Part shown: piece after piece, positions 1 through 64,000 of the stretch
Layout: each line of letters starts with the position of its first letter
Numbering within the stretch: position 1 is the first letter of the stretch
Assembly: GCA_021819825.1 (NCBI GenBank)
Contig: JAKAEZ010000001.1
Span: forward strand, 71,600-135,599
Origin: Planctomycetota bacterium
GTDB lineage: Bacteria > Planctomycetota > Phycisphaerae > WQYP01
Length of the DNA stretch: 64,000 nt
Direction: 5' to 3'
The notes under the pieces: model-generated
Databases searched by the model: none
Told to the model about the DNA's origin: nothing
Seen by the model: the letters and a program-made list of their open reading frames with translations, nothing else
Position numbers and translations under genes: made by a program

Positions 1-212
1 CGATGGCTGGTAAGTTGCGTAATCCATTGTTGAATCTGCTGCGGGGCAGGCTTTGCCTCCGCTGACACCGCCGAGGTCGGTGCCGTACTACCCGCTGCAT
101 CAACTGCACAAACAGCCCACGCAGCAAGAGAGATCACCGCCGATGCCAATGCAATGGCAGTGCATACACCGGCCGATCCTCGGCCCCATTTCCGAAACGG
201 CTGCGTCTGCAT
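1..212 (-). CDS. Partial CDS, 5' end in window and 3' end off-window. Hypothetical secreted or membrane protein with a signal-peptide-like N-terminus (MQTQPFRKWGRGSAGVCTAIALASAVISLAAWAVCAV...).
   Basis: ATG at 210-212 on the minus strand, preceded by the strong RBS AAAAGGAG. The frame stays open to the window edge, with a hydrophobic N-terminal segment. It is absent from the ORF track because it runs off the edge. Confidence 0.35.
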   Translation of the reverse strand, partial: MQTQPFRKWGRGSAGVCTAIALASAVISLAAWAVCAVDAAGSTAPTSAVSAEAKPAPQQIQQWITQLTSH

Positions 213-499
213 GCGAGCACTCCTTTTATTGATCTGATTAATTGATATTCGCTGATACCATTTTCGTCAACCGTGCAGTAGATGATGATAAACCGAGGCA
301 GATGCGCCCGCAATGGACAGGCCGTTTCGGCATGAAAACCGTCGGACGCCGCCCCGGTGTATGCCCGGGAAGAACCTTTGGACCATGCGACAAACCATGC
401 GAGTGAATTGTTACCCCGTGAAACACCGCCTATAATCCAGCGAGATCCACGGGGCGCAAACACGCTAAGTTAGCGGGCGCGGACGGGGCAGGATTTTTT

Positions 500-1282
500 A
501 TGAAAGGTTATCTGATGAAACTGCAAAACAAAGTAGCAATTGTTACCGGGGCGGCCACAGGCATTGGTCAGGGCATCGCCATTCGCCTGGCCAAAGAGGG
601 GGCGGCCGTTGTGGTGGATTATGTCGGCAAGCCCGGGGCGGCGGATGCAACGTTAAACGCTATTAAATCGGCGGGTGGAAAAGTGATTGCCGTAGCGGCT
701 GATGTGAGCAATCCGCAACAGGTTCAGGCCATGGTGGATGAAGCAGTTAAAACTTTTGGCAGTTTGGATATTCTGGTGAACAACGCGGGCATCGAATTCA
801 AACACCCTTTTGTAGAATTTCCGGTTGAACAATTCCAGAAAATTATATCCGTCAATTTGATCGGCCCCTTTGTGTGTTCGCAAATTGCGGCGCGGCAAAT
901 GATTAAGCAAGGCAAGGGTGGCCGGATTATCAATATTTCTTCGGTGCATGAAGACCTGCCCATGCCGACGAACGCTCCTTATTGCGCTACCAAGGGCGGC
1001 ATACGAATGCTCACACGCACCATTGCGGTGGAACTTGCGCCGCACAAAATCACGGTCAACAACATCGGCCCCGGTGCCATCTTCACACCCATTGATGCGG
1101 ATGTGGAAGCCAACAAAGCAATGGAAGACGCCCTGATGGCGGAAATTCCGCTGGGCCGCTGGGGCAAGCCCGAGGAAGTAGCTTCTTTGGCCGCATTCCT
1201 CGCATCGGATGAAGCGGCCTATTGCACTGGATCGACCTTCTTTATCGATGGCGGCATGTTGCGGCAGGCGGGTTCCCTTTAG
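500..1282 (+). CDS. Short-chain dehydrogenase/reductase, glucose 1-dehydrogenase-like
   Basis: N-terminal Rossmann motif TGAATGIGQG, NNAG, and catalytic S...YxxxK (SSVHEDLPMPTNAPYCATKGG). Length 260 aa. ATG at 500. Confidence 0.85.
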   Translation: MKGYLMKLQNKVAIVTGAATGIGQGIAIRLAKEGAAVVVDYVGKPGAADATLNAIKSAGGKVIAVAADVSNPQQVQAMVDEAVKTFGSLDILVNNAGIEFKHPFVEFPVEQFQKIISVNLIGPFVCSQIAARQMIKQGKGGRIINISSVHEDLPMPTNAPYCATKGGIRMLTRTIAVELAPHKITVNNIGPGAIFTPIDADVEANKAMEDALMAEIPLGRWGKPEEVASLAAFLASDEAAYCTGSTFFIDGGMLRQAGSL

Positions 1283-1288
1283 GGCCAA

Positions 1289-1848
1289 GTGTTGTACCCG
1301 GAGAATGCGTCGATGGTGCCTACCACGACCGGCGGCCCTTATGGCCTTCTGACGACAATGATGAGCTTCATGTTCTGGGGTGACCAGCGCGTGCTGACGG
1401 CAGCTTGCGCGATAACCGAAGCGGAATATTACGCCGAAAGAGGATTCTCCGCGGGGTCATTGCATAAATTGCTGGTGCACTCCATGGCCGCCCAATGGAT
1501 GTGGCTATCACGATGGAAAGGACACGACCTCCGCCGTCTGGAAGACACCACCGATTATCCCGCACGCGAGAGCCTGCTAAAGCGCTGGCCGCAGGGGTAC
1601 ATGCGGACTTTTCCGAGTTCGTTCTGGCGCAAACGGCAATTACTCTGGCAGCCCCGCTGACCTATCGTAACACGCGCGGCGATCAGTTCACATTGCCGCT
1701 GGGCGAACTGATTTTGCATTGCCTGGATCATGGAACCTATCATCGCGGACAGATAAACAGTTTGATTAAATTAGCGGGTGGAGCACCCGTATCACTTAAT
1801 TATTACCAATTTAGCCTTGAGCACCTGAAGCGTGGTGGGCAGGTATGA
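1289..1848 (+). pseudogene. DinB-family (DinB_2 / HxxYHRGQ) damage-inducible protein, interrupted by a frameshift between the 1289-1660 and 1495-1848 frames
   Basis: The N-terminal half (…GSLHKLLVHSMAAQWMWLSRWKG…) lies in one frame. The C-terminal half, carrying the family signature LHCLDHGTYHRGQINSL, lies in another. The two ORFs overlap from 1495 to 1660. Confidence 0.5.
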
Positions 1849-2426
1849 ACAAGCTGCTTATGGCATCCATTTTGTCCGCAGGAGTATTGGCGATTGTCGG
1901 AGTATATTCGTGGCAACAGTATAGCCGTCGCCTGACATGGTCGCAGGTCAATGCAATGATTGCGGGTAGATTTCCGCAAGTACCACAGCTATCCGTGCCG
2001 GCGCTGCATACTTGGCTTGCCGATTCACACAAGGTGCAACCGCTGCTGCTGGACGTTCGGGCGAAGGTGGAGTACGACGTTAGCCACCTGCATCATGCGC
2101 GATGGATTAACACGGATGAATCGGTCGCCAAGGCGACGGTTGGCATTAAGCACAACCAGCCCATTGTCGTGTATTGTTCGGTGGGCTATCGTTCATCGGC
2201 TTATTGCGTGCAACTGATGAACGATGGCTTTACCGATGTGCATAATTTGAAGGGCTCTATTTTTCAATGGGCCAACGCAGGTTTACCGGTCTATCGTGAC
2301 GGCACAATTGCCCATCATGTCATGTGCATCCTTACAATCGCCATTGGGGGCAACTGCTCGAGCGTTCACTTTGGGCCTTTCATCCACCAAAACCTTAATC
2401 ACGCCAAAGCGTTATCAGGGGCCTGA
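1845..2426 (+). CDS. Rhodanese-domain sulfurtransferase with an N-terminal TM or signal segment and a C-terminal extension
   Basis: Rhodanese fold with active-site Cys loop (PIVVYCSVGYRSS). The ATG overlaps the stop of the preceding ORF (ATGA). Confidence 0.7.
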   Translation: MNKLLMASILSAGVLAIVGVYSWQQYSRRLTWSQVNAMIAGRFPQVPQLSVPALHTWLADSHKVQPLLLDVRAKVEYDVSHLHHARWINTDESVAKATVGIKHNQPIVVYCSVGYRSSAYCVQLMNDGFTDVHNLKGSIFQWANAGLPVYRDGTIAHHVMCILTIAIGGNCSSVHFGPFIHQNLNHAKALSGA

Positions 2427-2489
2427 ACATTCTGTTTTACCGGGTTGACAGCTGAATTCGCGGACAAAGCCACTGGGGGCATACCATCA

Positions 2490-3065
2490 TCAATGCGCGG
2501 CACGCTGTTTTGCCAATAACCTCTTTACGTCAGCGGCAAGCTGACGCGGAGAATAGCCGACAATAATATGCCGCAGCACGCCATGCCGATCAATGATAAA
2601 TTCTGTCGGAAAGCCGGTAATACCAAGCTTTTGGGCTAAAGCGCTGTTTCCGTGGTTATGATTAAAAATCTGCGGCCAGCTTTCTTTCGGGTGCGCTTTT
2701 TGATAACGGGTAACAGATTCCGCGGTGGATTGCACCGGCACGCCTACCACTTCCAGACCGTGGCGGTGATACTTGCTGTAGAGTTTCGAGATATAAGGCG
2801 CTTGTTTGAGGCACCAAGGACACCAGGTACCCCAGAAATCCACTACGACCACTTTTCCTTTCCACTTAGCGGTATTCAAGCGGCCTCCTCCCAGCAATTG
2901 GCCTGTGAGAACCAGCGAATGTCCTCTTCCAACCGCAGAGTTTGCACCAGCAGCCTGCCCATCGCCGCGCTGGTAGGTGATCACGACAAACAACCCCATG
3001 AATAGAGCACAAGCCGCGATAAAGATGCTGCCTTTGCGCCAGGGCCGGTTAAATTGATCTGACAT
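2490..3065 (-). CDS. TlpA/ResA-like membrane-anchored thiol:disulfide oxidoreductase (thioredoxin fold)
   Basis: WCPWC active site (FWGTWCPWCLKQAP) and an N-terminal TM. The start was moved to the internal ATG at 3063-3065 (MSDQFNRPW…); the ORF-track start at 3200 is upstream. Confidence 0.8.
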   Translation of the reverse strand: MSDQFNRPWRKGSIFIAACALFMGLFVVITYQRGDGQAAGANSAVGRGHSLVLTGQLLGGGRLNTAKWKGKVVVVDFWGTWCPWCLKQAPYISKLYSKYHRHGLEVVGVPVQSTAESVTRYQKAHPKESWPQIFNHNHGNSALAQKLGITGFPTEFIIDRHGVLRHIIVGYSPRQLAADVKRLLAKQRAAH

Positions 3066-3294
3066 AGCTAATTTCTTTTTGTAAGAAACCAAAGGTAACA
3101 CTGAATCCGTCAACCGAACACCCATCATTATAGCCATCCCAGTATCCGAAATCGAAATAGTTGTAAAAATGTAGGCGATCAAGCCTTCTTGGTTGAACAT
3201 GAGGGATTGCTGGTTCCCAGAAAACCGGCAATATCTAAACAGGCAATATCTAAAATCACTTGCCAGTTAGGCCCCTCGGACCGGACAATAGCGA

Positions 3295-4665
3295 TTGGTT
3301 AATGTTGCGAGGTCTGCCTTGTTTGGGATATTTCGGTTTAGTTTCTGCATTACAGCGATGGTGTTGCTACTTTTTAGCGGCTCCGTGCGCCGAGCATGGG
3401 CGGTGCATGTGGTTGCCGGGCCGCTGGTGGGCAGCATCACGCCTGATTCGGCGCGGGTGTGGATTCAATTAAGCACCAGTGACCGGGTCAAGGTGCGCTG
3501 TTTTGACGTTACCACAGGGAATCAGGTTTCGGCCATGGGTACCACCGTGCTGGGGCCCCCGCCCTTTATTGTCAACGCCGCACTCAATGATTTGCTTCCG
3601 AATCATGATTATCGCATTACGCTTTTGGTCAATGGGCACCCGGTGCCGCTGCCGCCCCCGTTGGTCATTATCCATACCGTGCCGGCGTATGGAACCTTTA
3701 AGCCCGTGCATGTTGCGTTCGGTTCCTGTGCCGATACGGCAGTTTATCCCGCCAAAACTATCTGGCAGAGCATCGCACAACTTCAGCCGCAGGCATTTAT
3801 CTTTGCGGGGAATTCATCCTATCTGCCCCGGCATTTAAGCCAGTTCCCATATACGTATATTCATGCATATAATTTTATACTGACACGCTATGATCAATCG
3901 CGGATGTTTAGCGCTTTGCGCGGGTTATTTAGCGTGTGCCCGATCTATGCCACGTGGGATGACCGGGATTTCGGTACGCCGCGCGCGGATTCGTCCTTTG
4001 TATTTAAGCATGATTCCTTTCTGGCGTTTGAGCAGTTCTGGCCCAATCCCGGCTACGGCAGCGGTACTACGCTGGGTACGTTCTGTCATTTTCGTATTTC
4101 AGATGTCGCTTTTTATCTGCTGGATGACCGGAGTTTTCGCGTTAATCCCACGTCCAAGGCTCCGGGAAAAATGCTGGGCACGCGGCAGCTTGCATGGTTA
4201 AAACGGCATTTGCTTAACAGCAGCGCCACATTCAAAGTCCTGGTGGACGGGGATCAGATGCTGGCAGATTATCCGGGGCATGAAAGCTGGGGAAACTTTC
4301 CCCGGGAGCAACGCGGCTTTATTCATTGGATTTTCAGCCATAATGTTTCAGGCGTGGTGTTTTTAAGCGGTCATCGGCGCTTCGGTGAATTAACCCGGCG
4401 CAAGGCGAATCCCAACGGCCTGGATCAATATCCGCTGTACGATCTGACAAGTTCGTCTCTGGCGGCAAAGCCCATTCCGGCACAGCAGATGGTGGCATGG
4501 CCCAATGTGCAGAGACTGGGCGCACCGGTGTTTGAACACAACTTTGGATTCATTAACGTCGGCGGCCCGCCGGGCAATCGCCATATTACACTGCAACTGC
4601 GAAACGCCGAGGGAATCATTGTGCTTTCCAAAACCATCTTGGCCAGCGATCTGCAAGGGCAATGA
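3295..4665 (+). CDS. PhoD-like metallophosphatase (alkaline phosphatase D family)
   Basis: PhoD N-terminal domain (SITPDSARVWIQL) and a metallophosphatase core. The N-terminus carries an RR-containing hydrophobic signal region. The track start at 3295 is TTG; an alternative ATG is at 3358. Confidence 0.8.
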   Translation: MVNVARSALFGIFRFSFCITAMVLLLFSGSVRRAWAVHVVAGPLVGSITPDSARVWIQLSTSDRVKVRCFDVTTGNQVSAMGTTVLGPPPFIVNAALNDLLPNHDYRITLLVNGHPVPLPPPLVIIHTVPAYGTFKPVHVAFGSCADTAVYPAKTIWQSIAQLQPQAFIFAGNSSYLPRHLSQFPYTYIHAYNFILTRYDQSRMFSALRGLFSVCPIYATWDDRDFGTPRADSSFVFKHDSFLAFEQFWPNPGYGSGTTLGTFCHFRISDVAFYLLDDRSFRVNPTSKAPGKMLGTRQLAWLKRHLLNSSATFKVLVDGDQMLADYPGHESWGNFPREQRGFIHWIFSHNVSGVVFLSGHRRFGELTRRKANPNGLDQYPLYDLTSSSLAAKPIPAQQMVAWPNVQRLGAPVFEHNFGFINVGGPPGNRHITLQLRNAEGIIVLSKTILASDLQGQ

Positions 4666-5000
4666 CACACAGGAATTGCCAGGATGGCACAGCCGATTAT
4701 TTTGTCATGTACAATTTTTCAGTGACCGGTTGCGTAGATTCGGGAGACGTGCCGACAACGGCAACAATTCCTCGCGTAGCGTGCGGATGGGTAAAGCGTT
4801 GTCGCATGTCACGCAACACGATGCTTATAAAACATTATGTTTGTGAAGCATCATGTTGAGGCGTGCCGGTGTTTATCGGAATTTGCGAGACGTATAAATA
4901 AAACCGTGGTTTTCACTGGCACACGGGCGTAGCGAGCGCGGGTTTCCATCCCGATAGTGATCGGGACTGTATGATACCGGCGTTATCCGGGATTGATGGA

Positions 5001-6065
5001 TCATCCGTTGGTTGGTTGCGGTGTGGGAATGGCGCGGAGGCGGTAGAGCAGCCAAAGGCTTAGCCAGATTATGGCGGTGGCCGCGACAAATGTAGCGCCA
5101 ATCGCGGCAAAGTGATTGTTGAGAATTGTTATCCACGAGACAATTCCGCCAGCCGTGGAGCCGCCGTGAGTCGGCAGGAACAGTCCCCAAGCTTCAATCA
5201 CGGCAATACCCAGAGCCATGCACACGGTGGTAAGAGTCATGGCGGCATTGTAATACCGGGTGCCACGCGGTGTGGCCAGTGCCCATTTGCAGGCCGATAG
5301 AATTAAAAGGTTATCCGCGGTATCAATGAGCGTCATCCCCGATGTAAACAACAGCGGAAACAGCAGACAGTGCCACAACGGCATTCCGCGCGAGGCGGCA
5401 CCGGCGGAAATGACAAGAATGGCAATCTCGCTGGCGGTGTCAAATCCCAGGCCAAAAAGAAATCCGATGCCGTAAATTTTCCAGTTGGAATCCACGAGCC
5501 GCAACACGCGTCCCAAAAGCAATGTAAACAAACCTCCGGAAGCGGGCGGAAAAGTATCGGTTGATACATTTTGCCCCAGATTTTCCCGATTGTTACGAAT
5601 CGACTTCCATAATGCGATGCAATTGGCCGCCCCCACCACCAGAAGCAGCAGCGCGGATACGGCTCCACCGAAAATACCTCCGAATGTCATTAAGTGACTA
5701 AGTGAAGCTCGCACCTGTTGCACGCTTAAAATCAACAATAGCGACAGCCCCATTACCACCGTGGAATGTCCCAGAGAAAACATCAAACCGACGGAAATGC
5801 GCTGCCGACCATCGTATAAAAGCCGACGGGTAATATTGTCAATGGCGGCGATATGATCGGCGTCCATAGCGTGGCGCAGGCCGAAGACAAAGGCCAATGA
5901 GGCCAACGTCAGCAGCGCTTCATTGCCGCGGAAGGAAAAAATGGTCGCTATCCAGAGACCTGTTGCAATCAGGATCAACAGCGACAGAAGCGATGCTGCG
6001 CGATACGCAATAGGACGGGCCCCAGCGCTTAAGCGGCTACCACACTGAAAATAATTACGCAACAT
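5001..6065 (-). CDS. hoxN: Nickel/cobalt permease, NiCoT family (HoxN/NixA)
   Basis: NiCoT signatures HAMDADHIAAI (HxxxxDH) and GLGFDTASEIAIL, with multiple TMs. Length 354 aa. Confidence 0.85.
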   Translation of the reverse strand: MLRNYFQCGSRLSAGARPIAYRAASLLSLLILIATGLWIATIFSFRGNEALLTLASLAFVFGLRHAMDADHIAAIDNITRRLLYDGRQRISVGLMFSLGHSTVVMGLSLLLILSVQQVRASLSHLMTFGGIFGGAVSALLLLVVGAANCIALWKSIRNNRENLGQNVSTDTFPPASGGLFTLLLGRVLRLVDSNWKIYGIGFLFGLGFDTASEIAILVISAGAASRGMPLWHCLLFPLLFTSGMTLIDTADNLLILSACKWALATPRGTRYYNAAMTLTTVCMALGIAVIEAWGLFLPTHGGSTAGGIVSWITILNNHFAAIGATFVAATAIIWLSLWLLYRLRAIPTPQPTNG

Positions 6066-6086
6066 CGCTGTTCTCCGAAACGGATG

Positions 6087-8705
6087 TTACACGGATTCAA
6101 GCTGCTTTTCCATTTCCGCCATTTCCTTGGTTTCGTGTTTGGAGCGGTACACGGCCCAGGCGATCACAGCGATCGCGATCACACCGACGGCAGCGGCAAT
6201 CCATGGATAGGGGCTAAGCGGATGCACAGCGACCGATTTATGCATAGCAGCTTCGGCCCGCCAAAGCGAAGCGTCAAAGGGGAGCATTAAAGGCAGCGAC
6301 AGCAGCGCCACCATGTTCATCACTTTTAACAGTGGATTAATCGCTGGACCCGCGGTGTCTTTTAATGGATCCCCCACGGTATCACCGGTCACCGAGGCTT
6401 TGTGCCGTTCAGACCCTTTGCCGGTGTTGGCTTTCAGATTTCTCGGTTCATCTTCGATGGTTTTCTTGGCGTTGTCCCAGGCACCGCCGGAATTGGTCAT
6501 GAATACCGCCAGCAATTGCCCGGAGAGAATGGCCCCGGCCAGAAACCCCGCCAACGCCACAACTCCCAGCAAAAATCCCACGAGAATGGGAGATAAAATC
6601 GCCAGAAATCCTGGACCGATGAGTTCACGCTGGGCCGTGGCGGTACAGATATTGACCACCCGGGCATAATCCGGTTTGGTTTCGCCGCTCCATATTTTTT
6701 CATCCTGGAACTGCAAGCGACATTCCTTCACGATTAAAAACGCCGCCCGGCCCACCGCCCGGATGGTCATTGAGCTGAACAGAAATGGCACCGCGCCCCC
6801 CAAAAGCAGTCCCACCAGCAGTTTTGGACTGGCGACGGTCATAATTCCGGAAATAATCTGGTAGGCTTTGCCGCTGATGTGCGCATGATCAGATACGCCG
6901 CCGGTGGCCACCAATGTGATAAATGCGGCGTAAAGACTCACGGCGGCAATCACCGCGGAACCAATGGCGACGCCCTTGGTCAGTGCCTTGGTGGTATTAC
7001 CCGTGGCATCCAAATCAGCCAGTACCTGTCGAGCCGCGCTGTGTTGCCTGGCCCCCATTTCCTCGGGGTCGTAACCCATTTCTCCAATGCCGTTGGCGTT
7101 ATCCGCAACGGGTCCAAATACATCCATGCTCAGGGTGTTACCGGCAAGCGTCAGCATCCCAATACCCACCATCGCGACACCGTATGCGACAAAAATCGGA
7201 TTTGTTCCGTAGAAAATAAGACTGCTTGCAGTAATGCAACAGGCAATAATAACAATCGCGCTGACGCTGCTTTCCATGCCCACCGCCAAACCACTGATGA
7301 TGTTGGTGGCATGACCCGTGGCACAGGACTTCACCAGAGAATCCACTGGCGGCTCATGCGTTCCAGTGAAGTATTCCGTGGATAAATTCAACGTCAGAGC
7401 CAGTATCACACCGATAAACGTGGCTTCCGCGGGCCGCATATCCAAACCATGAATACCAAAATTAGCCCACCAGGGCGCTGCGGCTAAGACATGCCGCAAA
7501 CTTGGATTTTCCGCAAGCGCAGCGCCGCTGAACCGCAGATAGAAAAACCCCACGAGAAGAAAACCAATGGTGCTGATCAAGGCACCGAGGCGATAGCCGC
7601 CATTAATCGCGGCCATGGCATCTTTATCCGAACCCTTATCAGCGGCCCGCACACTGAAGGTGGCAATCATATCCGAGCAAACCCCCACCGCTCTAACCAG
7701 CAAAGGAAATAGCATACCGATGTGCCCGAAACTGGCCCACCCCAAAATCATGGCCGCTACCATCGTGACTTCATAACTTTCAAAAATATCCGCGGCCATA
7801 CCGGCACAATCGCCGACATTATCGCCGACATTGTCCGCAATTGTCGCCGCGTTGCGCGGATCATCTTCCGGGATGTCCTTTTCAACTTTACCCACCAGAT
7901 CGGCACCGACATCTGCGGCTTTGGTATAAATTCCTCCGCCCACACGCATGAACAACGCCAAAAGGGTTCCGCCGAACCCAAAGCCGAGCAAGGCCTCGGG
8001 AGCGCGGTCACCGAAGTACATGAAAATGGTCGTCGCCCCTAGAAGGCCCAGGCCGTCGTTAAGCATGCCCGTGACGGTACCGGTGCGGTACCCTAATTGC
8101 AGGGCTTTACCGAAGCCCTGCCGCGCCGCGGCGGCCACCACCACATTGCCCTCGGTAGCCATGAGCATACCGATAGTGCCCACGGCCATGGAAAACAAGG
8201 AGCCCATAAGGAATGCAATGCCCCGGCCAATGGGTAAACTCGCACCGGCCGCAGTGGTCCAACTGGCGGTTCCGACAAGAATAACGGTGATTATCACAAT
8301 TAAAGGCAGCAAGGTGCGGCGTTGCCGCCCAAGATAGGCGATGGATCCTTGCCGAATAGCATGGGCGACCTCCTGCATTTTTTCTGTTCCATGATCCGCC
8401 CGGCGTATGATCCGCATCAGTATGACGGCATAAGCCAGTCCAGCCAATGCGATAAATAGAACGGCAAAGAGGGCATAACGTTCAAAGGTGGTAAAACTGG
8501 GAGTATATAGAAAGCCGAAGGGATGAAATACGCCGGGCGTGCTGGTGATGTGATGAGCCGTCCCAACCGGAACGGCGACTGCGGGATAGTGGCTGCGCGT
8601 CAACCCGATATAGACCGCCAGAAACACGATCAGCACAACCGTCATGGCCGCACTTTTAGCGTGCGCGGCGATGAATTGTTTCCACTGCGTCCAAGACATT
8701 GGCAT
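6087..8705 (-). CDS. hppA: Membrane-bound proton (or Na+/K+)-translocating pyrophosphatase
   Basis: Motifs GDNVGDCAG, AADIFESYEV and DTVGDPLKDTAGPAINPLLKVM. Start placed at the ATG at 8703-8705 (RBS AAGGA); the ORF-track start at 8741 is TTG. The protein has extra hydrophobic segments at both the N- and C-termini. Confidence 0.9.
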   Translation of the reverse strand: MPMSWTQWKQFIAAHAKSAAMTVVLIVFLAVYIGLTRSHYPAVAVPVGTAHHITSTPGVFHPFGFLYTPSFTTFERYALFAVLFIALAGLAYAVILMRIIRRADHGTEKMQEVAHAIRQGSIAYLGRQRRTLLPLIVIITVILVGTASWTTAAGASLPIGRGIAFLMGSLFSMAVGTIGMLMATEGNVVVAAAARQGFGKALQLGYRTGTVTGMLNDGLGLLGATTIFMYFGDRAPEALLGFGFGGTLLALFMRVGGGIYTKAADVGADLVGKVEKDIPEDDPRNAATIADNVGDNVGDCAGMAADIFESYEVTMVAAMILGWASFGHIGMLFPLLVRAVGVCSDMIATFSVRAADKGSDKDAMAAINGGYRLGALISTIGFLLVGFFYLRFSGAALAENPSLRHVLAAAPWWANFGIHGLDMRPAEATFIGVILALTLNLSTEYFTGTHEPPVDSLVKSCATGHATNIISGLAVGMESSVSAIVIIACCITASSLIFYGTNPIFVAYGVAMVGIGMLTLAGNTLSMDVFGPVADNANGIGEMGYDPEEMGARQHSAARQVLADLDATGNTTKALTKGVAIGSAVIAAVSLYAAFITLVATGGVSDHAHISGKAYQIISGIMTVASPKLLVGLLLGGAVPFLFSSMTIRAVGRAAFLIVKECRLQFQDEKIWSGETKPDYARVVNICTATAQRELIGPGFLAILSPILVGFLLGVVALAGFLAGAILSGQLLAVFMTNSGGAWDNAKKTIEDEPRNLKANTGKGSERHKASVTGDTVGDPLKDTAGPAINPLLKVMNMVALLSLPLMLPFDASLWRAEAAMHKSVAVHPLSPYPWIAAAVGVIAIAVIAWAVYRSKHETKEMAEMEKQLESV

Positions 8706-9268
8706 AAAGATCGTCCTTTCCGCGCAAACTTTGCGCGACAACCAACCCGCGCTCCATCGCCGGTCATCTTCTCACGGCAGGGAACGCCATATATTCTTGC
8801 AGCTTGAATATCATTGTTGGGGGTGGTGAGTTAAAACGCAATAGGTGTTTCAGGTCTGCTTAGACCGATGCGCGATGCCAAGGGCGAGGCGCTGACAACC
8901 GCATTTCATCGCAGTTGATCGTATTGTCCGGCCGTCAGTGTAAATGCGCCAATGTGCCGCACCCTAGTGAATACTGGCTCATCATCGTGTTTGAGATTCC
9001 ACACCGGCTGGGCCAAAAAGAACGCGGTGGTTTGATACTCGCTGTACTTCTGATACGCGCCTAGGAATTTTACGGATAGCAGGACACGGAGAATTACCTA
9101 TTGGCAATACCGCATTTTTCTGACTATTGCGCACGGTTTGATTCCCGGCAGCAGGCCGCAGCGCGAACCGTAAGAGAATCCCCCATAGAGTTTTTGGTTA
9201 AATGACCTATATTCCATAGAGTGTTTGTCCTGATGATCAGCATTTCACCGGCACGATAAGATAGATAC

Positions 9269-11740
9269 ATGGAGAGGGAAGGCTGGGCCCGGCGGGTTGT
9301 GAACGAACCATCATTCATTCGCCGGGAGTTGGAATGCTCTGACGAGGTTTACGGCATGAACACGCTGTTAAATAACTCGACGATACAACGCCGCCGCTGG
9401 ATAGTCCGCGGTCAGGTGCAGGGCGTGGGATTCCGGCCGTACGTTTTCCGCCTGGCGCAGGAAGCCCACATCAGTGGTTTTGTGGCCAACGACAATCGGG
9501 GAGTGCTCATTGAAGGACAGGGGCCGAAAAGCAATCTTGATCATTTTCTGGAAACACTGAAAAGTAAACCTCCTCTCATGGCGCGAATTGACAGCATGAC
9601 CCAGGTAACCATTGCCCGAAGAGGGGAAGAACAGAATTTTTATATTATATCCAGTGAACGCCGCGGTTCGGGCCGGACAGATATCACCCCGGATACGGCA
9701 CTTTGCCCGCAATGTCGGCAGGAGATATTTGATCACACCAATCGCCGGTTTCATCATGGATTGGTCACTTGTACGAATTGCGGCCCGCGCTACAGCATCA
9801 TCCTTGATATCCCCTACGACCGCCCCGCCACGACCATGGCTGAATTTCCAATGTGCCCAAAGTGCCAAAAGGAATATGACGATCCCGCAAGTCGGCGTTT
9901 TCACGCACAACCGATTTCATGCCCGGATTGCGGGCCGCAAATTCAACTGGTCAATTCGCGTGGAGAAACCATGGATGGCGATCCAATCATTCAGGCGGCC
10001 GATATGCTGATGAACGGTGCGATCATAGCCATTAAGGGTATCGGCGGATTTCATCTAGCGGCTCGGGCGGATGATGAGGCCGCCGTAAGGCGGCTGCGGC
10101 AACTCAAGCAGCGCGACGCCAAGCCGTTTGCCATTATGTGCCGCTCGGTAAGTGATGCCCGACAATTTATCAAACTTAGCCCGGAAGTCCAAGGGGTCAT
10201 GGAATCGACGGTCGCTCCGATTATTCTGGCGATGCGTCAGGCCGATGCTCTGGTGGCTGAGGCGGTGGCAGGCAATAACTGTCGGCTGGGAGTCATGTTG
10301 CCGTATACACCTATCCACCATTTATTGTTCTCATACTTGGATAAGGACTTAGTAGCGCTGGTGATGACCAGCGGCAACATAACAGATGAGCCGTTGGCAA
10401 TAAGTAATTCCGAGGCCCTGAAGCGCCTGGGCGGATTGTGTGACGGATTTTTATGGCACAACCGCCCGATCGCCCGAAGTGTGGATGATTCCGTCCTTCT
10501 CGATATGGGGCCGGGCGGCCCTCCGGTCCCGATACGCCGGTCGCGCGGCATGGCACCATCGGCCATTGCGCTGACCGCCGGTGTGCCAGTCATGGGGCTA
10601 TGTCTGGGCGGAGAAATGAAAAATACGGTGGCAGTGGTAGCGGATTCTCAAGCGATATTAAGCCAGCATCTGGGGGATTTACATAATCAGTCGGCACGCC
10701 GGCAGTTTATTCAGACCATCGATGATTTATGCCGCCTTTACAAAGTCAGGCCGCAGTTCATCGCGCATGATCTGCACCCCATGTACCTTAGCGCGCAGTA
10801 TGCCACACAGCTAGCCAAGCGGTTTAGCGCGCCGCTCATTGCGGTTCAGCATCACCACGCGCATGCCGCGGCAGTGCTGGCCGAGCATGGCCTGGTTGGA
10901 CCGGTATTGGCATTTATTTGCGATGGAACCGGATTAGGTCCGGACGCAACCGCCTGGGGTTGCGAACTGCTGTGCGCAAGTAGTGAGACATTCCAGCGAA
11001 TCGCTTCGCTGAACCCGCTGTTATTACCCGGCGGTGACGTGGCTGCCCAGGACATTTCTCGCAGTGCTTTCGCGGTTCTTCATCAGACGTTTGGTGAGGA
11101 CTTTGATCAGCATCCGCTGGCGGCGCAACTTATTAAGAATTGTGATGACCGGCAAATGCTTAAGCTGATGATGACACGCAATCTTCATTGCGTCATATCC
11201 AGTAGTGCCGGGAGGCTCTTCGACGCTGTAGCCGCCCTGCTGGGCCTGTGTACTTACAACAGCTTTGAAGCGCAGGCCCCCATGGCACTGGAATCAGCGG
11301 CAGCCGGAGCACAAAGCCCACATCAATGCGCGAAACTGTGGGATTTTATCTACGATGACAACGGGCTGGAAAGACTTGATTTCCGGCCGCTGATTAAACA
11401 GTTGATTCAGCAACAGGACAATAATGTTCCGGTTGCCATGCTGGCGGCAGAGTTTCAACATCAATTTGCCGCCGGGTGGGCAGATATTATCACGCGAAAA
11501 GCGGTTGAAACAAATATCCACTTGGTCGCGCTGTCCGGCGGCGTTTTTGCTAATCAGTTGCTCACCGCTGATCTGTCGCATCAACTCCAGCGCCAGGGCT
11601 TGAGAGTACTGCGACACAAGAGTGTGCCGTGCAATGATGGCGGCCTGGCACTGGGACAGGCACTGGTTGCGGTAACACGTTGGAACAATGGATTGGACGG
11701 CAGAACAACATTGAAAACGGAGTGTGGAACATGTGCCTAG
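9269..11740 (+). CDS. hypF: [NiFe]-hydrogenase maturation carbamoyltransferase HypF
   Basis: Acylphosphatase domain (VRGQVQGVGFRPYV), two Zn-finger CxxC pairs (CPQCRQE…CTNCGPRY; CPKCQKE…CPDCGPQ), and YrdC plus Kae1-like domains. An alternative ATG lies at 9356. Confidence 0.95.
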   Translation: MEREGWARRVVNEPSFIRRELECSDEVYGMNTLLNNSTIQRRRWIVRGQVQGVGFRPYVFRLAQEAHISGFVANDNRGVLIEGQGPKSNLDHFLETLKSKPPLMARIDSMTQVTIARRGEEQNFYIISSERRGSGRTDITPDTALCPQCRQEIFDHTNRRFHHGLVTCTNCGPRYSIILDIPYDRPATTMAEFPMCPKCQKEYDDPASRRFHAQPISCPDCGPQIQLVNSRGETMDGDPIIQAADMLMNGAIIAIKGIGGFHLAARADDEAAVRRLRQLKQRDAKPFAIMCRSVSDARQFIKLSPEVQGVMESTVAPIILAMRQADALVAEAVAGNNCRLGVMLPYTPIHHLLFSYLDKDLVALVMTSGNITDEPLAISNSEALKRLGGLCDGFLWHNRPIARSVDDSVLLDMGPGGPPVPIRRSRGMAPSAIALTAGVPVMGLCLGGEMKNTVAVVADSQAILSQHLGDLHNQSARRQFIQTIDDLCRLYKVRPQFIAHDLHPMYLSAQYATQLAKRFSAPLIAVQHHHAHAAAVLAEHGLVGPVLAFICDGTGLGPDATAWGCELLCASSETFQRIASLNPLLLPGGDVAAQDISRSAFAVLHQTFGEDFDQHPLAAQLIKNCDDRQMLKLMMTRNLHCVISSSAGRLFDAVAALLGLCTYNSFEAQAPMALESAAAGAQSPHQCAKLWDFIYDDNGLERLDFRPLIKQLIQQQDNNVPVAMLAAEFQHQFAAGWADIITRKAVETNIHLVALSGGVFANQLLTADLSHQLQRQGLRVLRHKSVPCNDGGLALGQALVAVTRWNNGLDGRTTLKTECGTCA

Positions 11741-12021
11741 CAGTACCCGCAAAACTTATTGAGCAGGACGGCCACCACGGCGTGGTGGACCTGCATGGAA
11801 ATCGTCTGCCCGTGAACACAATGATGACACCCGACGCCCAGAGCGGCGACTGGATTTTAATTCACGCCGGATTTGCCATTGAACGCCTTGATCCGGAAGA
11901 AGCTCGCAAAACATGGACCTTGATTGCCGATGTGCAGCGCGCAGGCGGTGAACGCGCGGCGCAAGAACCGCCGCAAGGACGCTCGTTGGAACCATCGAAC
12001 ACGCCAGGAGGCCGGCTATGA
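11731..12021 (+). CDS. hypC: Hydrogenase maturation chaperone HypC/HupF
   Basis: Canonical MCLAVP N-terminus. The ATG at 11731 overlaps the hypF stop, and the stop is ATGA-coupled to hypD. The ORF-track start at 11680 was rejected. There is a ~25-aa C-terminal extension. Confidence 0.9.
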   Translation: MCLAVPAKLIEQDGHHGVVDLHGNRLPVNTMMTPDAQSGDWILIHAGFAIERLDPEEARKTWTLIADVQRAGGERAAQEPPQGRSLEPSNTPGGRL

Positions 12022-13154
12022 GTCTGACAGAACATGCCGTTGATGACCTGTTACATCGCCTTAACGTCGCGGCGAAAACGATTGGGCAGGACGTAGCCTT
12101 CATGGAAGTCTGCGGCACGCATACCACCAGTGCCTTTCGCTGCGGCTTGCCAAGCGTCATGCCCTCGAACGTGCGACTCATCAGCGGCCCGGGATGCCCC
12201 GTATGCGTAACATCGCAGGGTGATATTGAGCGGCTCATTGACCTGGGTTTACGGCAAGATGTTATTTTATGCACCTATGGTGATATGTTGCGTGTCCCAG
12301 GAAAACAGGGAACTCTGGAAGCCGCACGCGCCCGTGGCGGAAATATTGAGATTGTGTACAGCAGTATGGACGCGGTGAAGCTGGCACGCCGGAAACCGAG
12401 CCAGGAAGTGGTGTTTGCGGCCGTAGGGTTTGAAACCACTGCTCCCGCCACGGCAGCGGCGATCTGCGAGGCCCAGCGGCTTAATGTCAGTAATTTCAGC
12501 GTGCTGGCAAGTCACAAGCGGATTATACCCGCGATGCGAGCACTTTTAGCCGGTGGAGAAATTCCCGCGATAAAAGGGTTTCTCTGTCCCGGTCATGTGT
12601 CGGTGATTATCGGTTCGGAGGTCTATGCACCGATTGTCAAAGAATTCGGCGTATCGTGCGTGATTGGTGGTTTTGAACCGGCGCAGCTCATTGCGGCTCT
12701 GGTGTGCCTGACCGAGTTGGTTGTAAATAATAAAACCGCGCTGGTGAATCAGTACCCCGAAGCGGTGCATAAAAAAGGCAATCGCTGGGCGTTAGCCTTG
12801 CTGGAGCAGATTTTCGAGCCTGGGGATGCGCGATGGCGCGGCATGGGCACCATACCCGACAGCGGCTTGGTTCTGCGCCGTGAATATCAACGCTTTGATG
12901 CCGCATTACGGTTTAATCTCCCCGAACCACAGGAGCGCGAACCCAAGGGATGTATCTGCGGCAAAGTTATCAGCGGTGCGGCACTGCCCGTGCAATGTAA
13001 GCTCTTCGGAAAATCCTGCACTCCGATTTCCCCAATCGGGCCATGTATGGTCAGTTCCGAGGGGACTTGCTCGGCGTGGTTCAAATACGGGAATTTCAGG
13101 CAGGCGGCATTGCCCAGACGGCAAGCGAAAGAACTGCTCGAGGTGCAATCATGA
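12018..13154 (+). CDS. hypD: Hydrogenase maturation Fe-S protein HypD
   Basis: Motifs CGTHT, GPGCPVCVT, GFETTAP and CPGHVS. Length 378 aa. Confidence 0.95.
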   Translation: MSLTEHAVDDLLHRLNVAAKTIGQDVAFMEVCGTHTTSAFRCGLPSVMPSNVRLISGPGCPVCVTSQGDIERLIDLGLRQDVILCTYGDMLRVPGKQGTLEAARARGGNIEIVYSSMDAVKLARRKPSQEVVFAAVGFETTAPATAAAICEAQRLNVSNFSVLASHKRIIPAMRALLAGGEIPAIKGFLCPGHVSVIIGSEVYAPIVKEFGVSCVIGGFEPAQLIAALVCLTELVVNNKTALVNQYPEAVHKKGNRWALALLEQIFEPGDARWRGMGTIPDSGLVLRREYQRFDAALRFNLPEPQEREPKGCICGKVISGAALPVQCKLFGKSCTPISPIGPCMVSSEGTCSAWFKYGNFRQAALPRRQAKELLEVQS

Positions 13155-14206
13155 TTAAAACGCCATTACATAACGAATCCACACAGGCTCCCACGATGCC
13201 CGCACGGTTTACGCATGTGGCGTTGGCGCACGGCGGCGGCGGCCAATTGACGGATGTACTGCTTAACCAGATTGTCCTGCCACGACTAAGTAATCCGGCG
13301 CTATCGCAACTTCTGGACTCCGGCGTTGTCCCCGGGGGCAAGCTGGCCATGACCATAGACAGCTATGTTGTTCAACCGCTGTTTTTTCCGGGAGGTGATA
13401 TTGGCCGTTTGGCGGTAAGCGGGACCGTCAATGATTTAGCGGTATGCGGGGCCCACCCCAGAGCTTTGGCGCTGTCCATGATTCTGGCGGAAGGATTGGA
13501 ACGCAGCGTGCTGGAGCGCGTGCTGGACTCGGTCGCGGCAACCGCCGGCGAAGCGGGTGTACGCGTGATTACCGGTGATACCAAAGTGGTGGGACACGGA
13601 CAGGCCGACGGAATTTATCTGACCACCGCCGGAATCGGCGAATTATCCGACCAGCCGCTGCCCCACCCGGATCATGTGGAGCCTGGTGATGTGCTGATTA
13701 TCAACGGCCCGATCGCGGAACACGGATTGACAGTGATGCTGGCGCGTGAAATGCCGGAAGTGCGAAGCGTATTACGCAGCGATGCGGCCCCCCTTAACGG
13801 TTTGATAGAAACCTTGCGCCGGGCCGTTGCGGAAGTAGTGTTTATGCGTGATCCGACGCGTGGGGGTTTAGCGGGCCTGACCGCCGATCTCGCCGGGCGA
13901 ATCGGTTGGCGAATCAACCTGGAAGAATCACAGATTCCAGTAAACCCTGAAGCGAAACATGCGGCCGACATGCTGGGCCTGGACCCGCTGGAAATAGCCA
14001 ATGAGGGAAAAGTTTTGGTCGTCGTTCGGCCCGGCCAGGCGCAGGCGGCACTGGCGGCCATGCGACAGCATCCACTGGGAAAAGACGCGTGCATTATTGG
14101 ATCTGTCGCCCCGGAAAAAGATGGAATGTGCGCGCTGCACACATCCATCGGCGGATGGCGCATATTGCAGAAGCCTTATGGAGAACAATTACCGCGCATC
14201 TGCTAA
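13151..14206 (+). CDS. hypE: Hydrogenase maturation carbamoyl dehydratase HypE
   Basis: AIR-synthase-like PurM fold and C-terminal PRIC motif. Start placed at ATG 13151 (MIKTPLHNE…), overlapping the hypD stop. Confidence 0.95.
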   Translation: MIKTPLHNESTQAPTMPARFTHVALAHGGGGQLTDVLLNQIVLPRLSNPALSQLLDSGVVPGGKLAMTIDSYVVQPLFFPGGDIGRLAVSGTVNDLAVCGAHPRALALSMILAEGLERSVLERVLDSVAATAGEAGVRVITGDTKVVGHGQADGIYLTTAGIGELSDQPLPHPDHVEPGDVLIINGPIAEHGLTVMLAREMPEVRSVLRSDAAPLNGLIETLRRAVAEVVFMRDPTRGGLAGLTADLAGRIGWRINLEESQIPVNPEAKHAADMLGLDPLEIANEGKVLVVVRPGQAQAALAAMRQHPLGKDACIIGSVAPEKDGMCALHTSIGGWRILQKPYGEQLPRIC

Positions 14207-14245
14207 GCCCGCGCGGTATGTCACAGGTATTAAGGAGCTTTTACC

Positions 14246-14752
14246 ATGTCAACAGCCACGATTTTGTCCAAGCCTCCGACGGAGGATAAACGGTGGAAAA
14301 TCATTGAGACCACCATGCGACGCAATGATTTCCAACCCGACGCCCTGATTGAAAGCCTGCACAGCGTGCAGCAGACATTCGGGTTTCTGGATGTTCCATC
14401 CATGCGCTGGGTGGCCGGAGCGCTGAAAGTGCCGCTTTCCAAGGTTTACGGCGTGGCAACATTTTACCATTTTTTCACGCTTAAGCCGCAGGGTAAACAT
14501 GTGTGTGTCGTCTGCATGGGAACCGCCTGTTACATCAAAGGCGGGAAGCAACTCCTTGATGAGGTGCAGCGGCATTATGGCATTGCGGAAGGACAAACTA
14601 CCAAAGATGGGGAACTTTCACTGCTGGTGGCGCGGTGCATCGGTGCTTGCGGCCTGGCCCCGACGGCGGTGGTGGACGGACAGGTTTTGGGAAAGCGTTC
14701 GGCGACCGAACTTTTGGCGGCCGTGGATGACACTTTAGGAAGAAAGGCATAA
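14246..14752 (+). CDS. hoxE: Bidirectional hydrogenase diaphorase subunit HoxE (NuoE-like, [2Fe-2S])
   Basis: Thioredoxin-like 2Fe-2S cysteines (CMGTACYIKGG…ARCIGACGLAP) and RBS AAGGAG. Confidence 0.9.
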   Translation: MSTATILSKPPTEDKRWKIIETTMRRNDFQPDALIESLHSVQQTFGFLDVPSMRWVAGALKVPLSKVYGVATFYHFFTLKPQGKHVCVVCMGTACYIKGGKQLLDEVQRHYGIAEGQTTKDGELSLLVARCIGACGLAPTAVVDGQVLGKRSATELLAAVDDTLGRKA

Positions 14753-14754
14753 CC

Positions 14755-16407
14755 ATGAAACCCGAAGAATTAATGACAATGATGGAGAAGGCCCGCGCGG
14801 ACACGTTTGAGCACGAACTCCGTGTGTGTACCGAATCCGGATGTATGAGTCTGCAGAGCGATGTTCTGCAAAAAGCGCTAAGCGACGAGGTTAAACGCCG
14901 GGGAATATCGGATAAAGTATGTGTTAAAGGCGTCGGCTGCATGGGCCTATGCTGCAACGGCCCGTTGGTGAAAGCCGATAAGGCGATGTATCAGTTCGTG
15001 AAACCCGAACACGCCCCCGCCATTGTAGAGGCTCTGGCCACACAACCCATTAAAGAATTGCTATGTGATACGCAACAGCCGTTTTTCACCCGCCAAAAAT
15101 TGGTGGTACGCGAACATTTTGGAATTGTAGATCCGGAAAATCTCATGGACTGCATTGCCCATGGTGCCTATCAAGCATTGCTTAAAACCGTTACCACCAT
15201 GACTCCACCGCAGGTCATTCAGGAAATTTCTGATTCCGGGCTGCGCGGCCGGGGCGGTGCCGGCTTTCCAACGGGTTTGAAATGGGCCACGGTTTCAAAG
15301 GCCGGCGGGACCACCAAATATGTGATCTGCAATGGTGATGAAGGCGACCCAGGAGCGTTCATGGATCGCAGCGTGATGGAAGGCGATCCGCATCGAGTGC
15401 TGGAAGGCATGGCTATTGCCGCGTATGCCGTGGGAGCGGAAAACGGCGTGATATATGTCCGGGCGGAATATCCGCTGGCCGTGAAGCGCCTGACCAAAGC
15501 CATTAATCTGGCGCGGCGACATGAACTGATCGGCCACAATATCTTCGGCACAAAATTCAGCTTTAATGTTGAACTGCGCCTGGGTGCTGGGGCATTTGTC
15601 TGCGGCGAGGAAACGGCCCTGATTGCCAGCGTGGAAGGTAAGCGGGGCGTACCGCGTCCGCGCCCGCCTTATCCGGCCAACTATGGTCTATTTGGTTATC
15701 CCACGCTGATTAACAACGTCGAGACGTATGCCAACATCGCCCCGATTATCAATAAAGGGGCGGCCTGGTTTGCACAAATTGGAACTGAAAAAAGTAAAGG
15801 CACCAAGATATTCGCCTTAACCGGAAAGATCAAAAATACTGGTTTGATTGAAGTGCCCATGGGAATTGCACTTCGGGACATCATCTATGATATCGCCGGC
15901 GGTATTCCGGACGGCAAGGCCTTTAAAGCCGTGCAGACCGGCGGTCCTTCAGGCGGTTGTATTCCGGCGGATCTGCTGGATATTACCGTGGATTATGAAT
16001 CACTGGCCAAGGCCGGATCCATTATGGGATCGGGCGGCATGATTGTGATGGATGAAACCAGCAACATGGCCGATGTGGCGCGATTCTTTATGGAATTCTG
16101 CATGACTGAAAGTTGTGGCAAGTGCATACCGTGCCGGGTGGGCACGTATGAAATGCACGAACTCCTGGATCGAATATGTGAAAAACGCGGCACGCCGGAA
16201 GACTTGCAATTGCTGAAGGATTTGTGCGACATGGTCAAGCAAACCAGCTTGTGCGGGCTGGGCCAATCAGCGCCTAATCCGGTGCTTAGCACGCTGCGTT
16301 ATTTTGAGCAGGAATACCAAAACCTCATCGCAGAGGCACAAGCCGCGCGCGGACAGACGACCCATGCCGACACTAGTGAACACATTGAACTGGAGGTGCT
16401 CCCATGA
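14755..16407 (+). CDS. hoxF: Bidirectional hydrogenase diaphorase subunit HoxF (NuoF-like; NAD(H)/FMN, 4Fe-4S)
   Basis: Motifs GLRGRGGAGFPTGLKW, NGDEGDPGAF and ESCGKCIPCR. Starts 3 nt after hoxE. Confidence 0.95.
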   Translation: MKPEELMTMMEKARADTFEHELRVCTESGCMSLQSDVLQKALSDEVKRRGISDKVCVKGVGCMGLCCNGPLVKADKAMYQFVKPEHAPAIVEALATQPIKELLCDTQQPFFTRQKLVVREHFGIVDPENLMDCIAHGAYQALLKTVTTMTPPQVIQEISDSGLRGRGGAGFPTGLKWATVSKAGGTTKYVICNGDEGDPGAFMDRSVMEGDPHRVLEGMAIAAYAVGAENGVIYVRAEYPLAVKRLTKAINLARRHELIGHNIFGTKFSFNVELRLGAGAFVCGEETALIASVEGKRGVPRPRPPYPANYGLFGYPTLINNVETYANIAPIINKGAAWFAQIGTEKSKGTKIFALTGKIKNTGLIEVPMGIALRDIIYDIAGGIPDGKAFKAVQTGGPSGGCIPADLLDITVDYESLAKAGSIMGSGGMIVMDETSNMADVARFFMEFCMTESCGKCIPCRVGTYEMHELLDRICEKRGTPEDLQLLKDLCDMVKQTSLCGLGQSAPNPVLSTLRYFEQEYQNLIAEAQAARGQTTHADTSEHIELEVLP

Positions 16408-17132
16408 GTGCAGTTACTTCAACAACTCAATCCATTACGCTGACCATTGACGACAAAGCGATCAGTTGCCGTTCCGGCGAGACGATTCTGCAGGTAGCGC
16501 GGGAGAATAATATTGACATTCCCACACTGTGCTATCTGGAAGGATTGACGGTCTGGGGCGGTTGCCGACTATGCATGGTGGAAATCGCCGCGTCACCAAA
16601 ACTTCACGCGGCCTGCGCCACAGAATGTACCGAGGGTATGACCGTACGCACCACATCGCCGCGTTTGAAGCAGTACCGCAAGATGATTGTTGAAATGCTC
16701 TTTGCGGAACGGAATCATGTGTGCTCAGTGTGTGTGAGCAATGGGCACTGCGAATTACAAAATATGGCAACCAAGCTGGAAATCGATCATGTACGATTCC
16801 CTTATCGCTTCCCCCATCTGGCGGTGGATAATTCACACGATTATATGCGGCTGGATCACAATCGGTGCATTTTATGCCTGCGCTGTGTGCGCGTCTGCGG
16901 CGAGATCGAAGGGGCCCATACCAAAGATGTTAAAGGCCGGGGCGTGCTATCCGCGATTATCCATGATCTGGATGAACCTTGGGGCGATAGCCAGACCTGC
17001 ACGGGATGCGGTAAGTGTGTCAATGTATGTCCAACCGGCGCATTAACCCACCGTGGCACCGCCGTAGGCGAAATGACAAAGAAGACCGAGTTTTTACCTT
17101 ATCTAACCCTGATGCGGGAGGTTAAATTATGA
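16404..17132 (+). CDS. hoxU: Bidirectional hydrogenase diaphorase subunit HoxU (NuoG N-terminal-like Fe-S)
   Basis: 2Fe-2S ferredoxin motif (CRSGE…CYLEGLTVWGGCRLC) plus 4Fe-4S Cys clusters. ATGA overlap with hoxF. Confidence 0.9.
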   Translation: MSAVTSTTQSITLTIDDKAISCRSGETILQVARENNIDIPTLCYLEGLTVWGGCRLCMVEIAASPKLHAACATECTEGMTVRTTSPRLKQYRKMIVEMLFAERNHVCSVCVSNGHCELQNMATKLEIDHVRFPYRFPHLAVDNSHDYMRLDHNRCILCLRCVRVCGEIEGAHTKDVKGRGVLSAIIHDLDEPWGDSQTCTGCGKCVNVCPTGALTHRGTAVGEMTKKTEFLPYLTLMREVKL

Positions 17133-17707
17133 CCACGACAACAACTGCAACAACAACCAGGCCAACGGTCGCAACCGTCTGGCTGGACGGCTGCTCGGGG
17201 TGTCACATGAGCCTGATGGACCTTGATGAGCGGCTTATTACCTTGGCCGGACTGGTGGATATATTACATTCACCGGTCGTGGATCCTAAGGAATTTCCGC
17301 AAAGCGTGGATGTAACATTGGTGGAAGGGGCGGTCAGCAGTGAAGAAGATTTGCACAAAGCCAATGTCATCCGCGCACATAGCAAATTCGTCATAGCTTT
17401 GGGGGACTGCGCGGTCACCGGTAATGTTCCCGCGATGCGCAATTATTGGGACCGCTCGGACTTGTTTGACCGGGCTTATGTGGAAAATGCCCAGGAGCCG
17501 CCCACAGCCGAAGAACGCAAAGTCATCCTTCCGCTGACCGTTGTACCGCCCTTGCGTCCGCTCGCCACACCCCTGCACGAGGTAATCAAGGTGGACCTGT
17601 ATCTGCCGGGTTGCCCGCCGCCCGCGGATGCGATCTGGTTTGTGCTGACGGAATTTCTGGCGGGACGCGTGCCCAACGCCATGAGCGTTTCGCGCTTTGG
17701 AAAATGA
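17129..17707 (+). CDS. hoxY: [NiFe]-hydrogenase small subunit HoxY (cytoplasmic, no Tat signal)
   Basis: NuoB-like fold with Cys motifs GCSGCH, GDCAVTGN and LPGCPP. ATGA overlap with hoxU. Confidence 0.9.
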   Translation: MTTTTTATTTRPTVATVWLDGCSGCHMSLMDLDERLITLAGLVDILHSPVVDPKEFPQSVDVTLVEGAVSSEEDLHKANVIRAHSKFVIALGDCAVTGNVPAMRNYWDRSDLFDRAYVENAQEPPTAEERKVILPLTVVPPLRPLATPLHEVIKVDLYLPGCPPPADAIWFVLTEFLAGRVPNAMSVSRFGK

Positions 17708-17751
17708 ATTGTGCCCGGAGGCCATGGTGCTTAACAAAAAAGGATTTTATC

Positions 17752-19182
17752 ATGACACGAACCATTACCATTGACGGTGTTACCCGCATAGAAGGACATG
17801 CCAAAATAACTATTCACCTTGACGAATCCGGCAAGGTGTGCGATGCGCAATTTCATGTGACGCAGTTTCGCGGATTTGAAAAATTTGTGGAAGGCAGACC
17901 CCTTACTGAAATGCCCGGCATTATGGCGCGTATCTGCGGGATATGTCCCGTAAGCCATCTGATGGCGGCAGCCAAGGCCTGCGATGATATTCTGGCAGTT
18001 GACATTCCACCTACCGCGGACAAACTCCGTCGCATCATGAATCTTGCGCAGATGGTGCAGAGTCATGCTCTGTCTTTTTTTCATCTTTCCAGCCCCGATC
18101 TGCTGTTCGGGATGGACGGTGATCCGCTGCGGCGCAACATTTTTGGATTGATCCGCGAGCACCCGGATTTTGCACGTGATGGAATTCTGCTGCGCAAATT
18201 TGGGCAGGATGTTATCGCCCTGCTGGGCGGGAAGAAAATACATCCGGCGTGGGTAGTTCCGGGGGGCGTTAATGCCCCGCTGACGGAGGACAAACGCGAT
18301 GCGATTCTCAAAGAGATTCCGGCGGCCATGGCGCGGGTAAATCGCGCGTTGGATTATTTTCATCAGGTGGAAAATCGTTATCCGGCGGAAGTAGATGCAT
18401 TTGCGAATTTTCCGACGCATTTTGCCGGGCTTGTAAATCCTGAAGGTCTGCTGGAGCACTATGACGGAGCCATGAAATTCGTGGACCACCAAGGTTTCCC
18501 GATTGCGGAACTGGGGCGCAACGATCAGCGGCACTATGGAGCGCTCATTGGCGAGGCCGTTGAGAAATATTCGTATCTCAAGTTCCCTTATTTCAAGCCC
18601 CAAGGATACCCCGCAGGCATATATCGCGTCGGTCCGCTGGCCCGCCTGATCGTGGCGGAACGCTGCGGTACAGTGAACGCGGATAAGGAATTAGGTGTGT
18701 TTCGCACGCGCCTGGGGCGGGCGCCACAAAGCAGTTTCCATTACCACTGGGCCAGACTCATTGAAATTCTTTACGGCATTGAAATGATTCAGCGCCTGCT
18801 GCAATTTCCCGACATTCTCAACACTCATATCCGATCACGCGCTCGGCCCAATCGGCTTGAAGGCGTGGGTATATCAGAGGCACCGCGCGGCACGCTGATT
18901 CATCACTACAAAATTGATGAAAACGGTCTGATCCGCTGGGCCAATTTGATTATCGCAACCGGTCACAATAACCTGGCGATGAATCTGGGCGTGCGACAGG
19001 TTGCCGAAAGATTTGTGGACGCCGAGCATCTAAGCGAAGGCATGCTTAACAGAGTCGAAGCTGTTATCCGCTGTTTCGATCCTTGCCTGAGTTGCTCGAC
19101 GCATGCCCTGGGACAGATGCCATTGCGGATTGAGCTGTGTCGCGCTGACGGCGAGGTGTGCGATGTACTGCAACGAGATTAA
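17752..19182 (+). CDS. hoxH: [NiFe]-hydrogenase large subunit HoxH
   Basis: N-terminal [10 protein letters not shown] and C-terminal DPCLSCSTH motifs, plus a ~24-aa cleavable tail. Start placed at ATG 17752 ([19 protein letters not shown]); the track start at 17611 was rejected. Confidence 0.95.
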
Positions 19183-19711
19183 TGCGACGATCCCCCCGGT
19201 TGAAACACTGGTTATCGGCTATGGCAATACCTTGCGTGCTGATGACGGTGCCGGACCGGCGGTTATCGAGAAACTGACATCAATTCTGCCTCGGCGACTT
19301 GCGCAGAAGGTTCAACTGCTTTCCTGCGGACAACTGACACCGGAGCTCGCAGTGGATATCGCTCCATGCCAAAGGATTATTTTTATTGATGCCAGTATGG
19401 CGCTTCCAGCGGGGAGTATCTCCATAAACCCGGTTCAGGAAGAATGCGGTGCGGTGCTCATGGGGCACTATTCCACACCGGGAACCGTGCTGGCAATGGC
19501 ACGAAGCGCGTTCGGCGCACACCCCCATGCCTGGGTGGCGGCGATCGGATGTCAAAGCGTAGAAATAAGCGATAAATTAACGCCTAGGGTGGCCACTGCT
19601 GTTGACCGCCTCGCAAGGCACGTGTACCACGCAATAGCACGATGGAGCAAGGGACAAACATTCCTGCCGGAAATGCTGCCGAATTCGGAACCGGCACTCA
19701 AGGCAATTTGA
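19163..19711 (+). CDS. hoxW: Hydrogenase maturation endopeptidase HoxW (HybD/HyaD family)
   Basis: LVIGYGNTLRADDGAGPAV motif. The start is uncertain (19103 or 19163); both overlap the 3' end of hoxH. Confidence 0.8.
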   Translation: MYCNEINATIPPVETLVIGYGNTLRADDGAGPAVIEKLTSILPRRLAQKVQLLSCGQLTPELAVDIAPCQRIIFIDASMALPAGSISINPVQEECGAVLMGHYSTPGTVLAMARSAFGAHPHAWVAAIGCQSVEISDKLTPRVATAVDRLARHVYHAIARWSKGQTFLPEMLPNSEPALKAI

Positions 19712-19730
19712 AGATTATGAAAGGACTGAT

Positions 19731-22700
19731 TATGAATACCAAACAGCATCTAACCATTGATGGCAACGAGGCGGCGGCAAGCGTGGCCTATCGGACCAGT
19801 GACACCGCCGTGATTTATCCGATTACCCCGTCAAGTCCCATGGGCGAATTTTTTGACGACTGGTCATCACGCGGCCAGAAAAATATTTGGGGCGATGTGC
19901 CGCAGGTTGTGGAAATGCAAAGTGAAGGCGGTGCCATCGGCGCGGTCCACGGCGCTTTGCAAGCGGGAGCAATGTGTACCACTGGCACCTCTTCGCAAGG
20001 CTTGCTGCTGATGATTCCAAATCTTTACAAGATTGCCGGCGAACTTACGAGCTTTGTCATTCAAGTGGCAGCGCGTTCTCTGGCCACCCATGCGTTGTCC
20101 ATCTTTGGGGATCACTCGGACGTCATGGCTTGCCGACAAACCGGATTTGCCATGTTGGCCTCCATGAATACCCAAGAAGCCCACGATCAAGCGGCTATTG
20201 CGCTGGCCGCCAGTTTGCGCAGCAGAATTCCGTTTATTCATTTTTTTGACGGTTTTCGCACCTCGCATGAGCTTAATGGCGTCGACATGCTTACCGACGA
20301 TCAGTTGCGTACGCTGATTCCCCAGGCATGGGTCACGGCCCATCGTCAGCGTGCGCTAACGCCAGATGCTCCCGTGTTGCGCGGTACAGCTCAAAATCCC
20401 GATACTTTTTTTCAGGCACGGGAAGCCGCAAATTCCTTTTATGATGCGCTGCCGCAAATTGTCCTTGAAGAAATGCGGCGTTTTACCGAATTGACCGGCC
20501 GGATTTATCAGCCGTATGAATATCGCGGCCATCCGCAGGCCACGCGTGTGATCATCATTATGGGTTCCGGCGCTGAAACTACCAGCGAAACCGTGCGACA
20601 CCTGGTGGAAAAAGGGGAACGAATTGGCTGCATCATCGTGCGACTGTACCGTCCTTTTGCCGCCGATATGCTGGTCAGTGCCATCCCCACCACGGCCCGA
20701 AACATTGCGGTCATGGATCGCTCCAAAGAGCCGGGCTCCGCGGGAGAACCGCTGTATCTGGATGTTGTGACAGCTTTGGCCCAGGCAATGATGGTGCGTG
20801 CATTGCCCATGGGAGAAATGCCGCTGGTGATCGGTGGACGTTACGGCCTATCAAGCAAAGAATTCACGCCCGCGATGGTCAAGGCGGTATTTGATGAGTT
20901 GGGTAAATCTAATCCCAAACCGCGCTTTACCGTAGGAATTAATGACGATGTCACCCACCTGTCAATAATGGTGGACCACAGTTTTGATCTGCCCATGGGT
21001 GATATGGTGCAGGCATTGTTCTACGGCCTGGGGGCCGACGGGACCGTCGGTGCCAACAAGAATTCCATCAAAATTATCGGCGATCAGACGAATCTGCACG
21101 CCCAGGGCTATTTTGTTTACGATTCGAAGAAATCAGGGGCTATGACGATCTCGCATTTGCGATTCGGCCATGAGCCGATCCGTGCGCCCTATCTGATCCG
21201 CAAAGCCAATTTTGTTGCGTGCCATCAATTTGAATTTCTCGAACGCATGGACGTTCTGGAGATGGCTGCGCCGGGATCGGTTTTTCTACTCAACGCGCCA
21301 CTGGACCGTGAAAAGGTCTGGGATCATCTTCCGGTAGAAATTCAGCGGACGATCATTGAGAAACGTCTCAAGTTCTTCGCGATAGATGCCAATAAAGTGG
21401 CACGGAATACCGGTATGGGCCGGCGCATCAATACGATTATGCAGACCGCGTTTTTTGCCATATCGGGAGTTTTACCGCGCGATTCGGCGATTACCGCAAT
21501 TAAAAAGGCAATCAAAAAGACTTATGAAAAACGCGGCGATGAGATTGTCCAACGCAATTATGAGGCGGTCGACCAAACCTTGGCGAATCTGCATGAAATA
21601 CCCGTTCCCGCCACCGCAACTTCCACCATTCGACAGGAAAGCTTTGCCCAGTCGGCCATGCCTGATTTCACCCGTCGCGTACAGGCGGTGATGATGGCCG
21701 GAAAGGGCGACTTGTTACCGGTTAGTGCGTTTCCGGTGGATGGCACGTGGCCGACCGGCACGACCAAGTGGGAAAAACGCAATATTGCTGTAAGTATTCC
21801 GGAATGGGACCAGCAGTTCTGCATTCAATGCAACAAGTGTGCTTTTGTCTGTCCGCACGCCGCCATACGAGCCAAAATTTATGATCAATGCGACTTGGCT
21901 GGCGCTCCGACGTCATTCAAACACGTGGCCTACAAAGCTCCGGACTTTAAGGGCATGATGTATACGCTGCAGGTGGCTCCGGAAGACTGCACGGGATGTG
22001 GATTATGCGTGGAGGTTTGCCCGGCGAAAGACAAAGCCAATCCGAAGCATAAAGCCATTAACATGGCCCCGCAAATCAGCATTCGCGAGCGGGAACGCGA
22101 AAACTTCAATTTTTTCCTCAATATCCCGGAGTTGGATCGATCGCGCATCACACGCCTGGATGCCAAAGCCAGTCAATTTCTGCTTCCGCTATTCGAATTC
22201 AGCGGAGCCTGTGCGGGCTGTGGAGAAACACCCTATATTAAACTGCTGACCCAGTTGTTCGGAGATCGGCTGATTATCGCCAATGCGACGGGCTGTTCCT
22301 CGATCTACGGCGGCAATCTCCCCACAACACCGTACACAACCAACCGCGACGGGCGCGGGCCGGCGTGGAATAATTCCCTGTTTGAAGATAATGCAGAATT
22401 CGGCTTGGGGATGCGATTAGCTCTGGACCAGCACATTCGCCAGGCGCAGCGTCTGGTAAAACAACTCGCCGGCCGTATTGGCGATACGCTAAGTACCGCA
22501 CTTCTCGAAGCAGATCAATCGTCGGAAAAAGGAATTGCCGAGCAGCGCAATCGCGTGTTGGAATTACGAAAGCGTCTGGTGGATATCAAAGAACCCGAAT
22601 CCACGGTTCTGGGACAAGTCGCTGATTATCTGGTACGCAAAAGCGTGTGGATTCTCGGCGGCGATGGATGGGCGTATGACATTGATTTTGGCGGCTTGGA

Positions 22701-23343
22701 CCATGTATTAAGCCTGCTTTTTGATGTCAATGTTCTGGTGCTGGACACGGAAGTATATTCCAACACCGGCGGTCAAAGTTCCAAGAGCACGCCGATTGGC
22801 GCTGTGGCTAAATTTGCCGCCGCCGGAAAAAGCACCCAGAAAAAAGATCTCGGACTGATGGCGATGAGTTATCGCCATGCGTATGTCGCCAGCATCGCGT
22901 TTGGTGCTAATGACAATCACACCGTTCGAGTCTTCAATGAAGCGGCGGCCTATCCCGGCCCGTCTTTAATAATTGCTTACAGCCACTGCATCGCGCATGG
23001 GTATGATCTCACATACGGCATCAACCAGCAGAAATTGGCGGTGGATAGCGGCGTGTGGCCATTGTATCACTACGATCCGCGACTCATTACGGAAGGCAAG
23101 CCGCCTTTGCAAATTGATTCACCAAAACAGAAAGCCAATGTACGCGATTACATGCGTAATGAAACGCGGTTTTCCATGATCGAAAAAATTAATCCCGAAA
23201 GATTCCGCATGCTTTCGGAAGCCTCCGTGCGGAATACCGCCGAGCGACTGGCACTGTATACACAATTGGCGGGGTTTGCCTTTCCGGAAACTCAGGCTCC
23301 GAGTCAAAGCGAACCGACCACCACCACTGCAAAAGGAGAATAA
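19731..23343 (+). CDS. nifJ: Pyruvate:ferredoxin (flavodoxin) oxidoreductase, single-polypeptide PFOR/NifJ
   Basis: Length ~1200 aa with an N-terminal MNTKQHLTIDGNEAAASVAYRTSD, two ferredoxin-type CxxCxxCxxxCP motifs (CIQCNKCAFVCP; CTGCGLCVEVCP) and a TPP domain (GGDGWAYDIDFGG). ATG at 19731 with RBS AGGA. Confidence 0.95.
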
Positions 23344-23347
23344 TACT

Positions 23348-24370
23348 ATGGATATGTCTACCAACTATATGGGCTTTGATCTTCCTCACCCGCTGATACC
23401 GGGAGCTTCGCCGATGGCCAATGACATTGACACGGTCCGACGTCTGGAGGATGCCGGCGCTCCGATGATTATCATGCCTTCGATTTTTGAAGAGCAGTTA
23501 GTTCAGGAGGAAATCTTTGTAGATTGGGCGCTTACGCAAGGGGACGAAAACTCCGGCGAAGCGTCGGGGTATTTGACAACACCGTATAATTTCCGGCTCG
23601 GCCCCGATGCCTATCTTAAACAGTTGCAGAAAATAAAATCTGTTGTGCGCGTCCCGGTTATCGCCTCACTCAACGGCCGCACGCTGGGCGGATGGACCTC
23701 TTACGCCAAGCAGTTGCAGCAAGCAGGTGCCGACGGTATCGAGTTAAATCTTTACGATTTAGCCTTGACTGCGTTTCGTGACTCCACGGATGTTGAACGC
23801 GACATGCTGGCGATCATACGGGACGTGCGCAAGGTGGTAACGCTTCCATTGGCGGTGAAGCTCTCCGGCTTTTACACATCCCCGGTGCACTTTGTCGCGC
23901 AGGCCGCAAAAGCCGGAGCGGGAAGTGTTGTGATCTTTAACCGCTTTTACCAAGCGGATATTGATATTGACAATCTGACGATAAAACGCGAACTCAAGTT
24001 ATCCACATCGGATGAACTTTTGCCGCGCCTGCGCTGGGCGGCGGCCATCAGCGGGCAGGTGGATTGCCAGTTGGCTATCACCGGCGGCGTCCAAAATGCG
24101 CGCGATGCCGTCAAATGTCTTATGGTCGGCGCTGATGCCGTACAGGTCGTTTCCGCGCTTCTGGAGTATGGTCCGGATCACCTGAAGGTGCTGCGGGACG
24201 CTTTGGCGGAGTGGCTGCGGGCCAATGAATATTTGTCGGTTAAGCAAATGAAGGGGTCCATGAGTATGGCGCGATCCCCGGAGCCGGAATTGTTCGAACG
24301 CGGCAATTACATTCGCATTCTCCAGGGATGGAAAAAAATGGAAAGCGGTATGGAGTTATTCTGGAGCTAA
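23348..24370 (+). CDS. Dihydroorotate-dehydrogenase-like (class 1 PyrD/DPD-like TIM-barrel flavoprotein) family protein
   Basis: DHOD-like TIM-barrel signatures (…PVIASLNG…, LAVKLSGFY, ITGGVQNARDA). Sits 5 nt after nifJ with RBS AAGGAG. Confidence 0.7.
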   Translation: MDMSTNYMGFDLPHPLIPGASPMANDIDTVRRLEDAGAPMIIMPSIFEEQLVQEEIFVDWALTQGDENSGEASGYLTTPYNFRLGPDAYLKQLQKIKSVVRVPVIASLNGRTLGGWTSYAKQLQQAGADGIELNLYDLALTAFRDSTDVERDMLAIIRDVRKVVTLPLAVKLSGFYTSPVHFVAQAAKAGAGSVVIFNRFYQADIDIDNLTIKRELKLSTSDELLPRLRWAAAISGQVDCQLAITGGVQNARDAVKCLMVGADAVQVVSALLEYGPDHLKVLRDALAEWLRANEYLSVKQMKGSMSMARSPEPELFERGNYIRILQGWKKMESGMELFWS

Positions 24371-24373
24371 GTC

Positions 24374-24808
24374 ATGCATGAAGTTTCGATTGCGGAATCG
24401 TTGATCGCGTTAATCCGGCGGCACATGCCGACAAACGGGAAGCTGATCCGGGCCACCGTGCGTATCGGCCCCATGCACGGCGTGGTGTCGGAGGCCATGG
24501 GGATGGCGTGGAATATCGCCAGCTCGGAAGCGGGCTGGCCCGCAGCGCAACTGAACATTATAACTCCGCCCTGGCGCTTACGATGCGTGTCATGTGGACG
24601 GTGCTGGGCACCTGCAACGGTTGATGAACATTGCGTCTGTGGTTTCACGAAGGCTGATATTATGGGCGGCGATGAATTTCAGTTGGATTCCATCGAAGTG
24701 GACTGTCCGGTAAAACATTCTAAGCGAAGGTCCACGGCTGGTGTCCGTGCACGCGGCAGAACCCTCAAAAAAGGAGTTAACCATGAGCACCAAAGTTCCA
24801 ATTGTTGA
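24374..24808 (+). CDS. hypA: Hydrogenase nickel-insertion metallochaperone HypA, with a C-terminal extension
   Basis: MHEVSIAESL N-terminus and a Zn site (CVSCGRCW…CVCG). About 30 extra residues follow the usual end, and the 3' end overlaps hypB. Confidence 0.85.
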   Translation: MHEVSIAESLIALIRRHMPTNGKLIRATVRIGPMHGVVSEAMGMAWNIASSEAGWPAAQLNIITPPWRLRCVSCGRCWAPATVDEHCVCGFTKADIMGGDEFQLDSIEVDCPVKHSKRRSTAGVRARGRTLKKGVNHEHQSSNC

Positions 24809-25457
24809 AAATGTTCTTAAACTCAACGATGAAATGGCGATTCAGAATCAGCGATTATTTCAACAGACCGGCGTATTTGTGGTGGATTTAATCGGTGCGC
24901 CCGGCGCGGGAAAAACAGCCTTGTTGGAGCTTACGCTCCGTCAACTCAAGGGTGTTTTGGACATCGGTGTGATCGTCGGTGATCCGGCAACCTGCCGCGA
25001 TGGAGACCGTCTGGCCAAGCATTCGGAGCATATCGTACAGGTCAATACCGGAAGCGGATGCCACCTTGATGCCAATCAGATCCGCCATGCCATGAATAAG
25101 CTTAAACTTGCCGATCTCGATTTGCTTATTATCGAAAATGTTGGCAATCTGATCTGCCCGGTCTCATTTAATCTTGGTCAGAACTGCAAAGTCGGCATGT
25201 TTAGTGTCAGTGAAGGCGACGATAAAGCCGCCAAGCATCCGAATCTGGTCGTATCGGCGGATGCGCTAATTCTTAATAAAATTGATCTATTGCCCTATAT
25301 TCCCTTTGATCTCGAATGCTTCCGTCAGGATGTGGCACATCTTAATCGAACCGCCCCCCTGCTGGAAATTTCCGTTGCCCGCAATCAGGCCAAAGCCTGG
25401 CTGGACTGGCTGACAGAAAACGCAAAACGGCCGGAGCACCTTACGAAGTCCAATTGA
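24783..25457 (+). CDS. hypB: Hydrogenase nickel-incorporation GTPase HypB
   Basis: P-loop GAPGAGKT and a CH…GSGCH metal-binding region. ATG at 24783 with RBS AAGGAG; the track start at 24741 was rejected. Confidence 0.9.
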   Translation: MSTKVPIVENVLKLNDEMAIQNQRLFQQTGVFVVDLIGAPGAGKTALLELTLRQLKGVLDIGVIVGDPATCRDGDRLAKHSEHIVQVNTGSGCHLDANQIRHAMNKLKLADLDLLIIENVGNLICPVSFNLGQNCKVGMFSVSEGDDKAAKHPNLVVSADALILNKIDLLPYIPFDLECFRQDVAHLNRTAPLLEISVARNQAKAWLDWLTENAKRPEHLTKSN

Positions 25458-25512
25458 GCCGACCAGGCATAAATGAGAGGCGAAACATAAGGTCGGATTT
25501 CATAAGAGCTTT

Positions 25513-26886
25513 TTACAGTTTTTCCAGCTCAGCGATGATGTCGAGCACCGCTTTTTTGCCGTCCGCGAAATACATCAGGCAGTTTTTGGCGGCAAAAAGC
25601 GGATTGGGAATGCCGGCAAAACCGGAACTCAGGCTGCGTTTAATCACAATTACCGTGCCGGCTTTATCCACATTCAGAATCGGCATGCCTGCGATGGGAC
25701 TATTGGGATTATCACGCGCATCGGGATTCACCACATCATTGGCACCATTGACGATCACCACATCCATGTTTTCAAATTCCGGATTGATTCGATCCATTTC
25801 CATAAGATGATCATAGGGAATATTGGCCTCCGCCAGGAGCACATTCATGTGGCCCGGCATGCGCCCGGCGACCGGATGAATACCGAATTGCACATCCACC
25901 GAGCGTGATTCCAATAGCTCAAATAGCTGCCCCACGGCGTGTTGCGCTTGCGCCACCGCCAAGCCGTAACCCGGCACAATGGCCACACGGCGGGCACCGT
26001 CCAAGATGGCAGCCACTTCTTCGGCGTTGACGCTTTTTATATTTCCGCCGTAAATATCATCGGATTTTGCGGCCTTGCCGGCTTGTACCTGGCCGAACAG
26101 CACATTGATAAAAGATCTGTTCATCGCTTTGCACATGATCATCGCCAGGATGAAGCCTGATGATCCTTCTAAAGCACCACCGATGATTAAGAGTTTATTG
26201 TTCAGGACAAATCCCATGGCGGATGCGGATAAGCCCGCGTAACTGTTAAGTAATGCGATGACTGTGGGCATATCGCCGCCGCCGATCGGCAGAATCAGCA
26301 TCACCCCAAACAGCAGACACAGGGCGATAAAAATTGGAAATACCAGCGGGTTGGCGGGAATAACAACCACCATGGCTCCGGCGATGATCGATGCGCCTAA
26401 TACGGAAATACTGGCGACGTTCTGAAAGGGATAATTCATGGGCTGTGTGGGCAGTATTTCCTGCAGCTTTCCCGCCGCCACAAGACTGCCGGTAAATGTC
26501 AGGTAACCCAGGAGCGATTCAAACCCGATGGCAACAAGCGTGGAGGTGCCCAATGATGCCCCGTGGGCGTAATATTCCGCGGTTCCCACCAGCGCCGCCG
26601 CCAAGGCTCCAAAGGCATGAAATAGGGCAATCTGTTGCGGAACGGCGGTCATGGGAATCAAAAGGGCCATCGGAAGCGCCGCCGCAATGGCGATGGCGAA
26701 GGCGATGAAAATCCAGTCATAATGCCGCACTTCCGGAAGAAAAAGCGTGGCAATAATCGCGGCAGCCATGCCAATTTCTCCGGCCAGCACGCCCCAGCGC
26801 GCGGTTTTGGGGCTGCTTAGCCACTTCAACGACAGCGCAAAAAGCATAGCCGCAGCCAGATAAATCAAAATGACATAAGCAGGCAT
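25513..26886 (-). CDS. pntB: NAD(P) transhydrogenase beta subunit PntB
   Basis: Full-length similarity pattern to PntB (membrane domain plus NADP(H)-binding dIII). Start placed at the ATG at 26884-26886 (MPAYVILIYLAAAMLF…) by comparison with the E. coli N-terminus. The track start at 26955 is GTG and less likely. Confidence 0.9.
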   Translation of the reverse strand: MPAYVILIYLAAAMLFALSLKWLSSPKTARWGVLAGEIGMAAAIIATLFLPEVRHYDWIFIAFAIAIAAALPMALLIPMTAVPQQIALFHAFGALAAALVGTAEYYAHGASLGTSTLVAIGFESLLGYLTFTGSLVAAGKLQEILPTQPMNYPFQNVASISVLGASIIAGAMVVVIPANPLVFPIFIALCLLFGVMLILPIGGGDMPTVIALLNSYAGLSASAMGFVLNNKLLIIGGALEGSSGFILAMIMCKAMNRSFINVLFGQVQAGKAAKSDDIYGGNIKSVNAEEVAAILDGARRVAIVPGYGLAVAQAQHAVGQLFELLESRSVDVQFGIHPVAGRMPGHMNVLLAEANIPYDHLMEMDRINPEFENMDVVIVNGANDVVNPDARDNPNSPIAGMPILNVDKAGTVIVIKRSLSSGFAGIPNPLFAAKNCLMYFADGKKAVLDIIAELEKL

Positions 26887-27006
26887 AACTTGGCGATGGG
26901 GTAAGAATTTGGCCGTTGCGGCGATGATCGATACAGGTAAATAGGAACTTATCACAAGGTGCTCCCGTGGCTAGAGGTTTAAGTAAACGACAGGCAGGCT
27001 TTGAGA

Positions 27007-27300
27007 TCACTGCGACTTGCGCTTCTTAAACATCTTGAGCATACGATCGGTCATTAAAAAGCCCCCCACCACATTGATCATTGAGGCCGTCACCGCAATG
27101 GTCCCCAACACCACGACCATAGTGGTGTTGTGTCCCGCACCGGTCACCGCAATGGCTCCGACCACCGAGATCGCCGAAATCGCATTGGTCAGCGACATCA
27201 GGGGAGTGTGGAGTTGGGGCGAAACGCGGCGCACCACTTCATAGCCCAAAAACGCCGCCAGCGCAAAGACAAACAAATTGGATTCCAACGATGGATTCAT
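27007..27300 (-). CDS. pntAB: NAD(P) transhydrogenase alpha subunit, membrane part 2 (PntAB)
   Basis: A ~97-aa protein made of three TMs ([23 protein letters not shown]…), lying between pntAA and pntB. The split-alpha arrangement is known from Rhodospirillum. Confidence 0.8.
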
Positions 27301-27390
27301 ACAAGGTTCTCCAACAAAGCAATCATTGCCTATTTTACCGACCGGCTCCGGCGGCTTTGTGTGCCGCACGCTTAGTTCCGGTCCGAGCGT

Positions 27391-28581
27391 TTAGCCCGTG
27401 CTCGCCGCAGCATCCGGGGATTCCAGTTCCGGCAGGCCCAGTAGCTCACGCACACGCGGGTTAAGAATGACACCCTCCCGCATGACCAGCATCTCACGCG
27501 TAATTTGATCCTGCAAATCCAGGAGGCATTGCCCATTTTTGACCAGATGCTTTAATACATTAACCATATTGTTGGCATACATTTGACTGGCGTGAACCGG
27601 CAGTGTGGCGGTGAGATTTGTCGGCCCCAGAATCGTGACACCCTGATGCACCACCACTTCATCCGGGCGCGTCAGGGAACAATTGCCGCCGCGCGAAGCC
27701 GCCAGATCAACAACGATCGAGCCGGCTTCCATTCCGGCAACCATGTCGTCGGAAATCAGAATCGGCGCTTTTTTCCCCGGTACGGCCGCCGTGGATATGA
27801 CGATATCCGCCTCACTGACGCTATGGGCCATTAATTCTCTCTGCCGCCGCTGCTCTTCGGCCGTTTGCTGCCGAGCGTAGCCAGCGGGAGTTTGCGCTTC
27901 CGCGGCCTGCAGGGGCAACTCGATAAATCGGGCACCCAAACTTTGTACCTGCTCTTTGACCGCAGGCCGCACGTCAAACGCACTGACTTGCGCCCCCAGC
28001 CGCCGGGCCGTAGCAATCGCCTGTAGCCCCGCCACCCCGGCTCCGATAACAAACACTTTGGCCGGGGTGATTGTGCCGGCGGCGGTAATCATCATGGGGA
28101 ATATTTTTCCCAGTTTTTCCGCCGCGATCAACACCGCCTTGTACCCTGCGAGGCTGGCCATGGAGGAAAGTGCATCCATACTCTGGGCACGGGTAATGCG
28201 CGGCACCAGTTCCATCGCAAGAAGAGTCACAGCAGACTGTGATAACAACTGCATGGCGGATTTATCCGTCAACGGATCGGCAAATGCAATGATCACCACA
28301 CCACGCTTTAGCTCCGCCATATCCGCACCGGAAGCGGAAGTATTGGCACCTAAGGCATGCACCTGCACGAGAATATCCGTCTGCCGCAGCAAGGTTATGC
28401 GATCGGGCACTACCGTTGCCCCGGCCTTGGCATAAGCCGCATCAGGAAAGCCGGCCGCCACCCCTGCCCCAGATTCAATGTGGACTTCCATCCCCTGCTT
28501 CACGAGACTGGCCGCTGCCGCCGGAGTAAGCGCTACCATCTGTTCGCCGGGAAAAACTTCTTTTAAAGCCGAGACGATCAT
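27391..28581 (-). CDS. pntAA: NAD(P) transhydrogenase alpha subunit part 1 (PntAA; alanine-dehydrogenase/PNT fold, NAD(H)-binding dI)
   Basis: Motifs VFVIGAGVAGLQA and AlaDH/PNT N- and C-domains. Start placed at ATG 28579-28581 (MIVSALKEVFPGEQ). Confidence 0.9.
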   Translation of the reverse strand: MIVSALKEVFPGEQMVALTPAAAASLVKQGMEVHIESGAGVAAGFPDAAYAKAGATVVPDRITLLRQTDILVQVHALGANTSASGADMAELKRGVVIIAFADPLTDKSAMQLLSQSAVTLLAMELVPRITRAQSMDALSSMASLAGYKAVLIAAEKLGKIFPMMITAAGTITPAKVFVIGAGVAGLQAIATARRLGAQVSAFDVRPAVKEQVQSLGARFIELPLQAAEAQTPAGYARQQTAEEQRRQRELMAHSVSEADIVISTAAVPGKKAPILISDDMVAGMEAGSIVVDLAASRGGNCSLTRPDEVVVHQGVTILGPTNLTATLPVHASQMYANNMVNVLKHLVKNGQCLLDLQDQITREMLVMREGVILNPRVRELLGLPELESPDAAASTG

Positions 28582-28742
28582 AACAGGACTTCCATATCTA
28601 CAAAGATATAATGATCCCGGTTCGGAATTTTTGCAAGTCAGTACATAGGATCGCCTCAATAGAAGCCTGTCCAAGTAACGCCGGTCGACGGGATGGCCGT
28701 AATTCATTCAATGCGGCGGCACTGAGAGGCCGGCAGATCGGC

Positions 28743-29510
28743 CTAAACAATAAATTTAGATAAATCCTCCCGTCGGGATCGCAGGGTCAGCATCATCACC
28801 TGCGGCGGACAGAACAAACGAAGGCGCAATCCCGCTTTGCCAATGCCCCGATTGACGATCAGCCAGGTATCGGCAATGCGATTTAATCCGGTGCACATAT
28901 TCGCCGGCAGCACATCATGCCCGATGATCGGACTTCCATCCGGATAACATATTTGTCCGCCATGCGTATGCCCCGCCAGACACACATCCACTCCCGCCGC
29001 AACCGCGGAATGGATAAGATCCGGATAATGCAACAGCATAAGTTTAAAGTCAGTGCTCTGGACGTTGCGCATGGCGGCGGGAATATCTGTATCGCTGCGC
29101 CGATGCTGGGCCACGCCAATTAGCGCCAGTCGTTGGCCACCCCGTTCAATAATGACCGACTCATTGGCCAGCATCACCGCCCCCCCCGCCACCAGCGCCG
29201 GCCCCAACTCCAGTGAATCATGATTACCGAGGATAAAGTAAGTTCCCAATGTGGTATGAATGGCGGAAATCAGACGCTGAACGTTAGGCAGCGTCTTTTT
29301 CCATTTCCAACTGCGGTGCCCCAGATCACCTGTGATAACGGCCAGATCAGGTTTCAGCGTCGCTATTTGATCGCTCCAGTGCTGCAACTCGGCGGTCCAT
29401 CGTGTAATGTGCAGATCAGAGAGGTGCAAAATACGTATACCGTCAAACGCTTCGGGTAAGCGATCAAGCATCAGTTCAAGATATTCTACTTCAGGCATAG
29501 TCGCATCCAA
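28743..29510 (-). CDS. Calcineurin-like metallophosphoesterase
   Basis: Motifs ILHLSDLHI, GDLG and GNHD…GHTHGG. The start is ambiguous: TTG at 29510 or ATG at 29498. Confidence 0.75.
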   Translation of the reverse strand: MDATMPEVEYLELMLDRLPEAFDGIRILHLSDLHITRWTAELQHWSDQIATLKPDLAVITGDLGHRSWKWKKTLPNVQRLISAIHTTLGTYFILGNHDSLELGPALVAGGAVMLANESVIIERGGQRLALIGVAQHRRSDTDIPAAMRNVQSTDFKLMLLHYPDLIHSAVAAGVDVCLAGHTHGGQICYPDGSPIIGHDVLPANMCTGLNRIADTWLIVNRGIGKAGLRLRLFCPPQVMMLTLRSRREDLSKFIV

Positions 29511-29660
29511 CTGCGCCGAACGTTACTCTCCGGAAACAAATTCCCAGAGCACGGGGCTTACACCTGAAGATTCTATACTGCCGAAGTGTCGGCGGTACAG
29601 CAGCCACTCGGGAAGCTCGTCAAATGCTGGATTTACCGCCGCCCGGCAGCTTGGGCCGGC

Positions 29661-30341
29661 TCAGGCCGCGTGAAATGCCGAGGGGCATAACTTGGCCAAG
29701 TAACACTTTTCACAGGCGGGCTTTCGCGCTGCACACACCGCGCGGCCATGCGCAATAAGCAGATGCGAAACCAGGGTCCAATCGCTACGCGGAATCAAGG
29801 CCATCAAATCGTTTTCCACTTTTTCCGGATCATCGTGTTGTGACAAACCCAAGCGTCGGGCCAGTCGCCCCACATGCGTGTCGACCACGACGCCAACCTG
29901 TTGGCCAAACGCATTGCCCAATACCACATTGGCCGTTTTACGCCCGACCCCCCGCAACGCAGTAAGCGCTTCCATGGTACTGGGCACTTCCCCGCCATGA
30001 GCCGCCATAAGATGTTGGGCGGTTTGCTTTATGGACTTCGCTTTTGCCCGGAAAAATCCGGTGCTTTTAATAATGTCTTCAAGGCGTAAAATATCCGCCT
30101 TCGCCAACGATGCCGCATCGGGAAATTGCTTAAAAAGTATTGGCGTAACCATGTTGACGCGCACATCAGTGCATTGCGCGGAAAGAATGGTGGCAATCAG
30201 CAATTCCAATGGCGAATGATGGTCCAACGCGCAATGCGCATCAGGATACATTTTTTTCAGCAATGCCAGAATCTGATCACAGCGTTTTCGCCGAGCGGCA
30301 GCGCTTTCCCGAAACTTATTTTTTTTCCCAACTTTTTTCAT
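29661..30341 (-). CDS. nth: Endonuclease III (DNA glycosylase/AP lyase, HhH-GPD with 4Fe-4S)
   Basis: HhH-GPD motif (LPGVGRKTANVVL) and C-terminal Cys4 cluster (CAARKPACEKCYLAKLC). Confidence 0.9.
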   Translation of the reverse strand: MKKVGKKNKFRESAAARRKRCDQILALLKKMYPDAHCALDHHSPLELLIATILSAQCTDVRVNMVTPILFKQFPDAASLAKADILRLEDIIKSTGFFRAKAKSIKQTAQHLMAAHGGEVPSTMEALTALRGVGRKTANVVLGNAFGQQVGVVVDTHVGRLARRLGLSQHDDPEKVENDLMALIPRSDWTLVSHLLIAHGRAVCAARKPACEKCYLAKLCPSAFHAA

Positions 30342-30602
30342 AATCAGCCAGACCCTTCACCCGTTCTTAATCGGCTTGTTCATGCGCCTGCCTCAAGGGC
30401 CAAAAAACCAAGACGTTCGCCACAAGACCACAAACATACCGCAGCCAGTTGGCGTTTGGGCCTCAGTCGCATGGGCACCGGTGAGAGTATTATAGAATTT
30501 ATGCGCAGCATTTGCATAAGATGAGGCGTTGGCGGGTGTTGTACCGTATGTATTCTTGTATTAGCATGTCCAAGGCTCCGGAGATACTGCGGGAATAACA
30601 TT

Positions 30603-33600
30603 ATGGCAGTTCAGTTTGTGATCGGTCGGGCGGGAACGGGCAAGACGCAATTTTGCGTTGACGCACTTTCCGCAGCCTCGCAAGCTGATCCACTGGGGCC
30701 GCTGTTGCTCTGGGTGGTACCGGAACAGGGCACATTCATGTCTGAGCAACGACTTATTGCCGGGCAATCCATTACGGGAAGTTTTCGCATTCGGGTGGTG
30801 GGATTTCGGCGACTATGCCGGTTTCTTGCTGAGGAACTGCACCTGCCATTGGGGCCCGAACTCTCCCCGATAGGTCGGCAACTTCTGCTGGCAAGGGCGG
30901 TACAGGGATGTCGGGAAAACTTGCTTGCGTATCGTCAGGTGGCCCATCTTCCGGGGTTTCTGGCAAGTCTGGATCGCACGCTTAGAGAAATTATGCAAGG
31001 CGGTAAAAGCGCGCAGGACCTGCGGGCGGCGGCGGAGCAAATGCGGTCCGGCGTTACGCAGCATAGCGATCATGCGGGGGCCGGGGTATTGGCTGATAAA
31101 CTTCACGATTTAGCATTATTACTGGAAAGCTGGGACAACGTCCGGCCTGTTAACGCTGTTGACGGGGAGATGCTTCCGGGAATTATTGAAAACGCGCTGG
31201 TCGATGACCATTGTCTAAAAAATATCAATATCTATGTCGATTCGTTTAGCTTCATGAGCGTCATGGAAATTCGGCTTTTAGCTCTGCTGGCCAAATCCGT
31301 GCAAAACATGTTCATTACGCTGCTGGCTGATCCGGGTAGCCCGGTCGTTACTGATCCGTCGGCGGCACCGGCACCCCTGGGCATTTTCCGCCGAACCGAA
31401 CGATTATATCAAAGACTCATGCGGCAATTTCAATCAACCGGCGTAGCCGTGGAAAAGCCTATACTTCTTCACACGCCCCACCGCTTTACCCGCGCTGGCG
31501 GCCTGTCTCAGTTGGAATCCCAACTATTTGCCGGCCGTCAGCACCGTACCCCGCCCGTTCCCTCACACAACGCGGTAACGTTGCTTTCCTGCGCCTCGCC
31601 GGAAGAGGAGGTGCTGTGCGCGGGCCGAAAAATAAGGCTCTTGGCAGCCGGCGGATTGCGCTACCGCCAGATTGGGGTGATCGTCAGCGATTTAGCCCTG
31701 TATGAAAAGTTGATCAATACCATCTTCCCAAGCTTGAACATTCCCTTTTTTCTAGATGAACGCCAGGGTCTCAAATTTCATCCACTCACGGAACTTTTAC
31801 AGGCCCTCATGGCACTGGTCCGCAATAATTTTGCCCGAGCCGATTTATTGTCACTGGTAAAAACTTCTTTGACCGGTATCACCACTTCCGATGCGTACAA
31901 TCTCGAGAACTATTTGCTTGCGCATGGCATTGAGCACGATACGCTGAAAGCCGATTGGACCTGGGAGCAATTGCCAACGGATAACCCATTCGACCGCCCC
32001 ACCCTGCCGGAAGCGGAAATTCTAGCGTCGGTCAACGCCGCACGAAGTAAATTGTACCGTGCGCTTGGGCCGTGGATCGCTCTTCATTCCGCGCCTCAAC
32101 AGTTAAAACCTGTTGCGCACTACGCGCAATCGCTTATCAAATTACTTGAATCCATGCAGGTCGGGGCCGTGATGGAACAGTGGATTGGGCACGCAACTGC
32201 CCAGGGCGCGGTTGAACAGGCGCAAATTCACCAGCAAGTCTGGTCGCAGTGCGGCGAGATGCTGCGTGAAATGACCCAGGTGACCTTGGAACATACCCAA
32301 ACGTCATGGGAATTCTTCGAATTATTGCAAACCGTCCTTGAAAATCTAACCCTGGGGCTTATTCCACCGGCTGTGGATCAAGTCCTGATCAGTTCCGCCC
32401 AGCGATCGCGTCATCCGGAATTAAAAGCTGTGTTGATTATGGGTGCCCTGGAAACGCTGATGCCTAAAGCTACCGCGGAAGATGGCATGATTAACGACGC
32501 CGATCGACAACGCCTGAAGCCTTTATTCGGCGATGCGCTGAATGCCGACACCTCGCAAGATTTTATAGAAGCCGCGTTTTTTGATTATGTCGCCATGACA
32601 CGGCCCTCCGAACAATTATTCATAAGCTATCCCGCTGCCGACACCCAAGGGCGCAAGACCGCCCCAAGCGTGTATATGGCCCGTTTGCGCGACCTGTTTA
32701 CCGATGTTCAGGTGCAACACCTTCAATCCACAGATATAAATTGGCCGGATTTTTCCGCGCTGGATGAATTGATCCGCTGGGTTTTGCTGGCCATGGAGGG
32801 TTCCCGTTCCAACCCAGCCCAGACGGCCAATGTGCTTTCAGCCAGGGCGGCGCAACAGTGGCTTAACCAACAGACCGATCCGGCGATTACTCAACGCTGG
32901 CACCATGCACTGGATTCAAAGAATCGCTGCCTTATAACCCCGCTGCCGCAGAACCTGGGCCGATTCGCGTGCGGGGCGGCCGCATTAAGTGTCAGTGAAC
33001 TGGAAACGTATGCCGCTTGCCCGTTGCAGCATTTCTACAGATATACACTGCATTTGCAGCAACGACTTGAATGGCAGGTGGATGCGCGCAGCCTGGGCCT
33101 GATGTACCATCATGCGCTGGACCTGTTTTACCGTGCCGTCATCAGCGGAACGCTCGCCTGGCCGAACTGCCGGCAGGAAGATTTTGAGCACACGTTAACG
33201 CGAGCCATTGCTGAAAGTACGGAAACTCTCTCGGCCGCAGCCATCGCCGACGCGTTGGAACTTAAGGCCATTGCCAAACCCCTGCATCGCCAACTGGCAA
33301 TCATCCTTGAGGCGCAACGCCGCGCCGCACAGGGCAATCACTTTCGCCCCATCGCAACCGAATTGCGGTTTGGTAACTTTTCCAACGCCGATCCCGCTGA
33401 ACTGGTTCTCCCTGCGGTCAATTTAGATGGTGCCGATGCGGCGCTGGAATTGCGCGGCAAAATTGATCGTCTCGATCTTGACCCGACGGGCAATGCCCTG
33501 TTGGTGGATTACAAGTCCGGAGCGAAGAAATTTAATCTGGGGAAGTTTGTCCATGGCCTGGATTTGCAGTTAGTGGCATATCTGCTGGCCGTGCGCAATG

Positions 33601-34130
33601 CGATTATCCCAGGCGTGGGCACGCTGCATCCGATCGGCGCGTTTTATTATCCTTTGCGGCCCGCGGAAATCTCCGTTCACCCCGCTCCAGGCGAAGAGCC
33701 ACTGAATGTAACTGATCCGGCATATTATAAAACCTGCAAACCAAACGGCCCATTTGATAACTTGGCCATTACATCGCTGGATTCCCGGGTTGAAGCTGGA
33801 GGTTCCAGCGACTGGTTTAGAATAACTCTCAAGAATAACGGCGAACCTCATGCCGGTCGCAACGATGGATTGGATCATCCATTATTTTCCGCCATGCTGG
33901 AATCTGGTTTAATGACGATGCGATCAATTGCTCAAGGCATTCAAGATGGAAACATCGCCCCGTCACCTTATAAGATAGGAACCTTCATCCCCTGTTCCAC
34001 CTGTGAATTTAAAAGCATTTGTCCATTTCCACGCCAAGGCGGTTTGTTCCGCAATCTTGATACCACCAAGGAATACGCCAATGCCAAACTGGCCGCCGTC
34101 GCACAAACTCTGACCATGGAGTCCCAATGA
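30603..34130 (+). CDS. addB: AddB/RexB-type helicase-nuclease subunit (ATP-dependent DSB repair)
   Basis: N-terminal Walker A (GRAGTGKTQF) and a C-terminal PD-(D/E)xK nuclease with an Fe-S Cys cluster (…CSTCEFKSICPF). Length 1175 aa. ATGA-coupled to addA. Confidence 0.85.
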   Translation: MAVQFVIGRAGTGKTQFCVDALSAASQADPLGPLLLWVVPEQGTFMSEQRLIAGQSITGSFRIRVVGFRRLCRFLAEELHLPLGPELSPIGRQLLLARAVQGCRENLLAYRQVAHLPGFLASLDRTLREIMQGGKSAQDLRAAAEQMRSGVTQHSDHAGAGVLADKLHDLALLLESWDNVRPVNAVDGEMLPGIIENALVDDHCLKNINIYVDSFSFMSVMEIRLLALLAKSVQNMFITLLADPGSPVVTDPSAAPAPLGIFRRTERLYQRLMRQFQSTGVAVEKPILLHTPHRFTRAGGLSQLESQLFAGRQHRTPPVPSHNAVTLLSCASPEEEVLCAGRKIRLLAAGGLRYRQIGVIVSDLALYEKLINTIFPSLNIPFFLDERQGLKFHPLTELLQALMALVRNNFARADLLSLVKTSLTGITTSDAYNLENYLLAHGIEHDTLKADWTWEQLPTDNPFDRPTLPEAEILASVNAARSKLYRALGPWIALHSAPQQLKPVAHYAQSLIKLLESMQVGAVMEQWIGHATAQGAVEQAQIHQQVWSQCGEMLREMTQVTLEHTQTSWEFFELLQTVLENLTLGLIPPAVDQVLISSAQRSRHPELKAVLIMGALETLMPKATAEDGMINDADRQRLKPLFGDALNADTSQDFIEAAFFDYVAMTRPSEQLFISYPAADTQGRKTAPSVYMARLRDLFTDVQVQHLQSTDINWPDFSALDELIRWVLLAMEGSRSNPAQTANVLSARAAQQWLNQQTDPAITQRWHHALDSKNRCLITPLPQNLGRFACGAAALSVSELETYAACPLQHFYRYTLHLQQRLEWQVDARSLGLMYHHALDLFYRAVISGTLAWPNCRQEDFEHTLTRAIAESTETLSAAAIADALELKAIAKPLHRQLAIILEAQRRAAQGNHFRPIATELRFGNFSNADPAELVLPAVNLDGADAALELRGKIDRLDLDPTGNALLVDYKSGAKKFNLGKFVHGLDLQLVAYLLAVRNAIIPGVGTLHPIGAFYYPLRPAEISVHPAPGEEPLNVTDPAYYKTCKPNGPFDNLAITSLDSRVEAGGSSDWFRITLKNNGEPHAGRNDGLDHPLFSAMLESGLMTMRSIAQGIQDGNIAPSPYKIGTFIPCSTCEFKSICPFPRQGGLFRNLDTTKEYANAKLAAVAQTLTMESQ

Positions 34131-37100
34131 TCGATCCTCCTCATGCGACGAATCAGCCGGCGGCTCTTTCACTGACCGCCGCGCAGCAAAGCGCCATAGC
34201 CCATCGCCAGGGAGAAATGGTCGTGCTGGCGGGCGCAGGATCAGGAAAAACGGCTACTTTGGCGCGACGTTGTGCTCAACTCGTGACAGCTACCTCGGAC
34301 GCCTGCGATGTACGCGAACTTCTCGTGCTGACATTCACCCGCGAAGCAGCCGATGAAATGCGAAGCCGCATCGCCCTTGTCCTGCGCCAGGCGGCCGACA
34401 ATCAGACGGCCCCTGAACTGTTCCAGCATCTGCATCAGCAGGCAGCCTCGGTGGATACCGCACAAATCAATACATTTCACGGCTTTTGTAACTGGGCGGC
34501 AAAAACCTGGTTTATGTTCTGCCGGGTTGATCCGGGATTTACCTTGCTTAATGAGCATGAGTCCGCCATGCTTCAAACCGATGCCCTGCACGCGACAGCC
34601 CGCCAGTTCATGGCGGAGACCCACCCCCGGCATCCCGATTTTGTACAGATATTTGATCTTTACGCCGGCGCATCACCGGCAAAATTGGAATTACTTGTTA
34701 TGCCAATTTTGCAGGTTATGCAGACCGTCGTAGATCCTGACGCCTGGTGCACCCACGCCGCCAACAGCGGCGACGTTGAAATCCAGGCGGTTCTTACCAC
34801 TTTTATACAACAAAAGGCGCGTCGCCTGGAAGAACTTGCCATCATGCTGGCGGCCAGCGCGGATGACGCAGAATTGCTTCAAGCCGACGCCAAGAAATTA
34901 ATGTTCAGTGGACTTAGTGAGGCTGCCGTGGCTGCTAAACGCGCCGCCGAAGCGTTAACTACCGCCGGTCCCGCCGAATGGACCCGGGCACGTAATTATT
35001 TGATTAGCGTAAAGTTTGCTGCACAAATTCGCCTCCGCGACAGCCAAGACAAGCCACAAACCGAGCACTTCAGGGACGGGACCTACAAACCACTGAAAGA
35101 GGCTTTCATCCAATTATGCGACGAATTTGCAGGCTCGGACATCGCGCACCTGCAATCGCTTGAAACGACCGGCCGCCGCCGTATTGGGACATTTCTGGCA
35201 TTTGCGCAAGCGGCGCAGCGACAGTATCAGCAAGTAAAGCAATGGCGCCGCCAGTTGGATTATTCGGATCTGGAACGCACACTTATCGCCGCACTTTCTG
35301 AACCCGGCAACCCGCTGCAAACCCTGCTGCACCAGCGCTTTCGTCATATTCTGGTAGATGAATATCAGGATATTAACCCCGTGCAGCAACGCCTCATTGA
35401 ATTGCTCTACCGGGGCGACAAGGGCGCTAACCAATTAAAGCCCGGCTCTTTATTTGGTGTCGGTGATGTGCTGCAAAGCATTTATGGCTTCCGCGGCAGC
35501 GAGCCACAGATCCTCCATAATATGGCCACGCAACTAAGATTGGCCGGACAAGGCAACAAAATCGTCACCATGCGGGAAAATTACCGCACCCTGCCCCCTC
35601 TGGTGGACGCTTTAAATGCAATCATTAAACCTATGCTAAATAAGGTGCAGCTCGATTCGCCGACCTCGGTGATTAATATGGCGGAACTGGCCGATCTCTA
35701 TCATGGCCGCCCGCCGGCACCACCCGGCTGCTTTCCGGGAATACCTGTGGAACTGCACGTTTTAACCACGTCACGCGAAGATTCCCATGCCAACGCGGAC
35801 GTTGGTGAAGACGACAGCCAAGCCGATTCAACTGACAGCGATCCATTCAATGAAATGCAGGCCGATGAACTCGAAGCCACGAGAATCGGACAACTCATTA
35901 CTGAGCTGCTGCAAAGTTCACGCAAGATCGGCAATGAATTACGACCACTGGAATTAAAGGATATCGCCATCCTTTTACGCGCACCGAGCCGGCGGGCACC
36001 GCATTATGTGCGAACACTGGGCGCTATGGGCATTTTGGCAAACGCCGCCCTGACAACCGGTTTTTTTGAATCTAGTGAAGTGCTGGAAGTACTGGATATA
36101 TTGCGGGTGCTGGATAACCCCAAACAGGATATCGCCCTGGTAAGCGTGTTAATCGGGCCGATCGGCGGATGCACCATGGCAGAACTGGCTTATATCCGGC
36201 GAAATGTAACCAGCCATGTCCCGTTTCATCAGGCGGTAATCGACTTCGTGCGCGCAATACCTACCGACGCCGCGGCATCTGCACTGGCCGAAAAAATAAA
36301 GCACACCCTGACCCGGCTGGAACAGTGGCGATCTGTCATACGCACTGAAACACTGGTTAACGCATTGTCCAGAATCATGCAGGAAGCGGGTTTGCTTAAT
36401 CAGGCCGCCGCTATGATCGGTGGTCGCCAGCGACTGGCTAATTTACGCCTGCTGCAGCAGCGGGCCATGGAGTTTTCCGGTTTTGAACTACAAAGCCTGT
36501 CCCGATTCGTCAACTTTTTTGAGCGCTTGCGCGAAGAGCGCGATCTGGGTGAGGCGGCACCACCCGCGGGTAATACGGTGCGGATCATGTCCATCCACGG
36601 CAGCAAAGGGTTGGAATTTCCCGTAGTTTTCGTGGCCGGTTTGGGAACCGCATTTAATAAACGCGACCTTCAACAACAACTTCTGGTAGACCGCGACAAA
36701 GGCATCGGAATTAAGGTCTTGGATGCCAACGGAGTTCTGGTGCAGGATTCACCGGGCCGCCGACTGTTGGCCGAAGAGAAATTAGGAAAACTTCTTCAGG
36801 AAGAGGCACGCTTACTTTATGTGGCGATGACACGGGCACGCGATCAACTGATTCTCGTCGGAAGAATGGCGGAATCCACAGTGGAAAAGTGGTCGAAAAT
36901 GAGTTTGCCCGGAATAGCCGGCCAAAACGAACGTATCCCCGCATTAAAATCCCCCAGTTGCCCGCTGGCGTGGCTGGGGCCTATTTTCAGTCAATACTCA
37001 AACCTGCAAAGTTCCGGGGAAACCGGTCCTCTGCTGACGTTGCATATAATACCTGAAAGCTCACTATTTTCTGCGGATAATCAGCGGACCAACAGCATTG

Positions 37101-37951
37101 CCCCCACGGTGGCTGTCGGAGATTTTGCCGATGATGGCGTGGCCCATGCGGATACGGTAAACCCCAATTCCCAAGCCTTAAAGGCCGTGTTCAACCGTAT
37201 CACACAGCCCTACGCCCATGAGGACTTAACACGACTGGCCGCCGTGGCCAGCGTAAGTCGGCTTAAAGCTATGCGTAATAGCGATATTGACTCGCCCGCA
37301 ATTATCATCGACGCGCCGCCCAACGCCCATCTGGAATTAACCACAGATAATTCAGGTATACAAAGAGGGTTGCTCATGCACCGTGTCCTGCAGCGCCTGG
37401 ACTATCAGCGCACCAGCGAAGACACATTAGGCGACGCGTTAGCCGATCTGGTAAGGCAGGGGTTTTTAACTCCGGAGGAATTAGCACAAGTAGATCAGCC
37501 CGCGCTGCTCTGGCTTTTCAGCACCCCGTTGGGAACCCGCATGCGCCAAGCCGCGATACAATCGTCGCGCAGTCACCAGTTGCTGCGGGAATTAAATTTT
37601 CTCTGGTCGCTGCCCGCGCGGCAGGCGGTCGGCATCAATCCTGCAACCCCGCCAAGCTTAAGCGTTGACACAATCCTGAACCCCGGAACAACAAAACCGC
37701 ACACCAGTGACATAGATATCATGCTGATTCGCGGCACCATTGACGGCTTATTAATTGAACCAGACTCCCTGGAAATCATCGACTACAAAACCGATGCCGC
37801 GGCATTTATCCCCTCGCGTCTGCCCGCCTATCAGCAACAAGTACGATATTACGCCTCAGCCGCCGCCGAAATCCTCAAAAGACCCGTCCACCAAACCTCC
37901 CTGATATTTTTTTCCACCCGGCAGATCATCTCCCGGAGCCTGTTGCAATAG
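34127..37951 (+). CDS. addA: AddA/RexA-type UvrD-like helicase-nuclease subunit
   Basis: UvrD/REP helicase motifs (AGAGSGKTATLARR; VDEYQDINPVQ) and a C-terminal RecB-like nuclease domain (…IIDYKTD…). Length 1274 aa. Confidence 0.9.
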   Translation: MIDPPHATNQPAALSLTAAQQSAIAHRQGEMVVLAGAGSGKTATLARRCAQLVTATSDACDVRELLVLTFTREAADEMRSRIALVLRQAADNQTAPELFQHLHQQAASVDTAQINTFHGFCNWAAKTWFMFCRVDPGFTLLNEHESAMLQTDALHATARQFMAETHPRHPDFVQIFDLYAGASPAKLELLVMPILQVMQTVVDPDAWCTHAANSGDVEIQAVLTTFIQQKARRLEELAIMLAASADDAELLQADAKKLMFSGLSEAAVAAKRAAEALTTAGPAEWTRARNYLISVKFAAQIRLRDSQDKPQTEHFRDGTYKPLKEAFIQLCDEFAGSDIAHLQSLETTGRRRIGTFLAFAQAAQRQYQQVKQWRRQLDYSDLERTLIAALSEPGNPLQTLLHQRFRHILVDEYQDINPVQQRLIELLYRGDKGANQLKPGSLFGVGDVLQSIYGFRGSEPQILHNMATQLRLAGQGNKIVTMRENYRTLPPLVDALNAIIKPMLNKVQLDSPTSVINMAELADLYHGRPPAPPGCFPGIPVELHVLTTSREDSHANADVGEDDSQADSTDSDPFNEMQADELEATRIGQLITELLQSSRKIGNELRPLELKDIAILLRAPSRRAPHYVRTLGAMGILANAALTTGFFESSEVLEVLDILRVLDNPKQDIALVSVLIGPIGGCTMAELAYIRRNVTSHVPFHQAVIDFVRAIPTDAAASALAEKIKHTLTRLEQWRSVIRTETLVNALSRIMQEAGLLNQAAAMIGGRQRLANLRLLQQRAMEFSGFELQSLSRFVNFFERLREERDLGEAAPPAGNTVRIMSIHGSKGLEFPVVFVAGLGTAFNKRDLQQQLLVDRDKGIGIKVLDANGVLVQDSPGRRLLAEEKLGKLLQEEARLLYVAMTRARDQLILVGRMAESTVEKWSKMSLPGIAGQNERIPALKSPSCPLAWLGPIFSQYSNLQSSGETGPLLTLHIIPESSLFSADNQRTNSIAPTVAVGDFADDGVAHADTVNPNSQALKAVFNRITQPYAHEDLTRLAAVASVSRLKAMRNSDIDSPAIIIDAPPNAHLELTTDNSGIQRGLLMHRVLQRLDYQRTSEDTLGDALADLVRQGFLTPEELAQVDQPALLWLFSTPLGTRMRQAAIQSSRSHQLLRELNFLWSLPARQAVGINPATPPSLSVDTILNPGTTKPHTSDIDIMLIRGTIDGLLIEPDSLEIIDYKTDAAAFIPSRLPAYQQQVRYYASAAAEILKRPVHQTSLIFFSTRQIISRSLLQ

Positions 37952-38219
37952 CCTGTCCTCCTTGAACATGAACGATTTAAGGCGCTTCCAAACACGGGAA
38001 CAGAAATCGGTGAAATCGGTGGATCGTCCGTCCCCTTTGAACTGGAATTTGAAAATCATCGACTCACCCAGAAAGGCCAATGCGGCCCGCACGAATTTGT
38101 TACCGCGCCCCACCGGCCTGACACGCCGACAGGAGTATCTGATATCATATTATGAGATGGTCGATGCGCAATTGTGGATCGCCGCGCATGGCGTGGCTCG
38201 CCATTAATGGAGAATTAAA

Positions 38220-38783
38220 GTGGCAAAATATCGGAAGCTAAAAGGAAAAGAGAAAGAATTCCTTGCAGAGTCGATAGCTAAATGGGTGCCAATTGCCCGC
38301 TGCTACACCCATCCCTTCCGGATTATGGCGCGGCGTGAAATCCGTATGTTGTTCTGGCGATGGACCGCTGACGGAATCGATGTTAAAACAGGGGCGGTTA
38401 TACCAGACAGCCTCAAGTACTCGGAGAAATTTCAACTCTTCTCGAAAAAGGCGGGCAAGGCCCTTCAAAGCCGGAAGGGGCGTAAACTTCTCAGGCATGA
38501 GCACGCCGTCCCCCGTGAGACTCTTGCAGACCACATAATTAAACAACAGATGCGTGTGGACGAGATCGTCAAATTCTTAAACAAGTTTTGTCGGGCGGTG
38601 GTCGTGACGCATCGCGAGCACAAGAAGCTCGGCCACCAAACAAAAGAAGCTTGGGATTTCAGAACGGGAAACGCCTTCGTGAGATACCGCGATGCCTTCG
38701 GAAAGGACTGGCGGAGTAGTTTTCTCTGCAGCAGAAATAGTCGCGTCCATTTGCGCCCGAGGCCCCCAATAAAGCCGCCGTGA
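38220..38783 (+). CDS. Hypothetical basic protein (~187 aa), convergent with the R-M genes
   Basis: GTG start with RBS GGAG. Lys/Arg-rich with no recognisable motif, though LRHEHAVPRETL was noted. It lies inside the defence island. Confidence 0.45.
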   Translation: MAKYRKLKGKEKEFLAESIAKWVPIARCYTHPFRIMARREIRMLFWRWTADGIDVKTGAVIPDSLKYSEKFQLFSKKAGKALQSRKGRKLLRHEHAVPRETLADHIIKQQMRVDEIVKFLNKFCRAVVVTHREHKKLGHQTKEAWDFRTGNAFVRYRDAFGKDWRSSFLCSRNSRVHLRPRPPIKPP

Positions 38784-38846
38784 AAGCCATTGTCCGGGGC
38801 CGGGATTCCTCGCTTGTGTGCTCTAAAACCACGGCCAATTTACGCC

Positions 38847-40391
38847 TCATGCACTCCAAAGAGCCAGTTTGCCGGCAGTGGTTGCTTTTTGTTTCCGCGC
38901 AGCGTTTGTCTTGCGACGGCTTGATTCGCCAAAGAGGCTGTCATAGGTCGTTTGCGTGCCGAGTTCATTTGCCAAAAGCCGAAGATTCAGCCGGCCCAGC
39001 AGATCAACGGTAATGGGGCGTTTAGAATCCCAAAAGACATAGGAGTTGAAAAACTCCCGTGCGATATCGGAATTCAGAAGATCGACCAAGTAATCCGCGG
39101 CATGTTGTGTCGGACATGGGAGAAAGTAACAGGTGTCATCCAGAACAAACGGTTTCCCGTCGGCGGAGCCTATACTGACGAAATTAAGTTTCTTATAGAA
39201 GCCGGAAATCGCAACCTTCCATGGACTGAACGAATAATCGCCCACGCCAAAAATAGAAAACTTTGGCTTGCCAAGATAAATGGAACTTTTTCGTTGCTTG
39301 AATAAATCGGCGTGTGCTTGCAGATAATTCCATGTCAGAGGGGCGTAGTCTTTGATGATGGAAGTGTCATCCCCGACGCGCCTTTGCGGCACCAACATCC
39401 AACGCCCGGAAAATTTCGCGCTGCCACCGGAGATTTCAGAGCTTTTAAGCATCGGAAACAGGTAGGTATCCTCCAAGCTTACCAGTTCGGCAAGCCCATT
39501 GCGATATTGGTCTCCGTCTCGACGCAGTTCCATAATCCGGGAACAGTCGTGTTTAATCCCCGAGCGCCAGGAGATAGATTCGTCGCCCGTCAGGTGGCAC
39601 CAGCGACGATGCATATCAAGGTTAGCGATCAGCGTGCCATCCCTATAGGCAACGGTGCTGGTTGCCTCATGCGCTGTGAGACCCGGGTACACGGTCGCCG
39701 TGTTATTCGTTGATTGAGAACCAAATTGGATCACCAGCAGGGACGCCTGCACAGCCGCGTTGAAGTGGTAATCAGCGTCTATCCTATACATGGCGGCATT
39801 TTTGACACCCAAATCCAATCCCCAACAGTGGGCAAGAATCTTGCGGGCAACTGTGGTTTTACAAAGCATGGCCAGAGAGCCGCCACTGCGGTCAAGTTGC
39901 TCGACAATTCGAAGCAACATAGATTCTGAAATATCAAAGTTAGCTTTGCCTGTTATGGCATCACAGCCGGTGCGATTCTGGAAATTACTCTTCACCGGAA
40001 GATTCCTACCACCGAAGGTTCCCAGATGTGTGTTGGTCACCCAAGGCGGATTACCCAGCACGAGCAGGGGTTGTGGAAGGGTGCTGAAAATATTGGCCAA
40101 ATCGGCCTGAAAAAAATCTCCCTCAATCAGGCGAACCTTTTGGTTATCTTTTCTCTGCCCAAGGGCTTCCGCGGCTTGCGCAATGTGGCGCACATTGATA
40201 TCCATACCAAATGCGCTGGTAACATCAGGAAATTGATCCAGCCCCGCGAACAGTAAATTCCCGCGGCCGCAGGTTGGCTCAAATAATGACGCGGGCCGGA
40301 CTCCTTGTTCGGCGAGCAACTTACACACCGCGCGGCCTAATTCAATTGGGGTTTGAAAGTCGCCGTACTCAATTATTTCTCTGGTTTTCAC
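38847..40391 (-). CDS. Type II N6-adenine DNA methyltransferase (gamma-class; TaqI/Eco57I-like) with a C-terminal target-recognition region
   Basis: Motif I FEPTCGRGNLL and motif IV LGNPPW. GTG start lying 19 nt after the upstream putative REase. Confidence 0.85.
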   Translation of the reverse strand: MKTREIIEYGDFQTPIELGRAVCKLLAEQGVRPASLFEPTCGRGNLLFAGLDQFPDVTSAFGMDINVRHIAQAAEALGQRKDNQKVRLIEGDFFQADLANIFSTLPQPLLVLGNPPWVTNTHLGTFGGRNLPVKSNFQNRTGCDAITGKANFDISESMLLRIVEQLDRSGGSLAMLCKTTVARKILAHCWGLDLGVKNAAMYRIDADYHFNAAVQASLLVIQFGSQSTNNTATVYPGLTAHEATSTVAYRDGTLIANLDMHRRWCHLTGDESISWRSGIKHDCSRIMELRRDGDQYRNGLAELVSLEDTYLFPMLKSSEISGGSAKFSGRWMLVPQRRVGDDTSIIKDYAPLTWNYLQAHADLFKQRKSSIYLGKPKFSIFGVGDYSFSPWKVAISGFYKKLNFVSIGSADGKPFVLDDTCYFLPCPTQHAADYLVDLLNSDIAREFFNSYVFWDSKRPITVDLLGRLNLRLLANELGTQTTYDSLFGESSRRKTNAARKQKATTAGKLALWSA

Positions 40392-40410
40392 GACTACACA
40401 CTCACTAGCA

Positions 40411-41073
40411 CTAGCGAAGTTTTCTTATGCCCTCTACCTGTCCGGCTTTTTCTATTACACGGCTGTATTGTAATCGCCATTGGAGGGCATTGGATATCGT
40501 CAAATATCCCTGGGGCGGTTTGTTTTTCAACAGCTCCTCGGCGATCTTTTTCGCTTCGATTTCATCCAAGGGCAAATTTTTGTCCCCCATAATTGCCATC
40601 AGATCATCTTCATTTCCTTCGTTTTCCAATATCTGCCGAATTAAACGGGTTATCTGATAGTCCCCCGTCCGATTTGCTTCCACATAAACGGCATGCAGAA
40701 TATTCAATGTAGCGGTTCGCGCTTCCGGGATATCCTCTTTATTATAAACAAACACCAGCAACCCGTATCCGAGGCCGTAAATTTTCTGCCGGGCGGATTT
40801 GAACGGGCATGAAGACTGTGGTTGCGTTATGGCCGTCACCTTCATGTCAACGCCCAAATCCGGAAAATCAAGGCCGGAGGCGGAATTGCTCCGAGCAAAC
40901 GTGTATTTGGTTTCGAGATAAGCCCGAAATTTATGCTCCAGGTACGTCCCCACGGCTTTACCATCTGTGACGCCATAAAGCGTCGGCTCGGTATGCGTGG
41001 ACTCGATATCCGCAAAAATTGCGGCTTGCTCACATAGGATATTGGTGGTAAGGCTTGGCACCGACAACGGCAA
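40411..41073 (-). CDS. Putative Type II restriction endonuclease (PD-(D/E)xK candidate)
   Basis: Lies immediately upstream of the MTase and is co-oriented with it. Candidate catalytic core GLDFPDLGVDMKVT (PD…D/ExK-like). The start is uncertain (TTG at 41073 or 41067). Confidence 0.5.
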   Translation of the reverse strand: MPLSVPSLTTNILCEQAAIFADIESTHTEPTLYGVTDGKAVGTYLEHKFRAYLETKYTFARSNSASGLDFPDLGVDMKVTAITQPQSSCPFKSARQKIYGLGYGLLVFVYNKEDIPEARTATLNILHAVYVEANRTGDYQITRLIRQILENEGNEDDLMAIMGDKNLPLDEIEAKKIAEELLKNKPPQGYLTISNALQWRLQYSRVIEKAGQVEGIRKLR

Positions 41074-41358
41074 TACTCCTTGTTCGACCAGATATTGCAG
41101 CGACAGTATACCTCAGTGGCAACTCACACGGAAGAAGCCAATTCGATGCCAATTCGATGGGCGTGGCGATAAATCCGTGCAGGTCTCTGGAGTGTGAGCT
41201 TCCAAGAGAAACCATCCTCTGAACGCCGGCATTGCTGCCGCCGATTTCGCCGCTCGCCCGGGAATCTTGCCATGCCCCATTCGACAAATCCCGTCCGCGC
41301 TGGCACGCTGCCGCCGGTTGCCGTATCTTAATTCGCCGTAGGAATACTTGGAGTGGTT

Positions 41359-42654
41359 ATGACAACACATATTGGATTGCTGGGATGCGGAACGGTCGGG
41401 GCGACAGTGGCGGAGATGCTGCTGACCGAAAAAGCGCTGCTGGCAAAGCGATCCGGACAGTCGCTGGCTTTGAAGCGGATTTTAATTCGCGACACCACTA
41501 AAATCCGGAATAACAAAATTCCGGCGAATTTATTTACCACCCATCCGGATGATATTCTTAATGATCCGGACATTCAGATTATCGTGGAAGTCATGGGTGG
41601 GGTTGAACCGGCGAAAACGCTTTCCCTGCGGGCTGTAAAATCCGGCAAATTGTTGGTAACCGCCAATAAGCACCTGCTGGCGCTGCACGGCGTGGAAATA
41701 TTTCGTGCGGCGGCAAAAGCCAACTCCTGTGTCTGCTTTGAAGCTTCCTGCGGCGGAGCTATTCCCATTGTTCTGGCCCTGACCCGCGGGTTGATCGCCA
41801 ATGAAATCGATCAGGTTGTGGGAATTGTCAATGGCACATGCAATTACATTTTAAGTGAAATGAGTTCCACCGGTAAAAGTTACAGCACCGCTTTAGCCGA
41901 AGCGCAGGCCGCGGGCTTTGCCGAGCCTGATCCCACATTGGATGTCACCGGCGGAGATAGTGCCCATAAACTGGCTATTCTGGCATCTCTGGCGTTTGGG
42001 ACCAATGTACCGTTCGACCGGATTTATGTCAGCGGAATAAATACCATTGACGATATGGATTTGCGGTTTGGCCGGGAATTGGGGTATGTGTGCAAGCTCC
42101 TGGCAATCGCCGAAAAACATAGCCACGGCATTTCCCTGCGGGTGCACCCCGCGTTTGTTCCGCAGAAACATCTGCTGGCCAATGTGAATGGATCCTTTAA
42201 TGCCATTGCCGTCGTTGGCCATGCCAGCGGCCAGACCATTCATTACGGCCGCGGTGCCGGTGGAAAGCCAACGGCCAGCGCCATTATTGCGGACATCGTG
42301 GAAGCGGCCATGGGAACCGCCCCGCTGCTTTTTAAGCAACTGCCGCTTCTGACACAGCGCAGCACCGCCGGGGTTATTCCAATTCAAGATGTATCATCCC
42401 GGCATTATTTACGCATGATGGTACACGATAAACCGGGAATGTTGCATCAGATTACCGGCATACTCGGAAAGCTTGGCATTTCCCTGGCGGCGATGGTGCA
42501 ACATGAAGCACACGAGGATCAATTTGTGCCTCTTGTCATCATGACGCACGAGGCACCGGACGGCAAGGTGACCCAGGCCGCCGCCAAAATTGACCGCCTA
42601 AAGGGGATACGCGGCCAGACCCGGCACATTCGCGTCATTGATCCGGCACCCTAA
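41359..42654 (+). CDS. hom: Homoserine dehydrogenase (with C-terminal ACT domain)
   Basis: NAD-binding motif GLLGCGTVG, a catalytic domain and an ACT domain. ATG at 41359 with RBS GGAG; the track start at 41353 is GTG. Confidence 0.9.
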   Translation: MTTHIGLLGCGTVGATVAEMLLTEKALLAKRSGQSLALKRILIRDTTKIRNNKIPANLFTTHPDDILNDPDIQIIVEVMGGVEPAKTLSLRAVKSGKLLVTANKHLLALHGVEIFRAAAKANSCVCFEASCGGAIPIVLALTRGLIANEIDQVVGIVNGTCNYILSEMSSTGKSYSTALAEAQAAGFAEPDPTLDVTGGDSAHKLAILASLAFGTNVPFDRIYVSGINTIDDMDLRFGRELGYVCKLLAIAEKHSHGISLRVHPAFVPQKHLLANVNGSFNAIAVVGHASGQTIHYGRGAGGKPTASAIIADIVEAAMGTAPLLFKQLPLLTQRSTAGVIPIQDVSSRHYLRMMVHDKPGMLHQITGILGKLGISLAAMVQHEAHEDQFVPLVIMTHEAPDGKVTQAAAKIDRLKGIRGQTRHIRVIDPAP

Positions 42655-42739
42655 GCAACCGGAGAACAAGTGCCGATTGCAACAGCGCACCAACCGCTTA
42701 GAATACTCTTTAGACTGATGAAGGATCGAAAGCAATACT

Positions 42740-43930
42740 ATGAAATATGCCATTATCATTCCCGACGGAGCGGCCGACGCCCCGATTGCTGAACTGGGCA
42801 ATAAAACGCCTCTGGAAGCCGCATGTAAACCCAATATGGACGGGGCCGCCCACAACGGTCGCATCGGAACGGTTCGCACCACCCCGCCGGATTTCAGCCC
42901 CGGAAGCGATGTATGTACGCTCTGCCTTCTGGGTTATGACCCCGCGCAATATCATCCGGGCCGCGCTCCGTTGGAAGCCGCAGCAATGGGCCTGAAGCTC
43001 AATGCCTCAAACTGGGTTATTCGGTGCAACTTCGTCACCATTATTGACGGAAAAATGGTGGATCATTCCGCCGGGCACATCAAAGATAACGAGGGCCGCA
43101 CGCTTTTACAGGCCGTCACGGCGGCCGTGGGAAACGCCGGCAAAGTTACGTTTCACCCGGGTGTAAGTTATCGCAATTTAATGACGCTGGCCGGCGTTGA
43201 TTTAACCAAAGTAAAAACCACTCCCCCCCATGATATCCCCGATCAGCCGGTTAAAAATTATTTACCGCGCGGAGCCGGCGCGGAGCCGTTGCTGGATATT
43301 ATGAACAAGGCCCGCGCCGTGCTTAAAGACCATGAAGTGAATCTGGTACGGCGACAATTCGGCGAAAATCAGGCGACAGATATCTGGCTGTGGGGCCAGG
43401 GAAAACCCAAGCATATTCCAAGCTTTAAGGAACGTTACGGCATTTCGGGAGCTATGATTACCGCCGTGGATTTACTGCGTGGAATTGCCAATCTGCTGGG
43501 CTGGAAGAATATTGATGTGCCCGGAATCAGCAGCTATCACGATACCGATTACGCCGCTCAGGGAAAATACACCTGCGACGCATTGGACCATTTTGATCTG
43601 GTCTGCTGCCACGTGGAAGCACCAGATGAAGCCAGCCATCAGGCGGACTTCACCACGAAAATCAAAAGCATTGAAGCCATTGACGAACATGTGGTGGGAC
43701 CGGTGCTCAAGAAATTAAAAACGTTTGATCAATGGCGTCTGCTGATCATGCCCGACCATGCCACCCAATGCGCCACGCGCAAGCACCACGAAGCCCCCGT
43801 ACCATTTCTGATCACTGGTTCGCATGGAAAAAGCAGCATCGCCCGCGCCTACACGGAACAGGCCGCCATGGAAAGCGACCTGCATATAGAAGCCGGCTAC
43901 GAGTTGATGTCGTATTTTTTAACCAAATGA
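42740..43930 (+). CDS. apgM: Archaeal-type cofactor-independent phosphoglycerate mutase family protein (ApgM family; in some databases annotated 'proposed homoserine kinase')
   Basis: MKYAIIIPDGAADAPI N-terminus and iPGM_N/metalloenzyme-superfamily signatures. Length 396 aa. Confidence 0.85.
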   Translation: MKYAIIIPDGAADAPIAELGNKTPLEAACKPNMDGAAHNGRIGTVRTTPPDFSPGSDVCTLCLLGYDPAQYHPGRAPLEAAAMGLKLNASNWVIRCNFVTIIDGKMVDHSAGHIKDNEGRTLLQAVTAAVGNAGKVTFHPGVSYRNLMTLAGVDLTKVKTTPPHDIPDQPVKNYLPRGAGAEPLLDIMNKARAVLKDHEVNLVRRQFGENQATDIWLWGQGKPKHIPSFKERYGISGAMITAVDLLRGIANLLGWKNIDVPGISSYHDTDYAAQGKYTCDALDHFDLVCCHVEAPDEASHQADFTTKIKSIEAIDEHVVGPVLKKLKTFDQWRLLIMPDHATQCATRKHHEAPVPFLITGSHGKSSIARAYTEQAAMESDLHIEAGYELMSYFLTK

Positions 43931-44416
43931 GGCGATTACCAATGATCAATGAACAACGCCACCTTTTCGTGATTCCGCGTGTTCCAACCAATAGCTGAAT
44001 CCCCAGATATACATGACCAGCCTAACGCCAGAATACTGCAAGAGTAGGTAGCCGGTTACCTCAAAGGACCACCCTTTTTTTCGGTCCAGCACAAGGAATC
44101 ACATTCCTCGGACAAATTCCATAACCACACAAGTGAAAAAAGAGGCACCCCCAACAGCAGGAACACAAAATCTTTTTTCACGATTCCCCAGCGGGCACCG
44201 GGCTGACCGCAAGGGAAGGGGAAAATGTTGCAAATGCGTGGTATGACAGATACAAGGTGGCACCGTTTCCGTTCGAAAAGTGAATAATTCTATGCTGCAA
44301 ACACCTTCGGCGACTCATAATAACTCCGCGTTAACATTGGGCACCGGATACCGCAGTGGACGCGAAACAGGTACGGAGTTATTTCACCAAAGTTTGATGG
44401 CGTGGCACATACCACA

Positions 44417-44920
44417 CTACACTTCAATTCCAAGACTTTGCAGGTGCTTTCGTTGACGAGCGGTAAGCGGTTTTCCCATGTTGGAACGAACCCGGTGGTA
44501 CCACAGGAGCGGTATTTCATAGTTGGCTACGCGCACCAAGGCGAACGCGATCATCGCCAAGGCGTCCAACTCTCGACGGCCGGGGGCGTAGCCCTCCGCA
44601 ATCTTCGCGAGCGTCGCCAGATCGCACTCTATTTTCGTCCGGGCCAATGCCAGTCGCCTCGCCTTCCCCTTAAGCCCGCCACGGGGCTTTTCCCGAAGGA
44701 GTTCCAGAAAAATGGAGGTTTCCAATCTGCCGCGCCTTTTTCCCTTCCTGTCGGCTTCCCGCTTCAGGTGGCCCATGTACAGCCCGATGGTATGCATGGC
44801 AAGCGCGCCGCTGACAATCGCCGAATGTTTCCGGCTCCGAACAGCATGGTTTTCAGCCATTTTTTCCAGCAGAGCCAAGACAGGCGTTTGCTCCCCGCAA
44901 TAGGTATTTTCTGCCGTCAT
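44417..44920 (-). CDS. Hypothetical basic protein (~167 aa) in a low-density patch
   Basis: ATG at 44918-44920 with RBS GGGAG. Arg/Lys-rich with no recognisable motif. The opposite-strand ORF at 44402-45064 looks like a shadow ORF. Confidence 0.4.
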   Translation of the reverse strand: MTAENTYCGEQTPVLALLEKMAENHAVRSRKHSAIVSGALAMHTIGLYMGHLKREADRKGKRRGRLETSIFLELLREKPRGGLKGKARRLALARTKIECDLATLAKIAEGYAPGRRELDALAMIAFALVRVANYEIPLLWYHRVRSNMGKPLTARQRKHLQSLGIEV

Positions 44921-45223
44921 ATCAAAACGCTCCCGATGCGATGTCAAGCCTATAAATTAGGGCTGCAATCCACAGATTTTTCGGCTTTATATGGTATAAC
45001 CAGAAACAGCGCCAGTTTGCAAACGTGGCCAACGCGCCCGCAGCGAAACAAAACACGGCGGTGAGCCTCGTTTTCCTCCTTCGTTTACGCCGCGACACGC
45101 TGCATTCTGAAGCGAAACATCATCGCGGCAATACCCGCCGAGCACTACCGGCCCAGTATGGCCGCGAACGTCGCCGCAGCCGCTGCGTACGCCACCCATA
45201 GTCACGGACTCCTTGTAGGCCCC

Positions 45224-45628
45224 CTACGCGACGCGGCACGAGGCCACAAAAACCAGCCAATACAGGTCACTTCCGGCCCCCATTCCCGCCAGCACGAGCG
45301 CTGCAAATGAGCCTACCGACTTGTCGGGTATCGCCTCGGCGTGGTGCCGTAGCCGCCTCACCGTCATGAACGCCGCTGCAACGCTGGCGGTAAATCCCAT
45401 TACGACACAACATAGTGCCATAGCGAATGATTCTGGAAAAAACGCGATCCACCGCCCCGGCAGATACCGCCATGCCAGGAGGTAGAGCGGCTGCCCACCG
45501 GCCAGCAATGCCAGAGCGCCCAGCATCAGGGGCAGCTTCCCCGTGCATTGGCAAGGCGCTTGTACTGCGAGGGCCTCATCGGCCATAACCTTCTCCATGT
45601 ATGCCCGAGCCGGAACGAAACGAAGCAT
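45224..45628 (-). CDS. Hypothetical small membrane protein
   Basis: ATG start and 3-4 predicted TMs. Weak support. Confidence 0.3.
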   Translation of the reverse strand: MLRFVPARAYMEKVMADEALAVQAPCQCTGKLPLMLGALALLAGGQPLYLLAWRYLPGRWIAFFPESFAMALCCVVMGFTASVAAAFMTVRRLRHHAEAIPDKSVGSFAALVLAGMGAGSDLYWLVFVASCRVA

Positions 45629-45952
45629 TCGAAAGCACGGTCACCAACGCCCTTAAAGCAGCTGGCTGTCCACACAGCATCCCTGTACAGCCGCTGCTCC
45701 GAGCGAAACCAATCCCCTCACTGCTCTACCGTCCATGGCAGGCCGGTCAACGTGGCCGCAGCGGCGACAGCCAAGAATTCACGTTTCAGGATGCTAAAAT
45801 TTCGCATTAGGCGTACCCTGTTCTATCAGCAATCCTGCTTTAATCGGACGCGGAATTTTCTCGCCCCGGCGATAACCACCCTTACGCTCCGTCCTTATTT
45901 GCTCTATTGCCAACTTTCTCTGAACTATTTCTCTATCGGGCCGCAGCCCGAT

Positions 45953-46438
45953 TCACGCCATAATTTCCACGGGCGTGCCCACCGGGCATAGGGCGTAAAG
46001 CTCTGTCATGTCGGGATTCGTCAGGGCCACGCAGCCGGCGGTGCCGGTTCGGCCTTCCGCGCAACCGTGAATAAATATTTCGCCACCCAAGGGGGTTTTC
46101 CATACCCGATTTTGCACCTGTTCATCAGCCATATCACTGTGCCGCAAATCATAGATAAGCTGGTTATAAATATCCGCGGACAGCAATCCCTGCTCCAGAC
46201 CACGATCCGCATCTTCTTTGTTTGGATAATCCAATCCCAGCGACAGATGAAACTTGCTATGCGGATTTTTGAAGACAATTTGAAAACGTCCCTCCGGAGT
46301 TTTGCGGTCCCCCTCAATTTGTTTATCGCCGCTATTGGAACCGGTAATACAGAAATAACTTTTAATAAGCGCGGTGCCATCAAACACATACAGCTTTTGC
46401 TGGGACTTAATCACTCGAATATGCGGTTGCTTTGTCAT
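45953..46438 (-). CDS. L,D-transpeptidase (YkuD catalytic domain)
   Basis: Catalytic HG…C motif (IFIHGCAEGRTGTAGCVALTN). Its start overlaps the upstream gene's stop (TGATG). Confidence 0.8.
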   Translation of the reverse strand: MTKQPHIRVIKSQQKLYVFDGTALIKSYFCITGSNSGDKQIEGDRKTPEGRFQIVFKNPHSKFHLSLGLDYPNKEDADRGLEQGLLSADIYNQLIYDLRHSDMADEQVQNRVWKTPLGGEIFIHGCAEGRTGTAGCVALTNPDMTELYALCPVGTPVEIMA

Positions 46439-47577
46439 CACGGCACACGCCCCGGACGGTGATAATTCTGATCCAACCAATAGACAGGGTAGCCGACCAG
46501 TTCGCGCACGACCGCCCAGGGGTTGGTTTCCCGCCAGATGCCGCGACGGGCTGCAACCGTCCAGACGTGTAAGCCCAGTTGTCGAAAAGCCAGACTGGTC
46601 CGCGGTAAATGGTAATCCGAACTTACCGCGATCACGTTATGCCAATGCTCCGCTTTCACCAATGCCATGGTATTGTAAGCGCTGTAGCGCGTGTTATTGC
46701 CGTGATAGTCCACGATTAACGATTTTGCCGGCACACCCTGGGCCAGGGCCAGTTTCAGCATGGCCAACGGCTCATTTTTATATGGGTTGGTTTTACCCCG
46801 TGGAGCGCGTCCCGTTAGAAGTAAACATTTAGCCCGGTGGTCTTTGAATAGCGCCACGCCCTCCAACACCCGTTGCCGAAGCGTGTAGCCGCACGTGTCA
46901 CCACGCCCGGTACCGGCCCCCAGTACCACGGCCACATCAGCATCCATTCCCGGCGGCGGAGGATCCGCAAGAAACATACCGTGAAATATCCATAAAAAAA
47001 TTAGCGCCATGACGGCCATGGGGATCAAATCGTAACTCTTATAAGCGACGGTGCGCCATGGCGGGGAAAGCGTGCGGGTTGCAGCAGCACCAGCGCTAAC
47101 GGCATAATCCGGCCGGGCGATAAACCAGAGGATCATGACCACCTCAACCGGCAAAGACATGGGCATGTACCAAGGCATAAGTCCGTGCAGGATGATTTTC
47201 AAATGATAAAAAGTCACGGTGTTCAGCAGTAAAACCACCGCAATGAACGCCGAGGGCAAAAGCAACATGCGATTAAGCCGCCAAGTGCTGTCGGGTGACA
47301 TGTCCGTCGGCGGGCGAAAGCGGAGTATCTGCAAAATTATTAGACTGGCAAGCCATATCCAAGGGAGGATGAATGCAATAAATGCCCCGGCAAATCGCAG
47401 GTCCAGCCAGCGCCACGATTGCAGCGTAGCGACACTGACCAGAGCACCAAAAAAGATTCCGAAATCCAGCAGGCGAAAAAAAATACCGGCCTTTCGGCAC
47501 GCAGTATTCAAAGCGACGGGGGATGATTGAACTATCGTGTCATGCATGCCATGAGTATATATCACATCGGCTTTCAC
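46438..47577 (-). CDS. Membrane protein with a C-terminal DUF218/YdcF (ElyC/SanA-like) domain
   Basis: N-terminal multi-TM region. The DUF218 region is (VLGAGTGRG…LLLTGRAPRGK…SDYHLPRT). The start is uncertain (GTG at 47577 or ATG at 47547). Confidence 0.7.
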   Translation of the reverse strand: MKADVIYTHGMHDTIVQSSPVALNTACRKAGIFFRLLDFGIFFGALVSVATLQSWRWLDLRFAGAFIAFILPWIWLASLIILQILRFRPPTDMSPDSTWRLNRMLLLPSAFIAVVLLLNTVTFYHLKIILHGLMPWYMPMSLPVEVVMILWFIARPDYAVSAGAAATRTLSPPWRTVAYKSYDLIPMAVMALIFLWIFHGMFLADPPPPGMDADVAVVLGAGTGRGDTCGYTLRQRVLEGVALFKDHRAKCLLLTGRAPRGKTNPYKNEPLAMLKLALAQGVPAKSLIVDYHGNNTRYSAYNTMALVKAEHWHNVIAVSSDYHLPRTSLAFRQLGLHVWTVAARRGIWRETNPWAVVRELVGYPVYWLDQNYHRPGRVP

Positions 47578-48596
47578 GCCAGCGCGAATCGCTCAATGGC
47601 TACGGCTACGCCGTCTTCCCGGTTGGAGGGAACAACATGTCGCGCCGCTTTGCGTATGTGCTCGGGGCCGTTGGCCATGGCGGCACTAACGCCTGCCCAT
47701 TGCAGCATGGGCAGGTCATTGGCATTATCCCCCACCGCCAGTACGTTATCCCGTGTTATCCCATAGGATTTGCAAACAAAGTCCAACGCCATGGCCTTGT
47801 TGGTATCCGGCGCTACAATCTGCAGCAAGCGTGAATCACTGCGAAACAGGCCGATACGATCCTCAAAACGCCGTGGCAAAAGCTGACATAATTCTTCGAT
47901 GATAGAGGCTTTGGCATGGAACATGATGCGCGTTACCGGCACGTGCAGGAAGGTTTCCATGGCGGCAATGACATCCGGATTAAAACTTCGTCCGGTGGGA
48001 ATTGCATCGGCCGGAACAATCCCAAAGTGGTCCGAATAGAGCTTGTCAATAATTTCCACACTGGGAATGACTTCCGGGCAGCGCAATCGGGCGTAGTCAA
48101 TGACCCGGCGCACCAGGGCATGGGGCAAACTGATATGCCGCAGGACGCATTTCTGATTTTCATCCCAGATCAACGCTCCGTTATGGCTGATGATCGGCGT
48201 TTGCAACTTTAAGGCCCGATGATAAAACCGAACACTTCGCGGTGGACGGGCGGTGGCCAGAACCACATGAATACCCCGTTTGGCGGCCAGATGGATCGCA
48301 TGGTGAACGCGCGGGGTAATGGATTCTTTGGGGCTAAGCAGCGTGCCATCCATGTCTAAGGCGATCATTTTAATCGCTTTGGCCGGAGCTGCAGCGCTTG
48401 CCGCAAATGCCGGCAGCGCCGTGGTGGCGGCCGGAGCTTTCGCAAACGTCACAACATGGCTGGGAGATCTCCCACCGCTGGACGTGCGGCGCGGAGCAAC
48501 CATTTTTCGCAGCGATTCAACTAATTCATCTACTGACATAATCAACCCGCTCAAACAAGATACACACACTGACGCCGAAACCAACAGCATTTTCAA
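47574..48596 (-). CDS. Cof-type HAD-IIB phosphatase carrying an unusual Ala/Pro-rich N-terminal extension
   Basis: HAD motifs IALDMDGTLL, …ATARP… and VGDNANDLPML. The start is ambiguous: TTG at 48596, or ATG at 48590 or 48368. Confidence 0.8.
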   Translation of the reverse strand: MKMLLVSASVCVSCLSGLIMSVDELVESLRKMVAPRRTSSGGRSPSHVVTFAKAPAATTALPAFAASAAAPAKAIKMIALDMDGTLLSPKESITPRVHHAIHLAAKRGIHVVLATARPPRSVRFYHRALKLQTPIISHNGALIWDENQKCVLRHISLPHALVRRVIDYARLRCPEVIPSVEIIDKLYSDHFGIVPADAIPTGRSFNPDVIAAMETFLHVPVTRIMFHAKASIIEELCQLLPRRFEDRIGLFRSDSRLLQIVAPDTNKAMALDFVCKSYGITRDNVLAVGDNANDLPMLQWAGVSAAMANGPEHIRKAARHVVPSNREDGVAVAIERFALA

Positions 48597-48791
48597 GCGT
48601 CCATGCGGCTCCCTCCGGGAACACGCACTATAAAACAGGCACTTGTATCATCGGTCAGGAATCGATGTTACATGAGTGAACGTCCATAAAATTCCCGTTT
48701 CCGATAATGAAGCACCAAACGCTCTATTTTTAAGCGCGTTTCAAACAGTTCCCACGTTTGGAATTTCCCACGATCCGGCTTTTTTCGGACG

Positions 48792-49712
48792 TTAGTTAAA
48801 GCGTCGCATGATCGGTGCGATGCGCGCCGCCAAAGCCGATTTTTCCTGGTCCGACAACTGATCCATAATCTTGGCAACGTACTTGGATATCGCCTTGGCC
48901 CGTTGCGCCTGAACTACAGCGGCGTATTGGCGAGCCAGAGTCATGACCTTTATAGCGGCATCCTTTCTCGGGCCGGCTTTGGATACATGCCCTTTGGTCT
49001 TCAAAAACGCCTGGAGTGCCTTTTTTATCCGCCCCAGCAGGTTCGGATCAACTAAACCTTCCTGTTGCGATTGATTCAACATCGCCATGGACGTCTGAAA
49101 CGCCTGTTGATCCAACGCTACAACATTCATCTGACTTTTACTTAGATGGGCGTCGAGCAACCAACGCCGCATTAACCAGGGACCGCGCAACTGCGCAAAC
49201 ATCAGCGCCTGTTCCGCCGGGTTGGAAACCGCCTTAACCTGTTGCACCCACGCCGGCACGCCTGGCCTCGTGGCACGCTGCAACTTAACGGCTAGTGCCC
49301 GCGTTGGGTCGCTGGGATAGCTGATAACATCTACAGCACCCTGAACGTCTGCAAATTTATACGTGACGGTGGCAAATTTGGATGATGGGTTGGCCGGATT
49401 GGCAGGGCTGATTGGACGGTAGGGGTTGACACCAGCAGGTCGGAATACCTGATAAAAGGCCACGGCATCCGATGCTGGCCGGCCAAAAAGCGTTCCTAAA
49501 TGCACGACCAGATAGATACCCGCAAACAGTATCAGCAGCACCGCAACCGCTGCTTTTATTATATCAGGTCGTTTCAGGTCAATAAGTTTCACAAAACCAC
49601 CATTGTTATGCAGCAATATAAACATTCGCCGCATGTCCAATAATAACGACGCATGCGACGAAACATTGCATCTGCGTAACGGCGAGATCCGCCCCATTGA
49701 CTCGTTCCGCAA
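48792..49712 (-). CDS. Hypothetical membrane-anchored protein
   Basis: A single TM (AAVAVLLILFAGIYLVVHLG) followed by a periplasmic domain. The start is uncertain (TTG 49712, or ATG 49697 or 49634). Confidence 0.45.
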   Translation of the reverse strand: MRNESMGRISPLRRCNVSSHASLLLDMRRMFILLHNNGGFVKLIDLKRPDIIKAAVAVLLILFAGIYLVVHLGTLFGRPASDAVAFYQVFRPAGVNPYRPISPANPANPSSKFATVTYKFADVQGAVDVISYPSDPTRALAVKLQRATRPGVPAWVQQVKAVSNPAEQALMFAQLRGPWLMRRWLLDAHLSKSQMNVVALDQQAFQTSMAMLNQSQQEGLVDPNLLGRIKKALQAFLKTKGHVSKAGPRKDAAIKVMTLARQYAAVVQAQRAKAISKYVAKIMDQLSDQEKSALAARIAPIMRRFN

Positions 49713-49806
49713 TGGTTAGAACGCACCAGTTCGCTTGCGGTTGCGGAAATATCGCCCCTTGGACCCACAATATTTCACTATGGCAGTAATTATTCCGGAC
49801 GCTGTA

Positions 49807-51126
49807 TTACCAACCCGACGGCTTTACCGTGGAATATTGCGGATCACGCGGGATATGAAAGGCGCTTACCGGATCTGGATGGGCCGGGTTAAAGGGCTTT
49901 AACCCGGGTCGGATAAATGCGGCCAGCGGTAAATGGTCCTTTTGAATGCCCAGTACCACGCATTTGGCGATTTCATAAGCACCGTAATCATCATTATGCG
50001 TGCGATCCACAAAAGCCACTTTCGATCCATCAGGCCCCAGGTAATTAAAAAATTCCGTGCTCATGGCATTGAGATCGATCAGGGGTACATGCTGCTGTTT
50101 GGCAATCAGCCGCATTTCAGTCGGAAAGCCGTCAAGACTGTTATATATTTTGCCATGCCGGTAAAGCCGCCGGGCCATGGGGGTAACCAGGACCGGAATA
50201 GCGCGATGGGCGCGGGCCTGCGCGATCATCGTGAGCAGGGACGTGCGGTATTCATGTTGAGGCCCGGCATTTTTGCCGCGCTCATGCTGATCGTTATGGC
50301 CAAACTCAATAAACAGGTAATCCCCGGGGCGAATCACGCTCATGACTTTCTTCAAGCGATTTTCCCAGATAAAGCTGTTGGCGGATTCACCATCCTCAGC
50401 GTAATTCGCCACCACGACGCGGCGCGGTACAAAAAAGCGTGTGAACATCTGTCCCCAACTGCACCAGGGTTCAAAACGCTGATCCGTATCCGTGGAATCA
50501 CCGGCAATAAAGATCGTGATCGGATGCGCTTTGGTAATGGTCATGGCGCACAAACAGGGACGCGCATTGCTGAATTCAATGGTGAGTTTGTTGTCCCATT
50601 CCAGGGAGCCAATCTCCCGCGGCTTGAGTCGAACCTTGCCACCGGTGGAAATCTCCGGTGTGCGCGTATTAACCGTAAAGGTGCGTGTTACAAATTTTCC
50701 TGGTGCGGTGACGACTTTTTTGAACATCAACCGCCGCTGTTCCGCTTTTACCGTCATAACCGATTTTCCCTTCAGATCCCCAAGCGTCACAGAAACATTA
50801 TAATTTCCCGACGGCAATTTTATTGAAAAAAAGAAGGGTTTGCGACTGGTAACAAACGCTCCGCGTACGCCATGGGTATTACTGCGATGCACGCCTTTTA
50901 CCTTAAAGCCCAGATCGAAACCGTAGCCCCGGGCGGGAGTATAGGCCATATTCGGAAGCACTTGGATATAGCCGGGCACATGCCGACCGGGGCCAAATTG
51001 AAATTTCAAAGGAAGTTGCACCTTGGCGGCTCGCAAAGCGCCCGCAGGCAATGCCATGATTGCCATGCCGATTAGACCCGTTACGGCCATGTTAAAAGCC
51101 AAAGCTGATCTGCCGAATTTAATCAT
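49807..51126 (-). CDS. Secreted SGNH/GDSL hydrolase (rhamnogalacturonan-acetylesterase-like) with an N-terminal beta-sandwich domain
   Basis: Signal peptide, GDS block (IFIAGDSTD) and a DxxH-type C-terminal block (HNDDYGAYE). Confidence 0.75.
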   Translation of the reverse strand: MIKFGRSALAFNMAVTGLIGMAIMALPAGALRAAKVQLPLKFQFGPGRHVPGYIQVLPNMAYTPARGYGFDLGFKVKGVHRSNTHGVRGAFVTSRKPFFFSIKLPSGNYNVSVTLGDLKGKSVMTVKAEQRRLMFKKVVTAPGKFVTRTFTVNTRTPEISTGGKVRLKPREIGSLEWDNKLTIEFSNARPCLCAMTITKAHPITIFIAGDSTDTDQRFEPWCSWGQMFTRFFVPRRVVVANYAEDGESANSFIWENRLKKVMSVIRPGDYLFIEFGHNDQHERGKNAGPQHEYRTSLLTMIAQARAHRAIPVLVTPMARRLYRHGKIYNSLDGFPTEMRLIAKQQHVPLIDLNAMSTEFFNYLGPDGSKVAFVDRTHNDDYGAYEIAKCVVLGIQKDHLPLAAFIRPGLKPFNPAHPDPVSAFHIPRDPQYSTVKPSGW

Positions 51127-51288
51127 TCCAGTTACTCCGCAATACCTAACCGCTAATGAGCCACGATTCGGTTAAGAATATATCAGTTGCATAAAGAAAT
51201 GTCGAGCCAATATCACAATAATTATTCATGCAATTTGCATTAATTACCATGGTGAGACCAGAGATAAATTATTCGTCTTATAAAAGTG

Positions 51289-54200
51289 TTATTGCCCAGG
51301 TTGATGACTTTGAATCCATGCAGGCCCCGGCAGCGCGTAAGGGCGGAATTTTTCCATCACGCCTTGCTCCTCACTGCATGACAGGCCGCGGTAGAAGCCC
51401 AGATTATTGGCGGCCGGCGAGTCAATTAAACTGCTGGAATCCGCTGCACTCATCTGAAAAAGCACCCGGTTGTCAAATTCTCTCTGGGCAGATCGTTCAA
51501 ATGTGCGTTCCAATGACGCCAAGGTATCCACCCAAGTCAAGATGTGAATACCAACTCCTGGGCCATCACGCAGAATTTCACTAAATTCCTTCGCCGGGTT
51601 GGGGGCCTTGGCCTCATCACCTGAAGACATCGAGAAGCTAAAGTCGTCCTCGTTTTTCCGCAACATTCGGTAACGCTGGAGAGCGAAAATAAAAAGAAAT
51701 GTCTCCGGCGCATTGGGCGACTCTTCGGCCAGGCGACGATGAACCTCCTGGTTAACTGAGTGAATCGTATCTCCGATGCCTCGCCATTCGACGATTTGCA
51801 CGTCCGGGCCTAATGCGGGCGTGAGACGTTCAAATGTACCGGCCAAGCGGGAATCCGCCGCCAACCCATCCATGATATAAAATTTTGCCCCCCCACGCGG
51901 ATACTGTGCCGCTAAGGAAATCAGCGACCAGACCATCAGTGATAGCGCTTGTTCCTCCTGCTGGCCGACCAGCAGAACATTGGATCCGCTTTGCCGCCGC
52001 AGGGTCAGATCGGTAGGCTCTTTAATGGCCACCGGCTCGCCAATCCACGCGCGGGCTGAGGTCGGAATAGTCGTGGGCCTGTCGCCGGCCAGGAGAGCAC
52101 TTAGTTGTTTATTCATCTGGGCATCCGCCGGAGCATTGCCCTCAAATATGACCGGTGGCTCAAAGTGGAATGAAGCATCCTTGGCACGACTGCTGATTTG
52201 ATCCAGATAAATTTCCCGCTTTTCATCCGGCAGCCACGCCACCTGGAACGGGCTGTTAGCCTCTACCAAACCACCGGCATCATTGTAAATTGCGGCACCC
52301 GGGCGGGAAAGCAATCGCGCCGCCGAGTTATTATCTCCCAAGATTATCTGCGAATCCGCCTCGCTTACTTGCAGCGCAATGCGCACGGCCATTTGGCCGA
52401 TGGTGCTGCGGGCCAATCCGGAAGTACCGCCGATAGTTTGCGACCCCAGCAGCAGGTGAATGCCAAAGGCTCGGCCTTGGCGTACCAGACGATCCATTAA
52501 CAATCCGGCTTGTTGGGCCAATTTGTCATCTTCGGAAAAAAATTCCTGAAATTCGTCAATCACCAGCAGAGTTCGCGGCATGGTTTGCGCACCCGCGCTG
52601 CGACGATATGACGGCAAGTCCTGGACTCCCGCCTTGCGGAATAATTCACCACGGCGTGCCAATTCTACATCCAGACGTTCCAAAACACTTAAGCCAAACT
52701 CCCTATCACTTTCTACCGCGATCGCCCGGGCATGGGGCAGGTGATGGGTGGCATAGGTTTTAAATTCCACGCCTTTTTTAAAGTCGATCAGATACAGCTC
52801 AATTTGATCCGGTGAATACCACATCGCCAGATTGGTCACAATCGCGTGCAGCAGCGTGGATTTGCCCGAACCGGTTTTCCCAGCCAGCAGCGCGTGTTGA
52901 GCCATCGCCCGGCCCAGACGCAACATCTGCAGCCGCGTAGCCCCCATACGACCGATTGGAACAGCCAGCGAGTCCGAACTGTCGAGCGACCAAAATTCTG
53001 CATCGCCCGGCGCGATGGTATCAAAGGAGACTTCAACATTCTGATTGGCTTTGGCGGCCTGGCCAATTTTATCCAAGAGCGGTGTAAACACTTCCTCGGT
53101 GGGCGGCTGATCCAGTGCAAGCGGGAACTGGCCGAACACATCATCCTTCCAACTAAATGATTCCGCCTTCTGCACAATATTGACGCAGTGCGCGGCGATA
53201 TCCTCCAGTTGCGTTGCCGAGCCGGCAGGCATTTGCATATCACCCGCCGCCAGCAGATATACGCCGCAACGCGCGCCCGTCGCGGCAATACTGGCCAGCC
53301 GCCGCAGGCAATCTCGCTCAAAACCGGACGGAAAATCAGCAATAACGACAAAGCGGTATGGCTCGGCCAATTCACCGGCCTGCGCGTTGTAATCATCAAT
53401 GGTGGCAAATTCATTGCGCAGATATTTTTGAATGACTGTTTCCATGTGTTCCGTAAGGTCTGAAAGCCGCTGCTCAATTTGTTCCGGGCGCGTCCAGATT
53501 CGCCCCCCCACCAGCGCCTCATCATGATCGGCAAGCCGCATAAACCCCGCAAAATTCTGCCCCAGTCCTACGGGATCAATGATGGTAAATCTGGCCCGGC
53601 CGGGCGGCAATTGCGTGAGAATACTGATCATCACCGATTGCAGCATCTGCAGGGCCGCCGGCCGCCCGGTACGGTCATAGCGCACCAGCATGGAGGCACC
53701 AAAGGGAAATTCCAGCGCTGCCGGCACCGCAAAGGCCGCCGGGAATTCCAACTTTACCGCATCACCTTTAGCGCCGGCGGCGACCACCCGCTTGAGATCT
53801 ACCGAAAACTCGCCCAAGCGGATAACTTTTGGAAAAATATTTGATGGCGTCCAGTTTTCCCATGACGGCGTGCCGTGGCGATCAACGTTTTCTTTTATCG
53901 ACATATTCCCATTGGTGTGCTGGTCGGAAGATGGCTCGGGGATATGCGCCAAACCATTTTTCAACCGGTTTTTCAGCGTCAGCATGGCCTGATCATATTG
54001 CGCCCGGTTATCCGCCAGACGTTCTTCGTATTGTCGCTGTGCAGCAAGAATATCCGCGTCGTGCTGCTTCCGTATGGCCTGGTTCTGGGATTCGCTTTCT
54101 TCTTGCGCAGCGCAAACCGCGGCGGCGCGTTGCGCATCACTTTCAGCTTTGCTGGTGTCATATTGCTGCTGGGACTCCTGCCGCCGTGCGGTGCGCTTGG

Positions 54201-55245
54201 CTTCAATGTTTTGTGCCGCTGCGGCGGCCTTCTGCTTTAATTCCTGCAACTCGCGCAATGCTTTGGCACGGGTATCGGCGAAGTGCGCCTCGTGCCGTTG
54301 GGCCACCATTTCAGCATGTTGTTTTGCGGCCTGCCGCGCTGACGCAATGGCGACATTCAGGGGTTGATTGATTGCCAGTAAGCCGGCCTTCGCCCATGAA
54401 CGGAGCACCAATCCAAGAATAATAGCGCCCGCGAAGGTCCCGCCCACCGCCATGGCAATGACATTAACTTGCACCGGGGTAGAACCCGACAGGCCATAAG
54501 CCACCGCCCCCGCCGCCCCGCATAGCAATATGAGGAATATCCACGGTGCAACGCCGTAAACCAGCCGCGGCAGCAGTAATCGACGAAGAGCCGCCAATTC
54601 TCTCTGGGCGGATTCCAAGTGTGCGGCCATGGCAGCTCTCTGGTCCTGGCCTTCCAGCGCGGCAATGCCTGGGGTTTCCGGTGCTCCCGGCGGCCGACGG
54701 AAACACCGCGCCATCAAAGCCGCCGCGGATTGCGCCACTTCCGCCAGAGCCTGTTCGTGCTCATGGAACACTTTGCTTAGTTCTTCATCTTCGGCACGAA
54801 TCTGATTGCGGGCCGTTTCCACTTCTCCTTCGGCCAGCCATTTGGCTTCTTCTATTTGATTGCGGACTTTCCGCTGCGCATCCGCGTTTTCCCATTTGAT
54901 GGCCGCTTGGGCCTGATTATATTCTTCCGTGCACTGTGCCAGACGGCCCTGATAATCGGCGGCGATTTTTTCCGCAGTGCGTTCACGTTGCGCCGTAAGC
55001 TTTTCAACTTCAAGAGAATATCGGCTCTCTATCTGCGCCAGCGTGTTGTCGCGATCTTTTTTCGCCTGTTCATTGGCGACCCGAAATTGCCGCTCAATCT
55101 GGGACTCATCGGTTGTGCATTGTGCGGCCAAACTTAGCAGGTCGCGCAGCACAGATTTTTGAGCATCGCGCCGGGGACACGCGGCACCATGCTTCTCGGT
55201 CAACGGCGAAACGCGCGGATCAGTCTTTGGGTGTAACTGGGTCAT
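51289..55245 (-). CDS. FtsK/SpoIIIE-family triple P-loop ATPase, T7SS EssC/EccC-like (atypical architecture)
   Basis: Length 1318 aa. The layout is a ~230-aa coiled-coil N-terminus, 2 TMs, a second coiled coil, then three FtsK-like domains. Only the middle domain has a canonical Walker A (LLAGKTGSGKST) and Walker B (LLVIDEFQEF). Confidence 0.85.
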   Translation of the reverse strand: MTQLHPKTDPRVSPLTEKHGAACPRRDAQKSVLRDLLSLAAQCTTDESQIERQFRVANEQAKKDRDNTLAQIESRYSLEVEKLTAQRERTAEKIAADYQGRLAQCTEEYNQAQAAIKWENADAQRKVRNQIEEAKWLAEGEVETARNQIRAEDEELSKVFHEHEQALAEVAQSAAALMARCFRRPPGAPETPGIAALEGQDQRAAMAAHLESAQRELAALRRLLLPRLVYGVAPWIFLILLCGAAGAVAYGLSGSTPVQVNVIAMAVGGTFAGAIILGLVLRSWAKAGLLAINQPLNVAIASARQAAKQHAEMVAQRHEAHFADTRAKALRELQELKQKAAAAAQNIEAKRTARRQESQQQYDTSKAESDAQRAAAVCAAQEESESQNQAIRKQHDADILAAQRQYEERLADNRAQYDQAMLTLKNRLKNGLAHIPEPSSDQHTNGNMSIKENVDRHGTPSWENWTPSNIFPKVIRLGEFSVDLKRVVAAGAKGDAVKLEFPAAFAVPAALEFPFGASMLVRYDRTGRPAALQMLQSVMISILTQLPPGRARFTIIDPVGLGQNFAGFMRLADHDEALVGGRIWTRPEQIEQRLSDLTEHMETVIQKYLRNEFATIDDYNAQAGELAEPYRFVVIADFPSGFERDCLRRLASIAATGARCGVYLLAAGDMQMPAGSATQLEDIAAHCVNIVQKAESFSWKDDVFGQFPLALDQPPTEEVFTPLLDKIGQAAKANQNVEVSFDTIAPGDAEFWSLDSSDSLAVPIGRMGATRLQMLRLGRAMAQHALLAGKTGSGKSTLLHAIVTNLAMWYSPDQIELYLIDFKKGVEFKTYATHHLPHARAIAVESDREFGLSVLERLDVELARRGELFRKAGVQDLPSYRRSAGAQTMPRTLLVIDEFQEFFSEDDKLAQQAGLLMDRLVRQGRAFGIHLLLGSQTIGGTSGLARSTIGQMAVRIALQVSEADSQIILGDNNSAARLLSRPGAAIYNDAGGLVEANSPFQVAWLPDEKREIYLDQISSRAKDASFHFEPPVIFEGNAPADAQMNKQLSALLAGDRPTTIPTSARAWIGEPVAIKEPTDLTLRRQSGSNVLLVGQQEEQALSLMVWSLISLAAQYPRGGAKFYIMDGLAADSRLAGTFERLTPALGPDVQIVEWRGIGDTIHSVNQEVHRRLAEESPNAPETFLFIFALQRYRMLRKNEDDFSFSMSSGDEAKAPNPAKEFSEILRDGPGVGIHILTWVDTLASLERTFERSAQREFDNRVLFQMSAADSSSLIDSPAANNLGFYRGLSCSEEQGVMEKFRPYALPGPAWIQSHQPGQ

Positions 55246-55269
55246 AGTTATGAATGCCTCGCCGACGGT

Positions 55270-55488
55270 TTACTGACAATCGCGCCGCACCTGCGTAAGC
55301 ACCATGGCGATATGTTCCATGGCGTTGGCGGCCGCGTGCAGGTCGGTAGCCAAGGGTTCAAGAAATTTTTTCTCAAAGCGGGCGCTGGCGGCATCATTCC
55401 AGCCAAACTTCACTTCCTCCCAGCTTAGCTGGAGGTGATTCAATGCCTTGGCCAATTGCCCGCGACCTTCATAAACACCCATAAACAA
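55270..55488 (-). CDS. Small helical WXG100-like protein (WxD variant)
   Basis: About 70 aa with central GWNDAASARFEKKF, matching the W-x-G…F…F pattern of the ESAT-6/EsxA hairpin. Immediately upstream of the FtsK-like gene. The start is TTG at 55488 or ATG at 55482. Confidence 0.5.
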   Translation of the reverse strand: MFMGVYEGRGQLAKALNHLQLSWEEVKFGWNDAASARFEKKFLEPLATDLHAAANAMEHIAMVLTQVRRDCQ

Positions 55489-55542
55489 GCCCGCCCTTTT
55501 TCTTGCACCATTTGTGAACCTCGCAGCGACAGGCTGGTACGT

Positions 55543-56574
55543 TTACTTTCGCTGCGTGCCGACATCTCGCCCCTGGGGGTCCTTAATCTCTGCACTGCCC
55601 TGCAAATCCAATATAACAGAAAAACCCACCGGGAGTTTCAGAATTTTTAGCCACTCCGGACTTTTTTGTGCAATATCAGCCACCGTAATCGACCGCCATG
55701 GGCCATGGGCCTTACCCAGTGGCATAAGGCACCAGCCTGTGTCTTCAGGTGATAACGGCTCTGTGCGACGTAGCGTCAGCAAGCACGGTTGGTTATCAGT
55801 TGACTCGGCGAAAGTTATCTTCGCTTCCGGGCGTAATGTCGGGTCCTCACCGGCGAGAGGTTCAATGGCACTAAGCTGCGAATCAGTTAACGTCGGAGCA
55901 GCAAAAGGCCACTGCTTTTGCGGTGCCGCAATGCGGCGTTCTTCGGAACTGGGAAGCAAGAGGTCGCTTTCAAGGCGTTGTGGGGTTGGCTCTTTGGACC
56001 CCGGCGCGCCACGCGACATAACCGCACCCTCCGCCGCCGGGGAGACAAGCGTAAACGGCCCGGCGTTTTCCGAACTTACACCGCCGGGGCTTGCAATGGA
56101 AGCGTATGCCTGCAATTCCGCGACAAGCCGTTCCAGATGCGTTACGCCCGCCGGCACCAGAGATTCCACGCTTGTCGCAAGGCGCTGTACCGAACCTTTA
56201 TATAATTCCACTTCTTTTTGTAAGGCCCGTGTCCAGCGCCGCACATTGGCCAATTTTTGCTCGGCCTCGGTCAATCGGACCATGGCACGTTGTAATTCTT
56301 TTTGCTCCTCAATGGCGGATAACGGTTTTCCGGAATGATCCCGGAAAAGTTTCTTCATACGGACCGCCTCCTTGGCCCGTTCAACGGCGGTTTGGCGTTT
56401 GCGTGTTTGATCTTTCCAGAAGTTTTCCTGCTCAATTTCCAGCCAGAGCATGGTGCGACGCAATTCGGAGTCCGCATCTTCCATGGCGGCGTTGGCTGCC
56501 GCCTGAAACTTCCAGAGCACCGCCTGGAAGCCGACCAGCAAATCCACAGATTCAACCCGAGCGCTCTCGGCCAT
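55543..56574 (-). CDS. Hypothetical protein: helical/coiled-coil N-domain plus Pro/Ser-rich low-complexity C-terminus (candidate secreted substrate)
   Basis: ATG start at 56574, 343 aa. The N-terminal ~160 aa are predicted helical (LWKF…, WLEIEQENFWKD). The C-terminal half is P/S/A-rich. Confidence 0.55.
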   Translation of the reverse strand: MAESARVESVDLLVGFQAVLWKFQAAANAAMEDADSELRRTMLWLEIEQENFWKDQTRKRQTAVERAKEAVRMKKLFRDHSGKPLSAIEEQKELQRAMVRLTEAEQKLANVRRWTRALQKEVELYKGSVQRLATSVESLVPAGVTHLERLVAELQAYASIASPGGVSSENAGPFTLVSPAAEGAVMSRGAPGSKEPTPQRLESDLLLPSSEERRIAAPQKQWPFAAPTLTDSQLSAIEPLAGEDPTLRPEAKITFAESTDNQPCLLTLRRTEPLSPEDTGWCLMPLGKAHGPWRSITVADIAQKSPEWLKILKLPVGFSVILDLQGSAEIKDPQGRDVGTQRK

Positions 56575-56583
56575 GATGCAGTC

Positions 56584-56883
56584 CTATCGCTCGTTAAGGT
56601 ATTTTTCTATATGCTGCGCTTTCTTCATCAAAACCTTGGCGTGCTCGGTCGATGATTCCATGAACTTCCCCAGATACTGCGCCGCCTGATCAAAAGTTTC
56701 GGCAAACTTTTGCTGCTCCTGATCGCGCCAGCTTGATTCCAGAGACCGCAGCCGGGAATTTAATCCCGACATAAGCCCTTCCAGATCATTATTAAACTGC
56801 ATCAGCCCCTGGGCAAACCGCCGCAACTCCGCCGGATCAACACTCGCTTTGGCCATACGATTCATCTCCGTGTATGCCGCCAA
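56584..56883 (-). CDS. WXG100-family (ESAT-6/EsxA-like) small protein, WxD variant
   Basis: Helical hairpin of 90-99 aa with central SSWRDQEQQKFAETF (WXG-like). The likely start is the ATG at 56856 (RBS GGAG with a 9-nt spacer); the track start at 56883 is TTG. Confidence 0.65.
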   Translation of the reverse strand: MAAYTEMNRMAKASVDPAELRRFAQGLMQFNNDLEGLMSGLNSRLRSLESSWRDQEQQKFAETFDQAAQYLGKFMESSTEHAKVLMKKAQHIEKYLNER

Positions 56884-57259
56884 TCAACTTAAACATAGCC
56901 TACCATTGAAACCAACAGACACCAAGACGTTTCTCCGCTGGTTGCGGGGATGGGCGTGGCAATAATTCCGGGCGGGCATCCGCGATGCGAGTTTCCAAGG
57001 CCAAGCATTCTCTTAGCGCCTGCTTTTATGCCGTCGATTTCGCCGCCTCCCTGGAAATACTGCCACGCCCAAGCGTATGCACCTACCCTCCTCCCGCCAC
57101 GCCTCAACCCGCAAACGCGCAAACCCACAAGCCGCAAATTAACCGATCAATACGCCATTTACCGCCAATCCCAAACCTCCCGCCCCCGTCGGTGACAAAT
57201 TCCAAATACCAAATGCTCTCCCCGGTTATTCGTTATTCGTTGAGAATATTGATTTGCGA

Positions 57260-57403
57260 TCAGTGTCCTTTGATCAGCGGAAAGGACTCCTGATTGCTCG
57301 TCCAACCCCCTGTCCCCTGTAACCCCCGCCGGAGGGCGGTTGTGCCGGAATTTATCCCGTGCGCGCCGGGATGGTGAAATTTGTTATCGTTCAGTGCAAC
57401 CAT
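57260..57403 (-). pseudogene. Truncated 5' stub of the MVALNE-leader / RHS-tail cassette family (47 aa)
   Basis: Encodes MVALNDNKFHHPGAHGINSGTTAL… and then terminates. It shares the conserved ~78-nt 5' element with the 59747 and 62639 copies. Confidence 0.5.
57326..57403 (-). repeat. Conserved ~78-nt element (leader codons plus 5' flank) of the MVALNE cassette family, copy 1
   Basis: About 90% nucleotide identity to 59673-59747, with the differences including a 3-nt in-frame indel. Confidence 0.7.
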
Positions 57404-57603
57404 AACCCAGTCCATAACACGAAACCGACGATTTCGACACTTTACCGCCGCCAACTCCTCTCTCGGCGAAGCCGTCGCATTCATTAAAACCGTCGTTATT
57501 TCCATTAACTAATCACGTCCGCGCATATGCGATCCCTCCGTTCAGAAAACCGCTTAATGGATCCGCAGCGGAGCGGCCTGTTGGGTAGCCTTTCGCATCC
57601 ACA

Positions 57604-58716
57604 TCATTTCCTTTCAGATGGATGCGTTTTTACCGGTAGCCATTCGACCGCAACGACATGCTTTCGGCCTCGACCTGAAGCAAAGCCAAAGATCATCCCA
57701 CGCGACGTAATAGCGTAGGCTTGCGAGAAGCTATACCGGAGCGGCAGTAGTTTCTGCAGGTCAGTTGCGCTTTCTGGGGTCCCATTCCATACCATCGCGT
57801 GTGCCATGCCGTGAATACGGCTGGTTCCGTACCCCACCTCCTGCCTGCCGTTTGTGCTGTTTGCACAGGACACGGCGCACCCGCTGGGGTTTAAGTCGAC
57901 GAACCTTTTCCCTGACGTGAACCACAGGATGGCGTGGCCGCCTTTGACACCCTTGAGCCGTCCATAGCCCACTATTCTACCGCCACCAGTGCCCACCGCT
58001 TTTGACCAAGCGTATTCTCGAGGATTGAGATCAACCGCGCTCGCTGCGCTTCCCCGCCAAAGCAGTGCCTGATATTTTCCATTTAAGCGTTTTCCGAACC
58101 CAACCTGGTGAACACCGTCCGTTGCCACCGCCTCTGATGAAACGAATCCTTTGGGATTCAGATTAATAAAGCTTTGCGGGCTACCTCTCCAAATCGCGGC
58201 ATAATCCAAATCTCCCGGGGCCTCCACGTAGCCTACTTCTTGGCTAGCTCGCACCGAAATGGCCTGAGAGAATTTAAATCCACGTGGGTTGAGCAGGATC
58301 ACACCTTGGGCCACTCCCGACCATAGAAGGGCCCCACCACGATCGCCGGGCATTTGGCCTGCGCCTACCTGCCATCTCCCGTTTGTGCCTTCCGCGTCCG
58401 ACCAGAGAAACCCTTTCGGGTTTAAATCAACGATGCCCTCCCCTCCAACCCCGCCCAATAGCGCGTGGCCGAAGTGCCGGTGTCCCAACCTCAATCCCAT
58501 ACCAACCCATCGGCCGCCACGGGCCCCCTGAGCAACCGCCTGCCAATAGCCGGGAGTCTTCAAAATGACCGCACGGTATTTCGTGGCCGGCGGAACGCCG
58601 TGGCTCGTTCTCCCCAACGGCCCGATGTGTCCGCGCGCTGGGTTAGCCGCCAGAGGGATTTGGCAATGCACCGACAGGAGGATGGCCATTGCGACTATAC
58701 ACAAGCGCTGGATCAT
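57604..58716 (-). CDS. Secreted HAF-family extracellular repeat protein (~8 x ~40-aa repeats)
   Basis: Signal peptide MIQRLCIVAMAILLSVHC. Repeats carry the HA(F/I)LW…DLNP…S.A…GYG pattern, for example HAILWFTSGKRFVDLNP, HAMVWNGTPESATDL and ALLWRGSAASAVDLNP. Confidence 0.7.
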   Translation of the reverse strand: MIQRLCIVAMAILLSVHCQIPLAANPARGHIGPLGRTSHGVPPATKYRAVILKTPGYWQAVAQGARGGRWVGMGLRLGHRHFGHALLGGVGGEGIVDLNPKGFLWSDAEGTNGRWQVGAGQMPGDRGGALLWSGVAQGVILLNPRGFKFSQAISVRASQEVGYVEAPGDLDYAAIWRGSPQSFINLNPKGFVSSEAVATDGVHQVGFGKRLNGKYQALLWRGSAASAVDLNPREYAWSKAVGTGGGRIVGYGRLKGVKGGHAILWFTSGKRFVDLNPSGCAVSCANSTNGRQEVGYGTSRIHGMAHAMVWNGTPESATDLQKLLPLRYSFSQAYAITSRGMIFGFASGRGRKHVVAVEWLPVKTHPSERK

Positions 58717-58841
58717 ACCAACAAATCCTCACCATGATTTCGTCGCGTCAGGGCACCACAGGACTGCCGCGACATATCAAATATTGCAGTACCGCAGGTT
58801 GGGATATTCTTGGGGAGCGCAATGTTGCGGCGTTGGCGGTC

Positions 58842-59747
58842 TCAAGTAGGCGGAGGCCACATGTTGAACGATGGCGACGGAGTGGGGGAGGGCGGAGGCA
58901 TCAGTGATCTCGCCCAATTGACCAACGAGTCCGCTTCCGCCATGAGATCGCGGTAGCTCGGTTCGCAACCATCTTCCAACAGTTGTTGCATTTCCTGGCT
59001 TGCGTCGCCTACCGCGTAAGCCATCCCAGCCCCCTCAAAGGGAACGCTGGTGCCACCGCTCTCAAGTGCGTCATTAATATCCCACAACAGGGAACCCAGC
59101 GTCAGGGCAAGCTTGGCGGCGTCCGCGGCACATTTTTTATCACATTGCATCTCCAGGGAATGCTCTTGTGATTTTATCTGCTGCCACCTTGCCCAAGCCC
59201 ATAAATTGCCGCCCGAAAGATTGGGCGGCAGCAAGCCCCAAGCGTCCCTGCCCACCGGGTCTATTTCCGCCTGGCCGCCCACATACTCATACAAATTCAC
59301 GCCACCGGCGTAGTCGATGGGATCGCGTTGCAGCACCCGAGTCGCCACTCCTGTGGCCCGTCGGGATTTCGGCTCCTGCCTCAACACCGTGCCAGGAATC
59401 GAGTTGTGCCTGCGGTTGCGAGCGTAATAGAGTTCCGTTTCCGGATCGTTTAGGCCCGTCCCGATATCCGTTGAAACACGAATGTTATCGGGATACCCGC
59501 AGCAAATGATTTCATCGGCACCGACGCTTCGCTCAATGACCAATGAGTAATGATCAATGAACAAATCATTGGAAGTTCGGCGTTTCTGGCCAGTGGTCCG
59601 TGATCGTTGATCAATGAAGTTCACCCCAGATTCCCCGTTCCGCTGTAACCCGCAACCCGTAACCTGTAACCTCCGCCAGAGGGCGGTTGTGCCGGAATTT
59701 ATCCCGTGCGTGCCGTTATGGTGAAATTTTTCGTTCAGTGCAACCAT
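58842..59747 (-). CDS. MVALNE-leader protein with a degenerate RHS repeat-associated core and a variable C-terminal (toxin-like) domain
   Basis: MVALNEKFHHNGTHGINSGTTAL leader. Degenerate core (…DPETELYYARNRRHNSIPG…LQRDPIDYAGGVNLYEYVGG). A unique C-terminal region of ~150 aa with a PPSPTPSP tail. A stop codon lies 2 codons upstream of the ATG. Confidence 0.6.
   Translation of the reverse strand: MVALNEKFHHNGTHGINSGTTALWRRLQVTGCGLQRNGESGVNFIDQRSRTTGQKRRTSNDLFIDHYSLVIERSVGADEIICCGYPDNIRVSTDIGTGLNDPETELYYARNRRHNSIPGTVLRQEPKSRRATGVATRVLQRDPIDYAGGVNLYEYVGGQAEIDPVGRDAWGLLPPNLSGGNLWAWARWQQIKSQEHSLEMQCDKKCAADAAKLALTLGSLLWDINDALESGGTSVPFEGAGMAYAVGDASQEMQQLLEDGCEPSYRDLMAEADSLVNWARSLMPPPSPTPSPSFNMWPPPT
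59673..59747 (-). repeat. Conserved element of the MVALNE cassette family, copy 2
   Basis: See copy 1. The 5' UTR motif ccgcaaaag…agccaat is additionally shared with copy 3. Confidence 0.7.
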
Positions 59748-59870
59748 GAATTACCCGCAAAAGAAAGCAAGCCAATACCGGAATTATATCCCCTTGCACC
59801 CGGACTGCAGATAAATCCATGCAATCCATGCAACCCCACCGGTATAGTACATTTTGATAGGTGGCCGTCC

Positions 59871-60404
59871 CTAGCATTCCCGTTTCGCCCCACGCGGTAT
59901 TTCGGCACGGGGCCGAAGGCCAATCCTTGCGGGTACCCTATCGGTTTTCCGGCGTTTTGGAACCACGGGTTGTGTTGCTGTCGAGGGTATCCCCCTCTGG
60001 CCAATTCCGTTGTTCACAGCCACCTTCACGAACGCCCAAAGGGCAGTGAGGAAAAAGGCGGCAACTACAATAACGAGAGCGGTCCCGATACAGCTTATAA
60101 CGGTCCCCGCAATGGCGAGTCCGCGCGGCTCTCTTTTCAGTCCAAGCGAGCTGAAAATCAGCGCGATTGGCGATGCGATCCCGAAGAAGAATACCAAGCT
60201 GACGACGGAGAGGATGAATCCAACCAATCCCATGGTGTTGCCTCCGGCGGAAGCATTGGGTCTCGGCGGTCGCCCCGCTGCGATTACACGTTCCGTTTGT
60301 GCAACCAGCGCGCTGTGGCAACCGTCACATACTCGATCATTTCCGTCCCACCTCACGGTTCCAGATTCGGCGAGTTCGCGCCCGCATTTTATGCATTTAC
60401 CCAT
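59871..60404 (-). CDS. Zinc-ribbon plus multi-TM small membrane protein (DUF4190-like)
   Basis: N-terminal CxxC…CxxC (MGKCIKCGREL…CDGCH), followed by hydrophobic segments. Good RBS AAAGGAAC. Confidence 0.5.
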   Translation of the reverse strand: MGKCIKCGRELAESGTVRWDGNDRVCDGCHSALVAQTERVIAAGRPPRPNASAGGNTMGLVGFILSVVSLVFFFGIASPIALIFSSLGLKREPRGLAIAGTVISCIGTALVIVVAAFFLTALWAFVKVAVNNGIGQRGIPSTATQPVVPKRRKTDRVPARIGLRPRAEIPRGAKREC

Positions 60405-60549
60405 CCTAGGTTCCTTTCGCTTGAGCCAATCTATCTAATCCATGGTTTCCGTGGAAGGGCGCTTTTTCTCCCGAGCGCACAAGCCAGCAACACCGGCCCC
60501 CAATCCAGCGAACAGCTTGGCCGTCTGTCCGGTGCACGAACCAACTTAA

Positions 60550-61293
60550 TCAGCGAACCGAGCCCATGAAGGAGAGCAGGTTTCGAATGGCAATATTCGC
60601 CCAGGTGACCACATGTGGCCATGCCAATATGCACATGGTAGTCAGCCACCCCCAAACCTTCACCGTAGCGGATTGCCATCGCCAAGTTCCCCACGGCCCA
60701 GGCCCGAGCGTCCTGCGCCCCGCAGCACCACTCGCCCTCGGCTCCGCCATCGCACCATTGGCCCCCGCGGGTGCACTGGTGCAACAGAGAGCAAGGCACT
60801 CCGCCTCATCCTGGCCGCTCTTGAATGCCCTTGCAGGCACAATTATCACAAGGTCATGGCCGCGCACGGCAGATAGTAGAAATAGCCCGTGTTCGTTGGC
60901 CTCGAAACATGCTACACCTTCCCATGGTATTGCGAGCGAACCCCCATTGGAACTCGATGAAATCCCCCGCGTACTTATGTTGACCTCGTAGTTGCCGAGC
61001 CAAGCGGCAATTCCGTACAATCCCTCTGACCTTACCGCAGCAAGGGATGCGTACGAGTGCGTCACAAACCTCCTGAACTTCATACGCGAAATCACTAAAA
61101 TTAAAACATAATAGCTGCCAAGAAGGAAAATCGCCGGCCCCCTGGCCAGCAGTGCCAAGGGTCCGGCAAAAAGCCAAGGGAGCAGCAAAATCACCCGGGC
61201 AGCTCGCGAGAACGCCGACCGACTTTTTTTGAGCAACCAAGCATTGGCATAGTATGCGTCCTCCGGACGAGCCGAATATTGAAGATTGAACAT
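60550..61293 (-). CDS. YcxB-like (two TMs plus bacterial PH domain) putative immunity protein
   Basis: N-terminus MFNLQYSARPEDAYYANAWLL…, two TMs and a PH-like region. Lies immediately downstream of RHS-tail copy 3. The start is the ATG at 61293 (RBS GGAG), or the GTG at 61359, which overlaps the toxin stop (TAGTG). Confidence 0.5.
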   Translation of the reverse strand: MFNLQYSARPEDAYYANAWLLKKSRSAFSRAARVILLLPWLFAGPLALLARGPAIFLLGSYYVLILVISRMKFRRFVTHSYASLAAVRSEGLYGIAAWLGNYEVNISTRGISSSSNGGSLAIPWEGVACFEANEHGLFLLSAVRGHDLVIIVPARAFKSGQDEAECLALCCTSAPAGANGAMAEPRASGAAGRRTLGPGPWGTWRWQSATVKVWGWLTTMCILAWPHVVTWANIAIRNLLSFMGSVR

Positions 61294-61358
61294 GGCGCAA
61301 ACTCCAGAACACCGCGCTGATATCGCGCGGGGGGCACGGGGCTCCACCGACGCAAACA

Positions 61359-62639
61359 CTACAATAGCGCGGGGGCAGTTCCACCAAGCATTGAAATCGC
61401 TTGCCGGATCAGCGCCAAGGCAAGCGTCGCGTCCTGCAGAGCGCCCGCAAGCGCAAGTTCAGGAAGTTCGGCCCAAGCTACGGCCGCAACGGCCCCCGCA
61501 AGTGCCCACTTGTTTAGCGTGGCTTGCCCCGAAAACATCGCGTCGAAATCAAAACGGTAACAAACGCATTTCTGGTCCGACCAACTGTAGTAACTCCCTA
61601 CTATCGTGCCACCTTCATAGATCGATACCAATGGCCCGCCGATCCACACGCCGGCCATTAAATTAACTGAAAAAACACCAAAATCTGTGTTGGTGGTGGC
61701 GATGATTCCGCCGGGGATCAATGCCGCTGTGTGGAATATCCTTGGGGGAACGATCCATTCGTTCCGGCATTCGCTTTCCGAACGAGAGGTACGCACCTTG
61801 GAAACGCCAGCCGAACCTTCGACACCAATCCCGGCTAATTCGTGGCCAAAGAGCGATATCTCGCCTCCAAAGCCGAAGAGCACGTCAATGTAGTGCCTTC
61901 CAATTCGCCAGTGGACTGAGGGCTGCCCCCAAGGGTTGAAGCCACCGTGCAGCCCTGCTGCGTCTCCGGTGATCGCCGCCCGTCCCCCCACATACTCATA
62001 CAAATTCACGCCGCCGGCGTAGCCGATTGGATCGCGTTGCAGCCAGCGGCCAAGGGTCGGGTTGTACGTTCTCGCGCGGACATAGTAGAGTTCTGTTTCG
62101 GGATCAAACCTGTACCCGCAATAAATAATTTCATTGGCGCCGTAGGAAGATTGCACATCGTCGTCCGTGAACCAGATGCTATCTGCGCCAGGACCGGTGA
62201 AGATCAGCGTATTGCCGTAGGCATCAGTATCTTAAGCCTCGACAATCGCGCCAGATGAATTGGTCAATGCCACAGCGCGATACAAAAAATCTTGCAGCAG
62301 GTAGTACGCGCCAGCAGGCAGGGATTGCGGGCCGAGCGGAACCAGCGTGGTGAGCTGAATTAGCTCATCAACGTATGTTCCCCAGATGTACTGCCGGATC
62401 GGTGCGTCGCTGGAGTTCCTTTCTTCCATGCACTGCCAGCCAGCCCATATATAGTCTGTCGTGCCATTGGGGATGTTTCCAGTCAAGCCGCCATTGAAAT
62501 AATTTTCTGCCACAGAGGCCACCGAGGACTCAGAGGCCCCACGATTCGCGGCACCGTCAGATGGCGCGAACTCCCCTTTCCGGCCCACGCTTCGTGTCGT
62601 CGTGTCGTTGTTGTGAAAATGTTCGTTTAGTGCAACCAT
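61359..62639 (-). pseudogene. MVALNE-leader RHS-tail polymorphic toxin cassette with canonical RHS core, interrupted by one in-frame TAA
   Basis: ORFs 62232-62714 and 61359-62156 are in the same frame. They are separated only by TAA at 62232-62234, inside the RHS motif …GAIVEA*DTDAYGNTLIFTG…. The canonical core is YCGYRFDPETELYYVRARTYNPTLGRWLQRDPIGYAGGVNLYEYVGG, followed by a ~210-aa unique C-terminus. Confidence 0.65.
62612..62639 (-). repeat. Conserved element of the MVALNE cassette family, copy 3 (partial; leader codons only)
   Basis: ATGGTTGCACT(A/G)AACGA… is shared with copies 1 and 2. Confidence 0.55.
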
Positions 62640-62845
62640 AAGCTGTCCGCAAAAGCCAATTGTTTCAACCCTCAAATCCTGTCCCCTCCGATGCAAATCG
62701 CAAAGCGAGATCATGAAAGCTGCGTCCGCAACGCGACACGCGTTTACCGCCTCACTGCCCGCCGTCTTTATGACCGGCCTTGGAGTCGACGGATGCCACC
62801 GCCTCGCTTCCCCGCCCTTTCGCGTTCACGGCCAAAGCAACCATA

Positions 62846-63166
62846 TCAAATCCCGTGCATTAACTTAGTGGCGCTGGCCAGCACAGCGCCTAACGACCAG
62901 CCCAAACAAACCGCGGACAACTGCAGAACAGCCCAGCCCGCCAGACGGCGGCCCATAGCCGTCGGTTGAGGGGCTGCACAGGCCAGCACGTCGAACGCTG
63001 CGCAGAGCGCCGAACCCAACGACAAGACTGCGGCAGGCTCCGGAATCAAGGGCAGCGGAAAGTGACCGGGGGGTACGCCCGCAATCAACAGCACCAGCGA
63101 GCCGGCTAATCCAATGATCGCCAGAAGCAGCGCGCCTCCGCCCTTGAACCCTCGACTCCGTTCCAT
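62846..63166 (-). CDS. Small membrane protein (106 aa, 3 TMs)
   Basis: ATG at 63164-63166 with RBS GGGAG. Hydrophobic. Confidence 0.4.
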   Translation of the reverse strand: MERSRGFKGGGALLLAIIGLAGSLVLLIAGVPPGHFPLPLIPEPAAVLSLGSALCAAFDVLACAAPQPTAMGRRLAGWAVLQLSAVCLGWSLGAVLASATKLMHGI

Positions 63167-63195
63167 GTTCGGTACTCCCGTGTGAACCGTTCTTT

Positions 63196-63543
63196 TCAGC
63201 CACCGTAGGCGAGACTGCCCAGCACCATGCAACACCACAGCCCGGATGCTCCCAATGCGACCGCAGCGAGGCTGGAGGCTAATACATATGCTCCGACCGT
63301 AGCTCGCGCGCCACCCGCGCGAGATATCCGCCAAAAATCGGCGGTACAGCTCGCCACTGCCGATGCGGACAAGGCTGCCACCGCTGGAGGAAGCAACCAA
63401 TGGCTGCAGGATATGACGATAGGAAACATCCCGCCGAATGAAAACCACGACACACAATAGGGAAAAAATGCGCAGAATGCCAAGAACGCCGCCCAGAGTG
63501 CCTTCGCCCGTCTAGTGAAGTTGGTAGAAAATTCCGAGTTCAT
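63196..63543 (-). CDS. Small membrane protein (115 aa)
   Basis: ATG at 63541-63543 with RBS AGGAG. 3-4 TMs. Confidence 0.45.
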   Translation of the reverse strand: MNSEFSTNFTRRAKALWAAFLAFCAFFPYCVSWFSFGGMFPIVISCSHWLLPPAVAALSASAVASCTADFWRISRAGGARATVGAYVLASSLAAVALGASGLWCCMVLGSLAYGG

Positions 63544-63632
63544 CGCTTTTAGCTCCTAAATTGCGCGCTGCGGTCAGCTTCGATATCGATCCGGAATCAG
63601 CCTAATACGCGGCCCCCCCGTCCTCCCGGTGC

Positions 63633-64000
63633 TTAGGTGCCCTGGCATTGACACGGCGTCTTGGCGTTAACATCATATCCCTGCACCCAGACTGGAACGG
63701 TATCCGCGCCCAGCCCCAGGTTCCAGAATGAGGGACCGGAAAATGGCGACTCGCGGTACCAGGCAAGGTTCCCGTCGAGGTAGAGTTCTGCGTCGGGAAA
63801 TTCAGTAACGACACCAAACACGCTGATAGACACGCCAGTCTTGGAAGCCGTGAAGTATACCACCAGCGAGTACATAATCGGAGGTGCCACATGCAGGTGG
63901 AAGACCGTAAATGGGTATCCGGCCCAGCCCCAGACCGAAACTCGTGTCGTACACTTTCCGGGACTGGTTATGTCTGTGTGGCTCACAACCGACGCCTTCG
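63633..64000 (-). CDS. Partial CDS (3' end in window): C-terminus of a larger protein with a LamG/ConA-like jellyroll signature (…AELYLDGNLAWYRE…)
   Basis: The frame is open to the window edge upstream of the track start. The track 'M' at 63986 is a GTG. Confidence 0.45.
   Translation of the reverse strand, partial: KASVVSHTDITSPGKCTTRVSVWGWAGYPFTVFHLHVAPPIMYSLVVYFTASKTGVSISVFGVVTEFPDAELYLDGNLAWYRESPFSGPSFWNLGLGADTVPVWVQGYDVNAKTPCQCQGT

Follow-up and report, generated by a model that had tools for sequence, protein, structure and literature searches.

The 64,000-nt stretch of Phycisphaerae (Planctomycetota) DNA analysed here, referred to as the window, contains a strain-variable island of Rhs-family polymorphic-toxin genes. 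It is probable, on the comparisons described below, that the N-terminal leader common to these genes is the 5' end native to this clade's Rhs family, and that the short genes are internal-deletion derivatives, self-expressed, with exchangeable toxin ends and no link to a type VII secretion system (T7SS). Such shortened genes would be unusual self-expressing "orphans" because the promoter and first codons of the clade's Rhs family have been retained.

Three minus-strand genes (copies 1, 2 and 3; Table 1) open with ATGGTTGCACT(G/A)AACGA, encoding MVALNE/D.., from ATGs at 57403, 59747 and 62639. The word GGTTGCACTRAACGA occurred three times (57387-57401, 59731-59745 and 62623-62637) versus 0.18 expected, a count never reached in shuffles. 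A 27-mer of the leader had two occurrences at three or fewer mismatches versus 0 expected. Three leader paralogues had been predicted from the sequence; the shared start and common direction held for all three, whereas the longer leader (..HGINSGTTAL) was common to copies 1 and 2 only and the overlap of copy 3 with the other copies was MVALNEHFHNND alone (12 aa, approximately 40 nt). A stop codon close upstream of every ATG, also predicted, was found for copy 2 (TAA two codons 5') but not for copies 1 and 3, whose frames run without a stop for 34 and 25 codons 5' of the ATG.

Copy 1 was confirmed as a 47-aa stub and copy 2 as the copy with a degenerate RHS core (TIGR03696 18.9 bits, below the cut-off of 32.5). 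The core of copy 3 is canonical (TIGR03696 E = 1.2e-17, 64 bits), but the gene is not intact as had been supposed. Its leader-bearing part and its core and toxin part share a reading frame, with a single TAA between them. This TAA is read as a nonsense mutation (TAY to TAA), because it stands for the Y of a conserved motif and the homologues are intact. Copy 2 is therefore the sole copy in the window that looks intact: a nonsense codon interrupts copy 3, whose promoter is also weak, and copy 1 is a stub. The YcxB-like and zinc-ribbon/DUF4190 genes between copies 3 and 2 bear out the proposed interleaving of Rhs cassettes with immunity-like genes.

Table 1. Features of the Rhs island and of the adjacent operon, in window coordinates.
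Feature	Position	Strand	Remarks
T7SS-like operon, four genes	51289-56883	-	adjacent to and co-directional with the cassettes
FtsK/EssC-like ATPase (FtsK_SpoIIIE)	51289-55245	-	1,318 aa
WXG-like protein	55270-55488	-	72 aa
343-aa protein of the operon	55543-56574	-	weak Imm33-like match
WXG100	56584-56883	-	41.9 bits
Copy 1, 47-aa leader stub, plus upstream module (to ~57490)	57260-57403	-	right-hand boundary of the variable island
Secreted repeat protein	57604-58716	-	370 aa; signal peptide; in the strain-variable segment that follows the copy 2 toxin
Copy 2, intact mini-Rhs	58842-59747	-	301 aa
Copy 2 C-terminal putative toxin	58845-59243	-	helical
Copy 2 LQRDPIDYAGGVNLYEYVGG motif	59274-59333	-	
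Copy 2 Rhs core insertion	59340-59390	-	17 aa
Copy 2 linker, second heptamer array TCATTGR	59534-59564	-	4.4 copies; Tandem Repeats Finder
Copy 2 linker, heptamer GGTTACR	59644-59671	-	four in tandem; Tandem Repeats Finder
Copy 2 leader	59679-59747	-	followed by unconstrained linker
Copy 2 -10 hexamer TATAAT	59783-59788	-	perfect; 41 nt 5' of ATG
Zinc-ribbon/DUF4190 membrane protein	59871-60404	-	second gene of copy 3 toxin module; PF13828 E = 1e-5, below cut-off
YcxB-like membrane protein	60550-61293	-	PF14317 E = 4e-5, 23.7 bits (cut-off 23.3)
Copy 3 3' part	61359-62231	-	Rhs-associated core 61983-62144, DxxGL boundary, then C-terminal toxin domain of ~195 aa
Copy 3 in-frame TAA	62232-62234	-	at Y position of conserved IVEAYDTDAYGN
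Copy 3 5' part	62235-62639	-	leader MVALNEHFHNND, then ~120 aa of Rhs body (..NGGLTGNIPNGTTDYIW..YYLLQD..)
Copy 3 promoter and 5'UTR, degenerate	62640-62720	-	class-B-like UTR by alignment; -10 scan finds only CAGGAT
Candidate fourth leader stub, degenerate	62752-62844	-	MVALAVNAKG.., 30 aa; repeat family D3, 73% identity
Two small multi-pass membrane ORFs	62846-63166 and 63196-63543	-	orphan-immunity-gene-like
C-terminal part of another ORF	63633-64000	-	interrupted by window edge

The 5' part of copy 3 has homologues at 60-83% identity. Its putative toxin domain, for which AlphaFold2 confidence was low, is common only to P0002 (63% identity). In related loci L039-L041 a YcxB-like homologue (47% identity) lies directly 3' of the homologous toxin, and the YcxB-like protein is a candidate immunity gene for the copy 3 toxin. 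The DUF4190 protein has a 61%-identical homologue at the equivalent position in L039, where the module of toxin, YcxB-like and DUF4190 genes recurs, and a 42%-identical homologue after a leader stub in L012.

Synteny with a close strain (L031, 98.9%) begins at 57436. The segment that varies between this strain and the window has the Rhs core at one edge and the leader stub module at the other. The secreted repeat protein downstream of copy 2 is missing from L031; it contains approximately seven repeats of the form '..DLNPxGF..S.A....G..VG', HAF-like by eye, gave no match in Pfam and NCBIfam searches, and may be the immunity gene of the copy 2 toxin. At the other end there may be a fourth, degenerate MVAL-start stub, which gave no match with the leader nhmmer profile. 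Given the two membrane-protein ORFs and the partial ORF beyond it, the cassette array probably extends upstream past the window edge.

The leader was present in 115 of 198 related protein clusters (56/120 and 59/78) from Phycisphaerae metagenomes, and a 26-nt degenerate pattern was found on 14 contigs of five Planctomycetota/Phycisphaerales MAGs (at most five contigs per MAG). When searched against 1.84 billion representatives, the copy 2 leader and linker had 33 matches only, all to short proteins (68-388 aa) and all in their N-terminal part, with the match beginning between residues 1 and 118. This excludes the scenario of a leader that forms an internal or C-terminal stretch of a single large rhs gene. 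Conservation rises from approximately 0.3 to 2.0 bits exactly at ATGGT and has faded by approximately +45; start codons across the family are ATG, TTG or GTG, and the RNA around the start is unstructured. At least five of six positions of TAGAAT were matched at -39 to -48 in 22 of 41 modules, whereas shuffles gave 3.6 (at most 10); a -35 element lies 17 nt 5' of the -10. This conservation points to a sigma70-type promoter upstream of the family leaders. Within the window a good -10 was found at copy 2 only, where a convincing -35 is absent.

Codons 2-4 of the leader (V-A-L) are under strong purifying selection (pN/pS 0.05, pS 0.43), although this test is partly biased, 16 loci having come from a pattern with degenerate third codon positions; V2 and A3 hardly vary also in protein sets retrieved via Rhs or toxin similarity rather than the leader. 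Past codon 8 the leader is neutral at the protein level (pN/pS 0.91). Substitutions in the linker number 188, 211 and 219 at codon positions 1, 2 and 3, and residues 1-160 of copy 2 have an AlphaFold2 pLDDT of <40. By codon statistics and structure prediction the linker is a free-evolving, presumably disordered segment and not a domain. The Rhs core, mini forms included, is constrained (pN/pS 0.16). The copy 2 subfamily, with its 17-aa core insertion, occurs as intact ORFs in many genomes with core and toxin constrained, and dozens of intact mini-Rhs clusters carry conserved putative toxins.

Exchange of toxin ends was seen. Two loci (L001 and L002) are 99.1% identical over 12.9 kb and diverge directly after the core, one toxin is carried by both 723-aa and 306-aa genes, and the copy 2 toxin is found on two leader-linker types. 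The distance from leader to core (DPxG) ranges from 54 to 520 aa, and the longest leader-bearing protein has 732 aa. Junctions coincide with equivalent Y-[D/G]-A sites in different YD repeats (ERS|AGANEII, ERS|ADAYGNT, ERS|VDAMNRR). A degenerate leader opens an 854-aa frame in L034, and in L039-L041 the leader variant MVASNDGF.. stands before a Rhs body of at least 1,030 aa, which is frameshifted in the three metagenome samples concerned. Neither the window nor the related loci fetched contained an intact full-length rhs with leader.

In Enterobacteria, Rhs C-terminal tips displaced to positions downstream of the main rhs gene make up orphan rhs-CT/immunity arrays. The island resembles them in its co-directional, 5'-truncated rhs fragments that keep the core, each ending in a different toxin followed by immunity genes, in toxin/immunity exchange at the core and in its strain-variable content. 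It differs in that each unit has its own predicted promoter, start codon and conserved N-terminal leader, as the original prediction of cassettes with their own starts had held; in the absence of an intact full-length main rhs from the window and the related loci fetched; and in a truncation series that reaches approximately 54 aa before the core. The Rhs-associated core (DPxG..DPxG) directly precedes a hypervariable toxin domain (TIGR03696), as it does in TcC (BC-component) and canonical Rhs cocoon toxins, and the longest forms (approximately 730-880 aa) are similar in size to TcC. Unlike such cocoons, the window copies retain no more than 54-230 residues ahead of the core end, far short of a closed shell, and the N-terminal 160 aa of copy 2 are predicted to be disordered. 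No TcB-, PAAR- or VgrG-type partner was seen.

The opa genes of Neisseria change reading frame by means of coding pentamer repeats in their leader region. Two heptamer arrays (approximately four units, period not a multiple of three) likewise lie between the copy 2 start and its functional part. Unlike opa, there are only about four units and a single natural example of unit loss, a homologue with one heptamer unit fewer that is frameshifted in the comparison across loci. No evidence for frame switching at the copy 2 heptamers was found, and the likeness is a lead only.

The main and orphan rhs elements of Salmonella Typhimurium have internal promoters and form type II toxin-antitoxin modules (Starsta et al. 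2020, PMC7043789). There the toxin tip and immunity gene are expressed inside the producer without need of an Rhs shell or secretion system, from promoters within the rhs reading frame and with translation from a weak CTG (PMC7043789). These internally expressed rhs genes would be the closest functional analogue of the self-expressed, shell-less units proposed here. In contrast to Salmonella, expression of the present units would depend on a dedicated, conserved promoter/UTR/ATG/leader module common to more than 100 protein clusters.

The constraint on M-V-A-L exceeds the need of a generic expression module, and the peptide may have a function of its own, e.g. as a signal. Nor would a purely intracellular role account for constraint on the Rhs core where the protein is too short for a shell. 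Both would fit a leader, with or without the linker, that serves as an export or recognition signal for another route or partner (e.g. a separate, TcB-like shell), the mini-Rhs proteins being real delivered effectors; the near-invariance of V2 and A3 in sets retrieved without the leader, the many intact mini-Rhs clusters with conserved toxins, and the absence of a signal peptide, PAAR or other known trafficking domain from these proteins in the Pfam search are on the same side. This is nevertheless unlikely, as the leader is neutral past codon 8, the linker is unconstrained and predicted disordered, stubs make up approximately half of the leader copies, some of which stand before non-Rhs ORFs, and no candidate partner or secretion genes recur beside the arrays.

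The leader modules are mosaic, one post-leader sequence being joined to 5'UTR classes A, B and C with the class switching at the leader core. With the stubs that terminate arrays, the leaders before non-Rhs ORFs, and the segment variable in L031 bounded by Rhs core and leader stub module, this could indicate that the promoter and leader are mainly a DNA-level recombination handle or mobile module rather than an inherited gene start, a downstream homology arm that arrives with toxin/immunity DNA and re-activates a displaced gene. Conservation beginning exactly at the start codon and free synonymous sites (pS 0.43-0.52) are not predicted by a DNA site or gene conversion. The module 3' end is not fixed, junction classes stopping at different points; no recombinase or transposase is regularly associated with the modules, no attC-like structure or inverted repeats were found at them, and viral contigs gave no leader matches. 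Such a role is rather improbable.

It is quite improbable that all three window copies are non-functional relics whose shared leader is leftover homology of decaying paralogues. The stub at copy 1, the TAA and degenerate -10 of copy 3, the sub-threshold core of copy 2, the high proportion of stubs and the frameshifted long gene of L039 are all consistent with decay. Against this, the 301-aa ORF of copy 2 is intact, has a perfect TATAAT and belongs to a subfamily intact and constrained in many genomes, and the copy 3 toxin, YcxB-like and DUF4190 module is conserved elsewhere.

The cassettes lie directly 5' of, and co-directional with, a WXG100/FtsK operon, as had been noted. Imm33, which the 343-aa operon protein weakly matches, is a family associated with toxin systems. 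A 'mobile T7SS' composed of a solo WXG and a YueA-like three-domain FtsK ATPase has been described in planctomycetes and others (Zhang et al. 2012), a description that the operon fits; the Rhs cassettes differ from LXG/WXG100-type T7SS toxins in having no LXG/WXG domain and no conserved operon linkage. Adjacency is retained only in near-identical strains (L031-L033), plus a 34-nt linker remnant between TrmE and WXG100 in an 85% relative. The neighbourhood is older than a single recent insertion, given this remnant and, in close strains, a leader stub upstream of the WXG100 operon. Housekeeping genes flank the operon (WXG100/343-aa/70-aa/FtsK) in relatives at 85%, 62% and 49% identity, and no leader or Rhs element occurs within 10 kb of the orthologues at 62% and 49%. 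The suggested delivery coupling, with the leader as targeting signal and the short Rhs toxins as substrates of this apparatus, is very improbable despite the adjacency and shared direction, the linker remnant, the M-V-A-L constraint, the Imm33-like match and the inclusion of WXG/T7SS among Rhs-toxin trafficking modes (Zhang et al. 2012), since the operons of L025/L026, L027 and L028 had no leader and no Rhs core matches within 10 kb, no WXG100/EssC homologues were found in the fetched flanks of approximately 20 other leader loci, leaders are dispersed over as many as five contigs per MAG, the copy 2 N-terminus is predicted disordered with no LXG/WXG-like helical domain (AlphaFold2) or Pfam match, and the operon has four genes only, without other T7SS core components. 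The location is proposed to be an insertion hot spot of the lineage with no functional link.

Under the preferred reading, that of self-expressed deletion derivatives, each unit would be a complete small gene rather than a silent displaced tip. It would comprise a sigma70-type promoter (-35 TTGCAA/TTGGCA, 17 nt, -10 TAGAAT-like), a 5'UTR of approximately 35-40 nt, a start codon with the conserved opening MVAL-N/D-E-x-F-H-H, a disordered free-evolving linker, a YD-repeat body remnant of variable length, the Rhs core, an exchangeable C-terminal toxin and one or two immunity genes. Internal deletions, apparently via recombination between YD repeats, would give rise to the short forms, with loss of the shell and retention of the 5' expression module and the 3' core-toxin-immunity end; recombination at the core would swap toxin/immunity ends. 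The units would decay fast. Their autonomous transcription and translation would keep the immunity genes expressed, in an immunity or toxin-antitoxin-like role, and would maintain a pool of toxin tips.

The locus is a form of Rhs polymorphic-toxin orphans, partly decayed here, and its main interest lies at the level of the family. The start region ATGGTTGCACT(G/A)AACGA was present three times on the minus strand within 57260-62714, with ATG codons at 62639, 59747 and 57403. A 15-mer of this region occurred three times against 0.18 expected, a count never reached in shuffled sequences. The original prediction of three leader-bearing paralogues was borne out by the repeated start region; the long leader ending HGINSGTTAL, attributed to all three, is common to copies 1 and 2 only, and the stop codon placed just before each ATG was found for copy 2 only. 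Copy 1 is, as described, a 47-aa stub. In copy 2 the leader and linker precede a short Rhs remnant and a core that contains an insertion of 17 aa, and a C-terminal domain of 133 aa completes the protein. Its core had been called degenerate and scored only 18.9 bits against TIGR03696 (cut-off 32.5) because the insertion splits G|RW; it retains LQRDPIDYAGGVNLYEYVGG..DPVG. The insertion itself (TVLRQEPKSRRATGVAT, 51 nt) lies inside this conserved G|RW of the core and is kept, with amino-acid constraint, across many intact mini-Rhs clusters. The canonical core and unique C-terminal domain predicted for copy 3 were both present (TIGR03696, 64.2 bits against a cut-off of 32.5, E=1.2e-17; C-terminal domain of approximately 195 aa), but they follow a single in-frame TAA at 62232-62234, which replaces Y in the conserved IVEAYDTDAYGN and breaks the gene.

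Features of the leader-bearing array and its surroundings (window positions)
Feature	Position	Strand	Description
ORF cut by window edge	63633-64000	minus	C-terminal 121 codons; upstream of copy 3
Two small multi-pass membrane ORFs	62846-63166, 63196-63543	minus	Upstream of copy 3
Copy 3	62639 to 61359	minus	Begins MVALNEHFHNND, then ~120 aa Rhs body
YcxB-like protein	60550-61293	minus	Between copies 3 and 2
Zinc-ribbon/DUF4190 membrane protein	59871-60404	minus	Between copies 3 and 2
Copy 2 -10 box	59783-59788	minus	Perfect TATAAT, at -41
Copy 2	59747 to 58842	minus	301 aa, intact
(GGTTACR)x4 heptamer array	59644-59671	minus	Coding, between leader and Rhs part of copy 2
(TCATTGR)x4.4 heptamer array	59534-59564	minus	Coding, between leader and Rhs part of copy 2
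Copy 2 core insertion	59340-59390	minus	17 aa
Secreted repeat protein	57604-58716	minus	370 aa; between copies 2 and 1
Copy 1	57403 to 57260	minus	47-aa stub
Module-like sequence	57140-57250	minus	3' of copy 1
343-aa protein of operon	55543-56574	minus	Between two WXG100-like genes
WXG100, 343-aa protein, 72-aa WXG-like protein, 1,318-aa FtsK/EssC-like ATPase		minus	4-gene operon
CAxTGATCA motif cluster	43726-43951		Separate from the array

The cassettes are interleaved with immunity-like genes, as had been noted, the YcxB-like and DUF4190 genes being the examples. The secreted protein between copies 2 and 1 contains approximately seven repeats of the form '..A.LW.G....DLNP.GF..S.A....G..VG', resembling HAF-family extracellular repeats by eye. 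It had no Pfam or NCBIfam match at E up to 0.01, and is missing from the close strain L031. The ORFs at 62846-64000 probably represent one more toxin/immunity unit of this array, which probably extends past the window edge. The sequence 3' of copy 1 reads ..CAACGAATAACGA..CATTTGGTATTTGG..GACGGGGGCGGGAGGTTTGGGAT.. and resembles the promoter region of class D modules (L022:1896 and L031:6627 among the related loci fetched for comparison) with a mutated TAGAAT box. A further module may have left this trace immediately ahead of the WXG100 operon.

A protein search with copy 3 returned 368 relatives. The best 120 of these 368 span 240-740 aa, and those with a named source were all labelled as Phycisphaerae Rhs proteins. 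Copy 2 added 84 relatives of 170-494 aa. The leader was found in 56 of the best 120 (copy 3 search) and in 59/78 clusters (copy 2 search), beginning at residue 1 in 100 of these leader-bearing clusters. Between 54 and 520 aa separate the leader methionine from the DPxG core. In five Planctomycetota/Phycisphaerales MAGs, 14 contigs, at most five per MAG, matched a degenerate 26-nt pattern of the leader. In the fetched loci, leaders and Rhs cores were invariably co-directional, and about half of the leaders were stubs of 36-100 codons. The leader and linker of copy 2 (80 aa) matched only 33 proteins (68-388 aa) among 1.84 billion representatives, N-terminally in every one. This distribution and the purely N-terminal matches show that the leader does not come from the interior of one large rhs gene. 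Phage carriage was rejected, with 0 leader matches in viral contigs. Literature searches on the leader string and on Phycisphaerae T7SS returned nothing relevant.

Forty-one non-redundant modules (promoter, 5'UTR, start codon and leader) were aligned on the ATG. Information content was approximately 0.3 bit at -1, reached 2.0 at ATGGT and had fallen to background by about +45; some modules start with TTG or GTG. Codons 2-4 (V-A-L) gave pS 0.43 and pN 0.02 (ratio 0.05, Nei-Gojobori NG86), and the ratio rose to 0.55 for codons 5-8 and 0.91 for codons 9-13. The test is partly biased, as 16 loci had been retrieved by a pattern degenerate at third codon positions. V2 and A3 were also near-invariant in protein sets retrieved through Rhs or toxin similarity. 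The 5'UTRs fall into several unrelated classes, nearly all with a -10 box at -39 to -48. At least five of six TAGAAT positions matched in 22 of the 41 modules, against 3.6 in shuffles (maximum 10), and many of the others carry TATGAT, TAAAGT or TATAAT. The -10 is preceded, at a distance of 17 nt, by a -35 element (TTGCAA or TTGGCA). Within the window, copy 2 has a perfect -10 but lacks a convincing -35, the -10 of copy 3 is no better than CAGGAT, and copy 1 has TAAAGT. In class A promoters (for example L001:3950-3965, L007, L008, L011, L014, L015 and L019) the -35 region overlaps with GGTTTGCAAACC, a 12-nt palindrome without mismatch, at which a dimeric regulator could bind as to an operator. 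Linker substitutions were equally distributed over codon positions 1/2/3 (188/211/219), and those in the core and toxin were 237/300/487. The core motif LQRDPIGYAGGVNLYEYVGG (pS 0.52, pN 0.085) is under protein-level purifying selection in long and mini forms alike. Residues 1-160 of copy 2 were predicted to be disordered (AlphaFold2, pLDDT below 40).

Several nucleic-acid explanations of the conserved start were rejected. Integron cassettes have an attC at each boundary, with a GTTRRRY core, and an integrase. By eye, conservation at the modules lies downstream of the ATG, with no upstream imperfect palindrome or dyad symmetry; GTTGCAC of the module departs from GTTRRRY and no integrase was seen. 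An attC or other site-specific recombination site was rejected on the shape of the profile and the absent dyad symmetry. Folds of -38 to +50 in 27 modules gave z of about -1 to +2.4, so the RNA at the start is unstructured and a conserved RNA structure at the leader was ruled out. Rfam gave no match at gathering thresholds across the whole window and none at E up to 5 in 56800-64000, which excludes a known RNA family. A possible G-quadruplex was noted in the G-rich post-leader tract, which varies among linker classes.

In Rhs polymorphic toxins the TIGR03696 core (..RYYDPxxGRF/W..DPxG..GG.N.Y.Y..DPxGL) lies immediately 5' of the toxin, and a YD-repeat shell of approximately 1,200 aa or more can enclose the toxin. 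The genes here share the Rhs-associated core before a C-terminal toxin, but the shell is too short: the core ends at approximately 230 aa in copy 3, if read through, and 160 aa in copy 2. Classic orphan rhs-CT elements are 5'-truncated fragments 3' of a full-length main rhs; they lack a promoter and start codon and are silent until recombined. In contrast, the units of the window and the family carry their own start, as originally proposed, with a conserved ATG/TTG/GTG, the MVAL leader and a TAGAAT-type putative promoter family-wide. The rhs fragments in the window are truncated, and a main rhs is absent from its 64 kb, which probably end inside the array. The longest intact Rhs forms in the fetched loci were approximately 790-880 aa, with one longer gene frameshifted; an 854-aa frame in L034 begins with a degenerate leader. 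In L039-L041 the leader variant MVASNDGFAKGAGAGVRKQ precedes an Rhs body of at least 1,030 aa that runs off the contig. This body (L039:3683-7105, also L040 and L041) spans three reading frames with at least two frameshifts, identical in three independent samples, which points to a conserved pseudogene or programmed frameshifting. Several junctions between the linker end (..LFIDHxSLxxERS) and the Rhs part, namely ERS|AGANEII, ERS|ADAYGNT and ERS|VDAMNRR, occupy corresponding Y-[D/G]-A sites in different YD repeats, as expected from deletion by recombination between repeats. In other junction classes the module ends at other points, and it thus has no fixed 3' end. On the simplest reading, promoter and leader would be the native 5' end of the clade's Rhs family, and internal deletions would have produced a graded series whose longest member, the frameshifted L039 gene, far exceeds 1,000 aa and whose shortest members have approximately 170 aa.

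The C-terminal ends are exchangeable. Contigs L001 and L002 are 99.1% identical and diverge exactly after the Rhs core, which by sequence is a toxin swap. One toxin is found on an Rhs of 723 aa in L022 and on a mini-Rhs of 306 aa in L031, and the copy 2 toxin occurs in eight other clusters with two leader-linker types. L039 encodes a 63%-identical homologue of the toxin of copy 3 and, after it, YcxB-like (47%) and DUF4190 (61%) homologues. The conserved order therefore makes toxin, YcxB-like and DUF4190 genes one module, a predicted toxin with putative immunity partners; an exchangeable predicted toxin followed by a putative immunity gene is the arrangement of Rhs polymorphic toxins. L031 (GCA_021844265.1) is 98.9% identical to the window from 57436 down to 45897, and both contain the WXG100 operon and the stub of copy 1. 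The two differ upstream of this stub, where L031 has an NmrA-like gene and a copy 2-type mini-Rhs with another toxin, followed by a 95-aa membrane protein. The variable segment is edged by the Rhs core and the stub module. The proposed HMM and structure searches of the unique C-termini identified no known toxin domain. Neither toxin matched Pfam or NCBIfam. The C-terminal domain of copy 2 was modelled confidently as a 3-helix bundle (AlphaFold2) with no PDB match at E<0.001, and the copy 3 model was too poor for a fold search. An NmrA/epimerase-like gene of approximately 320 aa (L001:8669-9631, L022:12624-13577, L031:8000-8977, L019:1-764) recurs beside Rhs/leader arrays in different genomes and may mark a preferred chromosomal site.

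Coupling of the cassettes to the T7SS-like operon had been proposed from their adjacency. The operon is co-directional and downstream, as stated, and combines a WXG100 protein (PF06013, 41.9 bits against a cut-off of 27.3) with a multi-domain FtsK/SpoIIIE ATPase (PF01580, E=4.6e-30), as in type VII secretion. Matches of the ATPase to EccC/EssC models were partial and under equivalog cut-offs. EssA/EssB/EsaA, EccB/D/E and MycP were not in the operon, the conserved unit being four genes in five genomes. At its C-terminus the 343-aa protein weakly matches Imm33 (PF24719, 24.9 bits, below the cut-off of 27), a family of immunity proteins in polymorphic toxin systems; orthologues of the 343-aa protein occur in Phycisphaerae and Tepidisphaeraceae. 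At least five related genomes retain the operon as a compact unit, and it fits the 'mobile T7SS' of planctomycetes, a solo WXG gene with a YueA-like FtsK ATPase (Zhang et al. 2012).

The comparative evidence did not support coupling. In relatives whose orthologues of the 343-aa protein are 85%, 62% and 49% identical, the compact operon is flanked by housekeeping genes (TrmE, aldose epimerase, MoxR/VWA), and no leader (nhmmer) or Rhs core (tblastn) was found within 10 kb of the L025-L028 operons. Approximately 20 leader loci had no WXG100/EssC homologues in the flanks fetched; the linkage is confined to near-identical strains. LXG/WXG100-type T7SS toxins have a helical N-terminal LXG/WXG100-like domain. 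Unlike these, the cassette N-terminus is predicted to be disordered (AlphaFold2), its N-terminal parts had no Pfam/NCBIfam match, and the cassettes have no conserved linkage with an EssC/EccC ATPase and WXG100. The window and the 85% relative are homologous only from 22 nt before the WXG100 gene onwards. A 34-nt TGATCA-rich linker remnant between TrmE and WXG100 in that relative (E=3.5e-4) is the sole hint of older contact between leader modules and operon. TGATCA-rich, partly palindromic linker-like elements also occur alone in intergenic DNA (L025:9402-9435; L034:8550-8580 and 9139-9390; L035:8190-8235); the motif is thus weak evidence for a leader module and was rejected as a marker. The most plausible explanation of the adjacency is that the site is a hot spot for insertion in this lineage, and the locus cautions against reading secretion coupling from adjacency alone.

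The strict M-V-A-L and a constrained core without a shell keep alive a reading of the leader-bearing proteins as signals or effectors, which we regard as unlikely. It is also unlikely that the shell-less mini-Rhs proteins are effectors in their own right whose N-terminus is a new kind of export or recognition signal, perhaps read by the WXG100/FtsK machine or by some unknown partner, with the two heptamer arrays as frame-shifting on/off switches of single toxins. The second heptamer array of copy 2 encodes the conserved 'LFIDHYSLVIERS'. The homologue at L014:3554, shorter by one GGTTACR unit, is a stub of 39 aa with a shifted frame; on this single example the arrays could act as a slipped-strand on/off switch.

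The original observation was thus confirmed in part and its interpretation supported in part. The comparisons establish, at the level of sequence, a self-contained gene anatomy with a conserved start and putative promoter, together with a constrained core, swappable toxin/immunity ends and rapid decay. The units would be expressed on their own, which would keep immunity genes on and toxin tips in circulation. Such self-expression would be comparable to that of Salmonella, in which main and orphan rhs elements are internally expressed toxin-antitoxin modules (PMC7043789). In L007, L008, L011 and L012, stubs are followed by co-directional membrane or secreted-protein genes, in L012 by a DUF4190 homologue. 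This arrangement would fit a stage at which the toxin is gone and the promoter still drives the following genes.

The leader provides a simple sequence tag by which these genes can be found in metagenomes. Across an entire clade of Planctomycetota, many Rhs derivatives are retained, some of only approximately 170 aa, which have the promoter/start module in common and a core still under selection. If they are expressed, the self-expressed Rhs toxin-immunity units of Salmonella would extend to a distant phylum, and the question of the role of an Rhs core without a shell would arise.

What the first reader, a model, noticed from the sequence alone, without database searches (positions are those of the whole stretch)
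57326..59747. Nucleotide-level conserved ~78-nt element spanning the start codon and 5' flank of the cassette genes, with codon-preserving indels
57326-57403 and 59673-59747 are ~90% identical (…GAGGGCGGTTGTGCCGGAATTTATCCCGTGCG…TTCAGTGCAACCAT). The differences include a clean 3-nt indel in the coding part. Copy 3 (62612-62639) shares only the first ~9 codons, plus a separate 5' UTR motif (ccgcaaaag…agccaat) that it shares with copy 2. Conservation extends into non-coding sequence. This is consistent with a homologous-recombination handle for cassette swapping, a shared promoter or translation-initiation region, or both.
Basis: seen in the sequence. Interest (0 to 1): 0.6.

Follow-up and report, generated by a model that had tools for sequence, protein, structure and literature searches.

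The report
Shared promoter-leader heading Rhs toxin cassettes
Each spare toxin gene in this planctomycete's Rhs toxin array begins with the same short promoter, start codon and first ten codons, and related strains have recombined at these repeated heads, so it is an unusual variant of a known cassette system, not a new kind of element.

Summary
The repeat is real. Window 57309-57403 and 59656-59747 share 84 identical bases of 92-95, with one 3-nt indel. A third copy (62612-62639) shares the first nine codons.

The genes run on the minus strand, so the ~78-nt block lies inside the ORFs (ATG plus about 26-31 codons), not in the 5' flank. The flank keeps only short motifs.

The element belongs to a family. 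I found 12 further distinct DNA copies in other Planctomycetota assemblies and about 30 metagenome proteins starting MVAL[NDGS]E[QKH][FL]HH. The leader sits in front of:
- Rhs core fragments cut at different points, followed by a toxin tip
- immunity-like genes
- a RelE-like gene
- short junk ORFs

Upstream lies a sigma-70-like promoter (TTGGCA-N17-TAGAAT, -10 box 41-47 nt before the ATG). Codons 2-4 differ only at synonymous sites. Mixed heptamer tandem repeats cluster around the leaders.

Strains 98-99% identical in the neighbouring WXG100/EssC-like locus break synteny at the leader ATG, in a heptamer array, or nearby. They also carry different toxin tips behind the same leader.

Best reading: a portable expression head for orphan Rhs-CT/immunity cassettes that also serves as recombination homology. 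This is a new variant of a known kind and moderately interesting. Expression is inferred, not shown.

The parts
57309..57403 (-). Leader copy 1: the ATG (57403-57401) plus about 31 codons. This is the conserved block shared with copy 2.
   Evidence: The same block is present in strains L006, L007 and L010.
57260..57403 (-). Remnant 47-codon ORF headed by leader 1 (MVALNDNKFHHPGAHG...). It runs into repeat DNA and a stop, and no toxin follows.
   Evidence: Frame-breaking 1-nt and 13-nt indels among strains.
57404..57450 (-). 5' flank of leader 1, with a degenerate -10-like hexamer TAAAGT at 57444-57439.
57095..57308 (-). Mixed short tandem repeats downstream of leader 1, in units of 7-8 nt (GGTTACA/GGGGACA, CGAATAA, TTTGGTA, GGGTTTGC). 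This is the site of the synteny break in L008/L009 and of 7-nt and 8-nt copy-number differences.
59656..59747 (-). Leader copy 2: the ATG (59747-59745) plus about 30 codons. Conserved block.
59748..59795 (-). 5' UTR and promoter region of copy 2. It holds TATAAT at 59788-59783 and the ATTGGC...CTTTTGCGG motif.
59520..59711 (-). Linker made of heptamer repeats, (GGTTACR)x4 and (CATTGRT)x4, read in frame between the leader and the Rhs core tip.
   Evidence: Codon analysis against L006:6910 gives dS 0.07 and dN 0.10.
58842..59747 (-). Copy 2 ORF of 301 aa: leader, linker, a short degenerate Rhs core tip (..LQRDPIDYAGGVNLYEYVGG..DPVG) and a C-terminal domain with no family match.
   Evidence: (TIGR03696 E=0.0017, below the cutoff).
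62612..62639 (-). Leader copy 3: the ATG (62639-62637) plus 9 conserved codons (MVALNEHFH).
62640..62690 (-). 5' UTR of copy 3, with the ATTGGCTTTTGCGG motif. No clear -10 box.
61359..62639 (-). Copy 3 ORF: leader, about 45 aa of low-complexity sequence, the Rhs C-terminal core from NGGLTGNIPNGTTDY onward, and a toxin tip. It is interrupted by an in-frame TAA at 62234-62232 where relatives have Tyr (VEAYDTDAYGN).
   Evidence: (TIGR03696 1.2e-17).
59267..59334 (-). Rhs core-tip repeat (DPIxYAGGVNLYEYVGG), 91% identical to 61976-62043. This is the classical homology upstream of the toxin tip.
   Evidence: family D3.
61976..62043 (-). Second copy of the Rhs core-tip repeat, in copy 3.
   Evidence: family D3.
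59871..60404 (-). Candidate immunity or cargo gene: zinc-ribbon plus membrane protein, with a weak DUF4190 match below the Pfam cutoff. A homologue lies in the L012 array.
60550..61359 (-). Candidate immunity gene directly after the copy 3 toxin (YcxB-like domain, marginal match).
57604..58716 (-). Secreted repeat protein of 370 aa with no family match. It is strain-specific cargo between copy 2 and leader 1. L006 has an epimerase at this position and L007 has an 869-aa protein.

Best explanation
The repeated element is the head of a cassette. It consists of a sigma-70-type promoter, a roughly 35-40-nt untranslated leader, a start codon and a conserved N-terminal peptide (MVALNEQFHH-like).

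In one Planctomycetota lineage this head is placed in front of orphan Rhs C-terminal toxin/immunity cassettes. After the toxin is lost, it remains in front of the surviving immunity or cargo gene.

**In this window**
- Copy 3 heads a leader-core-toxin gene that now carries a nonsense codon.
- Copy 2 heads an intact ORF of leader, heptamer linker, core tip and toxin.
- Copy 1 is a headless remnant next to the WXG100/EssC-like locus.

**Consequence of repetition**
Because the same head recurs along the array, together with clusters of short heptamer repeats, it also serves as homology for recombination. That recombination deletes, joins and reshuffles cassettes between strains.

**Shown here**
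- The repeat family exists.
- It sits at the 5' end of diverse ORFs.
- A promoter-like motif is conserved upstream.
- Changes in codons 2-4 are all synonymous.
- Strains break synteny at the ATG and in a heptamer array.

**Inferred**
- That the promoter fires.
- That the ATG is used.
- What the peptide does.
For: **Family membership**
- Three copies in the window.
- Five in MAGs JA4.bin8 and ZJ5.bin40.
- One after a long Rhs gene and its immunity gene in L004.
- More in L006, L007, L010, L012 and L015.
- About 30 metagenome proteins begin with MVAL...

**What the leader is fused to or precedes**
- Rhs core starting at GGGSVAAP.. (P0104, P0109).
- Rhs core starting at NGGLTGNIPNGTTDY (most copies).
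- Rhs core starting at GANDLIYCGY (window copy 2, L003, L006).
- A signal-peptide protein (L012:12045).
- A RelE-like ORF (L001:3882).
- Junk ORFs of 38-85 codons.

**Promoter**
- TTGGCA or TTGCAA, then N16-18, then TAGAAT, TATGAT or TATAAT. The -10 box lies at -41 to -47 in 12 of 15 copies, and L015 has the same arrangement.

**Translation**
- The start codon is always ATG, or TTG once.
- 11 non-consensus bases in codons 2-4 are all synonymous.
- Indels in intact cassettes are 3 nt and 21 nt. In remnants they are 1, 7, 8 and 13 nt.

**Recombination**
- In L007 the junction falls exactly at the ATG. Its upstream flank resembles that of L006:6910 and its downstream sequence is 98.7% identical to L006:9455 onward.
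- L008 and L009 lack L006 6529-9615, with one end in the CGAATAA array.
- Window copy 2 and L006:6910 share 88% identity up to DPxG, then differ in the toxin tip.

**Precedent**
- A conserved internal promoter drives Rhs-CT/immunity expression in Salmonella (PMC7043789).
Against: - There are no expression data. The window's own copies have weak promoters: the generic sigma-70 scan finds none at the leaders, copy 3 has no -10 box, and copy 2 has TATAAT without a good -35.
- A protein with only a leader and a C-terminal core fragment lacks the Rhs shell, so its use as a delivered toxin is unclear.
- Many leader ORFs end in stops, so part of the family is decayed.
- The synonymous-only pattern rests on few independent events, roughly six (my estimate, p about 0.003).
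- The function of the conserved peptide is unknown.
- I could not find the N-terminus of any full-length Rhs gene in this lineage. The leader could therefore simply be the N-terminus of the parent gene, retained after internal deletions.
- Only one junction falls exactly on the leader.
Confidence: 0.6

Rival explanations
1. The leader is conserved purely as a peptide. It would be an N-terminal recognition or export tag, for example for the adjacent WXG100/EssC-like secretion ATPase, that marks short Rhs-CT proteins as substrates.
For: - Only synonymous changes occur in codons 2-4, and the start codon is kept.
- The N-terminus is widely conserved in proteins from metagenomes.
- A T7SS-like module (WXG100, EccC/EssC-like FtsK ATPase) lies directly downstream in the window.
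Against: - The same leader heads junk ORFs that stop after 38-85 codons. It also precedes a signal-peptide protein and a RelE-like gene.
- The loci around L012 and L015 have no T7SS genes within 10 kb.
- Strain L005 has the T7SS-like module without any leader.
- From my own knowledge, known T7SS signals are C-terminal or are helical LXG/WXG domains, not 10-residue N-terminal tags.
- The linker behind the leader evolves neutrally at the protein level (omega about 1.4).
Confidence: 0.15
2. The heptamer repeats between the leader ATG and the cassette act as a slipped-strand frame switch. Gain or loss of one 7-nt unit would turn translation of an orphan toxin/immunity cassette on or off (phase variation).
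For: - 12 of 15 strict period-7 arrays lie within 600 nt of a leader, although only 7.9% of 223 kb of sequence is that close.
- In copy 2, L003:2352, L003:4343, L006:6910 and P0007 the arrays lie in frame between the ATG and the core.
- In L002 the same block is out of frame.
- A 7-nt unit is lost in L008/L009 relative to 98-99% identical strains.
Against: - The arrays are short (2-4 units) and the units are imperfect, which should slip rarely.
- The copy-number change seen lies in the remnant behind leader 1, not in an intact cassette.
- Window copy 2 and L006:6910 have the same repeat counts.
- Arrays also lie upstream of leaders, where frame is irrelevant.
Confidence: 0.1
3. The leader is a site for a dedicated recombinase or the end of a mobile element (integron-attC-like or MITE-like). 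The ATG and the ORF would be incidental.
For: - The leader marks the 5' boundary of cassettes with unrelated upstream flanks.
- One strain junction falls exactly at it.
Against: - The larger ORFs of the window include no integrase, transposase or reverse transcriptase, and the called genes of L012 and L015 show none within 10 kb.
- There is no conserved secondary structure and no Rfam match.
- By eye, the cassettes are not flanked by inverted repeats.
- There are no copies on viral contigs or plasmids.
- Codon-position-specific substitution and in-frame indels point to translation.
Confidence: 0.07
4. The leader is only the retained N-terminus and promoter of an ancestral full-length Rhs gene. 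Orphans would be internal-deletion derivatives, and the similarity would reflect shared descent and gene conversion with no present function.
For: - The leader is joined to the core at several different truncation points.
- Many copies are decayed.
- Copies 1 and 2 share a 31-nt block that L006:6910 lacks in part, which suggests homogenisation within the genome.
Against: - The leader stays more conserved than the neighbouring coding sequence between MAGs whose cassettes are only about 74-77% identical.
- The promoter motif and start codon are kept in lineages that diverged long ago.
- No full-length gene with this N-terminus was found, though the search was limited.
Confidence: 0.08

Closest known systems
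Orphan Rhs-CT/immunity modules downstream of rhs genes in Enterobacteria (Poole 2011 PMC3150448; Koskiniemi 2014 PMC3967940; titles and abstracts seen, details from my own knowledge)
   Same: - Arrays of core-fragment, variable toxin tip and immunity gene.
- The tip changes right after the DPxG motif.
- Repeated core homology (here 59267-59334 and 61976-62043).
- Strain-to-strain differences in cassette content.
   Different: - Classical orphans start inside core sequence and lack their own initiation signals. Here each one is capped by a non-core module with a promoter, UTR, ATG and conserved decapeptide.
- The same cap also precedes non-Rhs genes.
- Heptamer repeat clusters flank the caps.
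Conserved internal P2 promoter that expresses Rhs-CT/immunity pairs as TA-like modules in Salmonella (Starsta 2020, PMC7043789)
   Same: [quoted passage not shown] It gives expression independent of the full-length delivery protein.
   Different: - P2 lies inside the conserved core coding sequence and uses weak internal starts (CTG or ATG). Here the promoter and start lie outside core homology and come with their own conserved peptide.
- Activity is shown for P2 but not here.
- The two sequences share no similarity that would suggest common descent.
Intergenic assemblages of mixed heptamer direct repeats (TAACTGA and others) in Beggiatoaceae, Microcystis and some Bacteroidetes (MacGregor 2015, PMC4679880)
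   Same: - Short runs (2-6 units) of different 7-nt units are mixed in intergenic or 5' regions.
- That paper proposes roles in translational regulation or gene rearrangement.
- Contigs often break at such repeats.
   Different: - The unit sequences differ (GGTTACR, CATTGAT, TGATCAC, GGAGTTA, CGAATAA, TTTGGNA).
- Here they are tied to one repeated leader in toxin islands rather than spread over the genome.
- Here some are translated in frame as a linker.
Integron gene-cassette arrays (my own knowledge)
   Same: A row of small cassettes, each bounded by a recurring short element, whose content varies between strains.
   Different: - No integrase is present.
- The element has no attC-like hairpin.
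- It lies at the 5' end and carries a promoter and start codon, whereas integron cassettes are mostly promoterless.
- Rearrangements here look like homologous recombination.
Recombination between tandem paralogues in T7SS toxin/immunity islands of Firmicutes (PMC9484751, abstract seen)
   Same: Repeated homologous segments in a toxin/immunity island next to a WXG100/EssC-type locus drive deletion and diversification.
   Different: - There the repeats are the immunity genes themselves. Here the repeat is a short non-core leader plus simple repeats.
- The link between these cassettes and the T7SS-like genes is not consistent across strains.

Membership tests
Rhs orphan toxin/immunity cassette | A C-terminal Rhs core fragment ending in the DPxG(L) motif, directly followed by a variable C-terminal domain | tested here: met
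   - Copy 3 matches TIGR03696 Rhs_assc_core at E=1.2e-17, above the cutoff.
- Copy 2 has only a degenerate tip (E=0.0017, below the cutoff).
- Copy 2 aligns with L006:6910 up to DPxG and diverges after it.
Rhs orphan toxin/immunity cassette | A cognate immunity gene immediately downstream of the toxin tip | tested here: inconclusive
   Small ORFs follow the toxins (60550-61359 after copy 3; a 95-aa membrane ORF after the L006 toxin). They have only marginal or no family matches.
Rhs orphan toxin/immunity cassette | Located downstream of a full-length rhs gene that supplies the shell and delivery part | tested here: inconclusive
   - L004 shows a long Rhs ORF (at least 638 aa, open at the contig end), then immunity, then a leader cassette.
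- In the window another core-plus-toxin gene lies upstream of copy 3, but its 5' end is beyond the window.
- L012 and L015 have leader cassettes with no rhs gene within 10 kb.
Rhs orphan toxin/immunity cassette | The orphan lacks its own translation-initiation region and is silent until recombined into the main gene | tested here: not met
   Every orphan here begins with a conserved ATG or TTG, a conserved N-terminal peptide and a promoter-like motif. This is the main departure from the classical description.
Internally promoted Rhs-CT/immunity TA-like module (Salmonella P2 type) | A conserved promoter sequence upstream of many different Rhs toxin tips | tested here: met
   The TTGGCA-N17-TAGAAT-like motif lies at a fixed distance from the start in 12 of 15 copies, which head different toxins. 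This is sequence evidence only.
Internally promoted Rhs-CT/immunity TA-like module (Salmonella P2 type) | The promoter and start lie inside the conserved rhs core coding sequence | tested here: not met
   The leader and promoter have no similarity to core sequence. Core homology begins 14-85 codons after the ATG, at varying points.
Internally promoted Rhs-CT/immunity TA-like module (Salmonella P2 type) | Demonstrated transcription and translation giving an intracellular toxin neutralised by the immunity protein | not testable with these tools
   This needs TSS mapping, reporter fusions and toxicity assays.
Integron attC-bounded gene cassette | An imperfect inverted repeat that folds into an attC hairpin at the cassette boundary | tested here: not met
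   RNAalifold on 14 copies finds only a 3-pair helix at -1.4 kcal/mol. There is no Rfam match.
Integron attC-bounded gene cassette | An integron integrase adjacent to the array | tested here: not met
   Pfam scans of the larger window ORFs find no integrase or recombinase, and none is among the called genes around L012 or L015. The side of the array beyond base 64000 was not seen.
Structured non-coding RNA or riboswitch leader | A conserved secondary structure with covariation, or a match to a described family | tested here: not met

The most novel reading that the evidence does not exclude
The leader plus its heptamer clusters is a dedicated junction module. On this reading it repeatedly captures 5'-truncated toxin, immunity and other genes and supplies them with a promoter and start codon. 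The 7-nt repeats between the ATG and the captured gene would then set the reading frame by slippage. The array would be a bank of orphan toxins that switch on and off independently, rather than silent spares.
Probability: 0.1. Interest if true: 0.7.

Novelty: new variant of a known kind. Interest (0 to 1): 0.45.

Why it matters
Orphan Rhs and CDI cassettes are usually described as silent spares that need recombination into the main gene. The main exception is the Salmonella internal promoter.

Here a whole lineage of an understudied phylum gives every orphan its own conserved promoter, start codon and N-terminal peptide. After toxin loss, that head is kept in front of the immunity gene.

If the promoters are active, three things would follow:
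- Internal (TA-like) or independent expression of Rhs tips would be supported as a general feature.
- A simple sequence tag would be available for finding toxin/immunity islands in Planctomycetota metagenomes.
- There would be a natural case in which short repeated heads and heptamer repeats visibly shape island rearrangement between near-identical strains.

Tried and rejected
- **Structured RNA:** no Rfam match at gathering threshold or at E<=5, no tRNA or tmRNA, and no conserved fold in 14 aligned copies.
- **Terminator or generic promoter scan of the window region:** nothing specific at the leaders.
- **Mobile-element origin:** no copies on IMG/VR viral contigs or PLSDB plasmids. No integrase, transposase or RT among the larger window ORFs.
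- **Leader-only protein search:** A padded 44-residue profile found only five short ORFs.
- **Search for the N-terminus of a full-length Rhs gene in this lineage:**
  - All 92 hits to the L004 repeat region were 471 aa or shorter.
  - Three fetched contexts (L018, L019, L020) held fragments without the leader.
  - The shared frameshift after RRIRKTV in P0039 and P0052 is probably a long-read assembly error. That is my inference from the contig naming and from the fragmented ORFs in L019.
- **Exact-match look-ups:** the copy 2 ORF and P0001 were not on record.
- **Origin of the 31-nt block:** the idea that the block shared by copies 1 and 2 derives from the nearby hairpin repeat (56949-57070) was rejected, because only 8-nt matches were found.
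- **'HAF repeat' label:** my first impression that the 370-aa protein is a HAF repeat protein was not supported by Pfam or NCBIfam, so it is dropped.
Full report
**Observation**

All relevant genes read on the minus strand. Three ORFs start at 57403, 59747 and 62639 with ATGGTTGCACT(G/A)AACGA.

Copies 1 and 2 are 89% identical over 74 ungapped bases (57309-57382 against 59656-59729). With one 3-nt indel (GATAAC versus GAA) the match continues to the ATG, giving 84 identical positions of 92/95. A 31-mer is identical in both copies, and none is expected by chance in shuffles. Copy 3 shares only the first nine codons. Copies 2 and 3 also share the upstream motif ATTGGC...CTTTTGCGG.

The block is, however, the start codon plus the first 26-31 codons, not a 5' flank. 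Between copies 1 and 2 the similarity ends at the ATG.

**What the ORFs are**

- Copy 3 (62639 to 61359) is leader, then about 45 low-complexity residues, then the Rhs C-terminal core from NGGLTGNIPNGTTDY, then a toxin tip. It matches TIGR03696 at 1.2e-17. An in-frame TAA replaces the Tyr of the conserved VEAYDTDAYGN (relatives).
- Copy 2 (59747 to 58842) is leader, then a linker encoded by heptamer repeats, then a short degenerate core tip, then an unassigned C-terminal domain.
- Copy 1 stops after 47 codons in repeat DNA.
- Directly downstream lie two WXG100-like genes, a 343-aa gene and an EccC/EssC-like FtsK ATPase. This is the arrangement that Zhang et al. 2012 describe in planctomycetes as a probable mobile T7SS version (PMC3482391).
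- The rest of the window is housekeeping: hydrogenase maturation, PFOR, AddAB, transhydrogenase. It holds no recombinase.

**A family, not a local duplication**

- A pattern scan of one genome per species found three loci in two Planctomycetota MAGs, holding five leader copies.
- The JGI metagenome scan found one locus, L004, with the order long Rhs ORF, toxin, immunity, leader, core fragment.
- Protein searches returned about 30 short proteins that begin MVAL[NDGS]E[QKH][FL][HC][HR].
- The leader is joined to the Rhs core at different points: GGGSVAAP.. (P0104, P0109), NGGLTGNIPNGTTDY (most copies), or GANDLIYCGY behind a heptamer linker (window copy 2, L003:2352, L006:6910).
- It also precedes a signal-peptide protein (L012:12045), a membrane protein (L012:15018) and a RelE-like ORF (L001:3882). 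In other cases it simply runs into stops after 38-85 codons.
- Leader cassettes occur with no rhs gene or T7SS gene within 10 kb (L012, L015).
- None was found on viral contigs or plasmids.

**Anatomy of the head**

In 12 of 15 copies a TAnnnT hexamer (TAGAAT five times, TATGAT three times, TATAAT, TAGGAT, TAAAGT twice) lies 41-47 nt before the ATG. It is usually preceded at a spacing of 16-18 nt by TTGGCA or TTGCAA. The L015 copy has TTTGCA-N17-TAGAAT and a TTG start.

The window's own copies are the weakest examples. Copy 2 has TATAAT only, copy 1 has TAAAGT, and copy 3 has none. This is why the generic scan reports nothing there.

Downstream of the ATG the first 11 codons average 1.5 non-consensus bases per site, against 6.2 in the 30 nt upstream. 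In codons 2-4 all 11 non-consensus bases are synonymous (GTT>GTC, GCA>GCG, CTG>TTG/CTT/CTA). I count about six independent events, which gives roughly p=0.003 under random substitution.

Indels in intact cassettes are 3 and 21 nt, while those in remnants are 1, 7, 8 and 13 nt. There is no conserved RNA fold and no Rfam match.

Together these results favour a transcribed and translated head over a structured RNA or a pure DNA site.

**Heptamer repeats**

The leaders are embedded in runs of 2-4 units of various 7-nt repeats: GGTTACR, CATTGAT, TGATCAC, GGAGTTA, CGAATAA, TTTGGNA. By a strict criterion, 12 of 15 period-7 arrays in 223 kb of non-redundant loci lie within 600 nt of a leader, although only 7.9% of the sequence is that close.

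Some TTTGGCA units supply the -35 box (L007). Others are translated as the linker of copy-2-type ORFs.

Between window copy 2 and L006:6910 the values are as follows.

| Segment | Codons | dS | dN | omega |
|---|---|---|---|---|
| Linker | 59 | 0.07 | 0.10 | about 1.4 |
| Core | 96 | 0.40 | 0.18 | 0.45 |

The linker is thus not constrained as protein, yet it is much less diverged than its neighbour. This fits either recent exchange of the leader-linker segment or constraint at the nucleotide level.

Mixed heptamer assemblages of unknown function are on record for other phyla (PMC4679880).

**Strain comparison**

An exact look-up of the WXG100 protein gave six assemblies that are 92-99% identical to window 46.6-57.4 kb. 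Their synteny with the window or with each other ends within about 530 nt around leader 1.

| Locus | Where synteny ends or changes |
|---|---|
| L006, L010 | At 57436, with weaker similarity to about 57520 |
| L007 | Exactly at the ATG; upstream flank about 80% similar to that of L006:6910, downstream 98.7% identical to L006:9455 onward |
| L008, L009 | Lack L006 6529-9615 (leader, toxin, immunity, epimerase, leader); right end in the CGAATAA array at window 57241 |
| L005 | Has no leader at all |

The gene upstream of leader 1 differs by strain. It is a secreted repeat protein in the window, an epimerase in L006 and L010, an 869-aa protein in L007, a DNA_binding_1 (PF01035) gene in L008 and L009, and a TrmE-like GTPase gene in L005.

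Window copy 2 and L006:6910 share leader, linker and core tip (88%). They then carry unrelated toxin tips and different upstream flanks. Small unit-length indels (7 and 8 nt) separate strains within the repeat arrays.

One falls precisely on the leader and one on a heptamer array.

**Interpretation**

The best-supported reading (confidence about 0.6) is a portable expression head for orphan Rhs-CT/immunity cassettes. It has a promoter, a short UTR, a start codon and a conserved decapeptide. After toxin loss it persists in front of immunity or cargo genes. Because it is repeated, it doubles as homology for recombination within the island.

The closest functional precedent is the conserved internal P2 promoter. 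That promoter expresses Rhs-CT/immunity pairs in Salmonella and is found upstream of more than 50 toxins (PMC7043789). Here the head lies outside core sequence and brings its own peptide.

Classical orphan modules (PMC3150448 and PMC3967940, plus my own knowledge) share the array logic but lack such initiation signals. That feature was tested here and is not met.

Four rivals remain:
- An N-terminal export tag (0.15). This is weakened by junk ORFs, non-toxin fusions and the inconsistent T7SS linkage.
- A heptamer frame switch (0.10).
- A recombinase site or mobile-element end (0.07).
- A functionless relic of a parent gene's N-terminus (0.08).

**Limits**

- There are no expression data.
- The peptide's role is unknown.
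- The N-terminus of a full-length Rhs gene of this lineage was not recovered.
- Several loci are MAG or metagenome contigs, and the strains are not independent samples.

**Verdict**

The element is a new variant of a known kind of system, and I score its interest at about 0.45.

Noticed in passing
window 56949-57070 and 41156-41277: A repeat of about 120 nt (74% identical) with long terminal inverted repeats (GGGCGTGGCA...TGCCACGCCC). The copy 65 nt upstream of the WXG100 gene folds into a long hairpin (-59.7 kcal/mol, z -3.2) and is conserved in all strains that have this region. The second copy lies in a divergent intergenic region next to an 11-nt tandem repeat (41137-41159). It could be a MITE-like element or a structured RNA. 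There is no Rfam match.
   Followed up: partly
window 51289-56883 (minus strand): A compact T7SS-like module: WXG100 (56584-56883), a 343-aa protein with a weak Imm33-like match, a 72-aa WXG-like protein, and a 1318-aa EccC/EssC-like ATPase. In the ATPase only the region around residues 750-990 matches FtsK/EccC models. This fits the 'mobile T7SS' of planctomycetes noted by Zhang et al. 2012 (PMC3482391). Its left flank is the break point of synteny among strains.
   Followed up: partly
window 62232-62234: An in-frame TAA in copy 3 replaces the Tyr of the conserved VEAYDTDAYGN motif. This is either a nonsense mutation (pseudogene) or a sequencing error. The independent Logan contig L011 does not reach this position.
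   Followed up: partly
window 58842-59266 versus L006 7371-7830: Behind the same leader, linker and core tip (88% identical), the window strain and strain L006 carry unrelated C-terminal toxin domains and different downstream small ORFs. The flanking T7SS-like locus is 99% identical between them. This is a clean example of toxin-tip replacement.
   Followed up: partly
L006 6500-6900; L007 8160-8350: Long mixed arrays of short tandem repeats (GGTTACA/GGGGACA, TCACTGA, GTATTGG, CAACGAA, TTTGGNA) fill the spacer in front of leaders. A segment of about 100 nt (CAACGAAyAACGA...TTTGGnATTTGG...GACGGGGGCGGG) recurs both before and after leaders.
   Followed up: partly
L012 10430-13821: Two paralogous secreted proteins of about 400 aa with no family match (398 and 402 aa) alternate with leader-headed ORFs. 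They sit in an island that starts right after a PEPCK gene and has no rhs gene within 10 kb. They may be immunity or cargo proteins.
   Followed up: no
P0039 and P0052; L019: Two Rhs fragments from different contigs shift frame right after RRIRKTV, which is the point where orphan homology usually begins. L019 looks like a long-read assembly with many split ORFs, so this is probably an assembly error. The coincidence of position was not resolved.
   Followed up: partly
one search hit list: All 92 database proteins matching the Rhs repeat region of L004 are 471 aa or shorter, even on contigs of 0.2-2 Mb. Either full-length Rhs genes of this lineage are mostly fragmented in assemblies or pseudogenised, or the search does not return long proteins.
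   Followed up: no
L010 about 455-480 (aligned to window about 57330-57345): A 13-nt tandem duplication (GGCACAACCGC..) lies inside the leader-1 remnant of one strain, and the window strain has a 1-nt indel there. Both break the reading frame, consistent with copy 1 being non-coding now.
   Followed up: yes
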